A DNA stretch of 62,748 bases from Tepidisphaeraceae bacterium (GCA_036794395.1 DAIRGS010000003.1:1-62748), one strand, 5' to 3'. Positions 1 through 62,748 are shown, counted from the first letter of the stretch. The notes: a model not told the origin generated them from the letters alone. Translations and numbers: made by a program.

Positions 1-174
1 AACCAAGTTTCGACAGTTGGACAACCTTCTGAATTGATCACAAGAAAATGCCCGGCTCCGGCGAGTTGGTTTTCCCACATCTCACCCGGCGCCAGACCCG
101 AAGCCTCCACGACCACGGCCTGGAAGGCCGTGCCACTTAAAAGCAATGGCGCGGAATCGAGCACGGTCATTTAG
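1..174 (+). repeat. Dispersed ~150-170 bp repeat unit, copy U1 (left end cut by window edge)
   Basis: About 80% identical by eye over its whole length to 44074-44245. Shared core is TTGGTTTTCCCACATCT.ACCCGGCGCC ... GCCGTGCCAC ... GCGCGGAATCG.GCAC.GT.ATTTAG. The terminal TTAG overlaps the stop codon of the adjacent minus-strand gene. Confidence 0.8.
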
Positions 175-2447
175 TGGCGATCGCTCTCGCACCACGCCTT
201 CCACATCTCCCGATATTCCCGCTCCACATCGCGCGCAAATCCCGCCCCATCCATCAAGGCCGAGCGCGACATGCGATCGCGCATCGTTGACCGCAACTCT
301 GCCAGCCGCGACAAATCCCCCGCCAGCTCCACCCCGATCTGAACATACCGCTCCTTCGAATCCGCAATCAGCTCCGTCAATCCGACATTCGACAGAATGC
401 TAACCCCTCCCCGCGTCGCGGCCGTCGGCCCGGCCAGTGTGATCACCGGAACGCCCATATAGAACGCATCACACGTCGTCGTCCCGCCGGGGTAAGGGAA
501 CGTGTCGAGGGCGATATCGACACTGTTGTATTGGTGCATGTATTGACTGATGGGAATGCGCGAGACGAAATGAATTCGATCCGGACTGATGCCCGCCTGG
601 GCAAAATCACCCTGAACCCGTTCCCGGTGCGCACCTTCACCCGCGTGGATGATCAGTTCAGAGCCAGGCACCTTCCCCATAATCTCCATCCACACACTCA
701 ACGCGGCCCGGCTGACTTTCCCAAAGTTATTCAACGATCCAAACGTGACGTGCCCCTTGGTCGCCGCCGGAAGTGGGGCAACCCCCGGTGCAGTGGCCGG
801 CGGCTCATAGCACCAATAAGTGTGTGCAAGACGAACCGATTTTTCCGAGTAAATCGATTCATCGATGCCCGGCGGATCGAGAAACGGATCGGTCAGCCGG
901 TAGTCAATCGTCTCCAGCCCGGTTGTGCTGCAATAGGCGAGATAAGTAACCTGCACAGGCGCCGGCTTGCGGGCAAAGGTCAGCATCCGCGTGCCATCCA
1001 TATGCATGGCAAGATCCACAAGGATGTCGATTCGGTCTTCACGAATCACCTTTGCAAGCGCCTCATCAGACAGGCCCGTGGTCGTTCGCCAGGCGTCAGA
1101 GGCATTTTTCAGTTTTTCAGTCACCGCATCAGGGCGCGCCAGATCGGTGTAACAGAAAATCTCAAACGCGCTATGATCGTGATGCTTCAGCAGCGGCAAA
1201 AGAAAACGCCCGACAGGATGTTCCCGCAGATCCATTGAAACATATCCCACCCGCAACCGCCGATCCGGCGAGCGCTCGTTGTCGTTCGGAATGATCTGGC
1301 CCGCAAGCGGCCTGGCGTACGCCTGGTTCCACGCCGCGTGCTCATCGGCAAGCTGTTTGGCGTCATACCCGGGATGAAAATGCAGACTGTATAAAAGATT
1401 CTCCGCCACCCGCGTATGCGGATCGAACCGCGCCGCCTGCCGATAGCACGCAATCGCTCCCTCGATTTCTCCCGTGTCCTTAAGCGCGTTGCCCAGGTTG
1501 TTGTAAGCCCCGCCAAATTCGTTGCGCAGAACAATTGCCTGACGAAATGCGTCTGCCGCTTCGTCAATTAGCCCTTTTTCGCACAGGATAATGCCTAGGT
1601 TGTTGTGCGCATCCGCATGATTTGCGTCGAGCGCAATCGCTCGCCGGGCCGCGACCATGCCCTCATCCAGCCGTCCCCGTTCACGGAGCGTATACGCCAA
1701 CTGATGAAACGATTCCGCCCTCCCCGCCTGAAGCTCGGTCGCCCGTGTGAACGCCTCAATGGCCTGCTCAAACCGTCCCACCCGATGAAGCGACACGCCC
1801 AGATTGTGATACACATCCGCGGCATCGCCCCCCTCGGGCCGCAGCGCGATGGCGCGCCCGTAAGTTTCGATGGCCTGTGCGAATTCGCCGGCCATGTGCA
1901 GTGCGGCGCCGAGATTGTTGTAACCTGCCGGTAGATCGGGCCGAAGCGAGATTGCCTTTCGGCCAACCGCGATCGCCTCGGTCAGGTCCCCGGTCAGGCG
2001 AAGCACGTTGCTCAAATTGGAGAGGATTTCAGCATCGCTGGGGGTAAGAGCCAGCGCTGCTCGAAATTCCCCCAGTGCTGCCCCCGGCTGACCCGCCCTG
2101 ACGAAAGAACGGGCCAGGTTGTTGTGCGAATCAACATCGGTTGGATCGAGCGCCACCGCATGACTCTGCGCAGCAATGGCATCCGAATGTCGCCCAACAG
2201 CGCTCAATGCAACCCCCCAGTTATTGTAATACGGCGCCGCATCAGGGCGCACGGAGATCGCCTTTCTAATCAGATCCACCGCGTCCGCGTTCCTCCCAAT
2301 CTGATGCGCAAGCACGCCCAGCAGATGCAGCGCATCGGCGTGATCCGGCTGTTGCGCTAGAATAGCGCGGTAAAGAACCTCCGCCTCCCCCAAACGCCCG
2401 GCACGGTGATGGTTCATCGCCTGTTCCAGCGATTGCTCAATGGTCAT
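171..2447 (-). CDS. TPR-repeat protein with C-terminal SPINDLY/OGT-like (GT41-type) glycosyltransferase domain
   Basis: 758-aa ORF. The N-terminal two thirds are tandem TPR units (recurring A..Y..Al.l.P....a..NLG pattern). The C-terminal ~350 aa resemble the O-GlcNAc-transferase-like catalytic region (VTFGSLNNFGKV, DTFPYPGGTTTCDA). Confidence 0.85.
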   Translation of the reverse strand: MTIEQSLEQAMNHHRAGRLGEAEVLYRAILAQQPDHADALHLLGVLAHQIGRNADAVDLIRKAISVRPDAAPYYNNWGVALSAVGRHSDAIAAQSHAVALDPTDVDSHNNLARSFVRAGQPGAALGEFRAALALTPSDAEILSNLSNVLRLTGDLTEAIAVGRKAISLRPDLPAGYNNLGAALHMAGEFAQAIETYGRAIALRPEGGDAADVYHNLGVSLHRVGRFEQAIEAFTRATELQAGRAESFHQLAYTLRERGRLDEGMVAARRAIALDANHADAHNNLGIILCEKGLIDEAADAFRQAIVLRNEFGGAYNNLGNALKDTGEIEGAIACYRQAARFDPHTRVAENLLYSLHFHPGYDAKQLADEHAAWNQAYARPLAGQIIPNDNERSPDRRLRVGYVSMDLREHPVGRFLLPLLKHHDHSAFEIFCYTDLARPDAVTEKLKNASDAWRTTTGLSDEALAKVIREDRIDILVDLAMHMDGTRMLTFARKPAPVQVTYLAYCSTTGLETIDYRLTDPFLDPPGIDESIYSEKSVRLAHTYWCYEPPATAPGVAPLPAATKGHVTFGSLNNFGKVSRAALSVWMEIMGKVPGSELIIHAGEGAHRERVQGDFAQAGISPDRIHFVSRIPISQYMHQYNSVDIALDTFPYPGGTTTCDAFYMGVPVITLAGPTAATRGGVSILSNVGLTELIADSKERYVQIGVELAGDLSRLAELRSTMRDRMSRSALMDGAGFARDVEREYREMWKAWCESDRH

Positions 2448-2612
2448 TGATCGCCATTCTAGCCGAACAGGCTAATCGTATCTTGAGGCGGTACTTTGCA
2501 TGTTGATGAGTCGGCCCGATGCCAAATTAAATAGGCTGGAATCGAAGAGTCGCCGCAACAATCCCGTGTACCGTGCGTCCAATTGACGTCATCTCACTAG
2601 GAGCACCCAATT

Positions 2613-3518
2613 ATGCAGCTCGTCACATCGCACGCGGCACGTCATATCGCATTGCTACTGGTCGCAATTGCAGGTTCGGCAGTGCGGGGTGGACCGGCTG
2701 ATGCCCCGAAAGAACCACCTCCTAATACCGCCCCAGAGCTGAAAATCCTGTCTGAGCCCGGACTTGTGCAACTCCAGGATGCATCGCGAACGCAAACCCC
2801 GCCGCCATCTGTTCGCAGCCGGTACGGCGGCTTGCTTAAGCAAATCGAGGTGCCGACCGACCGCGCAACGTATGGCGACTTCTACGATTTCGGGTTTTGG
2901 CAGGGCAGCGCCTACGCCGGCCACACCGATCTGCCCGCCGGATATTGGGTTTATCTCGCCCCAAATTGGTACATATTCAAAGAGGATGTCTCAACGGCCC
3001 CCGCTTCGCCGCCCGCCATCCCCCGCGCCTGGGGCCCAGAGCAGGCCACCGGCGCTCCCGATACCTGGCCCAAATCCGGCGACATCGGAACCGCCTGGGC
3101 CTCCAAAACCCCCGACGGCCAGCCCGAGTGGCTTGAATTAACCTACGCCGAGCCAATGCATCCTGCCGCAGCCCTGGTTTATGAAACCTACAACCCCGGC
3201 GCCCTGACTCGCATCACCGCAATCGACGCCGATGGAAAAGAACTCGAACTTTGGGCTGGCGCCGATCCGACCGCGGCCGGAAGTGAAAAGGGGATTTCCG
3301 TCGTCCCTCTCCACGCCGCCACCGAGTTCAAGACAATTCGGATTTACATCGATTCCCAGAAAGTGCCGGGTTGGAACGAGATCGATGCCGTCGGTCTTGT
3401 GAACGAAAAGGGCGAAACCCGCTGGGCCGTTTCCGCGAAAGCCAGCAGCACCTACGCCGAGCGGGGTTCTATTCCCCCCGCATCGCCGCCCATCTTCGAC
3501 AGCCTTCGCAATCGCTAA
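2613..3518 (+). CDS. Secreted hypothetical protein (signal-peptide-like N-terminus; C-terminal WGPEQATGAPD...GWNEIDAVGL domain)
   Basis: 301-aa ORF with AGGAG about 9 nt upstream of the ATG. Hydrophobic N-terminus HIALLLVAIAGSAV. Codon usage looks coherent. Confidence 0.75.
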   Translation: MQLVTSHAARHIALLLVAIAGSAVRGGPADAPKEPPPNTAPELKILSEPGLVQLQDASRTQTPPPSVRSRYGGLLKQIEVPTDRATYGDFYDFGFWQGSAYAGHTDLPAGYWVYLAPNWYIFKEDVSTAPASPPAIPRAWGPEQATGAPDTWPKSGDIGTAWASKTPDGQPEWLELTYAEPMHPAAALVYETYNPGALTRITAIDADGKELELWAGADPTAAGSEKGISVVPLHAATEFKTIRIYIDSQKVPGWNEIDAVGLVNEKGETRWAVSAKASSTYAERGSIPPASPPIFDSLRNR

Positions 3519-3526
3519 CCAGGATT

Positions 3527-3677
3527 ATTCACCGCAGAGACGCCGAGTACGCAGAGAATTCAGAACGAGCAAGAACTTATGTGCAGAATCAACTAGTAGT
3601 TTGTCACGCATGTTGCGCAGCTTACACATCTCATCCCTCCCCGTTTTCTCTGCGATCTCTGCGACTCCGCGGTGAAT
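3527..3677. repeat. Long imperfect inverted repeat (hairpin) built from CGCAGAG-type words, between convergent genes
   Basis: Left arm attcaccgcagagacgccgagtacgcagagaa (3527-3558). Right arm ttctctgcgatctctgcgactccgcggtgaat (3646-3677). The arm ends are perfectly complementary and the centre is imperfect. Confidence 0.7.
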
Positions 3678-3962
3678 CATGAATTTTCCGGGCTAACCGC
3701 CATGGCCTGCTAACCTACCACCAACATCTTCACATAAGAGTATGACTCGCCGCCCAATCCCCCGCCCCCGCCGGACCCAACTTTTACCACCCAGCAACCC
3801 CCACGCCGGCGGCACAGCCGTAAGCCGTCCCGCCGCGGTTCGATGAACTCACGCCACTTCCGCCACGTCGGAGACGAGGGCAGATTCATTCGCCAACAAT
3901 CCGCCGACCGACACCCCGTATGAAAAGTTGCGGTTCATGCAACGCACATGTGCCTGCTCGCC

Positions 3963-5495
3963 TTACTCCTGCGCCAGCTTCCCAGCGAGTGCCAATTCAA
4001 TTTCCTCGATCACCTGTTTGTTATCGGGCGTGGTCTTGCTTGCCCAGCGGCCGATCACGTTGCCGTTGCGGCTGACCAGGAACTTCGTAAAGTTCCAGGT
4101 GATTTCTCCGGCGAACTCCCCGGCGGTGGATTTCTCGGTGAGGAACCTATAGAGCGGCGTTTTTCCTTCGCCGACGACCGCCACCTTTGACATCATCGGA
4201 AAGGTCACATTGTAATTGCCCGAACAAAAAGCCTTGATCTCTTCATTGGTTCCAGGCTCCTGTTGGCCAAAGTCATTGGCGGGAAAGCCGATCACGACCA
4301 AGCCTTGGGTGGCGTACTTTTTGTAAAGCGATTCGAGGCCCGTGTACTGAGGCGTGTTGCCGGACTTGCTGGCAACGTTCACAATCAAAACCACCTTGCC
4401 CTTGTACTGGTCGAGTTTGGCGTCTTTGCCATTGATGTCCTTTACGGGAAAATCGAGTGGGCTGGCGCCGTTCGACCTTCGCGCGTTCATGACCACCCGC
4501 TCCATCCAGCCCTTCCGATCAATCCTCGACATAATCTGCAATGCGTTGTCATCACCGGCTTGGAGGATGCCCAGTTCCTTGAGTCGCAACCCCGCCTCTC
4601 CCCCTTCGCTTGCAAGGTTCAGTTCCAACGCCGCCAGCGCACGGATCAGCCAGATGTCGCGGTCCTTGGGTTGGTTCTTCAGGTAGGTAGCGCTGGCCTT
4701 GAGGATCTCATTGAGGTAACCCGTCGAGGCCTCGGCGTTGCCGCCCTTGGCGGCATTGCGGTAATCGGCGACGGCGCCCATGACGTTGGCACGCAGGAGC
4801 CTGTCGGAATCACTGATCGCCGGTGTGGCGGGCGGTACAGCAGCCGCCGTCACAGCCGGCCTGAGTGTCGCGGCTGATTTCAATCGGGCCAGTGCCGTGG
4901 TTGCCTCGGCACTGCCCAACTGGCTGCTCTTCTCATACCACCTGGAAGCCTCGGCGAGATCAACCTTGCCGCCCAGTTCCAGTTCGGAGCATCGGCCAAG
5001 CCACAGGCTGGCCCACCGCGCTTTTGTTTTGTCCGAACCTTCCGCGACGGTCAGAAGCTGTTTTCGCAGATAGCCCTCGGCTAGCCATCCTTTCTGTGTC
5101 AGAAGCGCCAGCACCCGAGCGGCTTTCTGCTTGTCGGCGTCTGAGACATTGCCCGCGGGAAGCGCGCGAATCCGCTCGCCGGCAAGGCTGCCGAAGAGGC
5201 TGTCGTCGGTCTCCAGCGCCCCGGCAGCCATGAGAAGCAGCGCGTCGAGCTTTTCGCCGTACTGGACGGTGAAGCTTTCGCACTTTGTAACAAGCCGAGT
5301 GAGGGCGGTACGCCGCTCCGGGCTGCCGGCGGGCAGGGCCTTGGCAGAGTTTGCAAGGTCGGTGATTGAGGCGTAGTCGGCTTGCGCGGAAGCCGACAAT
5401 GGATCGGCGGCGAATGAGGCACCGCATTGAAGTGAGAAATGGAACAGGACCGCAATTGATATAATTCGGAACATGATGAAAAATCGCCAGCGCAT
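3963..5495 (-). CDS. Secreted two-domain protein: helical (Sel1/TPR-like) N-terminal region plus C-terminal glutathione-peroxidase-fold domain with Ser in place of the peroxidatic Cys
   Basis: The C-terminal ~165 aa match the GPx signature (LIVNVASKSGNTPQYTGLESLY, GFPANDFGQQEPG, WNFTKFLV). The start was chosen at the MRWRFFIMFRII signal-like segment; the ORF track extends to 5567. Confidence 0.8.
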   Translation of the reverse strand: MRWRFFIMFRIISIAVLFHFSLQCGASFAADPLSASAQADYASITDLANSAKALPAGSPERRTALTRLVTKCESFTVQYGEKLDALLLMAAGALETDDSLFGSLAGERIRALPAGNVSDADKQKAARVLALLTQKGWLAEGYLRKQLLTVAEGSDKTKARWASLWLGRCSELELGGKVDLAEASRWYEKSSQLGSAEATTALARLKSAATLRPAVTAAAVPPATPAISDSDRLLRANVMGAVADYRNAAKGGNAEASTGYLNEILKASATYLKNQPKDRDIWLIRALAALELNLASEGGEAGLRLKELGILQAGDDNALQIMSRIDRKGWMERVVMNARRSNGASPLDFPVKDINGKDAKLDQYKGKVVLIVNVASKSGNTPQYTGLESLYKKYATQGLVVIGFPANDFGQQEPGTNEEIKAFCSGNYNVTFPMMSKVAVVGEGKTPLYRFLTEKSTAGEFAGEITWNFTKFLVSRNGNVIGRWASKTTPDNKQVIEEIELALAGKLAQE

Positions 5496-5563
5496 TTTGC
5501 AACAAATGCCGCACCTTACACTCGTGCCGCAATCCTTTGTTGTGGCGCCCCGAGGTATCGAAT

Positions 5564-6079
5564 TCATGGAAGGATTATCTCGAGTGCCCCTTGCGTCTTC
5601 ACCGGCGAAGTTGCTTTTGATGCGGTCGATTCGGAGGAAAGGACGTCGTCGAGAGGGGATGACGCGCTAGTCGCGATTGTTCCAGTCGAAAGCACATCGT
5701 CCAAAGCCGAGGTTCCACGCGCTGGAACGCCGATCGCACGTTTCATAAGCTCATCCCAAACCATTCTGCGTCTCTGGCGCGCGGAGTTTGCCGCATCGTT
5801 CGCCTCCCACATACTCGTGGCGTAATTCTCAGTCATTTTGTCGATTGCGGTAGACATAGCCGACCCTTGCCCCTCTCCCTTAACGGCCAGGCCAACTGAT
5901 GCGGAGGCAGCGGCGGTCCCCGCACCTTTCCACAGATTTGATTCAAACTCGTCCCGTTTAGCCTTTTCCTCCACAATAAGCTGCGCGCTAACCGAATATA
6001 GCTGCGCGGTAGACGCATCAGATAAATCTGAAGAAAGACGTTGGTTGGTGTTGGCCGTGATCTGCCGAGTCGCATTCAT
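5564..6079 (-). CDS. Hypothetical protein (171 aa), translationally coupled to the upstream gene
   Basis: The internal ATG at 6079 overlaps the TGA of the upstream ORF (TGATG). The part of the 281-aa track ORF upstream of this ATG overlaps the upstream gene and looks like high-GC read-through. Confidence 0.55.
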   Translation of the reverse strand: MNATRQITANTNQRLSSDLSDASTAQLYSVSAQLIVEEKAKRDEFESNLWKGAGTAAASASVGLAVKGEGQGSAMSTAIDKMTENYATSMWEANDAANSARQRRRMVWDELMKRAIGVPARGTSALDDVLSTGTIATSASSPLDDVLSSESTASKATSPVKTQGALEIILP

Positions 6080-6720
6080 CAAACCGTCCCACGACTGCTT
6101 GCCCTGTGCCGTCCATGTGCCGCCTGTTGTTTGGCCGACTGAAGCTTGGAGGCGGCTTGCCGGGCATCGAATTGCTGTTGCTGCACCGCCTCGGCCTGCC
6201 GCTGGCCGGCGTAAATACGGTCCCAGGATTGAATGCTTTGCATCGACCTTTGAAACGACTGATCCACCGGTGAGGGCGTAATGCCGCCTCGTTGACCTGC
6301 ACCCGGATTGGTGCCGTTCTTCGTCACTTCGATGCCATCGCCGATCGAAGGTCCGACTTGACGCCAGCCGGGCGTATCGTTTGGCCCCGTCGCTTCGTGA
6401 TATTGCCACTGATATTTCGATCCGTTGACGGTTCCACCGTTGCCTGGTGCGTTTGAACTGGTCTGATTGCTTGCTGATTTACTGCCCGAATTGCTGCCGC
6501 CGGCAGGCGGGCGCGCCGTGCTCTGCGACCCAGCGGAGGACGTCCCGGAACTGCCTCCCCCGCTGGAAGCGCCGCTCGATGAGCCGCCGGAAGAACCATG
6601 CGAGGCGCCGCCGCCACTTGGCGGAGCGGCGGAGAGGTTTGAAATACTGAAGAATGCGCCCAACGACAGCGATGCAATGATTGCGAGCGAACGACGACGG
6701 GGGAAGTGTTTTGCACCCAT
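6079..6720 (-). CDS. Secreted Gly/Ser-rich hypothetical protein
   Basis: 213-aa ORF with a signal peptide (RRRSLAIIASLSLGAFFSISNLSAA), a long GS-rich low-complexity linker and a Gln-rich C-terminus. Confidence 0.6.
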   Translation of the reverse strand: MGAKHFPRRRSLAIIASLSLGAFFSISNLSAAPPSGGGASHGSSGGSSSGASSGGGSSGTSSAGSQSTARPPAGGSNSGSKSASNQTSSNAPGNGGTVNGSKYQWQYHEATGPNDTPGWRQVGPSIGDGIEVTKNGTNPGAGQRGGITPSPVDQSFQRSMQSIQSWDRIYAGQRQAEAVQQQQFDARQAASKLQSAKQQAAHGRHRASSRGTV

Positions 6721-6930
6721 CGGGGGAATCCTTTACATGGCGTTAGAGGCACAGATATGCGGATCGACCCGTCACGAACGGCTCATTACATTTTATACAC
6801 GCGCAATTTAACTGCGAGGCCAGACCTGTCAAGACAAAAATGCGGCCGGTAACCGCTGAAGGGTCCGTGACACTCTGGTACGCCTTAACGGGATCGCTCT
6901 GAATTGGACACGGACCCGCTTGCCTAGGCA

Positions 6931-7032
6931 CCAGCAACCAGCAACTGACAACTGACAAGTGACAAAGGATAACTGACAAAGGACAATCAGCAAACTTTCG
7001 ACAAATGCAACGCAATGAAACGAAATGCAACG
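6931..7032. repeat. Degenerate tandem heptamer tract (CTGACAA / ATGCAAC words) in an intergenic region
   Basis: cagcaaccagcaactgacaactgacaagtgacaaaggataactgacaaaggacaatcagcaaac...aaatgcaacgcaatgaaacgaaatgcaacg. No complementary partner lies nearby. Confidence 0.6.
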
Positions 7033-7136
7033 TTCCCCAGGAATAACTAAAACCGTTGACCCGGCTGCGAGCACTGATGGTGTAGGTCCGTCGTTGGTGC
7101 GATGATTCACCCCGTTCGGAACTCACAGGAGATGCG

Positions 7137-8438
7137 ATGGCAAGGTGCTTACTGACGTTGTCCGTAGTTTTGATGCTGGTCACGATGGCGGCTGGCGCGC
7201 AACTCACCATCCGTGGCGGCAATAATACCTTCCAAAATCAGGTCACGATCACCATCGAAGGCGATTTCCGCGTCATTCGATCCAACGGCATTCCCAATCA
7301 CCCAACCGGCCAATTCCCCGGCCGCGGGAATCCCAACACCATCTCGCCCCAGAAATACGAGTTTCGCGTCATGGCAAATCCCAAACCGGCCGCCGCCAGC
7401 ACACCGCTCATCCTTGGGCCTTTCGGAATCGCAGTGAACGGCGTCCTGTTCGATCCCGGCGCGGATGAATGGTGGAACGGAGATCGCACCTCCGGCTGGC
7501 AATATGAGCCGCTCAAGATGGCGCCACTCTTCCTGGGAACGGATTCCAGCCACGCACATGTGCAGCCCAACGGCGCATATCACTACCACGGCATCCCCAC
7601 CGGACTGCTCTACACCCTCACCGATGGCAAAGAAAAAATGGTGATCCTCGGATGGGCCGCCGACGGCTTTCCCATCTACAACAACCTCGGTCACACAAAG
7701 CCCACCGACGCCGCCAGCCCACTCCGAATCCTCAAATCCAGCTACCGCGTCAAGCCCGGCCAACGCCCCAACGGCCCCGGCGGAAACTACGATGGCGCAT
7801 TCGTCGCCGATTACGAATACGCCCCCAACACCGGAGACCTCGACGAATCCAACGGCATCTTCGGCCCAACCCCCGAATACCCCAACGGAATCTACCACTA
7901 CGTGCTAACCGACCAGTTCCCCTACATCCCGCGCCAATTTCACGGAACACCCGACAAGAGCTTCATGCGCGGTCCAGGTGGCGGCCGTGGCCCCGGCGGC
8001 CGTCGCGGTCCAGGCCAGGGTCCACCCAACGGCGGCTTCCACCTGATTCCCCCCTTCGCCGAAGAACCCCTGAACCTCACCAATTACCAGCGTCAAAAGA
8101 TCACCCCCATCGAAGGCCAGGCAAGAAAAACTCTCGAAACCATCCTCACTCCCGATCAACTCAAAACGCTAAAAGAAACACGCCCTCCTCGCGGTGGCCC
8201 CGGTGGCGCAGGTGAACGGGACGGAGGCAACCCCCGACAAAGATCAACCCCGCCACGCGGCGGCATCCATCTGATTCCCCCCTTCGCCGTTGCGAAATTA
8301 AACCTCACCGATTCACAAGAGAAGCAGATCGCCGAAGCCCAAGCCATCGCCAAAGAACAGCTCGCGAAAATCTTAACCCCCGAGCAATTGAAGACACTCG
8401 AAGAAGCCCGCCCACCCCAGGGCGACCGCATCCCGTGA
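7137..8438 (+). CDS. Secreted YHYH-domain protein with Pro/Gly-rich linker and two C-terminal LTxxQ (Spy/CpxP-like) modules
   Basis: Signal peptide, then NGAYHYHGIP and NGIYHYVLT motifs. Two ~55-aa repeats follow: GGFHLIPPFAEEPLNLTNYQ...LTPDQLKTLKETRPPRG and GGIHLIPPFAVAKLNLTDSQ...LTPEQLKTLEEARPPQG. Confidence 0.8.
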   Translation: MARCLLTLSVVLMLVTMAAGAQLTIRGGNNTFQNQVTITIEGDFRVIRSNGIPNHPTGQFPGRGNPNTISPQKYEFRVMANPKPAAASTPLILGPFGIAVNGVLFDPGADEWWNGDRTSGWQYEPLKMAPLFLGTDSSHAHVQPNGAYHYHGIPTGLLYTLTDGKEKMVILGWAADGFPIYNNLGHTKPTDAASPLRILKSSYRVKPGQRPNGPGGNYDGAFVADYEYAPNTGDLDESNGIFGPTPEYPNGIYHYVLTDQFPYIPRQFHGTPDKSFMRGPGGGRGPGGRRGPGQGPPNGGFHLIPPFAEEPLNLTNYQRQKITPIEGQARKTLETILTPDQLKTLKETRPPRGGPGGAGERDGGNPRQRSTPPRGGIHLIPPFAVAKLNLTDSQEKQIAEAQAIAKEQLAKILTPEQLKTLEEARPPQGDRIP

Positions 8439-8459
8439 CTCCGGCAGATAAATCCCCGC

Positions 8460-9260
8460 TCATTTCAGCACCGGCAGCAAAATCACCTGACGCAGGTCCA
8501 TCACAGGGCCGGTCGCGGCCTTGGGTTTGAGAGTAAGGGTTTGGATGCCGGGCTTGTCGAAGGTGACCGTGCCAACTTCCAGGAAGGTGAAGGTGTGGAA
8601 GCTGCCGGTGTTTTTGGTCGAATAGTTGATGGTTTGATCGGCGACAGTGATCGTGATCTCCTTGGTTCCGGGGCTGCCCTGCATGGCGACTACGTTGAAT
8701 TTGCCGGGTTTTTTCACCTCAAAATCCCAACTCACCCAGTCTTTCGGATTGGACCAGTAACCGAGTGTGTTTTTGTCGGGGCGAAATTCATATCGAAGAT
8801 TCACGCCGTGAACCGTTGCATCGTGTGCGTGCAGCGTAATGGACAGATCGTCGGCCTGAATGATCGGCTTGCCCTCCGGCGCCGGCGTAAAAACCAGTGA
8901 TTTGACGACCAGCGGCGCCTTGGCATCGGCCGGCTCGGTCTCAATCGCGAGTGGCCGCTCATTGGCAGTATCAATGTAAATCCGCCCGAGTTTAGCCGCT
9001 GCCCCATCCGTCGTGCCGGCCATATCCTTTCCCGCGATCGTAAGCTTCACCTTTCCTGCCGCGGCGTTCTCCAACCGCGCTTCCACGTCATACATCCCCC
9101 ATCGAGAAGGCTTGTATTTTCCCTGTACCTGCGCGCCAGCCTGAGACGGAGTCCATGTGACGACCCCATCACCATCGCTCACCGCGCTATCCGCCGCACG
9201 GATGATCGATGTGAATGCCGAGACGATGACCCAGATGCACACCAGTAATCGAACGCGCAT
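8460..9260 (-). CDS. Secreted hypothetical beta-sandwich (carbohydrate-binding-module-like) protein
   Basis: The start was moved to the internal ATG at 9260, which gives a clean signal peptide (MRVRLLVCIWVIVSAFTSIIRAAD). The upstream 86 codons of the track ORF run through a palindromic repeat. Confidence 0.65.
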   Translation of the reverse strand: MRVRLLVCIWVIVSAFTSIIRAADSAVSDGDGVVTWTPSQAGAQVQGKYKPSRWGMYDVEARLENAAAGKVKLTIAGKDMAGTTDGAAAKLGRIYIDTANERPLAIETEPADAKAPLVVKSLVFTPAPEGKPIIQADDLSITLHAHDATVHGVNLRYEFRPDKNTLGYWSNPKDWVSWDFEVKKPGKFNVVAMQGSPGTKEITITVADQTINYSTKNTGSFHTFTFLEVGTVTFDKPGIQTLTLKPKAATGPVMDLRQVILLPVLK

Positions 9261-9346
9261 GGCAGGTTCCTCACATGAAGGTCGAAGGGAATTCGCGACC
9301 GCGAGCATACTCGAAACAGTATGCGTTAAAAACGCGCTTCGCCCCG

Positions 9347-9506
9347 CCTTGGCGGCTCGGTTTAGGGCAATCGCATGTGCCGTCTTTGGGAGTGCGAGGC
9401 TCCCGCCGAGCCGCGTTTTTCGGCAAAGCTTCAGCTCGGCGGGAGCCTCGCACTCCCAGGATCCATGCACAATCGCTCCATATGCGATTGCCTTGGCGGC
9501 TCGGTT
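9347..9506. repeat. Composite palindromic intergenic element (24-bp perfect stem flanked by 16-bp direct repeats)
   Basis: gggagtgcgaggctcccgccgagc (9388-9411) is the perfect reverse complement of gctcggcgggagcctcgcactccc (9434-9457). ccttggcggctcggtt occurs at 9347-9362 and 9491-9506. gcaatcgcat and atgcgattgc lie between them. Confidence 0.8.
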
Positions 9507-9564
9507 GCACCGGGGCAACTCACGCGATAACGTTCGACCTCAGTTCTCAAACGACGGAGGCGAT

Positions 9565-9960
9565 ATGCGATGGTTCGGTTTTGTTTTGGCGGCAACAATT
9601 CTGGTTCCAGCCCTCCAGGCCGTCGCCGCAGGCACGGCAGCGGGAGCGGGAAAAAAAGAACTCAATCACGTCGTGCTCATCAAATTCAAACCAGCCGCCA
9701 CCCCCGAGCAGATCAAAAAAGTCGAAGATGCGTTCGCCGCCCTCAGGGAAAAAGTTCCCGGCGTCACATCCCTTCGCTATGGCACCAACGTCAGCCCCGA
9801 GAACAAAAACAAGGGATACACCCACGTCTTTATCCTCACTTTCGCCACCGAAAAAGACCGCGACGGATACCTGATCCACCCCGCCCATAAAGCCTTCGGC
9901 GGAATCCTGGGCCAGGTCATGGACGACGTGCTCGTCGTCGATTTCTGGTCGCAGGACTAA
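9565..9960 (+). CDS. Secreted Dabb (stress-responsive alpha/beta-barrel) domain protein
   Basis: ATG at 9565 is preceded by GGAGG. Signal peptide MRWFGFVLAATILVPALQAVAA. Dabb pattern HVVLIKFK...GTNVSPE...GYTHVFILTF...YLIHPAHKAF. Confidence 0.8.
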   Translation: MRWFGFVLAATILVPALQAVAAGTAAGAGKKELNHVVLIKFKPAATPEQIKKVEDAFAALREKVPGVTSLRYGTNVSPENKNKGYTHVFILTFATEKDRDGYLIHPAHKAFGGILGQVMDDVLVVDFWSQD

Positions 9961-9972
9961 TGATGAAACGAG

Positions 9973-9997
9973 AACCCCCGGACATGCCGGGGGTTTC
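9973..9997 (+). terminator. Rho-independent-terminator-like hairpin after the Dabb gene
   Basis: aacccccgg acatg ccgggggtt: a 9-bp GC-rich stem with a 5-nt loop. The T residues at the 3' side are few, so the T tract is weak. Confidence 0.5.
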
Positions 9998-10026
9998 GAT
10001 AAGTGCTAATGAGCACAAAACTAAAG

Positions 10027-10047
10027 TACCCCCAAGGGGGGTTGAAC
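10027..10047. repeat. Degenerate copy of the tRNA-Glu 3' end (outer att remnant of element A)
   Basis: tacccccaaggggggttgaac versus the tRNA 3' end tacccccaaggggagtcgaac. The first 13 nt are identical and 19 of 21 match overall. Confidence 0.6.
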
Positions 10048-10450
10048 ATTCTTCAAAAACAGCCGAAAAACAGGCTGTTTCGGACCTGCGCGGCACAGAT
10101 TCCGGCACACCTGCGGACGAATCGGCAAGCAATCGACAACCGGCGGACCCCGAGCTTGCGGCGGTGGTGACGGCATGGCCAGACTTGTCGGCGGCGGTGA
10201 AGGCCGGCATCCTGGCGATGGTGAAGGTGTCTGGCCGGGGCTGACTGTCCGCCGGGGCGGACACCTGAACCCTTTCGAGCCTTTGACCATGCGGGCGGAG
10301 GATTGGGATTGAATCGCGACGCCCGTAAGATTGAACCATTGGGACGGCGGGCGCTGTTGCAACGGTGCCGGCCAAGCGGTTCGGGCGGCGGCGGCGTTCC
10401 TCACCTGTCCGCTGCCCCGCCCGGATCGACCCGAACCCGACAGGTGAGAC

Positions 10451-11827
10451 ATGGACCAACCCGCGCCCGCTGCGCCCTTACCGCCCGAGGCCATTCGAGC
10501 CGAAACGCTACGCCTCAAACTGGCGGAATGGCGCATTGAACTTACGGCCGGGCGAACGGTGCAACCCGCCGACCCGTCCGACCCCGATCCCTTGGCCAGT
10601 GAGTGGATGCGGTACCGCAAGGCGGAAGATGACTTTTGGCAGCATCACGCGGGCAAGTTGCCGCCGGCTTCCTGGCATACCGTCCAGACGCCCGTTGATT
10701 TCTACTGGTGGCTGCTGGGGCGCATCGAGTGCCTGAACCAGTTGTGCCCGGACCTGATCGGCCCGTTTCATCCTGGCCGTCGCTATCCTGTCCCGCTTCG
10801 ATGGATCAATGAAGCGTGCGACCTGGCCGACCGCTACCGTATCCCAAGGGGTTTTGCGAAACCGCCTGCCGACCTGACGCCCCAACAGGCGCTTTCAATC
10901 TTCGATGCCTTGTTACTCGGAACGGACAAGGAAATCCGCCGGCGCAACGGCGGCCTGCCATGGCGAGGGACGCTGGCCATGGGGGCGGCGGCGCAGCAAT
11001 TCGACCGGATGGCCAACGCCTTTGACGACCGGGGCCGAGTTGCGGCAAAGGCGGCGCACCTTCAAACGGACGTGAACGAGCTGGCGACGCAGGCGGGGCG
11101 GATTCTCTATCAGGCAATCGACGGCGGCGCGTGGCGGGGACAATGGCCGTGGGCGCGAGGGCGCAAGCCGGCCCGTGACCTGTTCATTTACAAGGACGAT
11201 TTCAGCATGATTCCGAGCGATCAAGTTACGGACATGGAGGCGAACCCTGAGCGCTTCCGTGACGGCGAGCGGTTTCGGCTTCCCCGGCCGGAAGTCCTAC
11301 CCGACGAACTCATCAAACCCGATCGCATGGCGTCCGCCTTCTGGATTGCCGCCATCAACGTGGCGGGACAGTACCCCAACGCATTCCGCATCAACCCGTA
11401 TCGCTTGGACGTGACCGACGCGGAAGGCGACGAAGCCGACCGGCTGGCGTTCTGGCGACGACGGGCGGACGTGTTTGCCGATGCCTGCCGCTTCATTTCC
11501 ACCTTGCTTCGGCAACAGCCGCCGCTGCCTGACGAGCCGGCGGGCGCGGCCACCCCGCCCCCGAGCTTAGACCCTGAAAAAGCAAAGCACTCCCCGGAGG
11601 AATCCGGCGGCCGGCGGCGCGGAAGGCTGACCAAGGATGATGGCAAAGCGAAGCGGGCGCACCTGCTGGCGACGATCCGCGAGCATCCGAGCTTGAAAGA
11701 TGATGCCCGCAAGCTGGCGAGCATGATCGGCGTCAGTGAATCGTCGGCGCGCCGATGGATTAAGGATGAGGAACGCCAGTACCGGGAGAGCCGCGCCGCC
11801 CAACCGGCGGAAGACGACGAAGAATGA
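10451..11827 (+). CDS. Hypothetical protein with C-terminal HTH-like segment
   Basis: 458-aa ORF. The C-terminus KLASMIGVSESSARRWIKDEE resembles a helix-turn-helix. No other recognisable motif was seen. Confidence 0.6.
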   Translation: MDQPAPAAPLPPEAIRAETLRLKLAEWRIELTAGRTVQPADPSDPDPLASEWMRYRKAEDDFWQHHAGKLPPASWHTVQTPVDFYWWLLGRIECLNQLCPDLIGPFHPGRRYPVPLRWINEACDLADRYRIPRGFAKPPADLTPQQALSIFDALLLGTDKEIRRRNGGLPWRGTLAMGAAAQQFDRMANAFDDRGRVAAKAAHLQTDVNELATQAGRILYQAIDGGAWRGQWPWARGRKPARDLFIYKDDFSMIPSDQVTDMEANPERFRDGERFRLPRPEVLPDELIKPDRMASAFWIAAINVAGQYPNAFRINPYRLDVTDAEGDEADRLAFWRRRADVFADACRFISTLLRQQPPLPDEPAGAATPPPSLDPEKAKHSPEESGGRRRGRLTKDDGKAKRAHLLATIREHPSLKDDARKLASMIGVSESSARRWIKDEERQYRESRAAQPAEDDEE

Positions 11828-11865
11828 ACGCGAATTGACAATTCCGAAAACCGAACGAACCCACA

Positions 11866-11890
11866 AAAAGCCCCGGAATCCGGGGTTTTT
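11866..11890 (+). terminator. Rho-independent terminator
   Basis: aaaaagccccgg aat ccggggtttttt: a GC stem followed by a T6 run, 39 nt after the stop at 11827. Confidence 0.7.
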
Positions 11891-11958
11891 TCATTTAATA
11901 ATGCGCCCGAAATGCAAATTCGACCGGTTGGTTGAAGGACCATCAACCGGAGATTTGC

Positions 11959-12168
11959 ATGAGACGAAAACGAAAACGGATCGACCCGGACCTGACCCGC
12001 CGCGATGAAGCCCCGTACTGGGCCGCGGCGCTGGTGCTGGCGATCCGTGCTGGTGACGCGAGCCGGGCCGACAAAGCCCGATCTGAGTTGGAACGGCTGG
12101 GGGTAAACCTGGCGACGTGCGGCGCGATCCACAATCGGGCGCGAAAGGGGGCGGGCAATGAGCGTTGA
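11959..12168 (+). CDS. Small hypothetical protein (69 aa)
   Basis: Internal ATG of the track ORF 11932-12168. It overlaps the next gene by 11 nt. Confidence 0.4.
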   Translation: MRRKRKRIDPDLTRRDEAPYWAAALVLAIRAGDASRADKARSELERLGVNLATCGAIHNRARKGAGNER

Positions 12169-12367
12169 ACCCCTGACACCCATTGGCACGCCGCGCCTGC
12201 TGTTCACGCCCCGCGAAGCGGCGAAGGCGCTGAGCGTTTGCGAAAAGACACTTTGGAGCCTGAGCAAGCGCGGCGACCTGCCGGCGGTGCGGATCGGGCG
12301 GGCGGTGCGGTACGACGTGGCGGACCTGCGAGCCTTCATCGACGGGCAGAAGGGCGGTGCCCGATGA
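12158..12367 (+). CDS. Excisionase-family (AlpA/MerR-like) HTH DNA-binding protein
   Basis: LLFTPREAAKALSVCEKTLWSLSKRGDLPAVRIGRAVRYDVADLRAFID matches the excisionase-type HTH pattern. The stop overlaps the next ATG (ATGA). Confidence 0.8.
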   Translation: MSVEPLTPIGTPRLLFTPREAAKALSVCEKTLWSLSKRGDLPAVRIGRAVRYDVADLRAFIDGQKGGAR

Positions 12368-14445
12368 ACCGCGAGACGAATTGGCTGCGGGTGCGGAATG
12401 ATCGGCCCTGCCCGATCTGCCAGCACACCGACTGGTGCATGGTAGCGGCAGACGGATCGGCGGCGCTGTGCGCTCGCATCGAACAAGGCGCGGCGACGAA
12501 GACAAAGGGCGGGTGGGTACATCGGCTGACAGAATCGGCCGAGACGCAACCCAACAGAACGCGAAGTGTTGGGAAGGCGAAAACGTCCGCCCGGAAGGGA
12601 ATGACCACAAAAGCGTACCCAACTGCCGACGCTGCGATTGAAGCCGCTGGCCGGCAGGCCGGTGGTGATGCGGTTGCGCAATGGAGCTACCACGGCCGCG
12701 ACAGCACCGAAGCCCTGCGCGTGATCCGCTTCGCCCTGCCGAACGGCGACAAGCAATACCGGCCTATCCACCATGCGAAAGACGGCTGGCGGATCGCCGA
12801 TCCTTCCGGCCCGCTGCCGCTGTATCGGCTGGGCGACCTGCCGGTGACGGGCACGGTATGGGTGACAGAGGGCGAGAAAGCGGCGGACGCTGCCCACGGT
12901 ATCGGGCTGCCAGCTACCACGTCGGCGCACGGTTCGGGCGCTGCCGAGAAAACCGATTGGACGCCGCTGGCCGGGCGGATGGCGTGCATCTTGCCCGACG
13001 CCGATGAGCCGGGGCGGAAGTACGCGCAGGACGTGGCGCGGTTGCTGGCGAAGCTGGACCCGCCGGCCCGCGTGCGGATGGTGGAACTTCCGGGACTGCC
13101 GGACAAGGGTGACGTGGTGGAGTACATCGACGCCCGCGCCGGGCAACCGCCCGCCGCGATCCGCGCCGACGTGGAAGCCGTTGCGGCGAAAGTGCCGGAG
13201 TTGTCCGCCGGCGACGTGATCGGCGGGCCGGTGCTGGTGTGCCTGGCCGACGTGGAGGCGCGAGAGATTGATTGGTTGTGGCCGGGCCGCGTGGCACTGG
13301 GGCGCATCACGCTGCTGGTGGGCAGGCCCGGCGAGGGTAAATCATTCCTGACAACCGATATGGCTGCGCGGGTGACGACTGGCACGCCCTGGCCCGATGG
13401 AACGGATTGCCCCGCCGGATCGGTGATTCTCGTTTGTGCCGAAGACGACCCTGGCGACACCATCCGCCCGCGACTAGACGCACACCATGCCGACGTGCGG
13501 CGCGTTCACCTACTGTCGGCCGTTCGACGGATCGGCGCGGATGGTAAGCGGCATGACGTGATGTTCACTCTGGCCGACGTGGTGGCGCTTGAAGCGGCGT
13601 TGAAGACGCATCCCGATTGCAAGCTAATCGTGGTGGACCCCATCGGCAGTTTCCTTGGCGGCGACACCGATTCCCACCGCGACAACGAAGTGCGTAGCGT
13701 GCTTTCCCCGGTGGGCATGTTGGCAGAGAAGTACGGGCCGGCAGTGCTGGTTGTGGCGCATCGACGGAAGAGCGCGGGCAGCAACGCGGACGAAACCGCA
13801 CTGGGAAGCCGGGCGTTCACTGGCATTGCCCGAGCCGTCTGGCACCTGAGCCGCGATACCGAAAACAAGGCCCGCCGGCTGCTGTTGCCGGGCAAGAACA
13901 ACCTGGCACCGGAAGGCGACGGGCTGGCGTTCACGATTCACGGCGAACGGCCCGCCATCATTTGGGAACGCGATCCGGTGACGATGAGCGCGGATGACGC
14001 CTTGGCCGTTGAGAACGGCGGCGGTGGTGACGGGCCGGGAAGGCCGGCGGAAGAACGGGACAACGCGGCGGCATGGCTGGCGGCGGAACTGGCGGACCTG
14101 CAACCGCATCCCGTGGCGGACCTGCGGCGTGACGCAACGGCGGCCGGCATCGTCTGGCGAACGGTGCAACGGGCGGCCGTGACGCTACAGGTGATCCGCG
14201 AGCGGAGCGGTTTCGGGGGCGCGTTCATCTGGCGTCTTCCGAAACCCGGAACGCCCCTACCGGGTGACGCCCCGCCCATACGTGCCACAAGCCCGGAGAG
14301 TAGCAATTCTGGCACGAATGGCACGATTGACGAATCACGCGAAAAACACGGGTTTTCGTCGGCTGCGAGCGTGCCATTATCCCATACGTGCCACAATGAT
14401 TCACTTGGCACGAATGGCGATGGCAGAGAGCGGGGTGAGTTATGA
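12364..14445 (+). CDS. Primase-helicase: Zn-finger plus Toprim plus RecA-like (AAA_25/RepA-type) ATPase
   Basis: CPICQHTDWC...C zinc motif. Toprim motifs VWVTEGEKAADAA and ILPDADEPGRKYA. Walker A LLVGRPGEGKSF and Walker B-like VILVCAEDD. The start was chosen at the ATGA overlap; the track ORF begins at 12238 inside the previous gene. Confidence 0.8.
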   Translation: MNRETNWLRVRNDRPCPICQHTDWCMVAADGSAALCARIEQGAATKTKGGWVHRLTESAETQPNRTRSVGKAKTSARKGMTTKAYPTADAAIEAAGRQAGGDAVAQWSYHGRDSTEALRVIRFALPNGDKQYRPIHHAKDGWRIADPSGPLPLYRLGDLPVTGTVWVTEGEKAADAAHGIGLPATTSAHGSGAAEKTDWTPLAGRMACILPDADEPGRKYAQDVARLLAKLDPPARVRMVELPGLPDKGDVVEYIDARAGQPPAAIRADVEAVAAKVPELSAGDVIGGPVLVCLADVEAREIDWLWPGRVALGRITLLVGRPGEGKSFLTTDMAARVTTGTPWPDGTDCPAGSVILVCAEDDPGDTIRPRLDAHHADVRRVHLLSAVRRIGADGKRHDVMFTLADVVALEAALKTHPDCKLIVVDPIGSFLGGDTDSHRDNEVRSVLSPVGMLAEKYGPAVLVVAHRRKSAGSNADETALGSRAFTGIARAVWHLSRDTENKARRLLLPGKNNLAPEGDGLAFTIHGERPAIIWERDPVTMSADDALAVENGGGGDGPGRPAEERDNAAAWLAAELADLQPHPVADLRRDATAAGIVWRTVQRAAVTLQVIRERSGFGGAFIWRLPKPGTPLPGDAPPIRATSPESSNSGTNGTIDESREKHGFSSAASVPLSHTCHNDSLGTNGDGRERGEL

Positions 14446-14804
14446 CGCCCGCCTGTTCCACTGGCCGGACGCTATATCACGCCCTGCGCCGCGCCGGGGT
14501 GGTGCTGAGTGCCAACGGCGAACGGCTGACGTTTGATGCCCCTGCCGGAACGCTGACGCCCGATCTGCGCGGGCTGATGAAGGCCCGCAAGCCCGAGTTG
14601 TTGGCGGTGGTGCGGGGCGACTACCTGCGGGCCGCGCTGGCGATGGTGTTGGATGAACCGGAACCCGACCGGCAGAACGCCTTGGCGGAATGGTTCGATG
14701 AGCAGGCCGGCATCGGCGAGTACGACGGCAGCATGAGCCGTGGCGAAGCTGAGCGATCCGCCTACATCGCATTGTGCCGCGCTGTGGAAGGGGGCAGCGT
14801 ATGA
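14442..14804 (+). CDS. Hypothetical protein with TubC_N-like N-terminal motif
   Basis: LRRAGVVLSANGERLTFDAPAGTLTPDLRGLMKARKPELLAVV resembles the TubC N-terminal docking-domain pattern. ATGA coupling occurs at both ends. Confidence 0.6.
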   Translation: MTPACSTGRTLYHALRRAGVVLSANGERLTFDAPAGTLTPDLRGLMKARKPELLAVVRGDYLRAALAMVLDEPEPDRQNALAEWFDEQAGIGEYDGSMSRGEAERSAYIALCRAVEGGSV

Positions 14805-15031
14805 GCCTGTGGACGCTGACCCTTCGCCCCGAGGGCGACGGCCCGCCGGAAGCCTGCCGGGTGCGGCGGCTGCTGAAACTGGCGTTGAGAAGCTGCGGGC
14901 TGCGGTGCATCGACGTGCGGCATGAGGACACGCCGCGCCCAACACACGCTGACGAACGAAACGAAGCCCCAATGAAGCCGAAGGCATCCGAGCCGACCGC
15001 AGGCCGCTGCGATGCGGAGAACGAAACCTAA
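14801..15031 (+). CDS. Small hypothetical protein (76 aa)
   Basis: The ATG at 14801 overlaps the upstream stop (ATGA). It reads MSLWTLTLRPEGDGPPEACRVRRLLKLALR. Confidence 0.45.
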   Translation: MSLWTLTLRPEGDGPPEACRVRRLLKLALRSCGLRCIDVRHEDTPRPTHADERNEAPMKPKASEPTAGRCDAENET

Positions 15032-15055
15032 CAAAACATAACGTCTGGAAAGGCA

Positions 15056-15730
15056 ATGACCATGAAGAAGCGAACGAAGAAAACGACGCTGGCGAAGAAA
15101 CCGGCAACAACGCCCCAGCCGAAGGCCGCGCCGGTGCCGGCGGAGATTCACCACACGTTCACGCTGCTGGCGACCCTCAACCGCTACCAGATGGAAAAGA
15201 TTGGCGGGAAGGTTGGCAATCCGATTGCTGAGTCGTCGGCCAAGTTTGTGTGCGACCTGATGGAACGGTTCAAGGCCCGCGACCCCATCGAAGAAATGCT
15301 GTTCAGTCAGATGGTGTTGACCTATGGCCGCATGGCGTACCTGACGGCCTACGCGGACCAACAGAGCAACATCAAGTGGGCGACGATGATGCACGAAGCG
15401 GCGGATCGCGCCGCCAACACGTTCCGGCGGCAGATGCTGGCCCTGGCCGAATACCGACGCCCGCCGCGAGCCAACAGCTTTACCGCCATCGGGCAGGCCA
15501 ACATCGCGCAACAACAGGTAGTGCAAAACAGGATTTCCGAAAATGAGACGACGAACGAACAAGGATCGTCCGGCACGCCCGGAACCGCGAAGATGCTACC
15601 GCCTGACGGCCAAGGGGCTGCAAGCCCTGCGGGAAGCCGCGCGCCGGGTGCGGCCGTGGCTGGCGAGCACGGGACCGAAGACGGCGGCCGGGAAGGTGCG
15701 GGCGAGCGGGAACGCCCGCAAGCACGGTGA
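15056..15730 (+). CDS. Hypothetical protein; the C-terminal ~60 codons overlap the next ORF and look non-coding
   Basis: The first ~160 aa have normal composition. After ...QNRISENETTNEQ the sequence becomes G/A/P/R-rich and overlaps 15543-15851 in another frame. Confidence 0.5.
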   Translation: MTMKKRTKKTTLAKKPATTPQPKAAPVPAEIHHTFTLLATLNRYQMEKIGGKVGNPIAESSAKFVCDLMERFKARDPIEEMLFSQMVLTYGRMAYLTAYADQQSNIKWATMMHEAADRAANTFRRQMLALAEYRRPPRANSFTAIGQANIAQQQVVQNRISENETTNEQGSSGTPGTAKMLPPDGQGAASPAGSRAPGAAVAGEHGTEDGGREGAGERERPQAR

Positions 15731-15851
15731 ACGATCCGCCGAAGCCATGGCACAGAGGCGGGAAGCGGCAGCGCTGTTCCGCATGATGCGGACGATGGAG
15801 CGCGACCCGAACTCCGAAGGCCCGGCGGCCGGCGGAAGCATCAACATTTGA
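15543..15851 (+). CDS. Hypothetical protein with STGPKT..GK..S..NA.KHG motif
   Basis: ASTGPKTAAGKVRASGNARKHGERS is a recurring motif of small proteins in integrative elements (from memory). Confidence 0.5.
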   Translation: MRRRTNKDRPARPEPRRCYRLTAKGLQALREAARRVRPWLASTGPKTAAGKVRASGNARKHGERSAEAMAQRREAAALFRMMRTMERDPNSEGPAAGGSINI

Positions 15852-15873
15852 TGTTGACTATCAGACAACTATC

Positions 15874-16122
15874 GTGGAGAATGAAGCCGTGGCACGAAAA
15901 TCGAAAACTCTGGTGGATCAAATCCGCCGCGCCGTGGATGACTGCGGGATGAGCCGCTACGCGCTGGGGCAGTTGATCGGCATGGACAAGGCGCAGATGT
16001 CCCGCTTCATGGCGGGCAAAGGCTTCCTGTCCGAAGACTCGATGAACCGCCTGGCGGAATCGCTGCACCTGAGCATTTCGAGCGGGGCGAAGCCGAAGGC
16101 TGCGAAGACAAAGGACAGGTGA
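15874..16122 (+). CDS. XRE-type HTH transcriptional regulator
   Basis: MSRYALGQLIGMDKAQMSRFMAGKGFLSEDSMNRLAESL matches the Cro/C1-type HTH pattern. Confidence 0.7.
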   Translation: MENEAVARKSKTLVDQIRRAVDDCGMSRYALGQLIGMDKAQMSRFMAGKGFLSEDSMNRLAESLHLSISSGAKPKAAKTKDR

Positions 16123-16125
16123 AGC

Positions 16126-17454
16126 ATGGCGACGATTGGCAATGACCCCAATGGCTACCGGCGGATTCTTTTCGTGGCGGGCGACAGCAGCCGCAAGACA
16201 ATCCGGCTGGGCAAGGTGACGATGAAACAGGCCGAAGCCTTCAAGGTGAAGGCCGAAGCCCTGATCGGCGCTGGCATCACCGGCAACATGGACGATGAAA
16301 CGTCCCGCTGGCTGGCGACGATTGACGACAAGATGCACGCCCGCTTGGCGGCGGCGGGGCTGGTAAAGGCGCGCACCGGCGGCCGGGCGGTGCTGGGGAC
16401 GTTCATCGACGCCTTCATTGCGAGCCGGCCCGGCATGAAGGAACACACGCGATTGAATTGGGTGCAAGTGCGCCAATGGCTGGTGAAGCATTTCGGCGAG
16501 AGCCGCGACATGCGGAGCATCGACCACGGCGACGCGCTGGACTGGCAGACGTTCATGGCAAAGGGCGGGCTGGGGGAGAACACGTTGCGCCGGCACATCG
16601 GCCGCGCCCGCCAGTTGTTCAAGGCGGCGATCCGCCGGGGGCTGGTGCGCGGCGTCAATCCGTTTGAAGGAATGGCCGCGACGGTGCGGGCCGACAAGGA
16701 ACGGCTGGTGTTTGTCACGCGGGACGCGATAGCAAAGGTGCTGGACGCCTGCCCCGACGCCCAATGGAAGCTGATGATTGCCCTGAGCCGCTACGGCGGG
16801 CTGCGCTGCCCGAGCGAACACATGATGTTGAAGTGGGGCGACGTGGATTGGGAACGTGGGCGCATCACGGTACGAAGCCCGAAGACAGAACACCATGAAG
16901 GCAAGGATTTGCGGATGGTGCCGCTGTTCCCCGAGCTGCGGCCGTACCTGTTGGAAGCCTTTGAACAAGCCGAGCCGGGGACGGAGTACGTCATTACCCG
17001 CTACCGGGACAAAAACGCCAACCTGCGGACGCACTTCGGCCGGATCGTCGCTAAGGCCGGGGTGAAGGCGTGGGCGAAGCCGTGGCAGAATCTTCGGTCA
17101 ACGCGGCAGACGGAGCTTGCCGAGACGTACCCGATTCACGTCGTCTGTGCGTGGATCGGCAATAGCGAAGCCGTGGCGCAGGAACACTACCTGCAAGTGA
17201 CCGATGCGCACTTTGCGGCTGCGATCCGCGAGCCGGTGCCTGCGACCGGGCAGACACCGGCAAGCCCCGCTAACACCGCGGCACAGAATCCGGCACAGTA
17301 CCCGGCGGAATCGAGCTTACCCGAGCGGGAAACGGCAGGGGCTGAAAAGCAAAATCGCCCGGCTTTACCGGGCGATTCTGCTAAGTACCTGTCAGTACGG
17401 GACTTGAATGTACCCACAAGGGGAGTCGAACCCCTGTTCATATGCGTTTTTTAG
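16126..17454 (+). CDS. Tyrosine recombinase / phage-type integrase (element A)
   Basis: Catalytic region ALSRYGGLRCPSEHMMLKWGDVDW and LRSTRQTELAETYPIHVVCAWIGNSEAVAQEHYLQV (R, H-x-x-R/W, Y). The last 15 codons read through the att copy at 17411-17437. Confidence 0.85.
   Translation: MATIGNDPNGYRRILFVAGDSSRKTIRLGKVTMKQAEAFKVKAEALIGAGITGNMDDETSRWLATIDDKMHARLAAAGLVKARTGGRAVLGTFIDAFIASRPGMKEHTRLNWVQVRQWLVKHFGESRDMRSIDHGDALDWQTFMAKGGLGENTLRRHIGRARQLFKAAIRRGLVRGVNPFEGMAATVRADKERLVFVTRDAIAKVLDACPDAQWKLMIALSRYGGLRCPSEHMMLKWGDVDWERGRITVRSPKTEHHEGKDLRMVPLFPELRPYLLEAFEQAEPGTEYVITRYRDKNANLRTHFGRIVAKAGVKAWAKPWQNLRSTRQTELAETYPIHVVCAWIGNSEAVAQEHYLQVTDAHFAAAIREPVPATGQTPASPANTAAQNPAQYPAESSLPERETAGAEKQNRPALPGDSAKYLSVRDLNVPTRGVEPLFICVF
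17411..17437. repeat. 27-bp direct repeat of the tRNA-Glu 3' end (shared att site between elements A and B)
   Basis: tacccacaaggggagtcgaacccctgt versus 40497-40523 tacccccaaggggagtcgaacccctgt: 26 of 27 identical. Confidence 0.85.
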
Positions 17455-17479
17455 CTAATAATACGGTTTTTTGTCACTC

Positions 17480-17510
17480 TAATTCGGTATTGTGTTGCTT
17501 AATTCGGTAT
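17480..17510 (+). promoter_or_regulatory. Two direct TAATTCGGTAT repeats (putative integrase/excisionase arm-type sites, left end of element B)
   Basis: taattcggtat occurs at 17480-17490 and 17500-17510, a 20-bp period. The same motif pair occurs at 40402-40432, and inverted at 17599-17630. Confidence 0.6.
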
Positions 17511-17531
17511 TCAAGCCTACCATCTCGGGAG

Positions 17532-19091
17532 ATGAAAAAAACCACCAAGGGGCATCAGCGTAGGTCGCCGAAGGGGGAAACGCCGCAAACGCGCCGCAAT
17601 ACCGAATTAGCGGAAATCAATACCGAATTAACGAACCAGGGCGCCACCGCTACTGCCGCGCTCGCCGACACTGCCGCCACCGACACCGCCCAGACCGAGT
17701 TCAAGGGCCGGGTGCGACGCCAGCCGCGCCGCGTTCGGCCGCACCCGAGCGGGGCGTGGACGATCTGCATCGGCAAAGCGCTCAACAAGCGCAAGACCAA
17801 GCTGCGTGCGAAGGACTGGTATTTCCCCAATACCACCGAGGCAGATGCGAACACCGAGGCCGGCCGCATCAATCAGCGGTGGGACTTCCTCTGTGCCCAC
17901 TGGGCTCGGCTCTACCGCGACCGACTGGAATTGCTCGGCTCGTCGTTCGCCGCGGTCCCCCACTGGCAACCCGAACTGACGATCCAGGAGCCGACCGAGG
18001 CCGAAATCTCCGAACTTCAAAATCAGCCGCCGACCGCGGAGGAAATTGCCGAAGCCTATGTCGATGCCACGTTGCGCGCAGTCTTCGGGCTCTACAAGCT
18101 CCAGCAGGAAATGGACGTGACGGTGGGGGAGAAGCAGAACGTGACCCGAGGCGCCCTGCTCAAAAACATCCGCAATGGGTTGCGGTTTTTCCCCGACCCC
18201 GTGAAAGTGACCGACATCACGGCCGATCTGGTGCAAAGGACCAAGGCGGCGATGCTCACCGCCGGGCTGGGACGGCGGACGGTCAAGAATTACTTGGGCG
18301 GCATCCGGTCTATGCTGCTGTGGTTTTACGATTCCGAGTACGGCCGGACTCATGAAAAGCCGCCTCGGTTCGATGCCGCCTTCGCCGTTCCTCATGCAAT
18401 CCGCACTGATATCAAGACCCACGGCGCGCCGGAGTTGAAGGCGATGCTGGGTGCCGCCACCGAACGCACGCGGCTGTTCGCGATGCTGGCCCTGAACTGC
18501 GGCATGTACCAGAGCGACATCGGTCGGCTGACGCTCGACGAGATCAACTTGAAAGAGGGCTACATCTTCTGGGATCGCGAGAAGGAGCCGCAGAATCCCT
18601 TCCGGGTGCGGCACGACCTGTGGCCCGAAACGCTGGCGCTCGTCGGCAAATTCATCCAGAAGCCTGTCGGCGAACCGCGCCTGTTTGCAGATTTTCGCAA
18701 GGGCAAAGCTGAACAGATCGACTGCTCAAAGCTGGCGTTCGTAGATCGAAACGGGCTGCCGCTGTATCGCGTTCGAGAAAATGGCGATTCCTACGACAAG
18801 ATCAGCGACGCGTGGAAAGACCTCAAGGAGAAGCACGAGACTGCCCCACGCTTCAAAGACATCCGCAAATCAACCAACCAGCGCATCTGCGAGTTGGTTG
18901 CCGGCCAGCTCGGCGGCGACGATCCGCACCGTCTTGAAGCCGTCGGCGAAATCTCCAAAGAGTTCCTTGCCCAGAAGACGCCGACTCTCTCCCGCCTCTA
19001 CCTTCAGAGCGGGATGAGCCTTTACGACCGGATGAATCGTTTCCTCCGGCTTGTTGGGGAAGAATTTCGCAGGGTTCGAGTCTTCGCTTAA
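17532..19091 (+). CDS. Tyrosine recombinase / integrase (element B); start uncertain
   Basis: C-terminal catalytic region LFAMLALNCGMYQSDIGRLTLDEINL, FKDIRKSTNQ and PTLSRLYLQ. The ATG at 17532 follows GGGAG. The N-terminal codons NTELAEINTEL are encoded by the inverted arm-type repeats, so a later start is possible. Confidence 0.75.
   Translation: MKKTTKGHQRRSPKGETPQTRRNTELAEINTELTNQGATATAALADTAATDTAQTEFKGRVRRQPRRVRPHPSGAWTICIGKALNKRKTKLRAKDWYFPNTTEADANTEAGRINQRWDFLCAHWARLYRDRLELLGSSFAAVPHWQPELTIQEPTEAEISELQNQPPTAEEIAEAYVDATLRAVFGLYKLQQEMDVTVGEKQNVTRGALLKNIRNGLRFFPDPVKVTDITADLVQRTKAAMLTAGLGRRTVKNYLGGIRSMLLWFYDSEYGRTHEKPPRFDAAFAVPHAIRTDIKTHGAPELKAMLGAATERTRLFAMLALNCGMYQSDIGRLTLDEINLKEGYIFWDREKEPQNPFRVRHDLWPETLALVGKFIQKPVGEPRLFADFRKGKAEQIDCSKLAFVDRNGLPLYRVRENGDSYDKISDAWKDLKEKHETAPRFKDIRKSTNQRICELVAGQLGGDDPHRLEAVGEISKEFLAQKTPTLSRLYLQSGMSLYDRMNRFLRLVGEEFRRVRVFA
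17599..17630 (-). promoter_or_regulatory. Two inverted copies of the TAATTCGGTAT motif inside the 5' part of the integrase B ORF
   Basis: ataccgaatta occurs at 17599-17609 and 17620-17630, a 21-bp period. Confidence 0.55.
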
Positions 19092-19369
19092 ATCCCGACG
19101 CCTTCAGCGGTTGGTGCCCACTTCCGCCTTCGGGACGCCCCAGCGTGATCGTTGATGAGCATGAAAGGCATTATTACCAACTCCGGCAGCCGGCAAGAAC
19201 GCGCGCAGCTGCGCGGTGACGCGGCTAAGATGGGGAGTCAGACGCCGTTCTCGGCCGAAGAATCGGCCAGTGGGACACCCCGGCGCGGCCGACAAGTTCA
19301 GTTGAGAACGGATGCCGCTTACCGTACAATTCACTAATTCATGGTTCCGGACCCGTGACAGGAGACCCG

Positions 19370-19615
19370 ATGGCAGAAGCAGATAAACATCCGTCGCACT
19401 TTGAGATACACGTGGATGGCGTTCGAATCGAAGTGACCGAGCAGAATCTGACTGGTGCTCAGATCAAGGCAAAAGCGGGCAAAGACCCGCAGTACCAACT
19501 CTTTCTTGAAGAGAAGGGAAACGCTCCGGATCAACTGATCGCGGACAACCAAACGGTGAAGATTCAGAACGGCCTGCATTTCTACACGGTTCCACCCGCT
19601 ACCTTCGGAGCATGA
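19370..19615 (+). CDS. Ubiquitin-like beta-grasp protein, single multiubiquitin-type domain (81 aa)
   Basis: FEIHVDGVRIEVTEQNLTGAQIKAKAGKDPQYQLFLEEKGNAPDQLIADNQTVKIQNGLHFYTVPPATFGA fits the Multi_ubiq pattern (I.V.G......TG.qI...AG......L......g...i.d...V.i..G..F...P). GGAG lies 5 nt upstream of the ATG at 19370. The stop overlaps the next ATG. Confidence 0.75.
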   Translation: MAEADKHPSHFEIHVDGVRIEVTEQNLTGAQIKAKAGKDPQYQLFLEEKGNAPDQLIADNQTVKIQNGLHFYTVPPATFGA

Positions 19616-20004
19616 TGGGTCTCGTCGAAGAACATTTTGAGTCGCTCAAGACAAGGGATCGCTTCCACGAGGCGACGTTAATCGCCGTACCAAACGGCAC
19701 CTATGTCGTAAGGATTCCGCGCTTCCCGTTGCCGCAGGGGTGGAATCGCTCTGAGACCACTCTGTACTTCGTGATACCCGTTGGGTATCCGGTGGCAAAA
19801 CCCGATACGTTCTGGACCGAACCAGGTCTTGCCCTTGCGAGCGGAGCACAACCGCAAGCTGCGAACCCGGGTGGCAATCACTTGGAGGGGTTGCCGTCGG
19901 GCCTGCTTTGGTTTTCCTGGCATGCAGGCACGTGGAACCCAAATCGGGATAACCTACATAGCTACGTCGGTCTAATCGGAAAGCGCTTTCAGGAATTGCG
20001 ATGA
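19612..20004 (+). CDS. Prokaryotic E2/UBC-like protein (Prok-E2_E-like), no cysteine in the whole protein
   Basis: IPVGYPVAKPDTFWTEPGL ... LLWFSWHAGTWNPNRDNL resembles the bacterial E2 family that accompanies multiubiquitin and JAB-E1. The 130-aa sequence contains zero Cys. ATGA coupling occurs at both ends. Confidence 0.7.
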   Translation: MMGLVEEHFESLKTRDRFHEATLIAVPNGTYVVRIPRFPLPQGWNRSETTLYFVIPVGYPVAKPDTFWTEPGLALASGAQPQAANPGGNHLEGLPSGLLWFSWHAGTWNPNRDNLHSYVGLIGKRFQELR

Positions 20005-21359
20005 CATCCTATGTCTTTCCAGCCGACGAATTGGTCAAGTTGCGACAGTCCTTACTGAGCGAAGGACCGAAAGAAGCGGCTGCCGTCATCCTCGCGGGCC
20101 GCGCCGCGAACAGTGGCAGGACCGCTTTACTTGTGCGCGAATGTTTTCCTGTCCCGAGCGTCGGGTACGCGGTACAAGAATCTCTCCGACTCACGATAAG
20201 ACCTGAATTTTTAGCTCCGCTGTTGAAACGTAGCCGAATAGAAGGCTGGAGCATCATCTTTGCCCATACGCATCCCTTTTGCACGGATGATGTTCGATTT
20301 TCTCCCACCGATGATTCCGGTGAAAGTATTCTGATGCCCTCGGTGTTTAGCCGAGCGCCATCGCGGCCACATGCAAGTTTAGTGCTGGGAAGCCGCGGGT
20401 TCGACGCGCGGGTGTGGACCGCACCATCGTGGCCGCCTGAATCGGTAGACACGATCGTTGAATCAGGGAGTGAACTGCGAGTACACGCCCGTAGGCCCTC
20501 CGAAGCAGTTCCCCCCCCCGATGAGTTTGATCGTAGCGTGCGTGCCTTTGGATCAGCGGGGCAAGCCCTGCTTAAACGGCTTACGGTGGGAATAGTCGGA
20601 CTCGGAGGTATAGGGTCAATCGTTGCTGAAGAACTTGCGCACCTTGGCGTTGGGCGCATGATCCTCCTCGATCCTGATGCGGTTGAGCCCACGAACCTCA
20701 ATCGGCTTATTGGTGCGAACGCAATGAGTGTCGGTCGTCCGAAAGTCGATATCGCGGCGGAACACGTTAGCCGTATTCGACCGTCTATCCAATCAAATGC
20801 CGTAAATGGCAGTATTCTATCGGGTCATGACGGAAAGGCGCTTCTCGAAGCTGACTTGCTATTTGGTTGTACCGACTCACACGGAAGCCGTGCGGTACTC
20901 AACCAAATTGCATATCAATACATGATTCCCACAATCGATCTTGGGATCATCATCAACGTTGTGGACTTCAAAGTTCGGAGCGTCACGGGGCGCGTTCAGA
21001 TGCTCGCTCCGGGCCTTCCATGTCTTGTATGTCAGAACTTACTCAATCCTGAACAGGTGCGTCGGGATTTTCTGTCTCCGAAGGAGCGCGCGCTCGACCC
21101 ATATATTGTGGGTCTTCCTCGACCCGAGCCTCAACCATCTGTCGTTTCCCTAAATGGTACGATGGCATCGTTGGGGGTAACGATGATGCTGGCCGCTGTC
21201 ACCGGCCTGCCGTCTCCAGCGCGTCATCAGGTCTTCATTGGGGAGCGCGGTATTGTCCGAGCTGTCGCGTCCTCGCCGCTTGAAGATTGTGTCGTCTGCT
21301 CTCGCAGTGGTGCGTTGGGCCGTGGCGATCTGTGGCCGATGATGTGGAGGCCGGGGTGA
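20001..21359 (+). CDS. JAB/JAMM deubiquitinase-like domain fused to ThiF/MoeB-type E1 adenylyltransferase
   Basis: N-terminal JAMM motif AHTHPFCTDDVRFSPTDD (HxH...SxxD). E1 Rossmann motif VGLGGIGSIVAEELAHLGVGRMILLDPDAVEPTNLNRL. CxxC pairs PCLVCQN and CVVCSRS. Confidence 0.85.
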   Translation: MTSYVFPADELVKLRQSLLSEGPKEAAAVILAGRAANSGRTALLVRECFPVPSVGYAVQESLRLTIRPEFLAPLLKRSRIEGWSIIFAHTHPFCTDDVRFSPTDDSGESILMPSVFSRAPSRPHASLVLGSRGFDARVWTAPSWPPESVDTIVESGSELRVHARRPSEAVPPPDEFDRSVRAFGSAGQALLKRLTVGIVGLGGIGSIVAEELAHLGVGRMILLDPDAVEPTNLNRLIGANAMSVGRPKVDIAAEHVSRIRPSIQSNAVNGSILSGHDGKALLEADLLFGCTDSHGSRAVLNQIAYQYMIPTIDLGIIINVVDFKVRSVTGRVQMLAPGLPCLVCQNLLNPEQVRRDFLSPKERALDPYIVGLPRPEPQPSVVSLNGTMASLGVTMMLAAVTGLPSPARHQVFIGERGIVRAVASSPLEDCVVCSRSGALGRGDLWPMMWRPG

Positions 21360-22936
21360 ATGTCCCCAAGCGCCCAAATGTGCTATGGATCGGTGACGAG
21401 ATTGCCGATGGGTTGCGGTCTGCCGTGGAGGCACTGGGCCTCACTGTTATATTGACGAACGTTGAGGGGGCCGAGCCGGAGCGTCAGAATCCACATGCTG
21501 TGGTAATGCCATTCGACGGAGTCACAGAGGAGAAATTTCGTGGGCGGCTTGCGCATCTACTCATTCGATCACTGGACAGTGGCGCCCTTGTTACGGTCTT
21601 GGCGCAACCACACACCGATTACGAAGTTGCATCCAAATTGGCAATGGAGCGAGTCCAGGTTGAAGACGCACACGCCACCGATCTTCGTGATGTATACCCA
21701 AACTTTCATGTAATTCATCCTGATGTACGGGAATTGGCCCGGCTACTGCGCGATCACAATCCGGGACTTGCGGCAGACCAGCACCTTGTGCTTCAAGATC
21801 ACGAGGGAAGTACAACCCCGGCGGAAAAGTTGCTCCTCCGAAGGGCGTTCAGTGGATTCGACAGAATCGTATTGAAGCCACTTAGCGGGGGCCGCTCACC
21901 CGATAGCAAGGTCTGGAGAGTCGAGGCCCATGCTGGAGAACGATGTTGCGAGCCTTTCGTCGCCAAATGCGCGCGGCGTCTTACATTGGTCGAAGAGCTG
22001 AACACGTGGCGAGAACACGTGTTGAATTATATTCCATTTCCTTTCCGCGCGCCACCCGTTCCGGAACGTTTTGTGACGGGAGCAACCAGGGCGCTACTAG
22101 TCTCGATGCTTGCAAGTCGAGCACATCGTTTTGACGAATATGTTGCAACCGTCAAGGGTCCAGAACTGGCGATCGCTGCGCTTTTTGATGGTGCGTTGCG
22201 AAATTGGCGGCGCCAATCCCGGCCAGTTCGGCTCCAGCTGGGGCAAGTTTATACTTGGGAAGCCGATCAAGCAGAGCGGACAAGGGAGGCTGATCGTCGG
22301 TCTGGAAGACTCTCCCGAGCTGTGTTGCCGAGTCGTAGTTCTCTGACAGATGCATTTGAGCTTGCGAAGAAACGACAGTCGGACGTGGCAAACCCAGACG
22401 TGCTCTGGGCAATGCTCGCAGCGCTGCCGGAACTTGAGTACCACGAATGTCGTATGCATGGGGATCTGAACCCGCGGAATCTCTTCGTACGCTGGAATGG
22501 GGTCGATATCATCCTGATCGATTTTTCTCATGCTGGCGATTGGGCGCCGATGTCTCGTGATCCCTCACGGCTGGAGGTGAGCACGGCATTCGATGTGTTT
22601 GTCAAAATCAACGGGGAGAAACAGTTCTTAAGTGACGACATTCTCAACCGCTTTTACCGACCGCCACTTCTGCCACCGCGTATTCCGGCTAGTGAGGACG
22701 GGCGATTAGAGGCCGTTCGACAACTTAGGTTGCTCGCCGGTGGCGAGGGAATCAAGAACGCGGAGTATGCGACAACCACCGCCTGTCACCTATTGAAATA
22801 TGCGCGTGCGGGCAGCCGAACGGCAAGCGAAGTTTCGGAAGGTGAAGCGCGACGACTCCGTGGATTGAGCTATCTCCTCTCCGCAAAACTTATTCAATGG
22901 CTGCGTGAAGGGAATAATGCGAGGGGGGGTGACTGA
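21356..22936 (+). CDS. Kinase-like (APH/protein-kinase-like fold) protein with uncharacterised ~170-aa N-terminal domain
   Basis: Kinase-lobe motifs: LKPLSGGRSPDSKVWRV (Gly-rich), FVAKC (Lys), HGDLNPRNLFV (catalytic loop) and ILIDFSHAG (DFG-equivalent). A GTG start at 21356 overlaps the E1 stop (GTGA). The track ORF starts at 21287 inside the E1 gene. Confidence 0.7.
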   Translation: MNVPKRPNVLWIGDEIADGLRSAVEALGLTVILTNVEGAEPERQNPHAVVMPFDGVTEEKFRGRLAHLLIRSLDSGALVTVLAQPHTDYEVASKLAMERVQVEDAHATDLRDVYPNFHVIHPDVRELARLLRDHNPGLAADQHLVLQDHEGSTTPAEKLLLRRAFSGFDRIVLKPLSGGRSPDSKVWRVEAHAGERCCEPFVAKCARRLTLVEELNTWREHVLNYIPFPFRAPPVPERFVTGATRALLVSMLASRAHRFDEYVATVKGPELAIAALFDGALRNWRRQSRPVRLQLGQVYTWEADQAERTREADRRSGRLSRAVLPSRSSLTDAFELAKKRQSDVANPDVLWAMLAALPELEYHECRMHGDLNPRNLFVRWNGVDIILIDFSHAGDWAPMSRDPSRLEVSTAFDVFVKINGEKQFLSDDILNRFYRPPLLPPRIPASEDGRLEAVRQLRLLAGGEGIKNAEYATTTACHLLKYARAGSRTASEVSEGEARRLRGLSYLLSAKLIQWLREGNNARGGD

Positions 22937-22939
22937 ATC

Positions 22940-23314
22940 ATGTACCTCTATCGCGACGTGATTTACACGCAGATCGTGAGAGTCGCCGATCAATCCACGG
23001 CGGCGCAGTTCCTCAAACCGGGGACATTGGTGCTCGTGATGCCGGGCGAGAAGCCGAAATGGTTAAAATTCATTTGTCCATGTGGCTGTGGCGAGGTCGT
23101 TTCGGTCAACTTAATGCCTGGGCAAAGTCGAGCGTGGAGAATTACCTTAGAGCCTAAGCGGGGCCTCTCGTTATGGCCGTCGGTGCACTTGCAAGCGGGA
23201 TGTAAAAGTCATTTCACACTGTTCAACAATACGGCGCGACTCCTCTATCGCAAGCACCCGCAGGCAGATGAAGGGGGTGCGGAGACAAATGACCGCGGGG
23301 GCTGGATTGCATAA
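22940..23314 (+). CDS. Small Cys-rich zinc-ribbon protein (CPCGCG ... GCKSHF; DUF6527-like)
   Basis: WLKFICPCGCGEVVSVNLMPG...WPSVHLQAGCKSHFTLFNN. From memory this matches the small family that trails multiubiquitin/E2/ThiF operons. It begins 3 nt after the kinase-like stop. Confidence 0.6.
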   Translation: MYLYRDVIYTQIVRVADQSTAAQFLKPGTLVLVMPGEKPKWLKFICPCGCGEVVSVNLMPGQSRAWRITLEPKRGLSLWPSVHLQAGCKSHFTLFNNTARLLYRKHPQADEGGAETNDRGGWIA

Positions 23315-23322
23315 CTTTCCGC

Positions 23323-23655
23323 TCACCTCGATGAACCGTCCGCAGCCGTACCCGGTATCATGCTAATCTTCGCTTGGAACAGATCCACTGCGTGCTTCCG
23401 CTCTTCCGGCGTAAGCCCCGCCGCATCCATCCGCCGGTTCCAGTTGTTTCGCAAGTCCTCCAGGCTCTGGAGGCCGTCAAACCCGACGGCGCCGGCCTTG
23501 CGGACGTACACGAGGTTCTCGGGTTCGCTGACGGTAATCTCCGCGATTTCGGGATCGGTGAACGACTCGCCCAAGACGTACCCCACAATGGCCGCCATGA
23601 ACGGCGACATACCGGGAAACCTTGAAGGCCGAAGTTTTGTGACAAGAGCATCCAT
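23323..23655 (-). CDS. Hypothetical protein (110 aa), last gene of the minus-strand operon
   Basis: ATG at 23655; the track ORF uses a TTG at 23676. It lies 9-30 nt downstream of the helicase stop, and its own stop lies 8 bp from the stop of the convergent gene (23314). Confidence 0.5.
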   Translation of the reverse strand: MDALVTKLRPSRFPGMSPFMAAIVGYVLGESFTDPEIAEITVSEPENLVYVRKAGAVGFDGLQSLEDLRNNWNRRMDAAGLTPEERKHAVDLFQAKISMIPGTAADGSSR

Positions 23656-23685
23656 CGATTGACGATCTCTGCCCAATGCGAATTC

Positions 23686-26600
23686 TCAGGTTAGAAGGTC
23701 CGACAGTCCACGAATATGACTCACCGTTGAATCTGCCGCACCATCGGCGACGGAGACGATCACACGAAATAGCGGTCCATCGGGCAACAGAAGCTGATGG
23801 CTTTCAAAGTGGTCATCAAAGATATCGGGGTCGGCGGTGACTCGCGCCAAACCCGGTTCGCCCGGCAACGAGAGGCTAAACGTCCGAGGTTCCAACTCCT
23901 TACATACCGTGCCGGGCGGCAGCATCTCGGATTGCAACAGCAATTGACCGATCTGGGCGGGTGTGTACGGCGGTGGCGAAAACGCCGGAGGCAGAAGATC
24001 CGCATCGCTCAGCTCATCAATGTCAAACGTTGACGCCTCGGCGGCGCCCACGAGTATCTCGACGTTCCGCACGGCTTCGTGCCGTCCCTTTTCGCGGTCT
24101 TCTCTGCGTCGCAGCGCGGCCGCTTCGAATTCCTTGGGTAGCTGCGCGAGAATCGGCTGCAATTTTCCGATCACGCCGTTAAAAAGCCCGATCCGCGCGC
24201 TGAGCGCAAAATAAACATCCGCCTCCACGGTATCGGCGTACGCGAGATTGATGACGCGCACCTCTGGAAACCGCTGTCCGATGCGGTCAATGCGGCCGAT
24301 TCGCTGCTCGACCTTCATTGGGTTCCACGGCAGATCGTAATTCACGACCACGCCACAGCTTTGTAAGTTCAGTCCCTCACCAGCGGCGTCGGTGCATACG
24401 AGAACCTTTACAGTGCCGTCCTTGAGCATTCGCTTGATCTGCTCCTTCGTCCGTCCGGTCCATCGACCGGCCGCATCGCGAATCTCGCCGCCGCGCCCGC
24501 TGAAACAGCCGACCGATACCTCTAGCTGGTCTGCAAGGAACTCGCGCAGAAAGTCCATCGTGTCGGTGTATTGCGTGAAGACGATCGCCGAGTCGTACCC
24601 GTCGGCGAACGCGCTCTGAAGCTGGTCGCGCACTTCGCGGGCCTTGGTGTCGGTCCCGAGCTTTGCGATCCCCTTCAGCAGATCCTGAATCGAACTCTCC
24701 TCTTCCACGCCTAGCGCCTTGGCCTGAAGTTCATCCGCCTCGTCATTAGCGAGGACTTCCAACGCCCGGTCGTCCTGGGGGAGATCCTCCTCCAGCCGAT
24801 CTTCATCCCCGCGGCCCGGCTCGAAGCCCTTGATCCGGGCCAGTCGCGATTCCAACGTCTTTCGGAGCGAATAAAAGCTGCTGGCCAATCGGCGACGATA
24901 AATCGTCATCACGAACCCGACCGCAGTTTTTTTGTCCGGCGACGCGGATTGATACGTGGTGCTGATGTAATCCTCCACCGCGTCGTACAGCTCGCGCTCC
25001 GCCGTGCTAAGAACGACAGCTTTGTCCAGCACCTTCCGGTCCGCGATGGGCGAATCAAGCAGCCCCTTTTTGAAATACCGCCGAAGAAGGTTGCGCGTGT
25101 GCCGCGACATCCGGTGGTAGATCGGGCTGCACGATCGGAGAAGCGCGATCAGGGCTTGGCGTTGCTTTGTGCTGAGCCGCTTAATTGGGATCGTCGTGTT
25201 CGGCTCCCGCGCGGCGGCCAACACTTTGTTGACATCAATCTTCGATAGATGCATCGCGTCGCTGATTCGATGGACCAGCGTGTCCGGCGCGGCCCCGAAG
25301 TCGCGTTCGGTGGCCTGAAACAGCACTGCGGCGCGGTAAAGGTCCTCGTCGCCCGGATTGCCCCCGAGCATCTCAAAGTAATTCGTGAAGACGCCCGGCG
25401 ACCATTCATCGGGCATGCCCAGAAGGCTGAGAAGGTCCCACATCTCGACCGGATGGACTTGCATCGGCGTCGCGGTGAGCAGCAACAAGGATTTCGCCTT
25501 GTGTTTGATCGAATGCATCAACCGCAAGAGGCGGTTTGGACCGCCCTCCTGCGGCGTTCCCGGCGCGCTTCGGCGGGCATGATGTGCCTCGTCGAGCACA
25601 AATAAATCCCAGTCTTCGGCTTCGATCAGCTCCTGTTGCCGCTCCCGGCGCCGCATCAGGTGGCTGCTGACCAGCACGATGGGCTCTTTCGTCCATTCGC
25701 CTCGGCTGACCGGCCGTTCAAGTGGCCCCGTTCGGTGATGGTACTCCGGCCAGCACAGTGACTTCCCCGTGTAGATCGGCACCAGCAGATTGAACTTCTC
25801 ATAAAGCTCCGATTGCCACTGCTTCAGCAGCCCCTTGGGCGCCATGATCAGCACCCGCTTGGCCAGCTCCGCGATCCACGTGTGCCGGATAATCAAGCCG
25901 GCCTCGATCGTCTTGCCGAGCCCCACTTCGTCCGCGATCAGCAGACGTAGGGGCCAGGTGTCGATCATCCGCTTGTAGGCCCGAAGCTGATGCGGCCATG
26001 GTTTCACAGCGCTGGTGACCACCGCCACCATCGCGCCGTCGGGCCGCTTGGGCGCATGTTTAATGAAGGACCAGATCAGACGTCGTCGCTCATCGATCGG
26101 CATTGGCGGCGGCGCATCGTCCGCCGGGGCGTCGCCATTTTCTTCATTGGTGGTCTTCTTGTCCTTCGCCTTCGGCGGCTTTACGAACGTGTCGTCGATC
26201 GGAAGAAACTCCAGAAGCTTCTCTTTGAGCGCCTCCGGGAAGTCGAATACTTTGGCGCTTTTCGCTTTCCCCGACCAGAGCTTGGCAAACTCGCCCTCGG
26301 TTTTCCTGACTTTCGCGGCGTCCCACTCACCTCGCCACGAGCAGCTCACGTCGAACGATTCGCAATTGTTCAGCCACCCCGCCGGCGTCTCGTTGATCGA
26401 TCCCTTGAACACCAGCTTGTCGCCGGCATCGTCCACGATGACGCCGGCCTTGGCGTGATACAAACCCAACCCAGCTCGCATCTCGCCGTGCTCATCCAGC
26501 GGCACGGCAATTTTCACGTCCAGAAACCCGTGCGCGATCATCCACGCCAGATAGCCGATGTTTCGTCGCGCTTGAGGGGATTCGTGAGTAAGTGGAATGC

Positions 26601-26907
26601 GGTTGATCGACGATCGCGTCACCGCCTCGCGAACGTCGTACCCCTTCTTGATGTCTTCCACATCCTGTTCGCTCAGGGTGCAACCGACGAGCAACTGCAT
26701 CCGCCCGCCGCGGGCGATCAGTGCGTCCAGCCCGCGTGCCGCCAGCGCCAGCACGTCGCCCGAAAAATACCCCGTTGCCCGCAGGTACAGGCGCGCCCGC
26801 GACAGCGCCGGGACGAAGAACATCGCAACCAGATCGCCGTCCTCGTGGCTGTACCCGACGTCCCAGTCCCGGTCTCGCAGCGATGATGTCCCCGTCCCCT
26901 CGTTCAC
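23686..26907 (-). CDS. PLD-like nuclease domain fused to SNF2-family helicase
   Basis: N-terminal HKD-like motif [12 protein letters not shown]...[8 protein letters not shown]. SNF2 motifs [41 protein letters not shown] and [22 protein letters not shown]. A GTG start at 26907 overlaps the methylase stop (GTGA). The track ORF's extra 164 N-terminal codons overlap the methylase gene. Confidence 0.85.
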   Translation of the reverse strand: [1073 protein letters not shown]

Positions 26908-29900
26908 GGCTTCCCCGCCTCCGGCTGGTCGAACAGCATCCATTCCTTGGATTGCGGCACCTCGCCAGAAAACATGAGCTTCCGTAGCTTCTCCATCGCC
27001 TCCGCGTCCGCCGCCGCGCCGGCAAGCGCGCCCTTGCCGCTCACCATCCGTGGGGTTGGCAGCACCTGTAGCGCGGCCTCCATCGCCATCAAGAAGGCGC
27101 TGTCCTTGTGCAGTTCGGATCGTTCGATTAGTTCCTTGGCCACACCCACATTCCGTTCCCGCACCGCCTGGGCGACCTGGTGAAGGGCGTCGAGCCGGCA
27201 AATACCGTTGAGCGATCCAATGGCGCTCTTCTTGGCCCGCTGGCCGGAATCCCACACGATGACGTCGCCGCCCTTGAGTTCCAGCACCTTGTTGCGCAAC
27301 TGCTCGTCGAAATTGACGCCGACCACCCGCGCCAGCTTCAGTGCTTCGTCTGCCGGAAACTGCGGGCTTTTGAAAGCGTCCCACGCCAGCACGAACCACT
27401 CGGTTACCGGATCGAGGCTCGCCTTTCGATGGACCGTGGTCAACTCAAGAAGACGCCACTGCTTTACCGCCTTTCGAGCGGCCATGAGAGCGTCTTCAGG
27501 TCGCACCGCATACGGGTCCCACTCCTCATCCTCCACGAGCTTCAACTGCGCGCCCTTGACCGGCAGTGGCCTCTGGTTCGCCCGGCCGCGCTTCATGGGC
27601 CAATTCTTGCTGAACACTTCAAGCGCCGGTCCGAAGCACGACAAATACAGGTCCACACCGCTCATGCCGATGTCGTGAAATAGCCCTACTTTTTGAAGCA
27701 CAATCTCCGTTACCTTTGGCTCGACGTCTTCCCAGTATGTGGTTTCGGCATTCGCGGCCGGCGTCTGGCGCGGACGGCAGACCAGGAAGATCGTACTCTT
27801 CGCGGCGTTCTTATCCTTGATGTGCAGGCTCCCCTCCGCTTCAGTCTGGATCGGCCAGCTTGCCGTGATTACAAATCCCGCGTCCACCAGACCCTTGGCA
27901 AGCGCGTCCCACGCGCCGGTGGCCTTGTGGGTGAACATGAGGGTCATGATGCCCTCGGGCTTCAGTACCCGACGGGCCTCGGTAAAGATCGCCTGCATCC
28001 GCTCCTGGTAGTCGCGGCTGGCGCGTTTCTTCGCCCCGCCGCTTCCTTTGACCTTGGAAAAATCCTTGAACTTCGCCGGGTTCGCGACGGCCTCGCGGTC
28101 CTTGTCGGTCAACTGGTCGGCGAACTGTTCGGGGAACAGCAGCCCCGCAGTCCGCTTCAGCCACACGTAAAAGAAGTCCGCCAACTCCGCGTACATCACA
28201 TTGTCGTAGTAGGGAGGATCGAGTACGACCGCGTCGATGCTGGCGTCGTCGAGTTGCGTAACATTGTCGCCAGAACCTCGAATTATCGTAATTTGGGAGG
28301 TGCCATCTGTCTCCGCCGACGAGCGACGAAAATCGAGGGTAAGGCCGTCGCCGGACAACTCGGTACCACTAAGCTGAATAAGCTCCGCCAAAGCTTTCCC
28401 AGTCTGCTTGATCGCCCAGTCATAGCCCAAACCTGCAACACATGGAGCCATTTCCGCATAGCTCCAAAGGAACGCGAAATCGTGCCGATCAAAGACTCCG
28501 GCGACCACTTCACGATTGGCGTGCCAACGGACTGATCTCGCGTTGTAATTCAGGAGTTTGTCCAATCCAATCGCCAGGTAGGACATCGCCGCTTTGTCGA
28601 TCTCGTTGAGTTTCTTCGATGTTGCGCATTCGGCGACAAGCTCGTGGAAGACTTCCACGCTCGTCCCGTGGCCGAGCAACTGGCGAGGTGAAAACATGTC
28701 GCGCCACTTCAACATGCCGACCTTGCGAGGCTTGTCTGTGCCGCTGCCGGTGTCATCGCCGGTCTTGTGCCCGTGCGGAATCTCCTCGTCCGGCACGATA
28801 TTTCTCGCCAGCCATTCTGGCATCTTGGCATCCAGCGCCTTTTTCACCTGATCGGCGATGTCGTCTTCGGGGCGTGGGGCGCGGAAGCCGCGGGTCTTCT
28901 TGATCTTGGGTTTACCGTTCTTGGCGTGACCGATCACTTTGCGTTCGGTGTAGACGACGGCGTAGAGCTGCTCGCCCATGGCACCTGCAATGGCTTGAGC
29001 CTGAATCTCCGTGTTGTTGAAGACCCGACGACAGTCGGGAAACGGGCAGAGGCCGTCGCCACCTTTGACGGTACCAGCAGATTGGTGGGACGTATCGTCG
29101 ACAATTTCAAACTTGCAGACGCGGTCTTCCGGGTTACCCGTCTGCGGCACCACCCGCACGCCAACGCCCTTGTTGTTCAACCTCCAATTCGGCGACAGCG
29201 GCACAAGCCCGTTGCAATAGGGGCAGTGAACGGTGCGGGCCCACAGATAAGTCGCATCCTCACGTTCGGGGTTCGGATCGCTTGGAAAGAATGGCTGCAT
29301 CCGCTCCTTCATCACCGTCAGCCACTTCCCAGCGAGCACTTTGTACCGTTGCAGCAACTCAGGACCAAAACGTGCGGGGAATTCGACCGTTGCCTTCAGG
29401 ATGAGCCAAGCGACGGGGTTGAGGTCATTGGCGTAGGTATCACAGCCGAGCCGCATCGCTTCGAATGGGATTGACCCACCACCTGCGGTGCTATCGAGGA
29501 CACGGGGAGAAACACCCTGCCCCCCGAGGGTGCGAACATAATCGCGATCTGCTTCGGTTGGGTTGTAGCCAAATGCTCGGTCATATCCATAAGGGTTTGT
29601 AACCCGAACGCCGGTCCGTATTGCCTCTTGTATTAAGACCCTTGCTTTCGCTGGGTCGCCGTGGATGCCAAGGGCGTGGAGGAATTTCTTGTGATCGGCG
29701 TCGGCGGGAAGAAGGGACGCCAACACCGCGGCCCGGCTGGCGACGAGCGGACGACGCGCCCACCACACGTGCAGCCGGTTCGGCGCCGGGAACGGCGTCA
29801 TCGGCGTCCGCTCGCGCAGCGACTCGATTCCAATCTCCACGATGGGCAACCACTCCTCGATCAGCCGGCGCGTTGAACCAACGGCGGGCTTGCGGCTGAT

Positions 29901-29921
29901 GTCGGCGGCGGCATTGGTCAT
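26904..29921 (-). CDS. DUF1156-type DNA methyltransferase (DPPY motif, Zn-ribbon insert)
   Basis: N-terminal NRLHVWWARRPLVASRA (DUF1156 signature). SAM motif VLDSTAGGGSIPFEAMRLG. Catalytic VLDPPYYDNVMYAELADFFYVW. CPYCNG...CPFPDC zinc ribbon. The ATG at 29921 is preceded by GGAAGGAG. Confidence 0.85.
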   Translation of the reverse strand: MTNAAADISRKPAVGSTRRLIEEWLPIVEIGIESLRERTPMTPFPAPNRLHVWWARRPLVASRAAVLASLLPADADHKKFLHALGIHGDPAKARVLIQEAIRTGVRVTNPYGYDRAFGYNPTEADRDYVRTLGGQGVSPRVLDSTAGGGSIPFEAMRLGCDTYANDLNPVAWLILKATVEFPARFGPELLQRYKVLAGKWLTVMKERMQPFFPSDPNPEREDATYLWARTVHCPYCNGLVPLSPNWRLNNKGVGVRVVPQTGNPEDRVCKFEIVDDTSHQSAGTVKGGDGLCPFPDCRRVFNNTEIQAQAIAGAMGEQLYAVVYTERKVIGHAKNGKPKIKKTRGFRAPRPEDDIADQVKKALDAKMPEWLARNIVPDEEIPHGHKTGDDTGSGTDKPRKVGMLKWRDMFSPRQLLGHGTSVEVFHELVAECATSKKLNEIDKAAMSYLAIGLDKLLNYNARSVRWHANREVVAGVFDRHDFAFLWSYAEMAPCVAGLGYDWAIKQTGKALAELIQLSGTELSGDGLTLDFRRSSAETDGTSQITIIRGSGDNVTQLDDASIDAVVLDPPYYDNVMYAELADFFYVWLKRTAGLLFPEQFADQLTDKDREAVANPAKFKDFSKVKGSGGAKKRASRDYQERMQAIFTEARRVLKPEGIMTLMFTHKATGAWDALAKGLVDAGFVITASWPIQTEAEGSLHIKDKNAAKSTIFLVCRPRQTPAANAETTYWEDVEPKVTEIVLQKVGLFHDIGMSGVDLYLSCFGPALEVFSKNWPMKRGRANQRPLPVKGAQLKLVEDEEWDPYAVRPEDALMAARKAVKQWRLLELTTVHRKASLDPVTEWFVLAWDAFKSPQFPADEALKLARVVGVNFDEQLRNKVLELKGGDVIVWDSGQRAKKSAIGSLNGICRLDALHQVAQAVRERNVGVAKELIERSELHKDSAFLMAMEAALQVLPTPRMVSGKGALAGAAADAEAMEKLRKLMFSGEVPQSKEWMLFDQPEAGKP

Positions 29922-29991
29922 GGTCACGAACTCCTTCCCAGGAAATGCATCTTCCTTCTGGGCTGGCGGAAAGCAAAGTGTTCGCATTCGG

Positions 29992-30441
29992 TCAGACGGT
30001 CTTGCCCGTGTTCTGGTCGATTCGAACAAGCCGGAGATGCGATGGCGAGAGGTGATCGAAATCGCGGTCGGTGGTCATCAAGGACGCCTGAGAAACATGA
30101 GCTACGGCGGCGATCCAAAGATCGTTTTTGCCCATTTGGTTACGGCCGACTGATCGGCTGTGGGCGTCGATCTCCGCGTAGGCATCGATGATTTGGGATT
30201 CATTGATATCGACGGTGACGAACTGCGCAAGGATGTGATTGACGGTTGTGACTTTGGCATTTCCCCACGCGCGTTTTTTCGCGAAAGCCAGTGCTTCGCC
30301 TCGGGTGACGACGCAAATCAGTGGTCGGTACGGTGAGGTCAGCAGCGTGTAGTCGGCCTCGATTTGCTGACCAACAGTCTTGCCCCGCGAATAATGGATG
30401 ACGATGTTGGTATCCAGGAGGTAAAGCAACGGCGCGGTCAT
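29992..30441 (-). CDS. PIN-domain (VapC-like) ribonuclease toxin
   Basis: LLDTNIVIHY...DLWIAAVA...LMTTDRDFDHL carries the PIN acidic residues. The ATG overlaps the upstream stop (ATGA). Confidence 0.85.
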   Translation of the reverse strand: MTAPLLYLLDTNIVIHYSRGKTVGQQIEADYTLLTSPYRPLICVVTRGEALAFAKKRAWGNAKVTTVNHILAQFVTVDINESQIIDAYAEIDAHSRSVGRNQMGKNDLWIAAVAHVSQASLMTTDRDFDHLSPSHLRLVRIDQNTGKTV

Positions 30442-31391
30442 TCGACCTCCGCCAGGGTGCGGAGAATCTCATCGTCGCTTTCGTCGCCGGGCCATTTTCC
30501 GAAGACCGCTTTCATTCCAGTGGTAGCCGTCTGCGGTTGCAGCAAGTGTGACTTGCGAAGCGTGAGACCTCCCGGAGGTGGCAGTCGGGAGAACAGCCGA
30601 TCGGCCGCGGTGGCGGCATCAATCGCTTCGGCATCGATGCGCAGCGCCGTGCCGGAAGCGCGGTAGGTCACCTGGCCGTTGACGACCACGTCCTGGTCAA
30701 GATGTTGCCGTAGCGGAGCCACGTTGGACCCGAGCCAGATGCCCCGGAGTTTCTGGCCGTCCTTGAGGATCAGGATGAAGACCTTGTCGCTGGCCCGGAT
30801 CATGTCCAGATGGCCGGTCACACGCGCTCGCACCGGCACCGGCGTTTCCATGTACAGCAAGCTGGCTATCTCGGCCAGCGCGCGGTCGATCTTCGGGGGA
30901 CGCTCGACCGGTAGCCGGCCGCCGAGTAACGAGATCTCATCCACGCCATGATGGAAGACCGGCTCTTTGAAGCCTTCGAGCCGCCTGAGAACACCAATAT
31001 CAAACCGATCGCTGTCGCGAACGTTCCTTGCAACGTCGGTGACCATGTCACCTATCGCGTCGAATGCGGTATCGTCCTGACTGGGCAGCGCACCAAAAAG
31101 CTGGCCTTGCTTGTACACCTCGTCGGCCACGTCCCCGAACCGTGGCGCTTGGAAATGCAGACGCGTGCTGTTCTCAGCGCCAGCACTGATGCCAACAAAT
31201 CGCACATCGGACGCCCGGCGCATCCACTGCGGTCTGCGCCCACGTCCGCGACTGGAACCTCGGAAGCCCATGCCGACCGAATCGATGGCGAGGCTCTTCA
31301 TCCGTCGAAGGATCGCGCCAACGGGCTCGGGGTCGGGCCGGCCCTCGGCTACACGCCTTCCTCTGATGCTGACTTGATGTTCAACAAGCAT
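30438..31391 (-). CDS. 317-aa protein coupled to the PIN toxin (antitoxin position, unusually large; C-terminal GKWPGDESDDEI tail)
   Basis: No recognisable enzymatic motif. The C-terminus AVFGKWPGDESDDEILRTLAEVE resembles antitoxin-type tails. It has a 4-nt overlap with the PIN gene. Confidence 0.6.
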   Translation of the reverse strand: MLVEHQVSIRGRRVAEGRPDPEPVGAILRRMKSLAIDSVGMGFRGSSRGRGRRPQWMRRASDVRFVGISAGAENSTRLHFQAPRFGDVADEVYKQGQLFGALPSQDDTAFDAIGDMVTDVARNVRDSDRFDIGVLRRLEGFKEPVFHHGVDEISLLGGRLPVERPPKIDRALAEIASLLYMETPVPVRARVTGHLDMIRASDKVFILILKDGQKLRGIWLGSNVAPLRQHLDQDVVVNGQVTYRASGTALRIDAEAIDAATAADRLFSRLPPPGGLTLRKSHLLQPQTATTGMKAVFGKWPGDESDDEILRTLAEVE

Positions 31392-31496
31392 GACAGGCCA
31401 AGCCTTTCCGCAGTTCAGGAGCGCCCCGCGGCGGCGGGGGCGTTGGGCAATGTCTGATACTATTCTACGCCGGACACCATCGGTCAGGGGAGCATG

Positions 31497-31982
31497 CTAA
31501 GGCGTGGTGAGCAAAACCCGAAGCGCAGCCAAGACGCGCCGCGGATAGACGCGATGGACAGCCATGCCGAGCCAATACCCCGCCTCTTCGCGGCTCATTT
31601 TATCGATGCCGTCGGCGACCATCTTGATTCGATCGACGCTTCGCATCGGCGCGAGCACGCGGAAGAGCAACGCCATGGTGAGCGCCAAGTCCTCGTCGAT
31701 CTGAAACTCAGCGACCTGGCCCTTCCTGACATTTGCGATACTGATGCCGGCCTGGCGAAGGCGCTTGGTAATGCGTGATTCCATCATGCGCCACGGTCGC
31801 CCGGCGAGCGAAGCTGTCCGTTCGGCCTGCTGTAAACGCGGGGTAGACGTGCTGGGCAATTGCCAGATCGCCACCTCGATTTCAGTGTTCGTCGTGGCAG
31901 CGACGCGCAGTTGATAAATTGGATGGCTGTCGGCCCGACTGAGCGAGAGATTCGGTCGAAGCGGAATTGGATTCGCAGTCAT
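31497..31982 (-). CDS. Small protein (161 aa) in the slot occupied by DUF3780-type genes in DUF499/DUF1156 loci
   Basis: The ATG lies 1 nt after the TAA of the ATPase gene. The C-terminus reads DEDLALTMALLFRVLAPMRSVDRIKMVADGIDKMSREEAGYWLGMAVHR. The family assignment is from memory and is not verified. Confidence 0.6.
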   Translation of the reverse strand: MTANPIPLRPNLSLSRADSHPIYQLRVAATTNTEIEVAIWQLPSTSTPRLQQAERTASLAGRPWRMMESRITKRLRQAGISIANVRKGQVAEFQIDEDLALTMALLFRVLAPMRSVDRIKMVADGIDKMSREEAGYWLGMAVHRVYPRRVLAALRVLLTTP

Positions 31983-31983
31983 G

Positions 31984-34900
31984 TTAAGCACTCTTTTCTG
32001 GCGCGGCTTCAGCTTCAACGTAAGCTTCGCCGCCGCCGTACTTGGTCATGGCATTCATGAACGCGTCGGCCTTTTCGGTTGCTGTCGCCAGGGGCGCTCC
32101 GAAGGCCAGTGTGTATTGCGCTTCGAACTGATGATCGGAAGCGGCGCGGATTTGTGTGTCGATGAACGACTTCACGGCATTGGCCTTCGTCATATTGCCG
32201 CCGAACTCGACCTGAAGCGCGTCAATGCCCTCGGCATCAACGTTGGCGGAAAAGTGGCACGTGATGGTCGCATCGCGAAAAGTGGCCAGAGCCTGATGGA
32301 CCATCCATGCTGGGTTGGCTTCCCAGAGACGAATGCGAATCTGACTAACTGTTTTGATCCCCCCTTTACGCAACTTCTCGAACAGTTCGGCGAGCGCCTG
32401 TTTTAGCGGTCCTTGTGCTGAGAATTCAGGCTTCGGCTTCGCGGGCTCGGCGGCGGACAGGCCGATGCCTCCAACGCCGGTAATCGGTGCCGCGCCTGTT
32501 GGTGAGGTCTTCGTGCCACCACCGCTGACGCCGCCGTATGTCTGGATCGGTTCTTCTTTCGGTTTGCGCGGCCAAAGCCCAACCTTGTTCGCCTCCGACA
32601 TCGTGTAGACGAAGGCGTTGTCACTGATTGAAATAGAAGGCGTCGGATCACCTGGACCCCAGACCAGATCGCCTTGTTTATAGACGAACAACCCAGTGTC
32701 GATCCCCTGGCGAATGCATTGCATCAGGGGACCGTTGTCGAGCAGCATCGACAGCTTCGGCGCGCGCCGGAATTCGTTTCGCAATTCCTGCGTAGTGAGA
32801 AAGCCCTTCACTTTTAGCGGCGTCTGGTCGCGCACGAAGCCAGGCGCATCGGGCTGATCTCCCGCTTCGAGGAGCTTCTTTTGATCGCGGAGCGCACGAC
32901 GGATGTGGACCTGCCCATTGCCGGGATCGCTGGAGACGTTCGCCAGCTCGATCGCGGTGTGGCCGAGTTGGACATTTCCGCCGCCGACCGCAATGTGGCT
33001 GGGGTAAAACAGGTGGCGGTAGCATTGCATGATTGCTTGCGCGATGCGGAAATTCGACTTATCGAATTCTTCGTTCACCGTGCGCTGTTGATGATCCGCA
33101 AGTTCGCGCATGCGATCGGGCTTCTTCAATTCCACCAACGCAAGTTTTCGGCGAACCGCTTGCTTCATGTCCTCGCGATAGCGCTCATCGGCTACGAGGA
33201 AGACCAGGTTGTTCTGATAACTTCGAAGTTCTTCTTTCGTTCCTTTACGCTGGAACATGCGCACGATATCCCCAGGCAGCGACGTTGGCTCATCGGACAC
33301 GGCAAACGCGTCGTAGCCGAGCAGCACGAGATAGGGTCTGCCATCGCCGATGTCGTCCGGCACGTTGTAAGGAGCCGCCGCAAAGGGAATCAGTTCAAGG
33401 TTTTGGCCGCGACCGTCGAATAGATCACTGAGCGTTTCGTTTAACGTTGTTCGCAATTCATCTGCATCAACATTGTTCATCGCCTTGCGGATCATCTGTG
33501 TGAGGTTCGCCTCAACCCGGAATCGCAACGGCGCGCCGGGGCGGTCGTCGAGATAGAGCGATTCGGCGACGAACTGCTTGCGCGCCGACTCAATGAAGGT
33601 CGGCTCGATTGACGGCGAGCAGACGGAGTAACGAAGCTGATCCGGTTTGACGCCCTGCGCGGCCTCTCCATACGCGAGCGTGTGAAGAAAGATCGTATTG
33701 GCGACGTAACTGGTCACGGGCGGCTGACCGGGAAAGTTGATTGAGTCGAGCCGCTGTGCGATAGCCGCATCTTTTCCCGGTACCGCGGCCACGTCGGTGG
33801 CAAGTGCGGTTGTGTAGGACCCTTGGCCGAGACGAGTAGTGATCTCCTCCCGGATTGGGCCGTAGGCGGGGTCAATGTGGTGAAGGTGAATGGCATGAGC
33901 ATCGGCTGGCCTCGATTCCCAGAGGTGCCGAACGGTGCGCGACAACAGCCGAAGCATCCCACGAGTCCGTTGAAACGTGGAAAGGCTGCTGGTCTTCTCG
34001 ATCAGCGTGTTTAGCGTCTCGGGATGAAGCGGGTATCCGCGGCGAAACTGGTCGCGCGTCTCCGCACTGAACGCTTCGGCCGGGAGTGCCTCTTTGTTCT
34101 TGTCCCACATGCCGAAATACGCCGAGAGGACCGGGGTCGCGGCGTCGAGATCGACGTGATCGAAGAGCCGGCGACGAAGGACATCGACGGTTTCGTCCTC
34201 CTCCGTGGGATTGAGCTGGGTGGATTTACGCGAGACGATTTGCTCGGCCTCCTCGAACGCCTTCAACGCAATCTGATGTTCTGCCTTGTAGGCATCTTTG
34301 GCTTCTTTGTCGTCCGCCTTTACGGCGAGCGTGAAAACCAGCGCAACCTGAGGTGTGGCGGACACGGCTTTAATAAGACCCTGAATGAACGCGGAGAACT
34401 GCTCAGCGCCGTTCGGAAAAACCCTGGCCACCTTTCGGAGATAGACCGAAACCTCATCTATGACGATGAGCGTCGGCTCGCCGCCGAATAGCTCGGCGAT
34501 TGTGCGGTCTCCCGGTGCAGTATGCGTTTCATCGCTCTTGCGGACACGCTCGAAACCGGCGCGCCCGGCGAGACGGTAGGCCATCTCGCCCCAGAGGCTG
34601 CGAGCAACCAGGCCTGGCTCCAGCGCCAGACCATTGGCGGGATCGGCATTCTCCCCATCGAGTGCTGCGACACGGACGTGCCCCTTCGGCAGAAGACTTG
34701 GATCGACGAACTCCTTCACGTTGGCGACTTTGTGCATCCCGCGGACAGCGTGGATCAGGGCGATCAAGCTATGGGTCTTGCCGCCGCCGTACTGCGTATC
34801 CAGTCGAATGACCGAGTTCATCTCGCCGCCGACGCCGCTCAGTCGTCGGCACACCGTTTCCAGCAAGGTCCGCAAACCCCGCGTGGGGTACGTATTCTGA

Positions 34901-35043
34901 AAGAAAACCGCGGGATCGCTGTATTCCCGCACCTTTCCATCGGGAGTGGTGACAGCGGATAAATCAGCGGCAAACTCCTCGTCCCGGAGTCGGCCGGACA
35001 ACACGTCCTTTCGGGGATGGCAAAGATCAAAGATTGTCTGCAT
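31984..35043 (-). CDS. DUF499-type (BrxC/PglY-like) large ATPase
   Basis: N-terminus MQTIFDLCHPRKDVLSGRLRDEEFAADLSAV and P-loop LDTQYGGGKTHSLIAL are typical of the DUF499 ATPase family. 1019 aa. Confidence 0.8.
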   Translation of the reverse strand: MQTIFDLCHPRKDVLSGRLRDEEFAADLSAVTTPDGKVREYSDPAVFFQNTYPTRGLRTLLETVCRRLSGVGGEMNSVIRLDTQYGGGKTHSLIALIHAVRGMHKVANVKEFVDPSLLPKGHVRVAALDGENADPANGLALEPGLVARSLWGEMAYRLAGRAGFERVRKSDETHTAPGDRTIAELFGGEPTLIVIDEVSVYLRKVARVFPNGAEQFSAFIQGLIKAVSATPQVALVFTLAVKADDKEAKDAYKAEHQIALKAFEEAEQIVSRKSTQLNPTEEDETVDVLRRRLFDHVDLDAATPVLSAYFGMWDKNKEALPAEAFSAETRDQFRRGYPLHPETLNTLIEKTSSLSTFQRTRGMLRLLSRTVRHLWESRPADAHAIHLHHIDPAYGPIREEITTRLGQGSYTTALATDVAAVPGKDAAIAQRLDSINFPGQPPVTSYVANTIFLHTLAYGEAAQGVKPDQLRYSVCSPSIEPTFIESARKQFVAESLYLDDRPGAPLRFRVEANLTQMIRKAMNNVDADELRTTLNETLSDLFDGRGQNLELIPFAAAPYNVPDDIGDGRPYLVLLGYDAFAVSDEPTSLPGDIVRMFQRKGTKEELRSYQNNLVFLVADERYREDMKQAVRRKLALVELKKPDRMRELADHQQRTVNEEFDKSNFRIAQAIMQCYRHLFYPSHIAVGGGNVQLGHTAIELANVSSDPGNGQVHIRRALRDQKKLLEAGDQPDAPGFVRDQTPLKVKGFLTTQELRNEFRRAPKLSMLLDNGPLMQCIRQGIDTGLFVYKQGDLVWGPGDPTPSISISDNAFVYTMSEANKVGLWPRKPKEEPIQTYGGVSGGGTKTSPTGAAPITGVGGIGLSAAEPAKPKPEFSAQGPLKQALAELFEKLRKGGIKTVSQIRIRLWEANPAWMVHQALATFRDATITCHFSANVDAEGIDALQVEFGGNMTKANAVKSFIDTQIRAASDHQFEAQYTLAFGAPLATATEKADAFMNAMTKYGGGEAYVEAEAAPEKSA

Positions 35044-35170
35044 CGGATAAGACCTTCAAGCTACCGAGGGGTGTCATTACCGTCGGTCAGAGTTGAAGGA
35101 TAATCGGATGGTGCTCAACAAACCAGAATGGTCGAAGCCGCCGCGGCGCGATGTCGCGCGCCGAGCAGTT

Positions 35171-37144
35171 TTATGCCGCTCGTCGGCAAACGTAGCAGGG
35201 CCGTTTTATGAAACCGTCGCTTGGCAGGCCAATATGCTGCTCGGTGCAGTCAAAACGCCCCAACTCGATGCGGAGGAGCCGATGCGTCTCGTCGGAAGTT
35301 GATGACGCTGAAGTTCCTACGAGACGCATCGCATGTTGACCCTCCATGTCCCCAAAAAAATTTTTGGGATCGAGGGGCAGCGATAACTTCACCTCGACCG
35401 CCTTGGTTTCCATGTCAACGACAATCGAACCGATGACCGCCGCCAGCAATTGCCGTTGGGCGAACTTGGGCATGTCGGCAACGTTCGTCGCCATCGATTG
35501 AAGTTGGGCAACGACCTTATCGGCGATGGCCGCTGGATCGAGAGACTGCATCTCTATTGCTACTTCGGCGGCGGCGATCTGCTCGTCGAGCATCCGACGT
35601 TCCGATTTGAGCCGATCAAGCTCAATACGGGCATCGGCGAGCGTTTCCTCGTCCAACGTCGAGACAATCAGCTCTGTGCGCCGTCGGATCTGATCTCGCC
35701 GTTTCTGCATGTCGGCGATCTGCTCGGTCGGCATCGTGCGCTGGGCTTCGGCTTCGACCGACTCAACGATTCGGTCGCGCAACCCGTCGATGTCGGTCAA
35801 AACCTCGGCGACGAGTCTGACAACCGCCTCCTCGATCGGCTTGGCGGGTATCATCCGATTGAAGATGCTGCCTTTGATGTACCCGCGCCGCCCACGGCGA
35901 TGGCGGTAATACCGAACCTTTTTACCGGCGCGCCCGCAGAGGACGCCCACCAGCGGCTCGCCATCCTGCTGGGCGAATAAAAGCCCAGTCAGCAAGTAGT
36001 CGCTTGCTTGATGCTTGCTCTTGGTTCGTTTCTGTCGATCGGGATCGCCTCGCCGCTCCCAAATCCGCTCATGTTCAGCCAGGGCGAGTTTTCGAAGCTC
36101 CGGTTTAAGAAAGGGCTCCATCATCGGTTGATCCTGAACGAACCATTTGGACACGGGTCGCTGGCGCACCGGGATGTTCTTGGCGGTTGCCTGGATCGCA
36201 ATATCCAAATGGACGCGCTTGGGCGCGCTGGGCTGGCGCTCGTGATAGATGGCGCTGCTCGTTCGGTTGGCGATCGATCGACCCGTATACGCTTCCTGCT
36301 CGTAGATGACCTCAACCTGATGTTGGCTCCATTGGCGACCTTGCGGAGAGCGGACGCCGCGCCGATTCAGAAGATCGGCAATGCGTTTACCGCCCCAGCC
36401 CTTGCGGAAGTGCAGGTCGAAAATCTCACGCACGATGGCGGCTTCCTTAAGAAAACCCGGCATCAACAGAACCTTCTCATTCTTCTGCTTGCGATAATGA
36501 CCTTTGCTGCCGCCGCCGATCTGGCCGTAGGTATCGATGACCGCCTCCGTTTTGGCGTCGAGTTTCTGCTGACGCCCGTCGCGCAGATCACAGATAATGT
36601 GGCTCCGCTCGCCGTCGGCGGTCAGATACAGCCGCCAGCACCCATATGGCGTATGACTGCTGGTGACTTTGCAGCCGTTTTCGAGCGCCAGCTGCGCGCC
36701 CTGGGTCGAGCGCTGCGAGATACTGAACGCCTGCTCCTGCGCGGCTTCGTACTTGGCAACCTTAATCAGATTCGCGTAAGGACCATCGGGAACGTCATCG
36801 GCGACGGCGATTAAACGGATGCCGACGCTACTGCACTCATGCTCGAACCAGAATCCGTGGGCCGAGCCACCGCGGGTCAATCGGTCCAACCGCTGCAAGA
36901 GGATGAAGTCGAAGTCATTCTTCTCCCGTTTGCGCGCCAGCAGCGCGGTCATGTCCACCCGTTTGCCGGGCATCGAACCTGTCACTCCATCCAGCACGAC
37001 CTTGTCCACGAAGATCATGCCCATCCTGTCGCCGTAATCCCGCAGTAGCGCCAGTTGGGCGTCGGTTGAGGTCGTCCCCTCCGAGTCGTCGCTGGCGCGC
37101 ACGAGGCAGATGTATCGCTTGTTCTCAGTTTCCTTCCTATCCAT
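35171..37144 (-). CDS. Large serine recombinase
   Basis: Resolvase-type N-terminal domain (YICLVRASDDSEGTTSTDAQL, LLQRLDRLTRGG), a recombinase domain and a C-terminal coiled-coil (LDRLKSERRMLDEQIAAAE). 657 aa. Confidence 0.85.
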   Translation of the reverse strand: MDRKETENKRYICLVRASDDSEGTTSTDAQLALLRDYGDRMGMIFVDKVVLDGVTGSMPGKRVDMTALLARKREKNDFDFILLQRLDRLTRGGSAHGFWFEHECSSVGIRLIAVADDVPDGPYANLIKVAKYEAAQEQAFSISQRSTQGAQLALENGCKVTSSHTPYGCWRLYLTADGERSHIICDLRDGRQQKLDAKTEAVIDTYGQIGGGSKGHYRKQKNEKVLLMPGFLKEAAIVREIFDLHFRKGWGGKRIADLLNRRGVRSPQGRQWSQHQVEVIYEQEAYTGRSIANRTSSAIYHERQPSAPKRVHLDIAIQATAKNIPVRQRPVSKWFVQDQPMMEPFLKPELRKLALAEHERIWERRGDPDRQKRTKSKHQASDYLLTGLLFAQQDGEPLVGVLCGRAGKKVRYYRHRRGRRGYIKGSIFNRMIPAKPIEEAVVRLVAEVLTDIDGLRDRIVESVEAEAQRTMPTEQIADMQKRRDQIRRRTELIVSTLDEETLADARIELDRLKSERRMLDEQIAAAEVAIEMQSLDPAAIADKVVAQLQSMATNVADMPKFAQRQLLAAVIGSIVVDMETKAVEVKLSLPLDPKNFFGDMEGQHAMRLVGTSASSTSDETHRLLRIELGRFDCTEQHIGLPSDGFIKRPCYVCRRAA

Positions 37145-37328
37145 GTTCTTTTCCTTCGCGGCCCATCTGCTGACGGACGAGTTCCGTCAGCAGCGCATCG
37201 ATCGCCGCTCTGAACCGATGCTGTTCTTCCGGCGTTTGATTGCGCCGAATGACAGTTATGGATATCGCCTTGGTATGAGCCGCTGGCGCAATCCGCTTCT
37301 CCGCCACCTTCTTCTTCAACAGTGCCAT
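37137..37328 (-). CDS. Small hypothetical protein (63 aa)
   Basis: The ATG at 37328 is preceded by GGAG. It overlaps the recombinase start by 8 nt. Confidence 0.45.
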   Translation of the reverse strand: MALLKKKVAEKRIAPAAHTKAISITVIRRNQTPEEQHRFRAAIDALLTELVRQQMGREGKEHG

Positions 37329-37339
37329 CTGGACTCCTT

Positions 37340-37954
37340 CTATCGAATGAAGAACTTTTCCCCGACGACGTTTTGCGTGCCCGCAGGGCATTCGCCCGTG
37401 GTGTGGAAATGCGCATCGACGACCGATTTCATCACGGATTCGGTGGCGACGGCTGATGGGCAATGGGTTGTTCGCCAGGCGCTGAGATTGAGCGCATCAG
37501 CACCGCTCGCCTTCAGCTCGACGACAACCGCAGCGGTTAAGTTGGCCCGACACCAGTTGAGCAGCGCCGTCTGATCGGCAATCTCCAGCCGCGATGCGGC
37601 GGATCGGAATCCAATCGTGCCCGAGGGCAGCGGTATCGACCGGCGGCGGCTGCCGGTGTCTTGAAGATGCTGGCGCGCCCACGATTCCAGTTGCGCGCCG
37701 AAACGCTGCATGAGAAAACGCTCCTCGTTCTCGGCCCGGCGGATTTCGGCCGCGGCCCAGGATTGGACGTTCTCTGCGTAGGCGCGGGATTCAGCGATCT
37801 TGCGAAGAACCCAATTCGCCGACGAAGTGTCATTGACGGCAAACCATTGGGGGATCTGCGGTAGCGCCGGCACATCGTTACCGTTCTCGTCATCGCCAGC
37901 TTTGGGCGACGGATTTGGCAATTCCGATTCATTCATAACGAGCTTCCTGTTCAT
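37340..37954 (-). CDS. Mu Gam-like host-nuclease-inhibitor family protein (tentative)
   Basis: DTSSANWVLRKIAESRAYAENVQSWAAAEIRRAENEERFL resembles the N-terminal pattern of Gam-like proteins. An alternative ATG at 37936 has a better RBS (AGGAAG). Confidence 0.55.
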   Translation of the reverse strand: MNRKLVMNESELPNPSPKAGDDENGNDVPALPQIPQWFAVNDTSSANWVLRKIAESRAYAENVQSWAAAEIRRAENEERFLMQRFGAQLESWARQHLQDTGSRRRSIPLPSGTIGFRSAASRLEIADQTALLNWCRANLTAAVVVELKASGADALNLSAWRTTHCPSAVATESVMKSVVDAHFHTTGECPAGTQNVVGEKFFIR

Positions 37955-38183
37955 GCATCTCGATCAGCGTCGCCAACACGCGGCAGCCCAGTTCCAGCAT
38001 CATGTGAGCCAGTTCGCCCTCATGCTGTTCGAGAAAGTGTTGGGCTTCGGGTCCGGACCACGCGGGCCGCACGCGCCGCACATCATCGATAGTCAGCGCA
38101 ACTGTCGCGTAGTCTCCGCTGCGCCTGGCCAGCGCCAGCGCGCTGAGCTTGGGCTTGGGTGTGGATTCATCAGACATGGCCAT
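37929..38183 (-). CDS. Small hypothetical protein (84 aa)
   Basis: Coherent ORF that overlaps both neighbours by a few codons. Confidence 0.45.
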   Translation of the reverse strand: MAMSDESTPKPKLSALALARRSGDYATVALTIDDVRRVRPAWSGPEAQHFLEQHEGELAHMMLELGCRVLATLIEMHEQEARYE

Positions 38184-38529
38184 CTCCTTTTGGGTCGTTG
38201 GGTTCGGTGGGCTCGATCGGGTCGGGTTCGTCGCCCATCAGATCCCGCCATAATTCGTAATGGGCCAGATGTTGGGATTCGACGCAGACCAGCGTCCGCA
38301 ACAGCACCTCACGCTCGACCCACTCGACGAACCGGCGGTTTGCTCCTGCGATTCGTGCTGTGTCTGCGATCAGCGCCGCGGAGCAGATCACATACACCGC
38401 GAGCGAGGATTCGCGCTCGGCCAAGTCGTTCAGTGCAGGATCGACGCCACCCTGAAGCACCTGTTCCTGAACGCGCTTAATCTGCTCGCTGCTGACGCAG
38501 TCGTCTCGGTCGTTTCCGTTGTCTGCCAT
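38170..38529 (-). CDS. Hypothetical protein (119 aa)
   Basis: The ATG at 38529 is preceded by GGAGG. The track ORF's longer N-terminus overlaps the RadA-like gene. Confidence 0.5.
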   Translation of the reverse strand: MADNGNDRDDCVSSEQIKRVQEQVLQGGVDPALNDLAERESSLAVYVICSAALIADTARIAGANRRFVEWVEREVLLRTLVCVESQHLAHYELWRDLMGDEPDPIEPTEPNDPKGDGHV

Positions 38530-38542
38530 GGGGCCTCCGGTT

Positions 38543-39943
38543 TCAGCGCAGTTCGGGCCAGGTTGAGTAAATGGCATCGTCGAGCCTTCGGCATGGCACA
38601 ACTTCGATGCCCGCCGCTGGCGCGATGTGCTGGGCAGCCGATGGAGGGCACAGCAATCGCACCGGCATTCCCAGTTCTTCCATCTCCACCGCTTGAATCA
38701 GTTGTTCCAGATACATTCCCGGCAGATCACGCACCGAACGAAGCAGATCAATCTCGCCCACCTGCATTTGATGAGAAGGAATGGGCCGCTGGATATAGGA
38801 AGAGACTAGCGCCATGCAGAGCGGCAAGCCCAGCACATGCTGGTACGGTCGCGAACCCGGCATGCGGCAATGCACGGTGAAATCCAGTTCATCAATGTCG
38901 ATGCCCGGTACGCCGCCCAGACATGCAACAAGCTGCTCGATGTCGCGCCGTGGGAGACCCGGTGCCATCACCTTGCCCCGAGCCCCAAAGCTGGAGAGAG
39001 CAACCTGCGCCTGCATTTCAGCCAACCCCAGGCCGTTGCCCATGAACGTGCGGGCAACACTCGTAACCGCTTGAGCATGCGGGACGCGGCGGAGCGTCAC
39101 GCTGATCGGGTCGAGTTCGAGCGCCAGCGGCTTGAGGGCGCTGGGTCCAAAGCGATTTTTCGGCACGAACAGCATGCGGTAGCTCATGGTCTTGCGAAGC
39201 AGCCAGACGGCATCGCAGTTGTGCTCAAGCGCCCGAGGGCCGGCAATCTCACCTTTCTTTGTGACGTGTGAAACGAGGATCGATGTGATGTTCGCGGATT
39301 TGGTCAGCCGCATCGCTTCATAAAGCTGGCCGTATGCACGTGTGGCTGCGGCGGCCAAACCATGGCCCTGAATGCTGTCCAGCACGATCATCTCGATGCC
39401 GTGGTATCGCCCGCCGGGGCTCAGCACGTGCGTTGCGATGAATCGTGGCAGCGACTCAATGTCGTGCAGATCGCATTCGACATGCAGATGCGACAGAGCC
39501 CTTTCCACATCCGCTCGCGGCCAGTGCGATGTCATCCGCACGGCGCGATCTTTGAGGCGGTATGACGGCTCTTCGGTCAGAATCGTTAGCGTGCGAACGC
39601 CCTGGCGGCTGAGATCAAGGGAGACCTGTAGCGCCAGTCCCGACTTGAATCCGCCCGGTGCGCCGCCCAGCAGATAACAACCACCCTGGACCACTTCACC
39701 GCACAGTTCCGACAGCCAGCGCATCTCATCGGAGAGCGGCAGCGGGTTGTGGCGGACTTGCCCCACATCCATCAGACAGGTTGCCGCTGGGCGATTTGCC
39801 ACTTGGTTCAACGTGGCCAATGGTGTTGCCACTGGCGCTGCTCCAATCACAGCACTCAGCGCGGTGGAAGCCGACGGTGTTGCCGGCGAATTCTGCGTAT
39901 TCAGCGGTGAAGGCACCGCCCTTCGATTTGATCGATCTGACAT
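38543..39943 (-). CDS. RadA/Sms-like RecA-fold ATPase with C-terminal Lon-protease-like domain (no N-terminal Zn finger)
   Basis: Walker A LLGGAPGGFKSG. HVTKKGEIAGPRALEH. The RadA-specific KNRFGPS motif. Lon-like C-terminus GLPLCMALVSSY. The ATG at 39943 is preceded by AGGAG. Confidence 0.75.
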   Translation of the reverse strand: MSDRSNRRAVPSPLNTQNSPATPSASTALSAVIGAAPVATPLATLNQVANRPAATCLMDVGQVRHNPLPLSDEMRWLSELCGEVVQGGCYLLGGAPGGFKSGLALQVSLDLSRQGVRTLTILTEEPSYRLKDRAVRMTSHWPRADVERALSHLHVECDLHDIESLPRFIATHVLSPGGRYHGIEMIVLDSIQGHGLAAAATRAYGQLYEAMRLTKSANITSILVSHVTKKGEIAGPRALEHNCDAVWLLRKTMSYRMLFVPKNRFGPSALKPLALELDPISVTLRRVPHAQAVTSVARTFMGNGLGLAEMQAQVALSSFGARGKVMAPGLPRRDIEQLVACLGGVPGIDIDELDFTVHCRMPGSRPYQHVLGLPLCMALVSSYIQRPIPSHQMQVGEIDLLRSVRDLPGMYLEQLIQAVEMEELGMPVRLLCPPSAAQHIAPAAGIEVVPCRRLDDAIYSTWPELR

Positions 39944-40079
39944 ACAGAACACTCCTGTGCGAAGCACGGAAAAGAGCAGTGCCGCGGCTGCGGGCCGCGG
40001 CACGGACGAACAGTTGATTCGGGTCGCATCAGTGCGCGGCGCACTTGATTTGTCAAGTGCGCTGCTTGAAACTTGTTTC

Positions 40080-40346
40080 ATGAAGAAGGAAAACGTCAAC
40101 GTGTGGGTCAATCGGCGGCTGGCGCAGGAATTCCGCAAGACGGCAAAGGGCTACTTCAATCGGTTGGGCATGTGCTACGGGGCGGCAATGCTCATGTTCC
40201 TGGAGGCCGACCCGGCGACGCAGGGCGAGTATCTGAAACGGGTGTTCCACGCCGACGTCGATGACGAGGTGGTTGAGTTGCTCAAAGCCGCCAAGGGGGA
40301 ACAGGCCCGACGAATCGCGGCGCGCGAGTCAAAACCGAGGGCATGA
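40080..40346 (+). CDS. Small hypothetical protein (88 aa), divergent from the RadA-like gene
   Basis: Internal ATG of the track ORF 39747-40346. It reads MKKENVNVWVNRRLAQEFRKTAKGYF. Confidence 0.45.
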   Translation: MKKENVNVWVNRRLAQEFRKTAKGYFNRLGMCYGAAMLMFLEADPATQGEYLKRVFHADVDDEVVELLKAAKGEQARRIAARESKPRA

Positions 40347-40401
40347 ATGGCCTGTGGAGGGGGTGATCGGCTTGCTCAAAAAGGCTCCCGCAATCGAGTC
40401 A

Positions 40402-40432
40402 CTAATTCGGTATTGGGTTCGGTAATTCGGTA
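40402..40432 (+). promoter_or_regulatory. Two direct TAATTCGGTA(T/A) repeats (arm-type sites, right end of element B)
   Basis: taattcggtat at 40402-40412 and taattcggtaa at 40422-40432. The flanking gtcact...aattcggtattg.g matches 17474-17495. Confidence 0.6.
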
Positions 40433-40438
40433 AAATAA

Positions 40439-40489
40439 GCAAGTCGTTGCAGATAAAATCGTCGTAAGTAATTTATCTGCAACGACTTG
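40439..40489. terminator. Perfect 18-bp-stem hairpin immediately 3' of the tRNA-Glu gene (inside attR)
   Basis: caagtcgttgcagataaa (40439-40456) pairs with tttatctgcaacgacttg (40472-40489), with a 15-nt loop. Confidence 0.55.
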
Positions 40490-40496
40490 TATTCAG

Positions 40497-40569
40497 TACC
40501 CCCAAGGGGAGTCGAACCCCTGTCCTCTGGCTGAGAACCAGATATCCTAGGCCACTAGACGATGGGGGC
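40497..40569 (-). tRNA. tRNA-Glu (anticodon CTC), 73 nt, CCA not encoded
   Basis: Manual cloverleaf of GCCCCCATCGTCTAGTGGCCTAGGATATCTGGTTCTCAGCCAGAGGACAGGGGTTCGACTCCCCTTGGGGGTA. The acceptor stem is 7 bp, the anticodon stem is TCTGG/CCAGA with loop TTCTCAG, and the T arm is AGGGG-TTCGACT-CCCCT. Confidence 0.92.
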
Positions 40570-40884
40570 GTGTGGGGGCACGTTCTCAGCGCGTGCGATT
40601 ATGGGATGGTTCCCGGCCACGGTCAAGCGGGCAGCCCAACTCCTGCGCTCTTGAATCAAAACCGCATTTTTGTCACACTTCAGCTCCTGCCGGGCGATTG
40701 GCCCGTCGGATGTTTTTTGACTTTTCCATAAGCCACGGGCCTCGGCCGATGAAGACCAAGACGACTCGGAAAACGCCGCTCGGTAAGTGAAGGTTCACTC
40801 CTTTCCTTTCCGCCCGGCGTTTTCCAGGTGTTCTTGTGTCGCTTCAGCTAAGTCCCGTGGCTTAATTGTTTTGGGAGTCGTGAG

Positions 40885-41886
40885 ATGGCCGTCAATGTCG
40901 CGATCGTGGGCGCAACCGGCGCCGTGGGTCAGGAATTCCTGAATGTGCTAGCCGAGCGGAATTTCCCCATCAAGACGCTCAAACTGCTCGCCAGCGCCCG
41001 CAGTGCCGGCAAGCAGGTGCAGTTTGCCGAACAGACCTACACCATTGAGGAGCTTACCCACGATTCTTTCAAAGACGTGAAGATCGCGTTCTTCTCCGCC
41101 GGCGGCTCGATCAGCAAAGAATTCGCCCCGGCAGCCGTGAAAGCTGGCGCGGTCGTCGTCGACAACACCAGTGCATTCCGCATGAAAGATGGAATCCCAT
41201 TGGTCGTGCCGGAAGTGAACCCCGAGCAGATCCAGCGTCATGCCGGGCTAATCGCCAATCCCAATTGCTCCACCATAATTATGAATGTCCCCATTTGGCC
41301 GCTGCATAAAGTCAATCGCGTGAAGCGGCTGGTGGTCAGCACCTACCAGGCCGTCAGCGGAGCCGGCGCCTGGGGCTTGTACGAACTCGATGCCCAGATG
41401 AAGGCCCACGCGCTCGGCCAGGAAATCAAGAAGGAAAAATTTCCCCACCCGATCGTCAACAACCTCTTCAGCCACAACAGCAAAGTCGCCGCCAACGGCT
41501 ACAACGAAGAAGAGAACAAAATGGTCGGCGAAACCCGCAAGATCTTCGCCGATCCCCGAATCATGATCTCCGCCACCTGCATCCGCGTACCGATCCCGCG
41601 CGCCCATTGCGAATCGATCAACATCGAATTCGAACGCCCCATGACCGTTCAGCAGGTCCGCGACATCCTCGCCAAAGCGCCCGGCGTAAAGATCGTCGAT
41701 AATCCCGAAGCCAACCACTTCCCCATGCCCGCCGAGGCCAGCGGCCAGGATGATGTCCTGGTCGGCCGCATCCGCCAGGACATCAGCCGCGAAGACGGCC
41801 GAGGCATCGATCTCTTCGTCAGCGGCGACCAGATCCGCAAAGGTGCCGCGACCAACGCCGTGCAGATTGCGGAGAAGTTGATTTGA
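40885..41886 (+). CDS. asd: Aspartate-semialdehyde dehydrogenase
   Basis: VAIVGATGAVGQEFLNVL, NPNCSTI (active-site Cys) and STYQAVSGAG motifs. 333 aa. Confidence 0.9.
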   Translation: MAVNVAIVGATGAVGQEFLNVLAERNFPIKTLKLLASARSAGKQVQFAEQTYTIEELTHDSFKDVKIAFFSAGGSISKEFAPAAVKAGAVVVDNTSAFRMKDGIPLVVPEVNPEQIQRHAGLIANPNCSTIIMNVPIWPLHKVNRVKRLVVSTYQAVSGAGAWGLYELDAQMKAHALGQEIKKEKFPHPIVNNLFSHNSKVAANGYNEEENKMVGETRKIFADPRIMISATCIRVPIPRAHCESINIEFERPMTVQQVRDILAKAPGVKIVDNPEANHFPMPAEASGQDDVLVGRIRQDISREDGRGIDLFVSGDQIRKGAATNAVQIAEKLI

Positions 41887-41935
41887 TCAAATCGCCAGAC
41901 ACCGCCGGAAATTCGCGGTATAATGCGGGTGATTT

Positions 41936-42538
41936 ATGACGACGGTCCTGAATCAACATCGGCCGCCAGAAGATCCAAAGGTCCGCCGTTGGACCAAGGC
42001 CGAGTACCACGAAATGGCCGAACTCGGGTGGTTTCGCAACCAACGCGCCGAGCTAATCGAGGGGGACATAGTGGTCCTGAGCCCACAGAAATTCGAGCAC
42101 GGCCAAATTGCCGACCGTGCCGCCGAGATCCTCCGAAATCGCCTCGGCGGCGACTATTGGATTCGAATGCAGTTGCCGCTCGACTTGGGGATCAACTCCG
42201 AACCTGAGCCGGACGTCTCTGTCGTGCCCGGCCGACGTGAGGATTATCACGCACATCCGACCGAGGCACTGCTGGTCATCGAGGTGAGTGATACTACGAT
42301 CGCCTATGACCGCCGGGAGAAGGCGAGTTTATACGCCCGCGGCGGAATCTCCGATTACTGGGTGCTCGATGTCGTCCGCCGACAGCTTCACGTTTATCGC
42401 GATCCCGCGCCAGATGCGACTGCGGCGCACGCTTTCAGCTATCGCTCCATCACGACGCTGCAAGGAGCTCAGACCGTCAATCCTCTTGCGGCCCCGCAAG
42501 TAACCATTGTCGTGAATGAGTTACTGCCGGGCGGATAG
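41936..42538 (+). CDS. Uma2-family (DUF820) putative restriction-endonuclease-like protein
   Basis: WTKAEYHEMAELGWF...RAELIEGDIVVLSPQ...PDVSVV...LVIEVSDTT...DRREKASLYARGGISDYWVLD fits the Uma2 pattern. Confidence 0.8.
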   Translation: MTTVLNQHRPPEDPKVRRWTKAEYHEMAELGWFRNQRAELIEGDIVVLSPQKFEHGQIADRAAEILRNRLGGDYWIRMQLPLDLGINSEPEPDVSVVPGRREDYHAHPTEALLVIEVSDTTIAYDRREKASLYARGGISDYWVLDVVRRQLHVYRDPAPDATAAHAFSYRSITTLQGAQTVNPLAAPQVTIVVNELLPGG

Positions 42539-42561
42539 CTGGATCAATCAAAAGGGGGATC

Positions 42562-42660
42562 ATGCGAACCCTCGTCATCGGCGATATTCACGGCTGCCCC
42601 CGCGCCTTCGACGCACTTCTGGCGGTCATCAACCCCGCGCCCAGTGTGCAGTACATCTAA
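42562..42660 (+). pseudogene. 32-codon remnant of a metallophosphoesterase (ApaH/PP2A-like) gene
   Basis: MRTLVIGDIHGCPRAFDALLAVINP matches the N-terminal GDIHG motif of calcineurin-like phosphoesterases, then stops after 32 codons. Confidence 0.6.
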
Positions 42661-42662
42661 TC

Positions 42663-43916
42663 ATGCAACGACACGCCCACGGCCGCTTCCGCCTCGCGTT
42701 CATTCTGATTGTCTCTGCCTTTGCCACCCTCGCTCGCGCCCAATCCGACCCCTACTTCCCCCCGCCCGATGCCCAGGGCGGCTGGCGCACCGCCTCCACT
42801 CCCGCGGAGGTTCAAAAACTTGCCGGTCTGGATGCCGCACAGCTCGATCACGCCTTCGAACTCACCCAGCGATCCACCCAGAACGGCGGCCTGGTCGTCG
42901 TCCGCCACGGCTACCTCGCGTTGGAAAAGTATTTCGGCCGCGCCAGCCGCAATATCAACCCCGACATGGCCTCCACCGGCAAAGCCTACACCTCCATCGC
43001 TTGCGGCATCATGCTCCACGAATTCCACGACAAGATCCCCGACGGCCTCGATACCAAAGTCTTCACCGAAAAATATCTCCCCGAGGCCTTCCCGCTCGAT
43101 GATCCTCGCCGGGCCGACATCACGCTCGGCCAGCTCCTGTGCATGAGCGCCGGCTACAACGGCGAAGGCCAATCGCCCATCGGCGTCGTCAATGGCAAGG
43201 CCTCGCCCATGAAAGCCGCCCGCGGCCAAAACATTCGCGACCTCGACATGTCCTCCCTTCGCTGCCCGCTCTGGACCGCCCCCGGCGCCGGCTACTCGTA
43301 CTCTTCGCCTTCTCCGCACATCGCCTCAATCGTCCTGCGCCATGTCACCGGCCAAGAGCTTCAGGCTTACATCGACGAAAAGCTCGCCAAGCCGATGGGC
43401 TGGGGCCCGTGGGGCTACTGCCTGCATCGCGGGGATTTTGTAATGCCGCACGCCAACGGCGCTGGAAGCACTGCCGTCCACGCCACTGATGCCATGCGTT
43501 TTGGTTATTGCCTGCTCCACGATGGCAAGTGGAAGGATCAGCAGCTTGTCCCCGCCGACTACATCGCCATGTGCAACAAGCCATCGAAGTACAACCCGCA
43601 TAGCCCCTTCACGCTTCAATTCGAAAACAATTCCGATGGCCACGTCGTCGGCGCCCCGCGCGATGCCTACTGGAAATCCGGAGCCGGCGGCTTCGGTATC
43701 TTCATCGTCCCCTCGCTCGATCTGGTCATCTACAAAATGGGCGGCCGCAACAACCAATACGATCCCAACTTCACCGGAATCCCCCAGCCCGACCCCGATA
43801 CCTCCCGCGATAACTGGCAGCCGATCGCCCGCTCGCCGTTCAACGAAGGCAGTCTGGGCGGAGACGATGGCCTTCGTCGCGTCCTGGAAATGGTCTCAGC
43901 TGCCGTACGGGATTAA
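42663..43916 (+). CDS. Secreted serine hydrolase (beta-lactamase/transpeptidase-like, SxxK)
   Basis: Signal peptide FRLAFILIVSAFATLARAQ and active-site-like MASTGKAYTS. The start was moved from the track's 42516 to the internal ATG at 42663. Confidence 0.75.
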   Translation: MQRHAHGRFRLAFILIVSAFATLARAQSDPYFPPPDAQGGWRTASTPAEVQKLAGLDAAQLDHAFELTQRSTQNGGLVVVRHGYLALEKYFGRASRNINPDMASTGKAYTSIACGIMLHEFHDKIPDGLDTKVFTEKYLPEAFPLDDPRRADITLGQLLCMSAGYNGEGQSPIGVVNGKASPMKAARGQNIRDLDMSSLRCPLWTAPGAGYSYSSPSPHIASIVLRHVTGQELQAYIDEKLAKPMGWGPWGYCLHRGDFVMPHANGAGSTAVHATDAMRFGYCLLHDGKWKDQQLVPADYIAMCNKPSKYNPHSPFTLQFENNSDGHVVGAPRDAYWKSGAGGFGIFIVPSLDLVIYKMGGRNNQYDPNFTGIPQPDPDTSRDNWQPIARSPFNEGSLGGDDGLRRVLEMVSAAVRD

Positions 43917-43949
43917 TCGGATCAAGCGCATTTGCCTCCACACCAGGTC

Positions 43950-44245
43950 CTAAATGATCGTGCGCGATTCCGCGCTTCGTGGCATGGGGCTTCCCCTTCG
44001 GGTCTGAGCCTCAGGGTCGAAGACAGCCCATGATCGAGGGAGATAACCATCAGCGACGCGCCCGATTTGGGAAAACCAAGTTTCGACAGGTGGACAATCT
44101 TCTGATTCGCCGGCAGAAATGCCCCGTCCCGGAGAGTTGGTTTTCCCACATCTGACCCGGCGCCGGACCCGAAGCGTCCCCAACCACGGCTTAGAAAGCC
44201 GTGCCACGAAAACGCAATGTCGCGGAATCGCGCACCGTAATTTAG
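43950..44245. mobile_element. MITE-like element: two inverted ~150-bp repeat units with ~40-bp terminal inverted repeats
   Basis: Left end ctaaatgatcgtgcgcgattccgcgcttcgtggcatgg. The reverse complement of the right end is ctaaattacggtgcgcgattccgcgacattgcgttttcgtggcacgg. The right half (44074-44245) matches 1-174. The reverse complement of the left half matches 60125-60278. No ORF is present. Confidence 0.75.
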
Positions 44246-44246
44246 A

Positions 44247-45182
44247 TCACTTGAGCAATGTCTCCTGTTCCTCAGCGCTCAGATATTCCCCGCGCTGATA
44301 GAGCAATCCTTTTTCAAAATAAGCTTTCCTCCACACCTTCCACAACGAAAGATGCACCACCCCGATCGCATTGCCCGGCGGCAGCGCAACGCGAACCATC
44401 CCCTGCTCATCCCGAAACGGCATTCCCCACATGCACAAATAATTAAACAGCGGATCCACCAACACAGCACACTGATTTCGCCTGGCCAGCACGTTCAGCG
44501 CAATCTGCTCAGCCATGTGCCGCACGCGCTCCGATTCAGCTCCGTAATCACGCTGATACAACTCAACCAGCTCATTCCACCACATGTCCCACAGCGGGCA
44601 CTTCGCCGCCATCGCAAAAACCCCGCAATTCAAAACCGGCCGGCCGTACATCTCTCGAACCATCTCTTCGCCATATATAGTCCGGTGATAAAACGCGAGA
44701 TTCTTCAGTTGGTTTTCCACAAAGGTGTCGTTCAGATCGGAGTAGCCGTAATGCCATTCAGGGCAGATGAAAATCCGATCGCCCCCGCTCCGCGCCAGAT
44801 CGGCCAGATATGCCACCGACTGCGGCTGCTGAACCCACGTATCGCTGTCCAACCAAACAAACGCTTCAACGCCAGGAAACAACTTGGGCAACAACGGCCG
44901 AAACACCAGCGACCGCAAATATCCTTGCGCGAGCGGCTCCAACGCCCCAAGGGCGGAAGCGTCCAGTGCCCTTACCTCCACGCCGCGCGCCTTAAGCCAG
45001 TCCAGAGCCGTGCGATCACAGCCCGCATCCAGAAATGCCAACCCGATGTGCTCACAATCCAATTCACACTGCAAAAGTGAAAGAACAAGCCCTTTGGCCA
45101 ATAGGAAATAGTTCTGATCGCACGAGAAGACAACAAGAGTGTGAGGCATAAAGAGCCCGATCAAGCCCTGCTCATTAACCAC
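44247..45182 (-). CDS. Putative nucleotide-diphospho-sugar glycosyltransferase (GT8-like)
   Basis: VVFSCDQNYFLLAKGLVLSL and DxD-like VWLDSDTWV. An alternative start (MPHTLVV) lies at 45149. Confidence 0.55.
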   Translation of the reverse strand: MVNEQGLIGLFMPHTLVVFSCDQNYFLLAKGLVLSLLQCELDCEHIGLAFLDAGCDRTALDWLKARGVEVRALDASALGALEPLAQGYLRSLVFRPLLPKLFPGVEAFVWLDSDTWVQQPQSVAYLADLARSGGDRIFICPEWHYGYSDLNDTFVENQLKNLAFYHRTIYGEEMVREMYGRPVLNCGVFAMAAKCPLWDMWWNELVELYQRDYGAESERVRHMAEQIALNVLARRNQCAVLVDPLFNYLCMWGMPFRDEQGMVRVALPPGNAIGVVHLSLWKVWRKAYFEKGLLYQRGEYLSAEEQETLLK

Positions 45183-45350
45183 GATTTGGCGCGAAGCAAT
45201 CTAGCCCCGACGCGCTCGGATGCAAATCGCCCATCCGCAAATCCGTGCCAATATCGCCTATACTGCTGCCGCAAGGGCTCCTCACTACCCTCCCCGATCC
45301 AGACTCCCTAATATTATGTCGAATCCTTTTTCGTTCGGAGATAAACCACG

Positions 45351-48300
45351 GTGCGACCTGATTTCCTGAGTTTCTGTGCCCGGCGTGTCGCCATTCTGGA
45401 TGGCGCGATGGGGTCCAATCTTCAGTGCCGAACCCTCGACGTTCAGCGCGACTGGATGGGTCACGAGAATGCTTCGGAGGTGCTGAACTTCAGTCGCCCC
45501 GATATTATCCAGGAGATCCACGAGGCGTTTCTTGCCGTCGGCTGCGATGCGGTGGAAACCAACTCCTTCAACGGCAGCGCGGAGGATTTGTCCGACGCCG
45601 ATCTCTCGAGCCGCGCGGAAGAAGTCAATCGCGCCGCGGCCGAAATCGCGCGCCGCGCCTGTGACAAATTCGAAACCCCCGAAAACCCAAAGTACGTGGT
45701 TGGATCGATCGGCCCCACGCGTAAGTTGATCAGCATCGGGAACACCGATTGGGCCACATTGTTAAAAAGTTTCACGCCGCAGATGCGCGGCCTGATTATG
45801 GGCGGAGCGGATGTCCTTCTTATCGAAACCCAGCAGGATGTGCTGGCGATCAAGTGTGCCATCAACGCCGCCAATCGCGCTATGAAAGAACTGGGCAAGC
45901 GCGTTCCGATCATGGTGCAGGGTTCCTTCGACACCAATGGCGGACAGCAGATGCTGGCCGGTTCGGATCCCTCTGCCCTCGTCGCGGCAATCGAGCCCTA
46001 CGCCGAAGTCGCGTCATTAGGCGTCAACTGCGCATTCGGCCCGCCAGAACTCACTGAAACTGTTCGCTTCATCGCCGAAAACTGGCCCCGGCTGGTTAGC
46101 GCTCTTCCCAACGCGGGCTTGCCTGTGCTGGATGACAAGGGCCGGGCCAGTTTCCCCATGACGCCTCCGGATTTCACCCGGGGCATGATGCGCTTCGTCG
46201 AAGATTTCGGCGTCAACATCATCGGTGGGTGCTGCGGCACCATGCCCGAACATCTCAAGATGCTCGTGGATGCCGTAAGAGGCCGGGCGCCCAAAGCGCG
46301 AAATGTGCAGCGCAAGCCGCAAATTTCCAGCCTCTACAGCGCTGAAGATATTCGCCAGGACAAGAGCTACCTCGTCGTCGCCGAGCGAACGAACACCAAT
46401 GGCTCGCGCCAGTTCAAGCGGCTGCTCCAGGAAGATAATTGGGATGGCCTGGTCTCCATGGCCCGCGACGAAATCCGCGATGGCTCGCACATGCTCGATG
46501 TGTGCGTCGATTTTGTCGGCCGCGATGGCGTGCGCGACATGCACGAGGTCATCTCGCGGTACGTCCGCCAGATCAAAGCCCCGCTGATGCTCGACAGCAC
46601 CAACGCCGAAGTTATGGAAGCCGGCCTCAAGCTGGCCGGCGGTCGTTGCGTGCTCAACTCGATGAACCTCGAAGATGGCGAAGAGCGCATCGCCCATATC
46701 TGCGGCATCGCACGAAAATATGGCGCTGCCGTGGTCGCGGGAACGATCGACGAAGACAAGCTCAACGCCATGGCCCGAACCGCCGAGCGGAAGATCGCCA
46801 TCGCCACGCGCATTCGCGATTTGGCCGTCGGCAAGTACGGCATGCGCGATGAAGACATCATGTTCGATCCGCTCGTTTTGCCGATCTCAACCGGCATCGA
46901 GGAAGATCGTCGCAACGCATTGGAAACCATCGAAGGCACCCGCCGGATTTCCAGCGAGCTTCCCAGGTGCCACACCGTGGTTGGATTGTCCAACGTCAGC
47001 TTTGGCCTGAAACCCGCCGCGCGCGTCGTGCTCAACAGCGCGTTTCTCAACGAGCTGCGCGAGGCGGGTCTCACCGCGGCCATCGTTCACGCGTCCAAGA
47101 TCCTGCCCAGGAATCGGATTCCAGACGATCAGTGGAATGCCGCGCTCGATCTGATTTACGATCGTGGCCGCCGCGAAGGTTTCGATCCGCTCACGCACTT
47201 TATCTCGCTGTTCCCCGAGGACGGCCAGACGACGACCAACAAAGTCGCGGAGGATGAAAACCTGCCGATCGAGGAAAAGCTCAAGAAGCACATCATCGAT
47301 GGCGAAAAGCGAAATCTGACCGAGCACCTGGCCGAGGCCATGAAGACCTATCCGCCGCTCGAGATCATCAACAACCTTCTGCTCGAAGGCATGAAAGTGG
47401 TTGGCGAGCTCTTTGGGAACGGAACCATGCAGCTTCCGTTTGTGCTCCAAAGTGCTGAAACCATGAAATCAGCAGTGGCATACCTTGAGCCGTTCATGGA
47501 GAAGGCGGACGGGCAATCCAAGGGCAAAATTGTTCTGGCGACCGTCAAGGGCGACGTTCACGACATCGGCAAGAACCTCGTTGACATCATCCTCACCAAC
47601 AACGGCTACACCGTTTTCAATCTCGGCATCAAGCAGCCGATCACCGACATCCTCAAGGCCGCGGTCGAGAAAAAGGCCGATGCGGTGGGCATGTCCGGAT
47701 TGCTGGTCAAAAGCGTCGCCGTGATGAAGGAAAATCTCGAAGAGATGAACGCACGCGGCGTCCGCGTTCCCGTTCTGCTGGGCGGCGCGGCGCTCACCCG
47801 CGACTACGCCGAGGACGAACTCGCCAATCTCTATCAGGGCCCGCTTCTTTATTGCAAAGACGCCTTCGATGGGCTGCACGTGATGGATGCCATCGCCGGC
47901 GGTGAAACTCAAACCATCGTCACCACACAAAAAGAGCGATCCCAGAAAAGAAAACGACTCAAAGCCGAAAGCCAGGCCAAGTACGGCGACATTTTCAAAG
48001 GTTCCACCGCTGTCGATGCCCCGAAGATTGCCGGCGACAATCCCGTTCCACTGCCGCCATTCTGGGGCAAGCGCATCGTGACCGATATCCCGTTGCCCCA
48101 ACTCTTTCCCTACATCAATCCCGATGCCCTCTTCGGCGGACAATGGGGCTTCAAAAAACGCGGCATCAGTGAAGCCGAGTTCGAACGGCTGCTCGACGAG
48201 AAAGCGCGCCCCGCATTCGAGTCACTCCAACGCCGGGCAATCGAAGAACATCTGCTCGAGCCCAAGGTCACGTACGGCTACTTCCCCGTGCAGGCCCACG

Positions 48301-48893
48301 GCAACGATCTGATCCTCTACCACATCCAGGAATTCCAAGGCTGTACCTGCCACCCCGGCGGCCCCGGCCGACTCGAGCCCACCGGCAAACCCCGCGAGTG
48401 GATGCGCTTCAGCTTTCCGCGCCAGGAAGGACGGAGACGCTTGTGTATCTCCGATTTCTTCCGCTCGACCGAGAGCAAGCAATTTGACGTCCTGGGCATT
48501 CAGTTGGTTACCGTCGGCGATCGCGCCACCGAAGCCGCCGAGGCCCTTCGCGCCCAGAACAAGTATCAGGATTATCTCTTCCTCCACGGCTTCGGCGTCG
48601 AATCCGCCGAGGCCCTGGCAGAAATGTGGCACAAGCGCATGCGGCAGGAACTGGGCTTCTCCAGCGAAGACGCCCCAAAAATCAACGACCTGTTCCACCA
48701 GGCCTACCGCGGCAGCCGCTACAGCTTCGGCTACCCCGCCTGCCCCGATCTGGAAGGCCGGGCGAAGATCGTGGAACTGTTAGAGCCAGGAAGGATCGGC
48801 GTCACCCTCAGCGAAAACTTCATGCTGGTGCCCGAACAATCCACCGACGCGTTGGTCGTCCATCATCCCCAAGCAAGGTACTTCGACGTCTAA
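45351..48893 (+). CDS. metH: Cobalamin-dependent methionine synthase
   Basis: 1180 aa with all modules: Hcy-binding (ILDGAMGS), pterin-binding, B12-binding (GDVHDIGKN) and the AdoMet activation domain (RYSFGYPACP). GTG start. Confidence 0.93.
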   Translation: MRPDFLSFCARRVAILDGAMGSNLQCRTLDVQRDWMGHENASEVLNFSRPDIIQEIHEAFLAVGCDAVETNSFNGSAEDLSDADLSSRAEEVNRAAAEIARRACDKFETPENPKYVVGSIGPTRKLISIGNTDWATLLKSFTPQMRGLIMGGADVLLIETQQDVLAIKCAINAANRAMKELGKRVPIMVQGSFDTNGGQQMLAGSDPSALVAAIEPYAEVASLGVNCAFGPPELTETVRFIAENWPRLVSALPNAGLPVLDDKGRASFPMTPPDFTRGMMRFVEDFGVNIIGGCCGTMPEHLKMLVDAVRGRAPKARNVQRKPQISSLYSAEDIRQDKSYLVVAERTNTNGSRQFKRLLQEDNWDGLVSMARDEIRDGSHMLDVCVDFVGRDGVRDMHEVISRYVRQIKAPLMLDSTNAEVMEAGLKLAGGRCVLNSMNLEDGEERIAHICGIARKYGAAVVAGTIDEDKLNAMARTAERKIAIATRIRDLAVGKYGMRDEDIMFDPLVLPISTGIEEDRRNALETIEGTRRISSELPRCHTVVGLSNVSFGLKPAARVVLNSAFLNELREAGLTAAIVHASKILPRNRIPDDQWNAALDLIYDRGRREGFDPLTHFISLFPEDGQTTTNKVAEDENLPIEEKLKKHIIDGEKRNLTEHLAEAMKTYPPLEIINNLLLEGMKVVGELFGNGTMQLPFVLQSAETMKSAVAYLEPFMEKADGQSKGKIVLATVKGDVHDIGKNLVDIILTNNGYTVFNLGIKQPITDILKAAVEKKADAVGMSGLLVKSVAVMKENLEEMNARGVRVPVLLGGAALTRDYAEDELANLYQGPLLYCKDAFDGLHVMDAIAGGETQTIVTTQKERSQKRKRLKAESQAKYGDIFKGSTAVDAPKIAGDNPVPLPPFWGKRIVTDIPLPQLFPYINPDALFGGQWGFKKRGISEAEFERLLDEKARPAFESLQRRAIEEHLLEPKVTYGYFPVQAHGNDLILYHIQEFQGCTCHPGGPGRLEPTGKPREWMRFSFPRQEGRRRLCISDFFRSTESKQFDVLGIQLVTVGDRATEAAEALRAQNKYQDYLFLHGFGVESAEALAEMWHKRMRQELGFSSEDAPKINDLFHQAYRGSRYSFGYPACPDLEGRAKIVELLEPGRIGVTLSENFMLVPEQSTDALVVHHPQARYFDV

Positions 48894-48901
48894 CGACGAA
48901 G

Positions 48902-49242
48902 ATTAAACACGAAGGCACGAAGACACGAAGAATACAAAGTCAGAAGAATCAACCACAGAGGGCACAAAGAGCACAGAGGAAATCACAGAGAAGAACGTTT
49001 AGCCGCAGATGACGCAGATGGCCGCAGATGAAGAGAAAACAAAGCCAAAACCCATTTCAAATCGCGGTTTGTCTACCACGTTAACCATGCATTTTTTGTA
49101 TTTATCTGGCGCCCATCGGCGTCATCTGCCGCCAAATCTCTTGCATTAGATTTCTCCGTGTTTTCCTCTGTGAGCTCTGTGTTCTCTGTGGTTAATCGTC
49201 TTTGCCTTTTCTTCTTCGTGTCTTCGTGCCTTCGTGTTTAAT
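48902..49242. repeat. 341-bp three-tier nested inverted repeat (giant hairpin) between convergent metH and gltX
   Basis: The outer 31-bp arms are perfectly complementary: attaaacacgaaggcacgaagacacgaagaa (48902-48932) and ttcttcgtgtcttcgtgccttcgtgtttaat (49212-49242). The middle CACAGAG-word arms (48951-48983 / 49161-49193) and the inner GCAGATG-word arms (49002-49030 / 49114-49133) are imperfect. Confidence 0.85.
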
Positions 49243-49266
49243 TCTTATGTCTTGAAATTAGCGCCG

Positions 49267-50898
49267 TTAACTGCCCGCGAGGCATCGGTCGATCCGTGCC
49301 AGCGTGTGCTCGCGCCCAAGCATTTCAAGACTCTCAAAAATCGGCGGGCTGATCGTTGTTCCCGTCACCGCCACCCGCAATGGTTGAGCAACTTTCCCCA
49401 ATCCCAATTGCTTCTGCTCGGCATACTTCTTCACCAGCTCATCCAATGTCGCAGCCATCCATTCCGGAGCCGCCCCAAGCACCGGCCGCAGTTCGCGAAG
49501 CGCATTGAGTCCCTGCCCATCCTGCTTCTTCAGCACCTTCTCAACCGCATCGGCATCAAAAACAATCGCCTGATCCTCAATAAACAAGAACCGGCTCATC
49601 TCATCCACTTCCCGCAGTACGTGGAATCCCTTTTTCATCTGAAGCAACCGGGCCAGTTGCTCGTCGCTTGCCGAGTTGAGCGGTGAATCAGGATTAGCCT
49701 TTAGGTAATCCCGAAATGCCGCGATCATTCGCGGCAGCGGGGCGGCGGCGCATGCGTCGGTATTGAAGCTCAGCAACTTCTCCCGATTAAATTTCGCATT
49801 GCCCTTGCCGACCTGTTCGAGGGTGAAAAGCTCGACAAGGTCATTCATGCTCATGTGTTCCCGATCGTGCCCTGGATTCCACCCCAGCAGCGCGAGGAAG
49901 TTGTTGAGCACTTCCGGGAGATAACCGGCTCTCCGAAAATCATGAACCATGATCTCCGGCAGATCCGATTCGATTAGGCCAACTACCTTCATCACCTTCG
50001 GCTGCTCGGAAAGCTCCAGCTGTTTCTTGTCGTTGCCCAGCCAGTCCGCCAATCGCTCCGCCGGCAGCCCCGCCAGCCCGGCCACGTCCTCAATCGTCTT
50101 CTTCCGGCTCTTGAGAAATTCATGCGTCCGCTGGCGAACCTTCCGATCTCGATCGCGCTTGGAAAGCTTCTCGCCGGTTTCCGGTGCGAGGATCACCGGA
50201 AGATGCGCATAAACCGGACGCGGATAACCGAGCGCTTCCTGGAGGGCGATATGGTTCACCGTATTAAGCAGATGCTCCTGACCGCGAAGCACATGGTTCA
50301 CGCCCATCTCATGATCGTCCACCACAACCGCGAAATGGTACGTCGGCATCCCATCGGATTTGCGAATGACAAAATCCTGAACCTGGTCCGGCCCAACGCC
50401 CTGTCCATGCCCAAGCACCGCATCCTCAAACCGGAATTCTTTCACCGGCATCTTAAACCGCACCACGTGCGGCCGGCCTTCGGCTTCGTAACGCTTGATC
50501 TCTTCATCCGTCGGCTTCCCGCGGCGATACAAAAACGCCCGCTTCTGCTGCTCGGCCTGCTTTCGCAGCGCATCCAGCTCCGCCGAAGTCTCATACGCCT
50601 TATACGCCTGCCCCCGCGCGATCATGTCTTCAATGATGCGGTTGTAAATCTCAGTGCGCTTTGATTGAAACACAAGCTCCGAATTGTCCCAGTTAAATCC
50701 AAGCCACTTCAGGTCTTCAACCAGTTGATCACACGCTTCCTGCGTGCTCCGCGCCAGATCTGTATCTTCAATGCGAAGCAGGAATTTCCCCCCAAAGTGG
50801 CGCGCAAGCAGCCAGCTGAACAGCGCCGTGCGCGCGCCTCCCACATGCAGGTAGCCAGTAGGCGATGGAGCAAAACGCGTAACGACTTCGGTTGGCAT
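49267..50898 (-). CDS. gltX: Glutamate--tRNA ligase
   Basis: RFAPSPTGYLHVGGARTALF (HIGH) and KLSKRD (KMSKS-type) motifs. The start was chosen at MPTEVVTRF; the track ORF extends to 50943. Confidence 0.92.
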   Translation of the reverse strand: MPTEVVTRFAPSPTGYLHVGGARTALFSWLLARHFGGKFLLRIEDTDLARSTQEACDQLVEDLKWLGFNWDNSELVFQSKRTEIYNRIIEDMIARGQAYKAYETSAELDALRKQAEQQKRAFLYRRGKPTDEEIKRYEAEGRPHVVRFKMPVKEFRFEDAVLGHGQGVGPDQVQDFVIRKSDGMPTYHFAVVVDDHEMGVNHVLRGQEHLLNTVNHIALQEALGYPRPVYAHLPVILAPETGEKLSKRDRDRKVRQRTHEFLKSRKKTIEDVAGLAGLPAERLADWLGNDKKQLELSEQPKVMKVVGLIESDLPEIMVHDFRRAGYLPEVLNNFLALLGWNPGHDREHMSMNDLVELFTLEQVGKGNAKFNREKLLSFNTDACAAAPLPRMIAAFRDYLKANPDSPLNSASDEQLARLLQMKKGFHVLREVDEMSRFLFIEDQAIVFDADAVEKVLKKQDGQGLNALRELRPVLGAAPEWMAATLDELVKKYAEQKQLGLGKVAQPLRVAVTGTTISPPIFESLEMLGREHTLARIDRCLAGS

Positions 50899-51022
50899 GG
50901 GGGAAACGTAGGCCCGCAAGAGGCGCTGGGCAAGTAACGCCACAGCGAAGAAGCACGAGGGCTAACCCGGAAAGCGGAAACAGCGCGGAATCATTGTCTC
51001 CAGAATTCATGGGAAAAAGCTT

Positions 51023-51167
51023 AACCACAGAGAGCACAGAGAACACAGAGGGGGATACAAGATGACACAAAGAAAATGCTGGTTGGCAATCGTTCGGAGG
51101 TCCGTCAAACAGCCTGTTTGATGCTCTTCTCTGTGTTTCCTCTGTGTTCTCTGTGCCCTCTGTGGTT
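51023..51167. repeat. CACAGAG-word inverted repeat (29-bp arms, 1 mismatch) between pssA and gltX
   Basis: aaccacagagagcacagagaacacagagg (51023-51051) versus the reverse complement of cctctgtgttctctgtgccctctgtggtt (51139-51167). It uses the same word family as the middle tier of 48902-49242. Confidence 0.85.
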
Positions 51168-51190
51168 CAATTCTTTTTTTGTGTCGGGAA

Positions 51191-52156
51191 TTAAGTCGAC
51201 GGCATCAATCCCCGCCGCCGTACTCGCGCCAACGCCCACGACACCGGTCCCCAGAACGCATATATCAGCGTGCCGATGCCCAACGTGTAGCGATGGACGA
51301 TCACCAGCAGAAGCAACAGCATCAGTGACATCACCAGCCGCTGAATGCTTCGACGCCCGCGGAGATAGCGGTTCACCAGATGCGGATAGCGAATGGTGCT
51401 GACCATCAGCAGGCCCGCGCAGAGGACCAGGAGCGGGAGCAGCCAGACCATGGCGGCGGCGACGTCGTACATCGGGCCGTGGCGGATCAGGGCGTGGTCT
51501 CCCGGATCGATGAGATCCTGCTGCATGAGGATAAAGGACGCGACGACGGCCGCGGCTCCCGGGCTTGGGAGGCCGAGGAAGCTGAAGTGGTGTTGCTCAC
51601 CGTGCTCGTTGCTGACGTTGAATCGGGCGAGACGGATCATCGCGCAGCTCATATAGAGCGCGCCAATGCACCAGACCGTCTTAGCGACGAACGGGAAAGA
51701 CGCCACGCCCGAGTCGCGCGTGAAATCGTGAAAAAGCTTGAGCGCGACGACCATCGGCGCTACGCCGAAACTGACGACGTCGGCGAGGCTGTCGAGCTGA
51801 CCGCCGAAATCGGTCGTGTGGCGCGTGAGGCGCGCCAGCCGGCCATCGATTGCGTCGAACAGCATCGCCAGAAAGATAAAATAGGAGGCGGCAATTAATG
51901 GCGGGAGTGTCAGGAACTGGATGTCGAGCATCGCGATCCAGACGGCGGCGAAACCGCAGATCGCATTGCCCAGCGTCGCCAGCGAAGGCAGCGAATACAC
52001 CGATCGAATGTAAGCGCGTCGGCCGCGCCGTCGTGTTCGCCGCCGGCGGTGTTCGCGCTGGTCTTCGGTCAGGTCCTTGCGACGAAGGCGTTTGCGGCGG
52101 CGCTTGCGGTCGGGGCCGGGGGGGTCAGGTTGGGGCAAACCCGAAGGTTCGCTCAT
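51191..52156 (-). CDS. pssA: CDP-diacylglycerol--serine O-phosphatidyltransferase (CDP-alcohol phosphatidyltransferase family) with basic N-terminal extension
   Basis: DAIDGRLARLTRHTTDFGGQLDSLADVVSFGVAP equals the D-x2-DG-x2-AR...G-x3-D-x3-D motif. Multiple TM segments. ATGA overlap with psd. Confidence 0.85.
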   Translation of the reverse strand: MSEPSGLPQPDPPGPDRKRRRKRLRRKDLTEDQREHRRRRTRRRGRRAYIRSVYSLPSLATLGNAICGFAAVWIAMLDIQFLTLPPLIAASYFIFLAMLFDAIDGRLARLTRHTTDFGGQLDSLADVVSFGVAPMVVALKLFHDFTRDSGVASFPFVAKTVWCIGALYMSCAMIRLARFNVSNEHGEQHHFSFLGLPSPGAAAVVASFILMQQDLIDPGDHALIRHGPMYDVAAAMVWLLPLLVLCAGLLMVSTIRYPHLVNRYLRGRRSIQRLVMSLMLLLLLVIVHRYTLGIGTLIYAFWGPVSWALARVRRRGLMPST

Positions 52157-52884
52157 GCGGGAGTCTCCCGTGGAACGGTACGCTCAAAATCCTCGCCGTC
52201 GATTTGGGGTGCGGCAACGGTCGTGTGAATCGGGTTGCCCAGCTTGAAGATCACGTCAGCCGCTCCGCGAACCGTCTGGCCGACCTTCACCTGTACCTGC
52301 GGATCAAGCGATTTGAGGACGGTCAATTCCGTCCGGCTGCCGAACTTGATCATCCCGATGCGCTGTCCGCGCTTCAGAACATCGCCGGTATCGGCCGAGA
52401 ATATGATCCGCCGGGCGATGAGGCCGACGATCTGCTTTACCACCGCGATCGGCTTTCCGGTCGTCGGCTCGCCTAGAACGATCGTGTTGGATTCGTTCTC
52501 GTCGCTGGCCAACTGGTGGCGCATCGCGTTGATGAACTTGCCTTTCTTGTATTCGTGCTTCACGACCACCGCGTCGCATGGCGCGCGGTTGATATGGACG
52601 TTGAAGACCGACAGGAAGATGCCCACGCGAACCGCCGATCCGCCTAATGATTCATCGTGGGGCAGTTCGGAGATATCCGAAACGGTCCCGTCGGCCGGGC
52701 TCACCATTGTGTCCTGATCAGCCGGCACTTCGCGTTCCGGATCACGGAAGAAGGCAAACAGCCAGATCAGCACCGGCACAATTAACAGCGCCAGCGGCCA
52801 GAAAACATACCCAAGCCCGACGGCCACCGCCGCCAGAACCACAAACCCAATCAACATTTCGCGGGCGCCGTGGCGCGTTACCAT
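52153..52884 (-). CDS. psd: Phosphatidylserine decarboxylase proenzyme (short type)
   Basis: LSVFNVHINRAP and the self-cleavage site-like MIKFGSRTEL. Two N-terminal TM helices. Operon with pssA. Confidence 0.85.
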   Translation of the reverse strand: MVTRHGAREMLIGFVVLAAVAVGLGYVFWPLALLIVPVLIWLFAFFRDPEREVPADQDTMVSPADGTVSDISELPHDESLGGSAVRVGIFLSVFNVHINRAPCDAVVVKHEYKKGKFINAMRHQLASDENESNTIVLGEPTTGKPIAVVKQIVGLIARRIIFSADTGDVLKRGQRIGMIKFGSRTELTVLKSLDPQVQVKVGQTVRGAADVIFKLGNPIHTTVAAPQIDGEDFERTVPRETPA

Positions 52885-53005
52885 ATGACGCGCAAACTAA
52901 CCGGGACAGCCGGAATGTTCAATGTGAAAAGCGATTGCGCGGATTCGCCGCATCCCGAGCCCGATCACATGGCGAATCAAAGGTTCTCACGGATAAAATC
53001 CCGAC

Positions 53006-53224
53006 ATGCTCCATCGCCTTCCACTCGTATTTGCTCGACAACCTGAAGGTGGGTTCACGGTTACCTCACCGGCTCTTCCAGAGCTTTTGACAGAAGGCGA
53101 CACACTCGAAGAGGCTTATGCCAACGTGTCTGATGCGCTGGCGACGGTAATCGAACTCTATACAGAACAAGCGCGGCCGCTTCCCGAAAGAATCAACCGA
53201 GTCCACTTTCTTCCCACTGCATGA
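53006..53224 (+). CDS. HicB-like (UPF0150) antitoxin-fold protein, no adjacent HicA
   Basis: PEGGFTVTSPALPELLTEGDTLEEAYANVSDALATVIELY matches the HicB N-terminal domain pattern. Confidence 0.7.
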   Translation: MLHRLPLVFARQPEGGFTVTSPALPELLTEGDTLEEAYANVSDALATVIELYTEQARPLPERINRVHFLPTA

Positions 53225-53419
53225 CAGCGCGGTGTAATGTACAACGAGCAAATTTCTCCCAGCCCCGTTCGCGCCGAATGCCCCGTCCCATCCCGCAGAC
53301 CCCCACGCCGGGGTACAGCGGTACTCCGCGCCACCCCGGCTTTCCCCGGCGCCGCAATTCGCGACCGGAGAAGCCGAGACAATACCGATAGCACTTGTCC
53401 CAGATACCGGACCAGTCCT

Positions 53420-54526
53420 CTACACATCTTCCTCTTCAAGTGACCGCACGTAAGCCAGCGCCTCGGCGATCGTGCATACAATCGCGCCGCGCCGGCGGCC
53501 GGCTGTATCGACATCCCTTAGAAGCATCAGGTCATCAAAATCTTCGTTCTCGCGCAATCTCAGTTTTGCGCGATGACCGAGTTCTCCGGATCGGTACGCA
53601 AGGGCATCCATGTGATGGGCGATCAGGAATCGGGTTCGATCGGTGATCGTGTCTTCCAGTGCTTCGATCGCGGCGGCGGGGTGATCGGCCGGGTCGATGG
53701 CTTTGCCGATGTCGTGAAGCAATGCCGCGAGGAGGAATTCCTCGTCCCATGGCCGCTCTTGGCGCGCCAGCTCGAAAACCTGGAGGCTGTGATATAGCGC
53801 ATCGCCTTCTGGATGATGCTGCGGGTTTTGCCGGACGTTTTCCAGCGGCTGGAGGAGCAGGCGATACAGTTCCCAGCGGTCCAGCGCATCGTCGAACTTC
53901 GCCGCCTCGGCGTCGGGATCGACACCGGGATGCACGCGGCGGATTAATTCCTCCAGCTCGGCAATCGTCGCCTTTTCGATTGTCGTGCCTGTGATGGAAC
54001 TCTTGAATCCGTAGTTCACCTTGTCCATCGCATAAAGTGTAAGTTCAAATGAAAACGTATCGGCGACGTGAATGTGGGTGAAGGTTCGCTCTTCGTTGTG
54101 CTTGATGATGCGCTTCCGCTCAACCGTGAAAGTCAGCCGTTCTTCCTCCAGCACGGTTGTTACCGCTGAAGGATGATCGGTGAAGACGTGGATATCAATA
54201 TCGGAGCCCTTGCGCACGTGGCCGGTCAGCGTGCTGCCGATGAGTTTGGGACGGAAGACGCACAGCAGCCGCATCATGTGCAGGGCGGCGATGCGCATCT
54301 GGCACAGGTTTTCCAGGCGTTTGTCGCCTTCGTAGAGATTGGCCAGCGCCTGGATCTGGTCGCGGATTTCGCGGTTGGAGGGGAGATCCTTGGGGCGGAA
54401 GCGTGATTCGACGCCCAACTGGCGTGCGGCTTTGCGCTTGGCGGTGAAGTATTCGGATTCTTCGCGTGCGTACATCAGACGCGCTGCGAGCAGCGCGATC
54501 TGCCTGCGGATTCGTTCATCTGCCAT
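53420..54526 (-). CDS. Nucleotidyltransferase-domain plus HD-domain protein
   Basis: NTase motif LIGSTLTGHVRKGSDIDIHVF. HD motif HHPEGDALYHSLQV...LLAALLHDIGKAID. Confidence 0.75.
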   Translation of the reverse strand: MADERIRRQIALLAARLMYAREESEYFTAKRKAARQLGVESRFRPKDLPSNREIRDQIQALANLYEGDKRLENLCQMRIAALHMMRLLCVFRPKLIGSTLTGHVRKGSDIDIHVFTDHPSAVTTVLEEERLTFTVERKRIIKHNEERTFTHIHVADTFSFELTLYAMDKVNYGFKSSITGTTIEKATIAELEELIRRVHPGVDPDAEAAKFDDALDRWELYRLLLQPLENVRQNPQHHPEGDALYHSLQVFELARQERPWDEEFLLAALLHDIGKAIDPADHPAAAIEALEDTITDRTRFLIAHHMDALAYRSGELGHRAKLRLRENEDFDDLMLLRDVDTAGRRRGAIVCTIAEALAYVRSLEEEDV

Positions 54527-54869
54527 GTCCTGTTCTCGCCGCGGATATCAAGCCCGGTTGTGCGGCGGTGGGCTGAAAATCAAAACTCGCGCGACATTCG
54601 TCGCGACGGAGGCATGTTACCACATGTATCGGATCATGCTGCAATAGCGGTCTTGCCGTTTGGGGGCTGGATCGGCTGCGGATGAGGGGCGGGCTGCGTT
54701 CATATCCAGTGATGGCAATGTGACAGATGGTACGAAATGTGACAAAAACAGCCCTGTCAGCGGTGTGTCACGTCACATATATCAATAGTTTGCTAAATAA
54801 TTCATCCAAGATTTATTTGGAATATCGGAAGGGGGTGAAGCGTACTAATGGTGCGAACATATCCCTAAC

Positions 54870-55496
54870 ATGCCCGTTCCGGGCAAGGAGAATTTCATGT
54901 CTGATCTGAATGAAGGCGGCTCTGAGAATGGCGGTGTGATTGAGACTTCCGGCTCATCGTCAGGGGATGCTGCGGGGGCGAAGGATGCGGCGCGCGAGGC
55001 GCTGGGAGAGTTGGTGCGTGCGGTTGCGACGCCGGCCGGCGGAGGGCAGCCGGCACAGTTGACGCCGCTCCAGGCGACGGTGATGGAGAAACTGTCGATC
55101 GGGATGCGCATCACGGACATCTCCAATCTGTTGAAGGTATCGCGTAACACGATCTACCGATGGCTGAAGGCCGATCCAAGAGTTCGGGCGGCTTACAACC
55201 GCTGGAAGCAGGTCTGTGCGCAGTCCGCCGAGACGCGGCTGCTGGCGATGCAGGATACGGCGCTGGATATCGTGCTCGAGCAACTGGAGGTCAAGCGGGA
55301 CGGACGATTGGCCCTCACGCTGCTGCGCCACCTCGGTGTTCTAAAGCCGCCCAGCATTCAAGCCGCGACCGAGGAATGGGCGGAGCGGGAGATTGAAGCC
55401 GAGCGGATGATGGCGGAAGGAAACCTGACGCGGTTCGTGGAGGAGGCGCGGGAGGCGGGGAAGGGGAAAGATGAATCGGATGCGAAATCCGAATGA
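54870..55496 (+). CDS. HTH-containing hypothetical protein (phage-like)
   Basis: ITDISNLLKVSRNTIYRWLKADP is HTH-like. The acidic, coiled C-terminus gives no further clue. An alternative ATG lies at 54897. Confidence 0.55.
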   Translation: MPVPGKENFMSDLNEGGSENGGVIETSGSSSGDAAGAKDAAREALGELVRAVATPAGGGQPAQLTPLQATVMEKLSIGMRITDISNLLKVSRNTIYRWLKADPRVRAAYNRWKQVCAQSAETRLLAMQDTALDIVLEQLEVKRDGRLALTLLRHLGVLKPPSIQAATEEWAEREIEAERMMAEGNLTRFVEEAREAGKGKDESDAKSE

Positions 55497-55674
55497 CGAA
55501 AGGAGGTAGGGCGGTTTCGGTTCGCTGTGAGCGAGAGGAGGATAGGTGGGGAATTGCTTACAGTCTTCGTGCCGAATTTCACATGACTCGATCGGCGGTA
55601 GTGGGTCAGTTTGAAGTATCCGGTTTTTGTGGTGGCATGGATTTTATCTGGGAGGCCGGAAAGATACGATTCGC

Positions 55675-56097
55675 ATGATGATGGATGATGGATTCGTCAG
55701 GGCGTTTTTTGCCTCGTACCTTCATCGATTGGCGTCGATGGTTGAAGCGACAGAGGCTTTTGCGTTCGGGTTGAGTGAAGGCAAAGACGATGTCCACTTC
55801 GCTCTCATTCAGCATATTCGCCCCGGCGGGGCAAAACCCGAGGTTATGGAGACGGCTCGAAGAGCATTCATCGAGATTGCGCGGCCGTGTGTGGCGGCCG
55901 GAAAGTCCGGAGCGATTGAGATCGAGGAACTCGATCACGGAAAACCGCCACAATTTTGTCTGGTTGTGCCCCTCGTGGATCGGCAGCGCGTCGCCGGTGT
56001 CATCGGGCTCATCTCCCGCTGCGAGAACATGGACCAGGCAAAGAGGAAACTCGCGGTGATTTCGGTGTGGGCACCGCGACTCGGCGACTCGCGCTAG
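55675..56097 (+). CDS. Hypothetical protein (141 aa)
   Basis: The start was moved to MMMDDGF because the first 16 codons of the track ORF lie in a repeat shared with 57194-57250. Confidence 0.45.
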   Translation: MMMDDGFVRAFFASYLHRLASMVEATEAFAFGLSEGKDDVHFALIQHIRPGGAKPEVMETARRAFIEIARPCVAAGKSGAIEIEELDHGKPPQFCLVVPLVDRQRVAGVIGLISRCENMDQAKRKLAVISVWAPRLGDSR

Positions 56098-56136
56098 TGA
56101 ATCCCTCGCCCCTAATCAATTAGCCCCACCAATCCC

Positions 56137-56295
56137 TCAAGTTTCAATAGATGGCCCGTGAGGCCATCGGCCATCGCGGGGCGTAACTCCGAGGCTCTGG
56201 TGAATTCGGCAGAAGTTGTAGTGCATGAAGTGAAGGGCGATGTTGAATTCGTGATTCTCGACGTTCGTTGAAAAGGCGTTGGTCAGCCTGGTAGA
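56137..56295 (-). pseudogene. C-terminal remnant of an IS1-like DDE transposase
   Basis: TRLTNAFSTNVENHEFNIALHFMHYNFCRIHQSLGVTP resembles the conserved C-terminal ...FSKKLENH..A.ALHF.YYNFCR.H..L..TPA segment. No upstream transposase body is present. Confidence 0.6.
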
Positions 56296-56651
56296 TCGCC
56301 GCATTGCTTTCGGCATTCCGGGCAGACGCCGCTGGTGTTGGCGGTGAGATCGTAGCCGCACTGTCGGCACAAATGGGGATTGGCTTCGAGGACGAAGCGA
56401 TTCAGGGTCGCGAATTGAATGTGGGTGATCACTGCCCAAACGCCGAGCCATGGCGCAAGAAAGATGCAACCCAGCGGCGTCTTAAATCGAAACATCGCCA
56501 AGAGGAGAAGGGCCGTGTTGCCAAGATGCGCCAGGAGGATGCCCCAGAATCGCGGACTTCGACGTGCTTTCCGATAGGCAAGCCGCAAGGCTTCTGCACG
56601 CTCTGCGGGGTTTGCCCTGCAAACGGACGGCATGTTTCTGGCGAACAGCAC
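56283..56651 (-). CDS. Small membrane protein with C-terminal CxxCGYDL...CPEC zinc ribbon
   Basis: Two TM segments and the C-terminus CRQCGYDLTANTSGVCPECR. It is a paralogue of 56917-57192. Confidence 0.6.
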   Translation of the reverse strand: MLFARNMPSVCRANPAERAEALRLAYRKARRSPRFWGILLAHLGNTALLLLAMFRFKTPLGCIFLAPWLGVWAVITHIQFATLNRFVLEANPHLCRQCGYDLTANTSGVCPECRKQCGDLPG

Positions 56652-56916
56652 GCACTGGTTTTACCCGATCAGCGCCGCCGGTTCCTCAAGTTCCCAAACA
56701 TGAGTGGTGCGGCAAGGGGGTATTGCGGGCGTGATGCGAAGGCCCCCGTTGCGTTCTTGTTTCTTGGTAACTTTCATATGTTGACGCAGGGGAGTGAGAT
56801 CATTTTCCCGAATGGGTTAGTTGCAGCACGTGGAGGATCCGGGCCGGCGCTGGGTACAGCTCTGGCCCGGCGTGGGGTGGGGTTGGGTGAGTTGGCGTTA
56901 TTGTTGGCGGGATGTG

Positions 56917-57192
56917 CTATGAGGAGAGCGCATATGGGGAGATGGTGGTTCCGCATTCGGGGAAGGTGCCGCTGGTGTTGGCGGTGAGCGAGTGCGCGCA
57001 GCCGACGCAAAGTCTCTTTGACGCCCTGCGTTGCTTGAGTGATGGGCGGCATACAAGCCAGATCACGGTGGTCACGACCGGCATCGTGAGGATGCATATG
57101 AAGCCGAAAAGCCAAGCGAGAGGGATCAAGCCGTACCGATAGGTGTCCTCGGGATCGTGACCGGCCAGCATCCGAACGGTAGTCATTGTCAC
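56917..57192 (-). CDS. Small membrane protein with degenerate C-terminal zinc ribbon (CVGCAHSLTANTSGTFPECG)
   Basis: Its tail shares LTANTSG..PEC with 56283-56651. Confidence 0.5.
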   Translation of the reverse strand: MTMTTVRMLAGHDPEDTYRYGLIPLAWLFGFICILTMPVVTTVIWLVCRPSLKQRRASKRLCVGCAHSLTANTSGTFPECGTTISPYALSS

Positions 57193-57206
57193 GATTCGGT
57201 AGTGGG

Positions 57207-57653
57207 TCAGGTTGAAATATCAGGATTTTTCGGCGGCACGGATTTCGATCGCATCATCCATCGACCGAACTTCGTGGCAGGCAGGAGGAGAAAGAATATG
57301 GCAAGCAGCCAGAACGGTAAGCCGATCATGCCCCAATCCGCCGCACGATGATATGAAAATCCCAAACGGTTTAGAAAAGACTCGTGAGGTAGAATGGGCT
57401 TTCCCATTGGTTGGCTTGCCCATCTCCAATGCGTTGGACGCGGGATCGTCCCGGGAGGCGGAGGGGACATCTGGTAATGGGATATGAGAATGATTCCCTT
57501 CAATGATCCGATCGCGATGTCCGCGTGAACTTCATTAGATGCCGTGCGGTACAACGTGCTCTTAACGAAGTGGTTCCGCACCCACAGCACGACCGTTGCG
57601 GCGCACAGCAGCAGCGACAGAAAAGACGCAATGGAAAAGAGGCGGCGGCGCAC
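57207..57653 (-). CDS. Membrane protein (N-terminal and C-terminal TM segments), same local paralogue group
   Basis: MRRRLFSIASFLSLLLCAATVVLWV ... LPFWLLAIFFLLLP. The 5' leader repeat is shared with 56283-56651. Confidence 0.55.
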   Translation of the reverse strand: MRRRLFSIASFLSLLLCAATVVLWVRNHFVKSTLYRTASNEVHADIAIGSLKGIILISHYQMSPPPPGTIPRPTHWRWASQPMGKPILPHESFLNRLGFSYHRAADWGMIGLPFWLLAIFFLLLPATKFGRWMMRSKSVPPKNPDIST

Positions 57654-57977
57654 CGTTACAGTTTACCCGATCAGCTTCACTTGTTCCTCAAGTTCCCATA
57701 CATGATCGGTGGGGCCAGCGGCCATCGCGGGCGTGACGCGCACCCGATCCCATCAAAAGACTCAAGACCAGCATGACCTTTATCACCGCCCGTTGGGCAA
57801 TGATCCTCAGCATTTTCGCCATCTTCCAAGTTGCCGTCTCTCGATCCTCGGCCTGCTCACAAGCCGAAGGCCGAGGCGGTCTTCGAGCAGGTGTGGCAAA
57901 CGTCCAGATCGAAGCGGGCCTCGAGATGCGGGGCAGGGGAAGGCGAATGATGAATGAAGTGGGCCGCATGCCTGTGA

Positions 57978-58436
57978 TTGCGACGGGTTGCACGCGGCGA
58001 TAATGTCCCAAGTATGGCGGCAGACGAAGGGCGGGAAATAGAATCTGAATTGCGGCGCATCCTAGAACGCACGGATGTCGATGCCGCCTATGACGCCTTG
58101 CCGGGTTGCATGGGTGGAAAGATCCTGAATGCAGACATGGCGCGGGAGTTATCGCCACGATATAAGACGATCGCTGACCGAATCGCATTTACTCACGCCA
58201 CTTATGCGCCCGCCCGCGACTATGTTTTCAATCGCTACATGCGAACCATAAAATCAAGTCGCGGCAAGTTGGCGATGATCCTTGCAGGGGGTGCAGCGTC
58301 GGGGAAATGTACTTCGGTTCGGGGTCTCCTGGAACGTGCGGACTTGGTCTTCGATAGCAATTGCGCGGAGTTTCAAACCGCGAATAAAGGGTCGGGAGTC
58401 TTTGATTCTGATCGTCGGTCTGTTATGCTGCTTTGA
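57978..58436 (+). pseudogene. Zeta-toxin/AAA_33-like P-loop kinase, apparently truncated shortly after the Walker A motif
   Basis: KLAMILAGGAASGKCTSVRGLLERADLVFDSN is followed within 12 codons by the left inverted repeat of the RAYT element and a stop. Confidence 0.5.
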
Positions 58437-59131
58437 TGCCCAGACGCCTGCGTCTTGCCACCGGTGGGATGGTTTATCATGTGCTCAATCGCGCCGTGGG
58501 AAAGGGCCGCATCTTTGAGGACGAGGGTGACTACCTTGCCATGGAGCGGGTGATCGAACGGACGTGTGAGCGGGTGCCGATGCGCATCGTGAGCTACTGC
58601 CTCATGCCAACCCACTGGCACATGATTCTCTGGCCGAAGAAGGATGGGGAACTGAGTGAATTCATGCGGCTGCTGACCGTCACGCACACGCAGCGTTGGC
58701 ATGCCCATCATCACTCAGCGGGCACCGGGCCGCTGTACCAGGGCCGGTTCAAAAGTTTTCCTATTCAGCGAGATGACCATTTTCTGATTGCCTGCCGGTA
58801 TGTGGAACGCAATGCGCTGCGGGCGAATCTCGTCGGGTCCGCCGGGAAATGGCCGTGGTGCAGCCTGGCCAGGCGAAATGCCAAAATGAGGCCGGCGTGG
58901 CTGATGCCGCCGGATCAGTGGCCGGTCGAGCCACCTGGCAACTGGGCGGCGCGCGTCGATCGCGCCCAGTCCGCGGCGGAAATGGATGCGATCCAGTTGT
59001 GCGTCAAACGCGGCCGGCCTTTCGGCGATGATCGATGGCAACGCCGCACGGCTGAAAAGCTGGCGCTGGAATCCACGCTGCGGCCGCGGGGGCGGCAATG
59101 GATTCATCCGATCAAAGACTCCCGACCCTTT
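58386..59131 (+). mobile_element. RAYT-type element: Y1 (IS200-like/REP-associated) transposase gene flanked by 21-bp perfect inverted repeats
   Basis: aaagggtcgggagtctttgat (58386-58406) is the exact reverse complement of atcaaagactcccgacccttt (59111-59131). Confidence 0.8.
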
Positions 59132-59134
59132 TGA
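58433..59134 (+). CDS. REP-associated tyrosine transposase (RAYT, Y1 HUH family)
   Basis: YHVLNRA, the HUH motif CLMPTHWHMILWP, and GPLYQGRFKSFPIQRDDHFLIACRYVERNALRANLV with the catalytic Tyr region. Confidence 0.85.
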   Translation: MMPRRLRLATGGMVYHVLNRAVGKGRIFEDEGDYLAMERVIERTCERVPMRIVSYCLMPTHWHMILWPKKDGELSEFMRLLTVTHTQRWHAHHHSAGTGPLYQGRFKSFPIQRDDHFLIACRYVERNALRANLVGSAGKWPWCSLARRNAKMRPAWLMPPDQWPVEPPGNWAARVDRAQSAAEMDAIQLCVKRGRPFGDDRWQRRTAEKLALESTLRPRGRQWIHPIKDSRPF

Positions 59135-59290
59135 CTTCTCTTTTGACTTCTTTACATACATACCAGATTCTCCGACACATGGAACAATTCAACCCAGATC
59201 TCCTATGCCGTTATCCGCGTACCGAACGGCGCATGCGGTTACTGGTCCGCTCTGGGTATTTGTTACTGATTGACGCCAAATAGGACGAAT

Positions 59291-59773
59291 ATGGCTTGGA
59301 TCTTTCAATTAGGTGCTGAGTTCGGCGATGATTACATTGCTGCAACGGAATTTGCGCGATTCTTTGAGCACACACTATGGCGTGTACGGACTGAGCCGCT
59401 GTTTGAGACTATAATCCGATCGGGCGTTCAATCCGGTGAAAGTGGAAAATGGTGGGCCATTGCAAGCCCGACCGGTGTGAGCACGTCCGGTGTTTCGAGT
59501 GTCGACGAAGCCCAAAGGCTGAGTGATATCGGGTTTTTACTTTACGAGAAGCTACGAAGCGCGCCTCCTTATCGATTCGCGGCAGTTGGTTTTGAAGTCT
59601 TCGATTTTAGGGATGTTGAGGATCTCCCTGCAATAATCTCACTGCCGCAGACAAACGGATTAGTGTTATCACAGGCACTGTGGACGACGTTCGGAAGGCC
59701 TCTAATGTATGTTCCATTTAGTGATGGATACTGGTGGAATCCATATCGGGGAGAGCAGTTTCGTCGATGCTGA
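59291..59773 (+). CDS. Hypothetical protein (160 aa)
   Basis: Lower-GC ORF starting MAWIFQLGAEFGDDYIAATEF. No motif was recognised. Confidence 0.45.
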   Translation: MAWIFQLGAEFGDDYIAATEFARFFEHTLWRVRTEPLFETIIRSGVQSGESGKWWAIASPTGVSTSGVSSVDEAQRLSDIGFLLYEKLRSAPPYRFAAVGFEVFDFRDVEDLPAIISLPQTNGLVLSQALWTTFGRPLMYVPFSDGYWWNPYRGEQFRRC

Positions 59774-60124
59774 AAAGGTGGCGCCCACGAATGACTTTAT
59801 CCGTAAGTGCGTGCCGTATCTATATTTATAAGATTTTCGTAAGACTCGACCCGTGTGGTCAAAATATTCAGCCGCCGGAAAGTGGCGGCTGACAAGGGCC
59901 AAACGACGGCATTCGGAAGAACGTCGAACGCCGTTTGCCTGTTGACAAAGTGGATAGCGGAGCCTTCTCGCCACGCGAAGTGTGGCGCGCGGGTCGGGCC
60001 GGAAGTTTTGTCGGGTGGTTACGCCGCCGCGCGGTGGTAGAACTAGGCGGAAAAGGGGCCATTCCTAATTCTCACTTATGTCCACAATTAGGAGTGTCCC
60101 TTTGTCGTCTTCCCGTTTTCGTCT

Positions 60125-60278
60125 TTTGTATCGAAACTTGGTTTTCCCATATCTCACCCGTCGCCGGTGGTCAACTCCCTCGATCATGGGCTGGAAGCCC
60201 CATGCCACGCCGTCCGGGGAGACGCCCCTTGCTTCTTATATCTTCACGGAATTGCGCGGAATCATGCACGGTCACTTA
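60125..60278 (+). repeat. Dispersed repeat unit, copy U3
   Basis: tcgaaacttggttttcccatatctcacccg...ctccctcgatcatgggctg...gaagccccatgccacg...gcgcggaatcatgcacggtcacttag aligns to the reverse complement of 43950-44095. Confidence 0.7.
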
Positions 60279-60486
60279 GGGCTGGGGTGTGGCGGACCTG
60301 CTGAATCATCTTGTGGCACCGCCGCCCTCGGCTATGTTCGACCGAAGTTGGAAGTCCGGCGACAAATAGCCATCTGCCTGCGGCAGATCACAGCCGAGGG
60401 CGGCTGTGCCACATGGATCGCCGGGGGTTGGCGGTTGGATTGGGCGTTGAGAATGTGTGGCGTTGATTGTTGGTGGAAGGGGTGCG

Positions 60487-62610
60487 ATGCGAATTAGAAT
60501 GGTGCGCATGCGAGAGATGATCCTGGCGGCGGCGGTTGCGTTGATTGGGGGCCTGATGACGGCAGTCCCGGTGGGAGGCGCGGAAACCGCGAACGGGGCG
60601 CGGGGGGATGCGATGTTGAAGGGGTATTTTGAGATTGAAGTGCGGGGCATTGAGGCGAAGGGGCTTTGGGAGGGGAAGACGCTGGAGGAGTGGAAGGCGA
60701 AGCGCGGGGCGTATCGGCGGGAGCTGGCGGAGATGCTGGGGCTTTGGCCGGAGCCGGTGCGGAGGGATTTGAAGGTGACGGTGACGGGGCGGGTGGAGCA
60801 GGCGGAGTTCACGGTGGAGCGGGTGGCGTTTCAGTCGCTGCCGGGGTTGTATGTGACGGGGGATGTGTTTGTGCCGCGGGGGATGAGCGGGCGCTTGCCG
60901 GCGATCTTGTATGTGTGCGGACACGGGGAAGTGAAAGAAGCCGGGGTGGCGATGGGGAACAAGGTTGCGTACCAGCACCACGGCGAGTGGTTCGCGCGAA
61001 ACGGGTACGTGTGCCTGGTGATCGATTCGCTGGAGCTGGGGGAAATCGCGGGAATCCATAAGGGAACGTATTCGAATGGGATGTGGTGGTGGCACTCGCG
61101 CGGGTATACGCCGGCCGGGGTGGAGGCGTGGAATGGGATGCGGGCGATCGATTACCTGTGCAGTCGGCGCGACGTGGACGCGAAGCGGATTGGGATGACT
61201 GGCCGGTCGGGCGGCGGAGCGTATACATGGTATGTGGCGGCGCTGGACGAGCGCGTGGCGGTGGCCGCGCCGGTGGCGGGGATCACCGATCTGCGGAATC
61301 ACGTGGTGGACGGGTGCATTGAGAATCACTGCGACTGCATGTTCATGGTGAACACGTATCGCTGGGATTTTGCGCGCGTGGCGGCGCTGGTGGCGCCCCG
61401 GCCGCTGCTGTTTGCCAACAGCGACAAAGATACGATTTTTCCGCTCGATGGAGTGATGCGCGTGCATGGGCAGGTGCGAGAGATCTACAGGCTGTATGGG
61501 CAGGAGAAGCAGTTGGGGTTGTTGATTACCGAGGGGCCGCACAAGGACACGCAGGACTTGCAGGTGCCGGTGTTCAGGTGGTTCAACCGGTTTTTGAAGG
61601 GCGAACTGGGTGCGGTCGAGAAGGTGGCGACACCGCTGATGACGGCGCGGCAGTTGAAGGTGTTTGAACAATTGCCGGGCGATGCGATCAATGGGCGGGT
61701 GCAGGAGACGTTTGTGCCGGCGGCGGGCGAGCCGGCGGTTGCTGCGTCTCAAGAGAAATGGGCGGCGCAGCGGTTCGATTGGATGGAGGCGCTGAAGACG
61801 AAAACGTTTGGCGGGTGGCCCGAGATAGCGCCGGCGCTATCGGCGCGGGTGGCGTTTGATGTGACGCGGAACGGCATTCGGCTGCGGGCGGTTGATTACG
61901 TCAGTCAGCCTGGTGTGACATTGCGGCTGTATGTGGCGGGAAATGCGGACGGGCCGGCGGCGCGGGAAGTGGCGTTGCGGGTGCTGGATGAGGAGGAGTG
62001 GCAGCCGTGGCTGGCGCGGATGCGGGGCGGAGGATTCGATCAGGAATTCCGAGAGGAAATGGCAAGCGACACGGACGCGCCGGGGTTTGCGCGCGTGGCG
62101 GCGGCGCTCAAAGGCAATCCGATTGCGCTGGCGTGGGCAGCGCCGCGCGGCGTGGGGCCGACGGCATGGACCGCCGATGTGAAGAAACGCACGCAGATTC
62201 TGCGGCGATTTGAATTGCTTGGGCAAACGCTGGATGGGATGCGCGTGTGGGATGTGCGGAGAGCGGTCGAGGCGGCGGGAGCGACCGCGGGGCTGGAGGG
62301 ATTGCCGATCCGATTGCGGGCGCGGGGGCGGATGGCGGGGGTCGCGTTGTATGCGTCGCTGTTTGGGCGGGGGGTGAAGTGGGAGGAATTGGCGGCGCTG
62401 CCACGGTCGCACAGGGATGGACCCGACTTGCTTAATGTAATGAAGACGATGGATATTGATGTGGCGCTGGCGATGGCGGCGGAGCGGGCGGAGGTGAAGC
62501 TGTTTGAACAGCCTGGCGAGGGGCGCGGATACGTGCGCGCGGTGGCGAAGGCGTTGGGGTGGAAGAAGGGGATTGAGATTGAGCGGGGTGTGGGGGAACT
62601 GTGGCCGTGA
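60487..62610 (+). CDS. Secreted alpha/beta hydrolase (acetyl-xylan-esterase / S9 peptidase-like)
   Basis: Signal peptide MILAAAVALIGGLMTAVP. Nucleophile elbow IGMTGRSGGGAY. AXE1-like N-terminal region (GYFEIEV...VERVAFQSLPGLYVTGDVFVP). The exact start is uncertain (60457, 60487 or 60517). Confidence 0.75.
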   Translation: MRIRMVRMREMILAAAVALIGGLMTAVPVGGAETANGARGDAMLKGYFEIEVRGIEAKGLWEGKTLEEWKAKRGAYRRELAEMLGLWPEPVRRDLKVTVTGRVEQAEFTVERVAFQSLPGLYVTGDVFVPRGMSGRLPAILYVCGHGEVKEAGVAMGNKVAYQHHGEWFARNGYVCLVIDSLELGEIAGIHKGTYSNGMWWWHSRGYTPAGVEAWNGMRAIDYLCSRRDVDAKRIGMTGRSGGGAYTWYVAALDERVAVAAPVAGITDLRNHVVDGCIENHCDCMFMVNTYRWDFARVAALVAPRPLLFANSDKDTIFPLDGVMRVHGQVREIYRLYGQEKQLGLLITEGPHKDTQDLQVPVFRWFNRFLKGELGAVEKVATPLMTARQLKVFEQLPGDAINGRVQETFVPAAGEPAVAASQEKWAAQRFDWMEALKTKTFGGWPEIAPALSARVAFDVTRNGIRLRAVDYVSQPGVTLRLYVAGNADGPAAREVALRVLDEEEWQPWLARMRGGGFDQEFREEMASDTDAPGFARVAAALKGNPIALAWAAPRGVGPTAWTADVKKRTQILRRFELLGQTLDGMRVWDVRRAVEAAGATAGLEGLPIRLRARGRMAGVALYASLFGRGVKWEELAALPRSHRDGPDLLNVMKTMDIDVALAMAAERAEVKLFEQPGEGRGYVRAVAKALGWKKGIEIERGVGELWP

Positions 62611-62615
62611 TAGGG

Positions 62616-62748
62616 CTAAATAACCGTGCGTGATTCCGCGCCATTGCATTTTCGTGGCACGGCCATCCTGGCCGTGCGCGGGGCAGCCGCGGGTCCGGCG
62701 CCGGGTCAGATGTGGGAAAACCAACTTGCCGAATCGAGCATTTCCTGT
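62616..62748 (-). repeat. Dispersed repeat unit, copy U4 (inverted orientation, cut by window end)
   Basis: The reverse complement reads ...gttggttttcccacatctgacccggcgccggacccg...ggccgtgccacgaaaatgcaatggcgcggaatcacgcacggttatttag, matching 1-174 and 44074-44245. It begins 5 bp after the hydrolase stop. Confidence 0.8.

Follow-up and report, generated by a model that had tools for sequence, protein, structure and literature searches.

A kinase-like gene between bubCD and bubE as a probable fifth component of Type I Bub operons

Results

A Type I Bub operon with a fifth, kinase-like gene

Five translationally coupled genes occupy positions 19370-23314 on the plus strand of the window (the whole 62,748-nt stretch of Tepidisphaeraceae DNA that was analysed), in the order bubA, bubB, bubCD, K and bubE. 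Judged by sequence, four of the five very probably form a Type I Bub operon (formerly 6E.1/DUF6527) in the split BubA/BubB form, and we are equally confident that the fifth gene, K, codes for an integral and catalytically active Bub component. Our best overall explanation, to which we assign a probability of about one half, is a Type I split Bub operon with K as its regulated output enzyme. K-type operons are a distinct and widespread Bub sub-family with a co-evolving fifth gene, and the novelty lies in K. This K-carrying subtype, absent from the Bub papers searched, may help to reveal what Bub systems do.

The features of the operon are as follows.

19302-19330, plus strand: promoter-like site TTGAGA-17-TACAAT (10/12), ~40 nt 5′ of bubA
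19370-19615, plus strand: bubA, 81 aa, single beta-grasp ubiquitin-like protein (Pfam Multi_ubiq 4.6e-12); Shine-Dalgarno AGGAG at 19360-64
19612-20004, plus strand: bubB, 130 aa with zero Cys, Cys-less E2-like protein with Ser102-x-His104 and Asp65 (Pfam Prok-E2_E 8.8e-14)
20001-21359, plus strand: bubCD, 452 aa, fusion of a JAB/JAMM peptidase to a ThiF-type E1 (Pfam ThiF 1.5e-36)
about 20031-20417, plus strand: JAB/JAMM domain of BubCD, with Glu25, His89, His91, Ser101 and Asp104
about 20529-21218, plus strand: E1 domain of BubCD, with Arg235, crossover-loop Tyr368 and Zn-binding Cys341/344/430/433
21356-22936, plus strand: K, 526 aa, GTG start; Shine-Dalgarno GGAGG at 21346-50
about 21377-21754, plus strand: flavodoxin/CheY-like pseudo-receiver domain at the N terminus of K (weak fold matches)
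about 21788-22924, plus strand: APH/TCAD9-like kinase domain of K (Pfam TCAD9 4.2e-11, APH 1.8e-5)
22940-23314, plus strand: bubE, 124 aa, DUF6527 Ser-His protease with a Zn finger; Cys46/48/50/88, Ser81 and His91 (Pfam DUF6527 5.1e-16)

The original prediction had described five co-directional ORFs joined by ATGA, ATGA, GTGA and a 3-nt gap, and all were recovered on the plus strand: the two ATGA overlaps lie at 19612-15 and 20001-04, the GTGA at 21356-59 joins the bubCD stop to the K start, and the gap separates K from bubE. Its motifs were likewise all found (HTH..SPTD of the JAMM domain, GLGGIGS, NLNR, CLVC and CVVC, HGDLNPRN, IDFS, CPCGCG), and Pfam profile searches upheld its assignment of Ubl, E2, JAB-E1, kinase and zinc-ribbon/DUF6527 proteins. 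The length of the kinase-like protein, given as 527 aa, was corrected to 526 aa from the GTG at 21356; a TTG at 21287 is the start of the longest possible K ORF. About 34 independent loci share the identical gene order, so the arrangement is far beyond chance. Between 18900 and 23800 we found one σ70-like match with 2.2 expected by chance, so the promoter-like site is suggestive by position only; planctomycete promoters may differ from the consensus.

The conjugation core

The base system, originally described as a computational prediction, is now the named Type I Bub pathway (6E.1/DUF6527 operon) with structures and biochemistry (Ye, Gong, Chambers & Corbett 2024, bioRxiv 10.1101/2024.11.21.623953; PDB 9EA4, 9EA5, 9EAE, 9EAV). 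All published Bub catalytic residues were present in our operon. The closest solved relative of BubCD was Citrobacter BubCD (9ea4, E=1.2e-40), aligned over residues 14-398 and both domains, and this alignment confirmed the JAB domain, for which the Pfam Prok-JAB match was weak (0.047). BubB had Citrobacter BubB as its top PDB match (9eae, 1.2e-4), and the BubE residues listed above correspond to C57/59/61/99, S92 and H102 of Citrobacter BubE. The protein first described as a CPCGCG zinc ribbon does contain a Zn finger, and its fuller identity is BubE, the Ser-His protease of the DUF6527 family.

These residues were conserved across the K-type loci. The E, HxH, S, D, R and Y residues of BubCD were kept in 15-16 of 16 loci and the S-x-H and PDxFW motifs of BubB in 16/16 and 15/16, respectively, while BubE was slightly less uniform than the other Bub catalytic residues (PS[VI] 16/16, CPxGCG 15/16, GCx[ST]HF 13/16). 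BubA ends in ...YTVPPATFGA, with a predicted mature C terminus at Gly80 followed by one surplus residue, Ala81; the K-type tail reads (F/Y)Y(T/A)(V/I)PPAT(F/M)G followed by 0-7 variable residues, with the exact PPAT(F/M)G core in 13/16 loci.

The Cys-less E2 of Bub is catalytically active via a Ser oxyester, and Bub enzymes use Ser and Tyr hydroxyls as nucleophiles (Ye et al. 2024, 10.1101/2024.11.21.623953). By residue-level homology to Citrobacter Bub, the JAB domain of BubCD would cut the one-residue BubA tail to expose Gly80, which the E1 domain would adenylate; BubA would then be held as an oxyester on crossover-loop Tyr368 and handed to Ser102 of BubB and on to target lysines, with deconjugation by BubE (Ser81/His91) and probably also by the JAB domain. 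The E1 domain also matched ThiF/MoeB models, which would suit a sulfur-carrier or cofactor system of the ThiS/MoaD-ThiF type that conjugates no protein, but all these matches were far under the curated cut-offs. Such a system is highly improbable: the closest solved relative is BubCD over both domains, the Bub catalytic residues occur in an E2-like protein, a JAB domain and a DUF6527 protease encoded here, and a search near the operon for sulfurtransferase or biosynthetic genes returned none. Family-membership tests effectively refute that reading.

Conservation of K in Bub operons

Our neighbourhood survey covered 48 loci with 34 distinct K homologues, and the testable loci serve as denominators. 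BubCD was directly upstream of K in 27/27 loci, BubE directly downstream in 27/28, and A, B and CD together upstream in 25/26. Slot and orientation were kept down to 23-30% identity, in loci spanning Planctomycetota, Verrucomicrobiota, Acidobacteriota, Alphaproteobacteria and Deinococcota, some on plasmids of cultured strains. K and BubCD showed correlated pairwise identities (r=0.86), as did K and BubB (r=0.81). Since the flanking genes are near-invariant and K co-diverges with BubCD, K is not a chance insertion, and the survey, which had been proposed with the original prediction, found linkage to Ubl, E1 and E2 genes to be conserved. One member of the K-type clade (L029) has no K, and the K-type operon at L040/41 has no BubE of its own.

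The bare RefSeq/NCBI name of K, 'phosphotransferase', and the existence of canonical Bub operons without K would fit an unrelated passenger, such as a resistance-type phosphotransferase inserted here by chance. However, K keeps the same position and orientation towards both neighbours in the loci counted above, it co-diverges with them, and start and stop codons overlap; with this conserved slot, co-divergence and codon overlap the passenger is effectively refuted and its probability negligible.

The locus shares with Type I Bub the Multi_ubiq Ubl, the Cys-less E2 (Ser/His/Asp), the JAB-E1 with its crossover-loop Tyr, the DUF6527 Ser-His protease, the tRNA-linked mobile element and, in relatives, CapH/CapP. 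In contrast to Type I Bub, it carries the fifth gene (pseudo-receiver plus APH/TCAD9-like kinase) between bubCD and bubE; the K-type Ubl is always a single beta-grasp with the tail PPAT(F/M)G instead of ..TTEG; and K-type BubCDs stand apart as an identity tier of their own (41-43% vs 34% or less). Among plasmid BubCDs the upper tier held 13 records, 11 of them also with a K match, and K was absent from all four inspected in the lower tier. Table S1 of Ye et al. (2024, 10.1101/2024.11.21.623953) already assigns about 31 operons with the split Ubl/E2 form to Type I; its sole Type I entry with a single gene separating E1 from DUF6527, Bradyrhizobium tropiciagri, is listed without comment. The word 'kinase' had 0 occurrences in the two Corbett-lab Bub papers and the supplements of the first one, and no in-operon kinase is mentioned there. 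The kinase-like gene thus stands outside the canonical four-gene layout, as originally proposed, with its linkage to Ubl, E2, E1 and DUF6527 genes conserved.

Fold and catalytic residues of K

The kinase residues of K were Lys204, Glu214, His368-Gly-Asp370, Asn375, Asp389 and Asp402; K204, H368, N375 and D389 were kept in 168/168 relatives of K, and D370 and D402 in 167/168. The AF2 model of K was confident (pLDDT 92.8, pTM 0.90), with a fold like that of APH and choline kinase, and placed choline kinase, APH(2'')/APH(3'), maltokinase, NahK and fructosamine-3-kinase on top in Foldseek, with PknB and Ser/Thr protein kinases also matched. Because these best matches are small-molecule kinases, the substrate of K may not be a protein. 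The N-terminal ~170 aa, whose modelling had been suggested originally, gave only weak AF2/Foldseek matches, to CheY-like TadZ and flavodoxin. hhalign detected no sequence homology between this domain and receiver domains (probability 0.2%), so that the pseudo-receiver likeness is architectural only. No conserved lysine was found in the N-domain among the relatives, which leaves K with no obvious fixed acceptor site.

K could instead resemble aminoglycoside, choline or sugar kinases in function and phosphorylate a small molecule, whether metabolite, signal or antibiotic; the Bub module would then be only co-regulated or a loose partner. The Foldseek top matches point this way, as do GGRSxxxxVWR, HGDLNxRN, IDFS and the short segment before Asp402, which we take to be the APH/choline-kinase pattern. 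We consider this quite unlikely, since the identical bubCD/bubE slot in five phyla and the co-divergence are unexpected for a merely co-regulated enzyme, the TM-scores to small-molecule kinases are modest (0.4-0.5), and Ser/Thr protein kinases matched too. Low-molecular-weight substrates have been suggested for such kinases (Kaur, Burroughs, Iyer & Aravind 2020, eLife e52696), in a study that placed TCAD9 (PF19974)/APH-like kinase domains in 'ternary' conflict systems and predicted them to be active kinases. K belongs to the same kinase-fold branch, with HGDLNxRN and IDF motifs, but it matched TCAD9 only locally and barely above threshold (43 bits vs a cut-off of 40, 70/429 profile positions), and it has no vWA-MoxR, STAND or GTPase partner.

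K as output or as regulator

The nearest non-Bub relatives of K were Response_reg + TCAD9 proteins within GAF-histidine-kinase/LuxR clusters, in which the receiver domain has the kinase as its output. We favour, tentatively and at somewhat less than even odds, K as the regulated output over K as an upstream regulator. K itself has no recognisable receiver at its N terminus and is always embedded in a Ubl-conjugation operon. K would act as an ATP-dependent phosphotransferase switched by conjugation and deconjugation of BubA via its non-phosphorylatable receiver-like N-domain; the conjugation substrate would be K itself or a K-bound partner, and K would phosphorylate a host or phage molecule under infection or stress. 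Two published observations count for K as output: the APH-like active kinase is listed among effector domains (Kaur et al. 2020, eLife e52696), and conjugation controls the extra enzyme in the E1/E2/DUB operons of Type II CBASS, Pycsar and MBL.

These systems (Type II CBASS, Pycsar and 6A-MBL, with Cap2 E1-E2 and Cap3 JAB) resemble our locus in combining an E1/E2/peptidase operon with an additional enzyme and serve as a working analogy, in which conjugation and deconjugation tune the operon's own enzyme. They differ in that the E2-E1 fusion Cap2 is Cys-dependent and conjugation targets the CD-NTase itself, whereas our locus encodes its Ubl separately, has oxyester-type catalytic residues and carries a kinase instead of a nucleotide cyclase. 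PADLOC E1-E2 models matched the adenylation core only.

Alternatively, K might lie upstream and gate conjugation or deconjugation by phosphorylating a Bub component or target, the candidate sites being the Ubl (PINK1-like), E2 Ser102, E1 Tyr368, BubE Ser81 or the conjugation target (phospho-priming). In eukaryotes, kinases and ubiquitin cross-talk, as when PINK1 phosphorylates ubiquitin and Parkin and in phosphodegrons; the likeness is in concept only, homology being limited to the kinase superfamily, and Ubl phosphorylation here is hypothetical. A kinase could cap the Ser/Tyr hydroxyl nucleophiles of Bub directly, and the translational coupling of K between bubCD and bubE, its tightest co-evolution with BubCD and BubB, its invariant catalytic residues and the conserved tail peculiar to K-type BubA would all suit a regulator. 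Yet K-type tails are not alone in having a Thr two residues before the C-terminal Gly (3/4 canonical tails examined end in ..TTEG, with the same Thr), the fold of K is nearest to small-molecule kinases, the relatives with true receiver domains point to the kinase as output, and we know of no bacterial precedent, so that we regard a regulatory K as rather unlikely. Another kinase is genetically associated with Bub operons: CapK, an HTH-STAS-GHKL kinase that lies upstream with CapS and controls transcription (EMBO J 2026, PMC13373217). K differs from it in its protein-kinase-like/APH fold, to which the GHKL fold of CapK is unrelated, its place inside the operon and the absence of CapS.

Counted against our overall explanation were the conjugation performed by canonical Bub without K (Ye et al. 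2024), the two exceptional K-type loci (L029 and L040/41) and the phage assays of Ye et al. (2024, 10.1101/2024.11.21.623953), in which no Bub operon gave protection.

A tRNA-integrated island with defence genes

The island that contains the operon is delimited as follows.

17410-17439: distal att-like repeat of the tRNA-Glu 3′ end (28/30 identical), left border of the ~23-kb island
17442-19091, plus strand: tyrosine-recombinase-like integrase, directly upstream of the operon (weak Pfam Phage_integrase match, 7.2e-4)
40496-40569, minus strand: tRNA-Glu(CTC) (ARAGORN), integration target and right island border

The integrase assignment is supported because the gene adjoins the att repeat. A further partial direct repeat of the tRNA-Glu 3′ end at 10026-10047, together with that at 17410-17439, bears out the original view of a tRNA-integrated island. 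A role in anti-phage or stress defence is, on balance, somewhat favoured; because canonical Bub immunity is itself unproven, reading the locus as an immune module depends on context, namely the tRNA island, Hma and CapH/CapP in relatives. No CapH/CapP/CapW regulator was found in this window. CapH/CapP-like genes flank the operon in four relatives (L001, L002, L005 and L006), the operon here, in its tRNA-Glu defence island, is next to an Hma system, and CBASS, RES-Xre and HEPN genes lie near K-type operons on plasmids.

Five-gene layout of the Bub operon

Five co-directional ORFs were found on the forward strand, joined in order by ATGA, ATGA, GTGA and a 3-nt gap, with coordinates and overlaps as the original prediction had claimed. 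Pfam profile searches supported each of the domain assignments made there for the five encoded proteins.

Genes of the operon (coordinates, strand, feature, Pfam match)
19370-19615, +, bubA (A), ORF with Shine-Dalgarno AGGAG; Multi_ubiq 4.6e-12
19612-20004, +, bubB (B), ORF; Prok-E2_E 8.8e-14
20001-21359, +, bubCD (CD), ORF; ThiF 1.5e-36 and a weak Prok-JAB match
21356-22936, +, K, GTG start; TCAD9 4.2e-11, APH 1.8e-5
22940-23314, +, bubE (E), ORF; DUF6527 (PF20137) 5.1e-16

A promoter-like site lies ~40 nt upstream of bubA, and a Shine-Dalgarno GGAGG precedes the GTG of K by 5 nt. The kinase-like gene K was present as predicted, but its length of 527 aa had to be corrected to 526 aa from the GTG start.

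The 6E/DUF6527 neighbourhood to which this gene order belongs is now the Bub (bacterial ubiquitination-like) pathway, in which conjugation proceeds via oxyester intermediates, the E1 nucleophile is a crossover-loop Tyr, a Cys-less E2 acts through Ser assisted by His and Asp, and the Ser-His protease BubE carries a C4 zinc finger; phage protection was not found (Ye, Gong, Chambers & Corbett 2024, bioRxiv 10.1101/2024.11.21.623953). The window operon agreed with Type I Bub at the level of individual residues and departed from its description in two respects, the BubAB fusion and the four-gene complement. In the text of that paper BubAB is one pre-protein, whereas bubA and bubB of the window are separate genes with an ATGA overlap, an accepted arrangement shared with ~31 operons with separate Ubl and E2 that its operon table (Table S1) classes as Type I. 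The Type I gene set consists of Ubl, E2, JAB-E1 and DUF6527, to which the window adds K between bubCD and bubE, bearing out the earlier view that this gene is foreign to the canonical four-gene layout and establishing it as a fifth conserved gene.

Conservation of the Bub core

The best solved relatives of BubCD and BubB were their Citrobacter counterparts, with the BubCD structure 9ea4 matching residues 14-398 across both domains (E=1.2e-40). The JAB residues Glu25, His89, His91, Ser101 and Asp104 of BubCD are all present in the window, as are the E1 adenylation Arg235 and crossover-loop Tyr368, with no catalytic Cys. BubB contains zero Cys, and its Ser102-Trp-His104 and Asp65 align with Citrobacter S333/H335/D299. 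These JAB, E1 and BubB residues are conserved in 15-16 of 16 related operons, and the BubE motifs, represented in the window by Cys46/48/50/88, Ser81 and His91, in 13-16 of 16. With the required residues all in place, the window operon is predicted to carry out Tyr/Ser oxyester conjugation; its reading as a sulfur-carrier pathway was effectively excluded.

The tail of BubA, ...YTVPPATFG-A, places Gly80 before a final Ala81. The C-terminal Gly is kept in all 16 K-type loci (Bub operons containing K) and is followed by 0-7 variable residues, as expected of a Ubl with a JAB-trimmed tail. BubA ends exactly at this Gly in five of the 16 (L005, L009, L015, L024 and L027), yet the JAB active site is intact throughout the set (Glu in 15/16, the other residues in 16/16), suggesting that the JAB domain probably also deconjugates, a role beyond pro-Ubl processing. 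By homology to the Citrobacter system, the JAB domain would trim BubA, the E1 would adenylate Gly80 and form the Tyr368 oxyester, BubA would pass to Ser102 of BubB, again as an oxyester, and from there onto a lysine of the target, and BubE, probably together with the JAB domain, would reverse the modification.

Linkage and distribution of K

Word-indexed searching returned 41 K homologues, whereas an exhaustive profile search gave 3,757 representatives. Of these, 517 passed E<=1e-30, and nearly all of the top 150 were full length; the apparently tiny family thus reflected the sensitivity limit of the first search. The gene context of K was drawn from four sources, namely look-ups of ten homologues (to 23-30% identity), species genomes, metagenomes and annotated plasmids, and all loci were scored with HMMs built from eight operons. 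Across the resulting 34 distinct K proteins and 48 loci, BubCD was directly upstream of K in 27/27 testable cases and BubE directly downstream in 27/28, and the complete A+B+CD set preceded K in 25 of the 26 cases where this could be tested. The neighbourhood survey proposed in the original prediction revealed a conserved K-Bub linkage. Pairwise identity of K correlated with that of BubCD (r=0.86) and BubB (r=0.81), and K evolves faster (mean pairwise identity 27% vs 45%). The linkage of K to the Bub operon is not accidental, and the possibility that K is a passenger gene was effectively excluded.

The lineages carrying K include Planctomycetota (Tepidisphaerales, Pirellulales), Verrucomicrobiota, Acidobacteriota, Alphaproteobacteria and Deinococcota. 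K-type operons were present on plasmids of cultured Mesorhizobium sp. 131-2-5 and Deinococcus sp. AB2017081, on plasmids of the Bradyrhizobium guangxiense group and of Bradyrhizobium sp. 62B, and on the chromosome of cultured Mesorhizobium argentiipisi; RefSeq names the products in cultured hosts multiubiquitin, E2-UBC, ThiF, phosphotransferase and DUF6527. Five-gene operons from cultured sources span NZ_AP023251 228284-232379 and NZ_CP140099 91550-95444. Plasmid-borne BubCDs fell into two tiers, an upper one at 41-43% identity to the window (13 records, with a K match in 11/13) and a lower one at <=34%, where K was absent in the four inspected. TCAD9 kinases at greater distance (E>=1e-29 with the local HMM) were located outside Bub operons. 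Viral contigs yielded no relatives, and a BFVD fold search returned generic kinases only.

The locus L029 at 4959-6709 (Roseomonas mucosa AD1 plasmid NZ_CP025190) has a BubCD of the K-type clade (43% to the window) truncated at its N-terminus, with BubE directly after it, no K, and flanking IS21 and IS6 elements; this is a decayed operon or else a clade member that lacks K. On the metagenomic contig L042, K and BubE share one reading frame (2714-4741). Because the K sequence diverges at its C-terminus, immediately ahead of the junction, and BubE retains its own Met, a true fusion is less likely than an assembly error or, probably, a frameshift close to the C-terminal end of K; this contig was left out of the evidence. 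Seemingly orphan BubAB-BubCD pairs without BubE beside K-type operons proved to be a gene-calling artefact, since the HMM finds BubE there.

Fold and catalytic residues of K

An AlphaFold2 model of K built from the family alignment (pLDDT 92.8, pTM 0.90) showed an N-terminal domain with a five-fold beta-alpha arrangement (residues ~8-133) followed by a kinase domain (~145-523). In Foldseek comparisons the kinase domain resembled choline kinase, maltokinase, APH(2'')/APH(3'), NahK and fructosamine-3-kinase, with a weaker likeness to Ser/Thr kinases such as PknB; PDB matches by sequence only were marginal (Bud32, RIO, APH). Against Pfam, K scored 43.1 bits for TCAD9 (PF19974; cut-off 40), but only over profile positions 277-346 of 429, and 25.1 bits for APH (cut-off 23.2).

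K combines the kinase fold with the kinase catalytic set of beta3 Lys, alphaC Glu, HxDxxxxN and DFG-equivalent Asp. K204, H368, N375 and D389 occur in 168/168 family members, D370 and D402 in 167/168 and E214 in 159/168; the family-specific R163, F165 and R458 are present in 167-168 of the 168. Because the kinase residues are essentially invariant, K is very likely an active phosphotransferase and not a pseudokinase.

For the N-terminal domain, whose structure the original prediction had proposed to model, a confident prediction was obtained (pLDDT 90.9 when modelled alone), but Foldseek matches were weak and flavodoxin/CheY-like, with TadZ at TM 0.66-0.70. A true receiver was rejected, as the column of the phospho-acceptor Asp is not conserved and alignment by hhalign to the receivers of K's Chloroflexota relatives gave a probability of 0.2%; with the weak Foldseek matches, these results led us to describe it only as a receiver-like fold. 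A fixed acceptor Lys was likewise rejected, with no conserved Lys in this domain among the 168 family members. A word-indexed search with its profile for other effector fusions returned one fragment of the same protein.

Relatives outside Bub operons and the role of K

The closest non-Bub relatives of K, from Chloroflexota, are bona fide Response_reg + TCAD9 proteins scoring 92-120 bits against TCAD9.

Response_reg + TCAD9 kinases of Chloroflexota (locus, coordinates)
L016, 5479-7149
L017, 4765-6483
L021, 4792-6492

A GAF-domain histidine kinase lies just upstream in L016 and L017, the two loci whose flanks were checked, and LuxR-type response regulators lie downstream in L017. In this architecture the kinase is the output of the N-terminal regulatory domain. 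Such a receiver-controlled APH-like kinase looks like an unusual two-component output domain, for which the papers searched contain no description.

Kaur et al. 2020 (eLife e52696) count an active APH-like kinase, which may act on small molecules, as one of the effector domains found in conflict systems, and Pfam TCAD9 is presumably this domain. TCAD9 ternary systems have vWA-MoxR or STAND partners, whereas the K neighbourhoods examined were all Bub operons without such partners. In Type II CBASS, Pycsar and MBL, the extra enzyme of an E1/E2/JAB operon is the regulated one. We favour the view that K is the regulated output enzyme of the sub-family (probability roughly 0.4), because the Chloroflexota relatives pair a receiver with the kinase, because this type of kinase is placed among effector domains, and because the extra enzyme is regulated in the three systems just named. 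K would then be switched through its receiver-like domain by the cycle of BubA conjugation and deconjugation.

The main rival, which we hold somewhat less likely, runs in the reverse direction, with K phosphorylating a Bub component or target. Its chemical appeal is that the nucleophiles of Bub are hydroxyl groups open to capping by a kinase. The idea that the Thr at -2 in the BubA tail is a phospho-site specific to K was discarded, since of four canonical tails examined, three (..TTEG) carry Thr at that place as well. Direct phospho-gating of the oxyester cascade, by capping of the E2 Ser, E1 Tyr or BubE Ser or by phosphorylation of the Ubl, is conceivable because Bub uses Ser/Tyr hydroxyls instead of Cys thiols, but we hold it improbable. 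PINK1 is known to phosphorylate ubiquitin. If true, such gating would be the first prokaryotic switch of Ubl conjugation controlled by phosphorylation, and would follow a regulatory logic that thioester systems could not use. There is also a small chance that K modifies a small molecule, a substrate class that its fold matches suit.

A functional coupling of kinase and Ubl conjugation, if real, would provide an example of phosphorylation-ubiquitination cross-talk in bacteria, to our knowledge so far regarded as a typically eukaryotic theme. Bub is a newly characterised and, through its oxyester chemistry, unusual bacterial relative of ubiquitination, and a conserved, predicted active kinase within its cascade was unexpected. 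K offers a handle on, and a direct experimental route to, Bub function through its enzymatic activity and a phospho-readout, and is a candidate conjugation substrate or regulator; cultured, genetically tractable hosts exist, with examples in Mesorhizobium, Deinococcus and Bradyrhizobium.

Comparison with known systems

CapK, a GHKL kinase whose gene precedes many Bub operons (PMC13373217), has an HTH-STAS-GHKL organization and lies upstream with CapS, whereas K has a protein-kinase-like fold and lies inside the operon; fold and position rule out that K is CapK, and genes for STAS or wHTH proteins are absent. Bil differs in having an E1 of IAD-AAD-CYS type, a Cys-containing E2 and a separate JAB, whereas in the window the JAB is joined to one adenylation domain and the E2 is devoid of Cys. 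Type II CBASS comprises a Cap2 E2-E1 fusion, the Cap3 JAB, a CD-NTase and an effector, whereas the window operon has no CD-NTase. PADLOC, proposed in the original prediction for the island and run on the five proteins, gave a generic outcome: the CBASS E1-E2 models matched only the adenylation core (residues ~130-312 of BubCD), and A, B, K and E gave no PADLOC match. NCBIfam likewise had no model for these. The K-type sub-family is thus missed by present-day catalogues of Bub and by the defence-finder models of PADLOC 2.0 and NCBIfam.

The word 'kinase' has 0 occurrences in two Corbett-lab Bub papers and the supplements of the first (the final version of Ye et al. lay outside this search), no kinase figures in the 6e neighbourhood as described in 2006, and none of the other papers searched describes a Bub operon with a built-in kinase. 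Among the Type I entries in Table S1 of Ye et al. 2024, only that of Bradyrhizobium tropiciagri leaves room for one unexplained gene between E1 (IMG 2641677677) and DUF6527 (2641677679). The kinase-bearing Bub sub-family is real and widespread, and the papers searched apparently contain no account of it; the Bub base system is already known, and what is new is the conserved K inside the operon.

Island and defence context

The only tRNA in the window, tRNA-Glu(CTC), marks the end of the island that the original prediction had described as tRNA-integrated, and copies of its 3' end were indeed located, with shorter seeds, at two further sites; a 29-nt tRNA-end pattern allowing <=3 mismatches gave no match outside the tRNA. 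Because the tRNA-Glu 3' end is present in three direct copies, the sequence indicates two tandem integrations.

Features of the two islands and their borders (coordinates, strand where noted, feature)
10026-10047, same orientation as tRNA, tRNA-Glu 3'-end partial repeat, 20/22 identical
10.05-17.41 kb, outer island, GC 0.63-0.67
12238-14445, AAA_25 protein, outer island
16126-17454, integrase, outer island, ORF runs into the tRNA repeat
17410-17439, same orientation as tRNA, tRNA-Glu 3'-end partial repeat, 28/30 identical
17.44-40.49 kb, inner island, ~23 kb, carries the Bub operon
17442-19091, integrase, inner island
23323-23676 and 30438-31391, ORFs in the Hma region without assignment
23686-27399, -, HmaA, PLD + SNF2 helicase
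26904-30029, -, HmaB, DUF1156 methylase
31984-35043, -, HmaC, DUF499 ATPase
35171-37144, -, large serine recombinase, inner island
37340-37954, -, Mu Gam-like protein, inner island
38543-40138, -, AAA_25/KaiC-like ATPase, inner island
40496-40569, -, tRNA-Glu(CTC), intact gene
40885-41886, asd, outside the island
41936-42538, Uma2-family endonuclease gene, outside the island, beyond asd

The Hma defence system is complete (23686-35043) and convergent to the Bub operon. Together with the neighbourhoods of the relatives given below, this context supports a possible role of the operon in defence or stress. No CapH/CapP/CapW regulator was found in the window; a CapH/CapP-like pair is present in several K-type relatives. 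Several K-type operons adjoin a second Bub operon, complete and of the canonical Type I, with a BubAB fusion, BubCD and BubE.

Canonical Type I Bub operons beside K-type operons (locus, coordinates)
L002, 991-3792
L005, 9318-11861
L040/L041, 8406-11026
L048, 558-2739
L013, 7884-8960, possible
L047, 8276-9046, possible

The canonical and K-type systems may cooperate or share parts. The K-type operon of L040/L041 lacks its own BubE, and the paired operons sometimes share a CapH/CapP-like pair.

Follow-up and report, generated by a model that had tools for sequence, protein, structure and literature searches.

The open reading frame at 19612..20004 (+) encodes BubB, which acts as E2 in a Bub (bacterial ubiquitination-like; 6E/DUF6527) operon of Type I-like make-up in a Tepidisphaeraceae bacterium. 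Positions refer to the window, that is, the whole stretch of 62,748 nucleotides that was analysed (GCA_036794395.1 DAIRGS010000003.1:1-62748). The gene encodes a standalone E2 of 130 amino acids, and the assignment builds on its translation, a Pfam Prok-E2_E match and matches to PDB structures, both for the sequence and for a structure model. By analogy with the characterised Citrobacter system it is highly probable that this BubB is an active E2, in which Ser102 would take the Ubl BubA from Tyr368 of BubCD as an oxyester, assisted by His104 and Asp65, and pass it on to lysines. This serine/oxyester reading, one of two offered in the original prediction, is right but not new, because a Cys-free E2 that uses Ser is a published defining feature of Bub. 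The more novel points, which stand beside the main finding, are a kinase-bearing branch of these operons and a Cys-type sister clade of the E2.

An E2-like protein without cysteine

The BubB reading frame is intact, and ATGA overlaps at both ends couple it translationally to its neighbours. The gene-caller version of the protein (P0001, 129 amino acids) starts at the second ATG, at 19615. Translation of 19612-20004 (+) confirms that there is no Cys codon among the 130 residues, and that the two motifs that had first suggested an E2, PVGYPVAKPD and FSWHAGTWNP, are found at residues 56-65 and 101-110. The absence of Cys is by itself weak evidence and is not statistically unusual: at the Cys frequency of the window (1.27%, from 42 long non-overlapping ORFs) a protein of 130 amino acids lacks Cys with a probability of about 0.19. 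What gives the absence its meaning is solely the E2-like fold. Of the 106 standalone homologues that have the Asp-Ser-His trio described below, 30 are likewise Cys-free. Position 66 is a Cys in many clade members (KPDCFW); its column is variable and also holds M, T, H, N, S or G. The residue is Thr in the BubB studied here, which is wholly Cys-free, and Cys66 is therefore dispensable.

The Pfam family Prok-E2_E (PF14462) matches BubB with 51.8 bits (E 8.8e-14), against a curated gathering cut-off of 25 bits. The match extends over positions 20-121 of the 123 in the profile and was confirmed in the genome copy. A sequence search of the PDB gave Citrobacter BubB as the sole significant match (chains 9eae_C and 9eav_D). 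The E-value against 9eae_C was 1.2e-4 with phmmer for the single sequence and 1.5e-8 for a profile of 29 homologues, and the identity to Citrobacter BubB, which is the only characterised one, is 22-23%. An AlphaFold2 model built on the alignment of 29 homologues had a mean pLDDT of 94.2 and a pTM of 0.88. When this model was searched with Foldseek, 9eae_C was the sole match below E 1e-3 (E 2.7e-7, TM 0.76), and VIA-align superposed the two with Z 15.3 and an rmsd of 2.2 A over 122 of 130 residues. After 9eae_C follows a plateau of UEV and E2 domains with Z 8.5-10 over about 107-111 residues. The modelled fold is UBC/UEV-like and its specific relative is Citrobacter BubB. PADLOC and NCBIfam lack models for BubA, BubB and BubE as well as for the kinase-like protein, and for BubCD they gave only generic E1/ThiF matches.

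The structural matches also bear on the other reading in the original prediction, that of a UEV-like non-catalytic protein. BubB would then be a pseudo-E2 that no longer catalyses transfer and acts solely as a non-covalent adaptor to BubA or BubCD. The lack of Cys would suit such a protein, and the best structural matches outside Bub are the UEV domains of Tsg101 and Vps23 (Z 9.2-10). However, UEV and E2 domains are tied within about one Z unit and both fall far below the 15.3 of the BubB match, which counts against an adaptor. The residues at the nucleophile site and the state of the operon are taken up below.

The proposed nucleophile site

In the profile alignment Asp65, Ser102 and His104 of BubB pair with Asp70, Ser104 and His106 of chain 9eae_C. 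This chain comprises residues 230-362 of Citrobacter BubAB, and with the offset of +229 the three residues are Asp299, Ser333 and His335. The codons are GAT at 19804-19806 (+) for Asp65, and TCC at 19915-19917 and CAT at 19921-19923 for Ser102 and His104, which lie in the stretch TCC TGG CAT (Ser102-Trp103-His104, 19915..19923, +). According to the study of the Citrobacter system (bioRxiv 10.1101/2024.11.21.623953; Ye, Gong, Chambers and Corbett, cited as Nat Struct Mol Biol 2026 in PMC13373217), the Bub E2s work with a Ser that is invariant and that in Type I is accompanied by His at +2 and an Asp upstream. The active site of Type I BubB is formed by Asp299, Ser333 and His335, Ser333 is structurally equivalent to the catalytic Cys of E2s, and the S333A/H335A variant of Citrobacter BubB has lost conjugation both in vitro and in E. 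coli (bioRxiv 10.1101/2024.11.21.623953). The preprint text deduces the oxyester intermediates from mutants and structures, and not from direct trapping (bioRxiv 10.1101/2024.11.21.623953). The link to Ser-based Bub pathways that the original prediction had drawn is correct.

Conservation points to the same residue. In the alignment of 29 close homologues (A1) the invariant positions include Asp65, Trp100, Phe101, Ser102, His104, Trp108, Asn111 and Asp113, and Ser102 is the only Ser, Thr, Cys or Lys among the invariant columns. The wider family was represented by 199 aligned E2 domains, which are representatives of 445 matches in 1.84 billion proteins together with the fetched loci. Ser is found at the Ser102 column in 150 of these 199 domains and the complete Asp-Ser-His trio in 146. 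Ser102 is the proposed oxyester nucleophile and His104 the proposed general base, and the earlier choice of the Ser in FSWH as candidate is supported.

It had been foreseen that a sequencing or assembly error might conceal a Cys codon. The TCC codon of Ser102 is one transversion from TGC, and the genome is an assembly of 498 contigs that is about 90% complete, so a misread TGC or a decayed gene could in principle hide an E2 of the Cys type. However, Ser occupies the column in 28 of the 28 closest homologues, which come from independent samples, as well as in the 150 family members mentioned above. Moreover, the accompanying His104 is present and is never found together with Cys in the family, and nothing interrupts the ORF, which is coupled to the genes on both sides. 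There is next to no chance that the Ser is an artefact.

Seven representatives do have Cys at the Ser102 column (P0074, P0105, P0116, P0123, P0132, P0151 and P0172). These sequences never have His at +2 and read FCWQ, FCWN, FCWA or FCWG as opposed to FSWH. In a FastTree analysis the Cys-type rows, 11 when locus copies are included, form one clade with an SH-like support of 99, nested among Ser-type rows; this tree is short and unrooted, and no direction of change between Ser and Cys is claimed from it. The Cys-clade loci are L031-L034, with E2 genes at L031:2430-2825 and L033:1587-1970. The operons in L031 and L033 have the order Multi_ubiq - E2 - JAB/ThiF, and neither DUF6527 (BubE) nor kinase-like genes were found in these two operon types. 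The E1s of the clade retain the crossover-loop Tyr and the Zn cysteines, which suggests, as far as the sequences tell, a mixed relay with a Tyr oxyester followed by a Cys thioester. Ser is always found with the general base and Cys never, which marks the column as the site of an acyl-accepting nucleophile. A side effect of this operon content is that the Cys-type clade would escape any census based on DUF6527.

In about 25 full-length members of the family the nucleophile column is occupied by Ala, Met, Leu, Tyr, Gly or Lys in place of Ser or Cys. They usually lack the Asp and the His as well and are spread over several clades (examples are P0042, P0047, P0048, P0083, P0110, P0120, P0131 and P0155-P0157). 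Judging from these substitutions they may be UEV-like and are candidate pseudo-E2s, and to that extent non-catalytic members may exist in the family. The BubB described here is not one of them: Ser102, His104 and Asp65 are invariant in its own clade, and the trio matches the Citrobacter residues whose mutation abolishes conjugation. As side observations, P0083 and P0048 are found on contigs of only 1-2.6 kb, and the nucleophile-less member in L035 adjoins a Gad2/nucleotidyltransferase-like gene, and no E1 is visible there.

The operon and its genomic setting

BubB is the second of five co-directional, translationally coupled genes (19355-23314), with ATGA, ATGA, GTGA and a gap of 3 nucleotides as the four successive junctions. 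The first gene encodes BubA, a Ubl with a single beta-grasp domain (19355..19615, +; Pfam Multi_ubiq 5.5e-12) and a length of 86 amino acids from the GTG at 19355 or 81 amino acids from the ATG at 19370. Its C-terminus reads PPATFG-A, with Gly85 followed by a tail of one residue, Ala86. In 28 BubA homologues the C-terminal Gly is conserved, mostly within PPA[TS]FG, and is followed by a variable tail of 0-8 residues. A search with BubA in the PDB gave nothing significant, the best matches being Ubls of the BilA type (E 0.15).

The third gene encodes BubCD, a fusion of a JAB/JAMM peptidase and a ThiF-type E1 with 452 amino acids (20001..21359, +; Pfam ThiF 1.5e-36). It aligns with Citrobacter BubCD (PDB 9ea4_A, E 1.2e-40) at all published catalytic residues: Glu25, His89, His91 and Asp104 of the JAB domain correspond to Citrobacter Glu28, His91, His93 and Asp104, Arg235 of the adenylation site to Arg227, and Tyr368 of the crossover loop (codon 21102-21104) to Tyr370. 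Two CxxC pairs, Cys341/Cys344 (21021-21032) and Cys430/Cys433 (21288-21299), make up a structural Zn site of the MoeB/ThiF type. Tyr368 and the four Zn cysteines are invariant in the alignment of six E1s (A2), those of the Cys clade included. The first pair, where Citrobacter BubCD has no Cys, lies where the crossover loop begins, so the statement that this loop has no Cys is not strictly true here. In several MAG loci the BubCD gene is interrupted (L024 at 7354-11174, and L003, L005, L012, L014 and L020). In L024 about 2.4 kb, perhaps an insertion, lie between BubCD residues up to about 344 and those from about 343 onward, and in the other loci frameshifts split the gene. Such interruptions could be assembly errors or signs of decaying copies.

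The last gene encodes BubE, a DUF6527 serine protease of 124 amino acids (22940..23314, +; Pfam DUF6527 5.1e-16), with the dyad Ser81/His91 and the Zn ligands Cys46, Cys48, Cys50 and Cys88. At least 95% conservation was found for Ser81, His91, Cys46, Cys50 and Cys88 in 24 sequences, and the spacing of the residues agrees with the published Ser92, His102 and Cys99 of Citrobacter.

All parts needed for conjugation and deconjugation are thus intact, which argues against a non-catalytic BubB, because a pseudo-E2 would leave an intact E1, a Ubl and two peptidases without a conjugating enzyme. Taken together with the invariant nucleophile column and its helper residues, this leaves the reading as a UEV-like adaptor with only a small probability, and this part of the original prediction is not supported.

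With BubB as an active E2, the pathway would run as follows. BubA would be made with its Ala86 tail, which the JAB domain of BubCD would trim so that Gly85 is exposed. The ThiF domain of BubCD would then adenylate Gly85, and Tyr368 in the crossover loop would receive the Ubl as a tyrosyl oxyester. From there the Ubl would move to Ser102 of BubB, activated by His104 and Asp65, as a seryl oxyester, and BubB would pass it to a lysine of a target. Finally, BubE would strip the conjugates by means of Ser81/His91. Every chemical step is put forward by homology to the Citrobacter system, and an identity of 22-23% represents a long distance.

Asp, Ser and His are also the residues of the classical serine hydrolase triad. 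As all three are invariant, and convergent serine chemistry already occurs in the operon in the form of BubE, BubB might be imagined as an esterase, a peptidase or a proofreading enzyme on an E2 scaffold. This is very improbable. Citrobacter BubB is needed to form conjugates and not to remove them, given that S333A/H335A loses conjugation, and the hydrolytic tasks are assigned to other proteins, with BubE in charge of deconjugation and the JAB domain of trimming the precursor. In addition, the sister clade with Cys in place of Ser and no His fits an acyl carrier better than a hydrolytic triad.

The fifth gene of the set, located between BubCD and BubE, encodes a kinase-like protein of 526 amino acids from the GTG at 21356 (21356..22936, +; Pfam TCAD9 4.2e-11 and APH 1.8e-5). 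Lys204, Glu214, His368-Gly-Asp370, Asn375 and Asp389 are invariant in 20 of 20 aligned kinase-like sequences from many phyla, and on these residues the enzyme of the branch is apparently active. The order BubA - BubB - BubCD - kinase-like - BubE recurs in 19 of 26 related genome loci, in three metagenome loci, which brings the number to about 22 loci, and on a JGI contig of 34 kb. It is represented in Planctomycetota, Verrucomicrobiota, Acidobacteriota, Bacteroidota, Myxococcota, Chloroflexota, Bacillota, Patescibacteria, Proteobacteria and others, and the closest locus, from a Tepidisphaerales MAG, has 67% identity. The kinase-like gene is absent from four loci (L014, L021, L023 and L026, from Actinomycetota and a Polyangiales MAG), and in three of these no BubE can be recognised either. 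This five-gene branch is widespread, and it is absent from the preprint on Bub and its supplement, where the words "kinase" and "TCAD9" have zero occurrences (bioRxiv 10.1101/2024.11.21.623953). The paper on ternary systems in eLife 2020 contains no discussion of TCAD9 with the Bub operon. An identification of the fifth gene as CapK was rejected because CapK is an HTH-STAS-GHKL protein encoded upstream together with CapS, and not a protein-kinase-like fold inside the operon.

The relay nucleophiles Tyr368, Ser102 and Ser81 are hydroxyls and not thiols, and could therefore be phosphorylated. The kinase-like protein might switch the pathway by phosphorylating Tyr368 of the E1, Ser102 of the E2 or Ser81 of BubE, or BubA in a PINK1-like manner. 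We regard such a switch as unlikely; if it exists, it is a mode of control that is impossible for a thioester relay. A complex prediction for the kinase-like protein (A3) and BubB (A1) returned "no answer" with a score of 0.00, which speaks neither for nor against an interaction. Additional Bub-like genes adjoin some of the five-gene loci. L017 has genes for a BubA-like protein, a 401-amino-acid E1-only-like protein and a BubE-like protein on the opposite strand (11062-12992, -), L007 has a divergent BubA and BubE pair (5654-6520, -), and L005 has a protein of 359 amino acids with an internal BubA-like domain (10632-11708).

Prok-E2_E occurs in a single copy in the genome. Only one of 40 relatives searched has the family, and this sole positive (G004) is an unpublished genome; no match was found in two genomes of the same genus, which are 82-86% complete. 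The GC content of the operon is 55.4% compared with 59.4% for the window, and two tyrosine-recombinase genes are located just upstream. The low GC content and the patchy occurrence in relatives fit horizontal acquisition. Bub operons have been reported in mobile or defence-island settings, and the setting observed here fits those reports, while a biological function such as phage defence is not demonstrated for Bub operons in the literature. The window has a single tRNA gene, for tRNA-Glu(CTC), at 40496-40569 (-).

Comparison with known systems

The closest characterised protein is BubB of Citrobacter sp. RHBSTW-00271 (PDB 9EAE and 9EAV; bioRxiv 10.1101/2024.11.21.623953), which is the E2 part of a Type I BubAB. 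The two proteins have in common a diverged UBC fold without the C-terminal helix pair (Z 15.3) and the Asp...Ser-x-His trio, and their operons share the JAB-E1 fusion with a crossover-loop Tyr and the DUF6527 protease. Apart from the low identity of 22-23%, they differ in four respects. The present BubB is not fused to the Ubl but has its own gene overlapping the BubA stop codon, BubA has one beta-grasp domain while the Citrobacter protein has three, the four-Cys Zn site is kept in this E1 but missing in Citrobacter, and between BubCD and BubE there is a kinase-like gene. The features of Type I are accordingly found in the fold, the trio, BubCD, BubE and the C-terminal Gly of the Ubl, but not in a fusion of Ubl and E2.

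BubA and BubB are encoded by separate ORFs, which lie in different frames and overlap at ATGA. The 28 standalone BubB homologues are 117-156 amino acids long, the split recurs in at least 27 loci, and in more than 25 independent loci the Ubl ends in the conserved C-terminal Gly with its variable tail. The split is not a frameshift artefact of a BubAB fusion, because the junctions differ between loci, with ATGA here, TAAATG in L001 and ATGAATGA in L002. By analogy, the JAB domain would have the short tail of BubA to remove and would so expose the Gly, just as it does with the fusion. The main text of the preprint states that every Type I operon encodes a BubAB fusion, yet its Table S1 files 31 split operons under Type I (bioRxiv 10.1101/2024.11.21.623953). 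Fusion is therefore not a strict criterion for Type I, and the split arrangement is already catalogued. These 31 entries, for example Hyphomicrobium denitrificans and Verrucomicrobium sp. 3C, are marked only "DUB+E1 fusion". They share with the present operon separate genes for Ubl and E2, the JAB-E1 fusion and DUF6527. They differ in that their gene ids are consecutive, which leaves no place for a fifth gene, with one possible exception.

Type II BubBD of E. coli ZDHYS365 shares the Ser nucleophile in the E2 domain, the crossover-loop Tyr of the E1 and BubE. However, Type II joins E2 and E1 in one protein, has no JAB domain and combines its Ser with Lys and His, whereas here the E2 stands alone, the E1 carries a JAB domain at its N-terminus and the Ser belongs to an Asp-Ser-His trio. 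Canonical UBC E2s (UBE2D2 and Ubc13) and UEVs (Tsg101 and Vps23) have the core UBC/UEV alpha-beta fold in common with BubB. They show no significant sequence similarity to it, and BubB lacks the catalytic Cys but, unlike the UEVs, holds a conserved nucleophile in the active-site column.

The Cys-type Prok-E2_E clade belongs to the same family as BubB and has the same order of Ubl, E2 and JAB/E1, with the Tyr and the Zn cysteines of the E1 retained. It differs by having Cys for Ser102 and Gln, Asn, Ala or Gly for His104. This switch between Ser and Cys as nucleophile inside one E2 family is new here, and provides a natural system for exploring how and why an oxyester relay arose from, or developed into, a thioester relay.

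Follow-up and report, generated by a model that had tools for sequence, protein, structure and literature searches.

Bub operons encode genuine ubiquitination-like machines that act via oxyester chemistry, a property shown only in 2024-2026. In the 62,748-nucleotide stretch of DNA from a Tepidisphaeraceae bacterium that we analysed (GCA_036794395.1 DAIRGS010000003.1:1-62748; hereafter, the window), a kinase-like gene lies among genes for conjugation of a ubiquitin-like protein (Ubl). This raises the question of whether the kinase is a component of the conjugation system and, if so, what it contributes.

The operon and its kinase gene

The operon around the kinase is a Bub (6E/DUF6527) system comprising the Ubl BubA, the E2 BubB, the JAB-E1 protein BubCD and the protease BubE. 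The operon and its surroundings contain the following features:

17410..17438, plus strand: putative left att, a copy of the tRNA-Glu 3' end (27/29 nt; shuffles expect 0 chance matches)
19302..19330, plus strand: candidate sigma-70-like promoter TTGAGA-17-TACAAT just upstream of bubA, matching the consensus at 10/12 positions
19355..19615, plus strand: BubA, ubiquitin-like, single beta-grasp, 86 aa (Pfam Multi_ubiq, E 5.5e-12)
19612..20004, plus strand: BubB, cysteine-less E2 with S102-x-H104, 130 aa (Pfam Prok-E2_E, E 8.8e-14)
20001..21359, plus strand: BubCD, JAB peptidase-E1 fusion, 452 aa (Pfam ThiF, E 1.5e-36)
21346..21350, plus strand: Shine-Dalgarno-like GGAGG, 5 nt before the kinase GTG, read from the sequence
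21356..22936, plus strand: kinase, from GTG at 21356 to TGA at 22936, 526 aa
22940..23314, plus strand: BubE, DUF6527 serine protease, 124 aa (Pfam DUF6527, E 5.1e-16)
40496..40569, minus strand: tRNA-Glu(CTC), putative integration site and right att (ARAGORN)

Type I Bub operons (6E.1/DUF6527) encode BubAB, BubCD and BubE (Ye, Gong, Chambers and Corbett, bioRxiv 2024, PMC11601596, cited as NSMB 2026). The window operon contains the same four families: a Multi_ubiq Ubl, a cysteine-less Prok-E2_E protein with S-x-H, a JAB-E1 whose crossover loop carries a Tyr, and a Ser/His protease of the DUF6527 family with a C4 zinc site. More specifically, BubA (alternative ATG at 19370) combines the Multi_ubiq beta-grasp with a conserved C-terminal ...FG and tail, whose predicted processing would expose the C-terminal Gly of a Type I Ubl. 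Its C-terminus reads ...FYTVPPATFG-A, and in 16 kinase-linked cassettes the conserved FYTVPPATFG is followed by 0-7 variable residues, which look like a precursor tail. The bubB start overlaps the bubA stop (ATGA); BubB carries S102-W-H104, an S-x-H motif common to kinase-linked and canonical BubB, and matches Citrobacter BubB (PDB 9eae) at E 1e-4. Key residues of BubCD are E25, H89-x-H91 and S101..D104 in the JAB domain and, alongside the ThiF domain, the crossover-loop Y368; residues 14-398 match Citrobacter BubCD (PDB 9ea4) at E 1.2e-40, with the JAB motifs and the Tyr of GY(I/V)xG aligned. BubE, starting 3 nt past the kinase stop, has a C46/C48/C50/C88 zinc site and an S81/H91 dyad, with Cys/Ser/His spacing identical to that of Citrobacter BubE (C57/59/61, S92, C99, H102; PMC11601596). 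In newer Pfam, the DUF6527 family is itself named BubE.

The setting is also that of Type I operons, a mobile element or defence island, with CapH/CapP-like regulators frequent in relatives. The window operon differs from them in three respects. First, a gene for the 526-aa kinase is added between bubCD and bubE. Second, where the Type I hallmark is a Ubl-E2 fusion (BubAB) in a three-gene operon, BubA and BubB are here separate overlapping genes of a five-gene operon, although some canonical operons are also split. Third, its BubCD falls in a separate clade (≤35% identity) and has a crossover loop 6 residues shorter. The kinase is absent from the operon definition in the Bub papers examined, PMC11601596 among them; these make no mention of the gene, and the word 'kinase' has 0 occurrences in their text. 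The candidate promoter is the only promoter-like site in 19000-23800, a site count not above that of shuffles, and the whole operon appears to be carried on a putative ~23 kb island bounded by the tRNA-Glu att sites.

As originally predicted, the kinase GTG overlaps the bubCD stop, by 4 nt (GTGA at 21356-21359). Across the gene calls and annotations checked, start and stop likewise overlap, mostly by 4 nt and, in a few annotations, by 8-47 nt. By this conserved overlap the kinase is translationally coupled to the JAB-E1 gene, so that the predicted co-expression with the conjugation enzymes holds; overlapping codons are a sign of such coupling, however, and not of the stoichiometry supposed.

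Database searches returned 40 clusters of relatives (P0002-P0041) besides the window's own protein. About 30 of the 40 align over 92-98% of the query from an equivalent N-terminal start, and R6 is invariant wherever the position is present (108/108 homologues). With this common start and a conserved N-terminal domain, a true start far downstream, which would have left that domain untranslated, is contradicted. Nor is the reading frame a chance one, because the relatives are found at E-values of 0 to 1e-162 and AlphaFold2 models the full-length protein with pLDDT 92 and pTM 0.89. The kinase is a real, translated two-domain protein that begins with a pseudo-receiver and ends in a kinase domain of the APH/choline-kinase/TCAD9 branch.

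Architecture of the kinase

The two domains and the catalytic motifs are located as follows:

21356..21775, plus strand: residues 1-140, pseudo-receiver domain and conserved HxPGPxA linker (AlphaFold2, Foldseek, profile search)
21776..22936, plus strand: residues 141-526 (~145-526), protein-kinase-like catalytic domain (Pfam TCAD9/APH, Foldseek, conserved catalytic residues)
21881-21898, plus strand: LSGGRS, residues 176-181
21959-21967, plus strand: VAK, residues 202-204
22457-22480, plus strand: HGDLNPRN, residues 368-375
22517-22537, plus strand: IDFSHAG, residues 388-394

All four motifs, as well as the N-terminal strands VLWIGDE (residues 9-15), VVMPFDG (49-55) and LVTVLAQP (78-85), had been listed in the original prediction and are where it placed them. 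The catalytic domain comprises the Gly-rich loop (176-181), K204, E214, the catalytic loop (368-375), D389 and a helical C-terminal subdomain. Across 116 family members spanning <30% identity, the residues for ATP binding and phosphotransfer are strictly conserved: K204, H368, N375 and D389 in 116/116, D370 in 115/116 and E214 in 114/116. The kinase is thus predicted from these alignments to be, evidently, a catalytically competent protein-kinase-like enzyme.

Its placement in the aminoglycoside/choline-kinase-like branch of the kinase fold, also predicted earlier, is borne out by both sequence and structure. Pfam APH matches with 25.0 bits (cut-off 23.2) and Pfam TCAD9 (PF19974) with 43.3 bits (cut-off 40), the latter passing its threshold over only 70 of 429 profile positions (277-346, the catalytic-loop region); outgroup kinases score 94-111 bits against TCAD9. 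The AlphaFold2 model shows a bilobal kinase fold, for which Foldseek returns 70 PDB matches at E≤1e-3; all among the matches listed are kinases, choline kinase being the best (E 1.1e-6), with maltokinase, APH(3'), APH(2''), then PknB and BMPR2, and also the peptide kinase LxmK.

The N-terminal domain is shorter than the ~170 aa first proposed. It spans ~135 aa; a conserved linker (HxPGPxA, LLRRAF) and the opening elements of the kinase N-lobe account for residues 140-170. Modelled alone (pLDDT 90.8), residues 1-135 adopt a confident (beta-alpha)5 CheY-like fold in the order b1-a1-b2-a2-b3-a3-b4-a4-b5-a5. Among PDB structures, Foldseek matches it best to response-regulator receivers and to the TadZ pseudo-receiver, with weak E-values of 2e-3 to 2e-2 and TM scores of 0.55-0.68. 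The suggestion of a receiver- or flavodoxin-like domain therefore stands at the level of the fold but does not extend to a sequence family or to a conserved phospho-acceptor. No Pfam family matches the domain, Response_reg matches 0/22 kinase family members even at E≤10, and hhalign against a true receiver gives a probability of 0.3%, that is, no detectable sequence homology.

R6 and G76 are near-invariant among the 116 members. The window protein has D14/E15 and D54; across the family, the acidic-pair position after beta1 is D in 18 members, Asp occupies the phospho-acceptor position after beta3 in 34, and the beta4- and beta5-end positions are variable. By these counts the domain is a pseudo-receiver lacking a conserved phospho-acceptor Asp. 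Its profile retrieves 128 of 1.84 billion (1.84e9) representatives, always at the N-terminus of ~500-aa proteins; among these representatives the domain occurs at the N-terminus of this kinase family only, a newly defined sequence-orphan domain.

Compared with receivers and pseudo-receivers (CheY, KdpE, TadZ N-terminal domain), the topology and size are the same and the domain is likewise N-terminal to an output enzyme, whereas the window system is without a histidine kinase partner. An outgroup relative (L021:3804-5480) carries Response_reg (E 9e-11) ahead of a TCAD9 kinase (E 9e-32) in a two-component context, so receiver-plus-kinase is an established architecture in this kinase group. The C-lobe of the window kinase is 33% identical to that receiver-TCAD9 kinase. 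The TCAD9/APH-like kinases of NTP-dependent conflict systems (Kaur, Burroughs, Iyer and Aravind, eLife 2020, PMC7159879) belong to the same superfamily branch; they and the window kinase are both predicted to be active and are both found in conflict-type loci. The window kinase is distinguished by its family-specific pseudo-receiver and its exclusive linkage to Ubl-conjugation genes; neither the window nor the gene tables of the Bub-linked loci examined showed a vWA-MoxR-VMAP, STAND or GTPase partner.

Linkage and phylogeny

The gene order BubA-BubB-BubCD-kinase-BubE recurs in loci L001-L009, L013-L017, L019-L020 and L025-L031, from Pseudomonadota, Deinococcota, Acidobacteriota, Planctomycetota and soil metagenomes. 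BubCD is upstream of the kinase in 25/25 loci and BubE downstream in 25/26, the exception being L010; the linkage also holds in the most distant family members and in cultured Mesorhizobium, Bradyrhizobium and Deinococcus plasmids. As far as sampled, the kinase is found only between bubCD and bubE. This gene order, conserved across phyla, and the 4-nt overlap substantiate the predicted embedding in a Ubl conjugation operon. Placement in a housekeeping family free of Ubl linkage, which had been named as grounds for abandoning that prediction, is not what we observe.

The kinase-linked BubCDs form one clade, with 36-86% mutual identity and ≤35% identity to canonical BubCDs. The sole kinase-less member, L032, is nested inside this clade and its locus is disrupted by IS21; nine canonical Bub operons are without the kinase. 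The kinase was gained once in the BubCD phylogeny and kept in all intact cassettes. In this one monophyletic subtype of Type I-like Bub operons, it is a dedicated fifth component.

Many kinase-Bub loci carry CapH/CapP-like HTH and M78 pairs. Because these pairs supply transcriptional control separately, the kinase is unlikely to be a transcriptional regulator. A different kinase, CapK, is also genetically associated with Bub operons; it is an HTH-STAS-GHKL (anti-sigma-factor-type) kinase that controls transcription and whose gene lies upstream, along with that of its substrate CapS (Chambers et al., EMBO J 2026, PMC13373217). Identity of the window kinase with CapK is ruled out, as it has a protein-kinase-like fold, no HATPase_c, STAS or HTH match, a place inside the operon and no CapS-like gene.

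Proposed role and competing explanations

With moderate confidence, we propose that this fifth component acts as a regulatory or sensor subunit through which phosphorylation is coupled to Ubl conjugation. Because canonical Bub enzymes need no kinase to conjugate their Ubl in vitro (Ye et al., PMC11601596), the kinase would be an added layer of control and not part of the core chemistry. In this proposal, a Bub partner (the BubCD dimer, BubB or BubA) or a trigger would dock on, or act allosterically through, the pseudo-receiver, which has lost Asp phosphorylation. The kinase domain would phosphorylate a pathway protein (BubA, BubB, BubCD or BubE) or a conjugation target, and so either permit Ubl transfer or hold it back. 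BubA, BubB and BubE showed no conserved Ser/Thr/Tyr restricted to the kinase-linked proteins. One clade-specific S/T lies in the crossover loop of kinase-linked BubCD, and may simply mark the clade or cap a helix.

A place in the operon does not by itself tell a regulator from an effector, and we hold it possible, if rather unlikely, that the kinase is the output of the system. It would then be a killing or signalling arm, activated when BubA is conjugated to it or when BubA conjugates or oligomers bind the pseudo-receiver; host or phage proteins would be phosphorylated, with an outcome of the abortive-infection type, and BubE would reset the system. An added enzyme could supply the output that canonical Bub operons appear to lack, as these have no recognisable effector and protection against phage has not been seen so far (Ye et al., PMC11601596); a defence role is not established even for them. 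The strict conservation of the catalytic residues fits an effector. So do the related TCAD9 kinases, effector-type modules beside TIR, STAND and vWA-MoxR genes in conflict systems, and the defence islands in which kinase-Bub loci sit, beside Hma-like, RES-Xre, HEPN, CBASS and R-M genes. However, the kinase has no invariant Lys except the catalytic K204, hence no conserved acceptor, and its variable C-terminus argues against a Ubl-like substrate of the kind that CD-NTases are for Cap2. Moreover, neither an antitoxin-like partner nor any sign of toxicity is apparent, and a gene that overlaps its neighbour and lies between those for the E1 and the deconjugating protease suits a subunit of a complex equally well.

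The closest structural relatives of the kinase (choline kinase, maltokinase, APH) act on small molecules, which counts against a regulator of proteins. Together with the APH match above threshold, the helical C-terminal subdomain typical of this branch and the RefSeq label 'phosphotransferase' given to orthologues, they would suit an enzyme that phosphorylates a metabolite, antibiotic, nucleotide or second messenger feeding into, or sensed by, the Bub pathway; low-molecular-weight substrates have been suggested for the APH-like kinases of conflict systems (Kaur et al., PMC7159879). Yet PknB, BMPR2 and LxmK are found among the fold matches at similar E-values, the family never occurs as a stand-alone resistance-type gene, and what is conserved with the cassette is protein-conjugation enzymes only, with no biosynthetic, transport or small-molecule-binding gene. 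We therefore consider such a role improbable.

A non-catalytic scaffold or E3-like adaptor, whose kinase fold binds targets or bridges BubB~BubA to substrates with ATP at most structural, is more improbable still. Bub operons are without an E3 or specificity factor (PMC11601596), kinase-fold proteins of related conflict systems are often inactive, and a large two-domain protein suits bridging; but K, E, HxD, N and D are kept in 114-116/116 members at <30% identity, the opposite of a pseudokinase pattern. Finally, weak and partial Pfam matches confined to the catalytic-loop region might suggest an ordinary antibiotic, fructosamine or housekeeping kinase present by chance, or an N-terminal domain that is an annotation artefact, but this is effectively refuted by Bub linkage and position conserved in ~27 loci of several phyla, by co-segregation with one BubCD clade, by conservation of the N-terminal domain in 116 homologues, and by searches that gave no NCBIfam or PADLOC match to known resistance or housekeeping kinases and no equivalog-level NCBIfam match to APH or fructosamine kinases, the context always being a Bub cassette.

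A regulatory or sensor subunit thus remains the reading we favour. In eukaryotes, kinases and ubiquitin are coupled in both directions: PINK1 phosphorylates ubiquitin and Parkin, and ubiquitin chains activate TAK1 and IKK. By analogy only, as homology is limited to the shared kinase superfamily, the kinase and the Ubl could form a true signalling pair. The kinase would gate conjugation by phosphorylating BubA or the oxyester-forming Ser/Tyr enzymes, as a counterpart of PINK1 and phospho-ubiquitin, or BubA conjugates or oligomers would bind the pseudo-receiver and switch the kinase on, as a counterpart of TAK1/IKK in the innate immunity of animals. We give this pairing a low probability; if true, bacteria would have their first described phosphorylation-ubiquitination-like crosstalk module, and the trigger and targets of Bub systems would gain a handle.

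A kinase fixed in one Bub branch suggests that bacteria link phosphorylation to ubiquitin-like tagging in a way not described before. This monophyletic, cross-phylum subtype has recruited a dedicated, evidently active kinase, as predicted from its residues, with a sensor-like front domain. Should the kinase act on the Ubl machinery or be controlled by it, such coupling would not be restricted to eukaryotes. The cassette provides testable entry points into the Bub pathway, in named cultured hosts: Mesorhizobium sp. 131-2-5, Bradyrhizobium guangxiense and Deinococcus sp. AB2017081 all carry it.

A Bub operon with a dedicated kinase gene

Judged by its Pfam matches and by its likeness to the Citrobacter proteins, the operon in the window is a Bub (bacterial ubiquitination-like, formerly 6E/DUF6527) system, as described by Ye, Gong, Chambers and Corbett (PMC11601596), and it contains a dedicated kinase gene:

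19355-19615, + strand: BubA, Multi_ubiq ubiquitin-like protein (Ubl), by Pfam
19612-20004, + strand: BubB, Prok-E2_E E2, by Pfam
20001-21359, + strand: BubCD, ThiF-family protein (JAB-E1), by Pfam
21356-22936, + strand: kinase, 526 aa
22940-23314, + strand: BubE, DUF6527 protein, by Pfam (current Pfam name BubE)

Citrobacter BubCD (PDB 9ea4) matches the window E1 with an E-value of 1.2e-40, with the JAB motifs and the crossover-loop Tyr aligned. The E2 matches Citrobacter BubB and carries S102-x-H104, and BubE has a C4 zinc site and a Ser/His dyad at a spacing identical to that in Citrobacter BubE. From bubA to bubE, the successive junctions are ATGA, ATGA, GTGA and a 3-nt gap, and one sigma-70-like site lies directly upstream of bubA. 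BubA ends in FYTVPPATFG plus a single Ala (19583-19612); across 16 loci this motif is conserved and followed by 0–7 non-conserved residues, a tail that resembles those of ubiquitin precursors. This pattern implies that BubA is trimmed as a precursor, presumably by the JAB domain of BubCD, though it is unfused to BubB here.

The longest reading frame around the kinase gene spans 21287-22936. Within it, GGAGG (21346-21350) lies shortly before an in-frame GTG at 21356, where GTGA combines this start with the TGA stop of the gene before it. Among 5.8 billion proteins, a word-indexed search recovered the window's own 526-aa product and 40 relatives, about 30 of which align with 92–98% query coverage and 36–52% identity and share the same start position. 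Because these relatives begin at an equivalent position, the N-terminal domain must be translated and the GTG at 21356 is likely the start. The gene boundaries in the original prediction therefore delimit a real gene, and the objection that the true start might lie far downstream fails.

The term ‘kinase’ does not occur in the Bub preprint (PMC11601596) or its companion, the two texts to which this comparison is confined. The 2006 account of 6E operons lists only a polyUbl, an inactive E2, a JAB-E1 and a metal-binding protein. The sole kinase already tied to Bub operons is CapK, an HTH-STAS-GHKL protein encoded upstream together with CapS, which controls transcription in response to single-stranded DNA (PMC13373217). 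Identity with CapK was rejected, as the window kinase is unrelated to it in fold, position and partners.

Kinase domain and N-terminal pseudo-receiver

All of the kinase motifs named in the original prediction are present, namely LSGGRS (176–181), VAK (202–204), HGDLNPRN (368–375) and IDFSHAG (388–394), as are the alternating N-terminal strands. Pfam assigns residues 333–415 to TCAD9 (43.3 bits, cut-off 40) and APH (25.0 bits, cut-off 23.2), with alignments limited to the catalytic-loop region. TCAD9 is listed among the protein-kinase-like families and takes its name from vWA-MoxR-VMAP conflict systems (PMC7159879). RefSeq labels the orthologues ‘phosphotransferase’, and neither the kinase nor BubA, BubB or BubE has a match in PADLOC or NCBIfam.

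An AlphaFold2 model built with 31 homologues reached a pLDDT of 92 and a pTM of 0.89. No solved structure is close to the kinase in sequence. Among the Foldseek matches listed against the PDB, all are kinases, led by choline kinase (E 1.1e-6), maltokinase, APH(3') and APH(2''), while PknB, BMPR2 and the peptide kinase LxmK rank about one to two orders of magnitude behind the leading matches. Across 116 full-length members the catalytic residues are nearly invariant: the beta3 lysine K204, H368, N375 and the metal-binding D389 are found in all 116, D370 in 115 and the alphaC glutamate E214 in 114. Such conservation characterizes an active enzyme rather than a pseudokinase, and the kinase-fold reading is borne out. 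A phage or viral origin was considered and rejected, with no match in INPHARED phages or IMG/VR and only generic kinases in BFVD.

Residues 1–135 are modeled as b1-a1-b2-a2-b3-a3-b4-a4-b5-a5 (domain-only pLDDT 90.8). The best PDB matches are response-regulator receivers and the TadZ pseudo-receiver, and these are weak (E 2e-3 to 2e-2, TM 0.55–0.68). Comparison with a true receiver by hhalign was negative, and when 22 members were compared with Pfam, the domain matched no family at E<=10. Because sequence homology to receivers was not detected by either method, the receiver-like fold of the original prediction holds only at the level of fold and architecture. The window copy is acidic at receiver positions (D14/E15 after b1, D54 after b3); Asp occurs at those b1 and b3 positions in only 18 and 34 of 116 family sequences, respectively. 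R6, on the other hand, is fixed in 108/108 and G76 in 115/116. Given the unconserved acidic positions and the negative sequence comparisons, we call the domain a pseudo-receiver, that is a CheY-like fold predicted not to be phosphorylated on Asp.

When 1.84 billion representatives were searched exhaustively by HMM, the N-terminal domain turned up in 128 proteins, essentially all of about 470–560 aa with the domain N-terminal and the shorter ones resembling fragments. The domain is thus specific to this kinase family, which is rare (128 clusters at 50% identity).

One protein whose kinase domain is more distantly related (L021:3804-5480) has a bona fide Response_reg domain (E 9e-11) ahead of its TCAD9 kinase (E 9e-32); the genes on either side encode a GAF histidine kinase and an nSTAND1/Trans_reg_C protein. 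Receiver-plus-kinase is therefore a genuine architecture in this kinase group, which makes it plausible that the orphan domain descended from a receiver. The L021 locus itself (18-6939), with a six-GAF histidine kinase on one side of this 558-aa protein and an nSTAND1 NTPase-Trans_reg_C fusion on the other, is an uncharacterized two-component/STAND signaling module built around the same kinase group. At another locus (L022), a related kinase adjoins TIR- and RyR-domain proteins.

Linkage to the Bub cassette and phylogeny

Genomic contexts were gathered from eleven look-ups by exact protein, genome and metagenome scans and annotated plasmids, and analyzed using tblastn and HMMs built from the cassette proteins. 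Because single-pattern scans of genome and metagenome contigs undercount the kinase family, its size is taken from the exhaustive HMM search.

The same Bub cassette surrounds every full-length homologue among the contexts retrieved. BubCD is immediately upstream in 25/25 loci with upstream sequence (window included), BubE immediately downstream in 25/26 (the exception being L010), and BubA and BubB are both present in 20 of the 21 loci with enough upstream sequence, the remaining one (L009) being a degraded copy. Even the most divergent relatives (N-domain E 1e-5 to 1e-3) lie within Bub cassettes. Hosts include plasmids of Mesorhizobium, Rhizobium, Bradyrhizobium and Deinococcus, Candidatus Sulfotelmatobacter and Phycisphaerae MAGs, and soil metagenomes.

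A tblastn search of 72,556 plasmids with the window BubCD gave a bimodal result, with 13 records at 41–43% identity and 115 at 34% or less. The kinase is present in 12 of the 13 high-identity records and absent from nine canonical low-identity operons (seven plasmid loci and the second operons of two metagenomic loci, L002 and L005). In a neighbor-joining tree the kinase-linked BubCDs form one clade, from which we infer that the kinase marks a monophyletic Bub subtype. The thirteenth record, Roseomonas mucosa AD1 (L032), has an IS21-truncated bubCD directly followed by bubE; its BubCD is nested within the clade beside a Mesorhizobium sequence (56% identity), which indicates secondary loss of the kinase in a decaying locus. 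Separate BubA and BubB genes were rejected as a hallmark of the subtype, since the canonical operons of Synechocystis pSYSX and B. quebecense are also split; it is the kinase that distinguishes it. Taken together, these results uphold both the observation and the interpretation in the original prediction, including the embedding of the gene in a Ubl operon, and dispose of the objection that it might be a housekeeping kinase devoid of Ubl linkage.

The kinase-bearing system evidently decays in some hosts, namely at L032, L015 and L009. At L015 (1409-4741), frameshifts in bubCD and at the kinase/bubE junction create a false fusion ORF; this Rosetta-stone candidate was discarded because the frameshift destroys the C-terminal helix of the kinase and bubCD of the contig is also split. 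At L009 (4754-7899) bubCD is truncated, bubE is split and bubA/bubB are missing.

L002 and L005 each hold two paralogous conjugation systems: a complete canonical Type I operon (BubAB fusion, BubCD, BubE-like; 1991-4792 and 9318-11861, both on the - strand) stands back-to-back with the kinase cassette, with a CapH/CapP-like HTH and M78 pair between or beside them. The gene immediately next to the Bub operon encodes an S8 subtilisin-like peptidase at three unrelated loci, kinase-bearing and canonical (L005 1594-4885, L037 1-1498, L035 4329-6368); L005 and L037 pair it with an AAA ATPase. The peptidase is possibly a recurrent Bub partner or a neighboring defense system.

Proposed role and genomic setting

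The comparisons establish an active-looking enzyme with a degenerate receiver. It is translated together with the E1 and, in the contexts retrieved, occurs only in Bub cassettes; it was acquired once and has been retained. Many of the loci with the kinase also encode transcriptional regulators of their own, of the CapH/CapP-like type. The kinase would therefore most simply be an added layer of post-translational control. We hypothesize that it acts as a sensor or regulatory subunit, in which the pseudo-receiver would dock on a Bub partner or trigger. Phosphorylation of a pathway component or target by the kinase domain would then license or restrain conjugation. Cultured hosts carry the cassette, with kinase orthologues WP_199202649.1 in Mesorhizobium, WP_322474877.1 in Deinococcus and WP_128929562.1 in Bradyrhizobium. 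To our knowledge, coupling of phosphorylation to Ubl conjugation has not been described in bacteria.

Alternatively, conjugation or binding of BubA could switch the protein on as an effector kinase, which we regard as rather unlikely. That it phosphorylates a small molecule, as its nearest folds suggest, seems distinctly improbable. A non-catalytic adaptor is unlikely because the active site is conserved, and a passenger gene is effectively refuted.

Candidate sites for phosphorylation by such a regulatory kinase were sought by comparing 19–21 kinase-linked with 8–10 kinase-less BubA, BubB, BubCD and BubE sequences. The only notable clade-specific conserved Ser/Thr belongs to the crossover loop of BubCD and precedes the catalytic Tyr by 12 residues (S356 and Tyr368 in the window); canonical BubCDs have basic residues at its position. 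This loop (~21060-21110, residues ~354–370) is 6 residues shorter than the canonical one. The residue may be a mere clade marker or helix cap, and we give it little weight as a phospho-site. Ser102 of the E2 and Tyr368 of the E1 are further candidate sites. A BubB Ser that seemed specific to the kinase clade (20/20 versus 0/9) proved to be a MAFFT gap-placement artifact, S-x-H being conserved in both groups.

The 3' end (40496-40524) of a tRNA-Glu(CTC) gene (40496-40569, - strand) is repeated 23 kb away at 17410-17438 (27/29 nt), with a degenerate third copy 7.4 kb further on at 10026-10053, suggesting that two integrative islands stand in tandem. In the ~23 kb one, the Bub operon comes directly after a tyrosine recombinase (17442-19091), and a 31-nt repeat (17479-17509/40402-40432) lies just inside both ends. 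Adjoining the operon, 23686-35043 (- strand) encodes an SNF2 helicase (best PADLOC matches BrxH, PbeA, HmaA and DrmD), a DUF1156 adenine methyltransferase (HmaB-like) and a DUF499 protein, which look like an Hma- or DISARM-like defense system. Beyond these genes are a serine recombinase (35171-37144) and a Mu Gam-like protein (37340-37954). G+C rises to 63–67% at 10000-16000, versus 56–60% elsewhere in the window, and this stretch coincides with the putative older island that the two distal att-like repeats delimit. In that island, just downstream of a 735-aa AAA_25 (RepA/primase-like) protein (12238-14445), a 120-aa ORF (14442-14804, + strand) has a Pfam match to the TubC N-terminal docking domain (E 8e-13).
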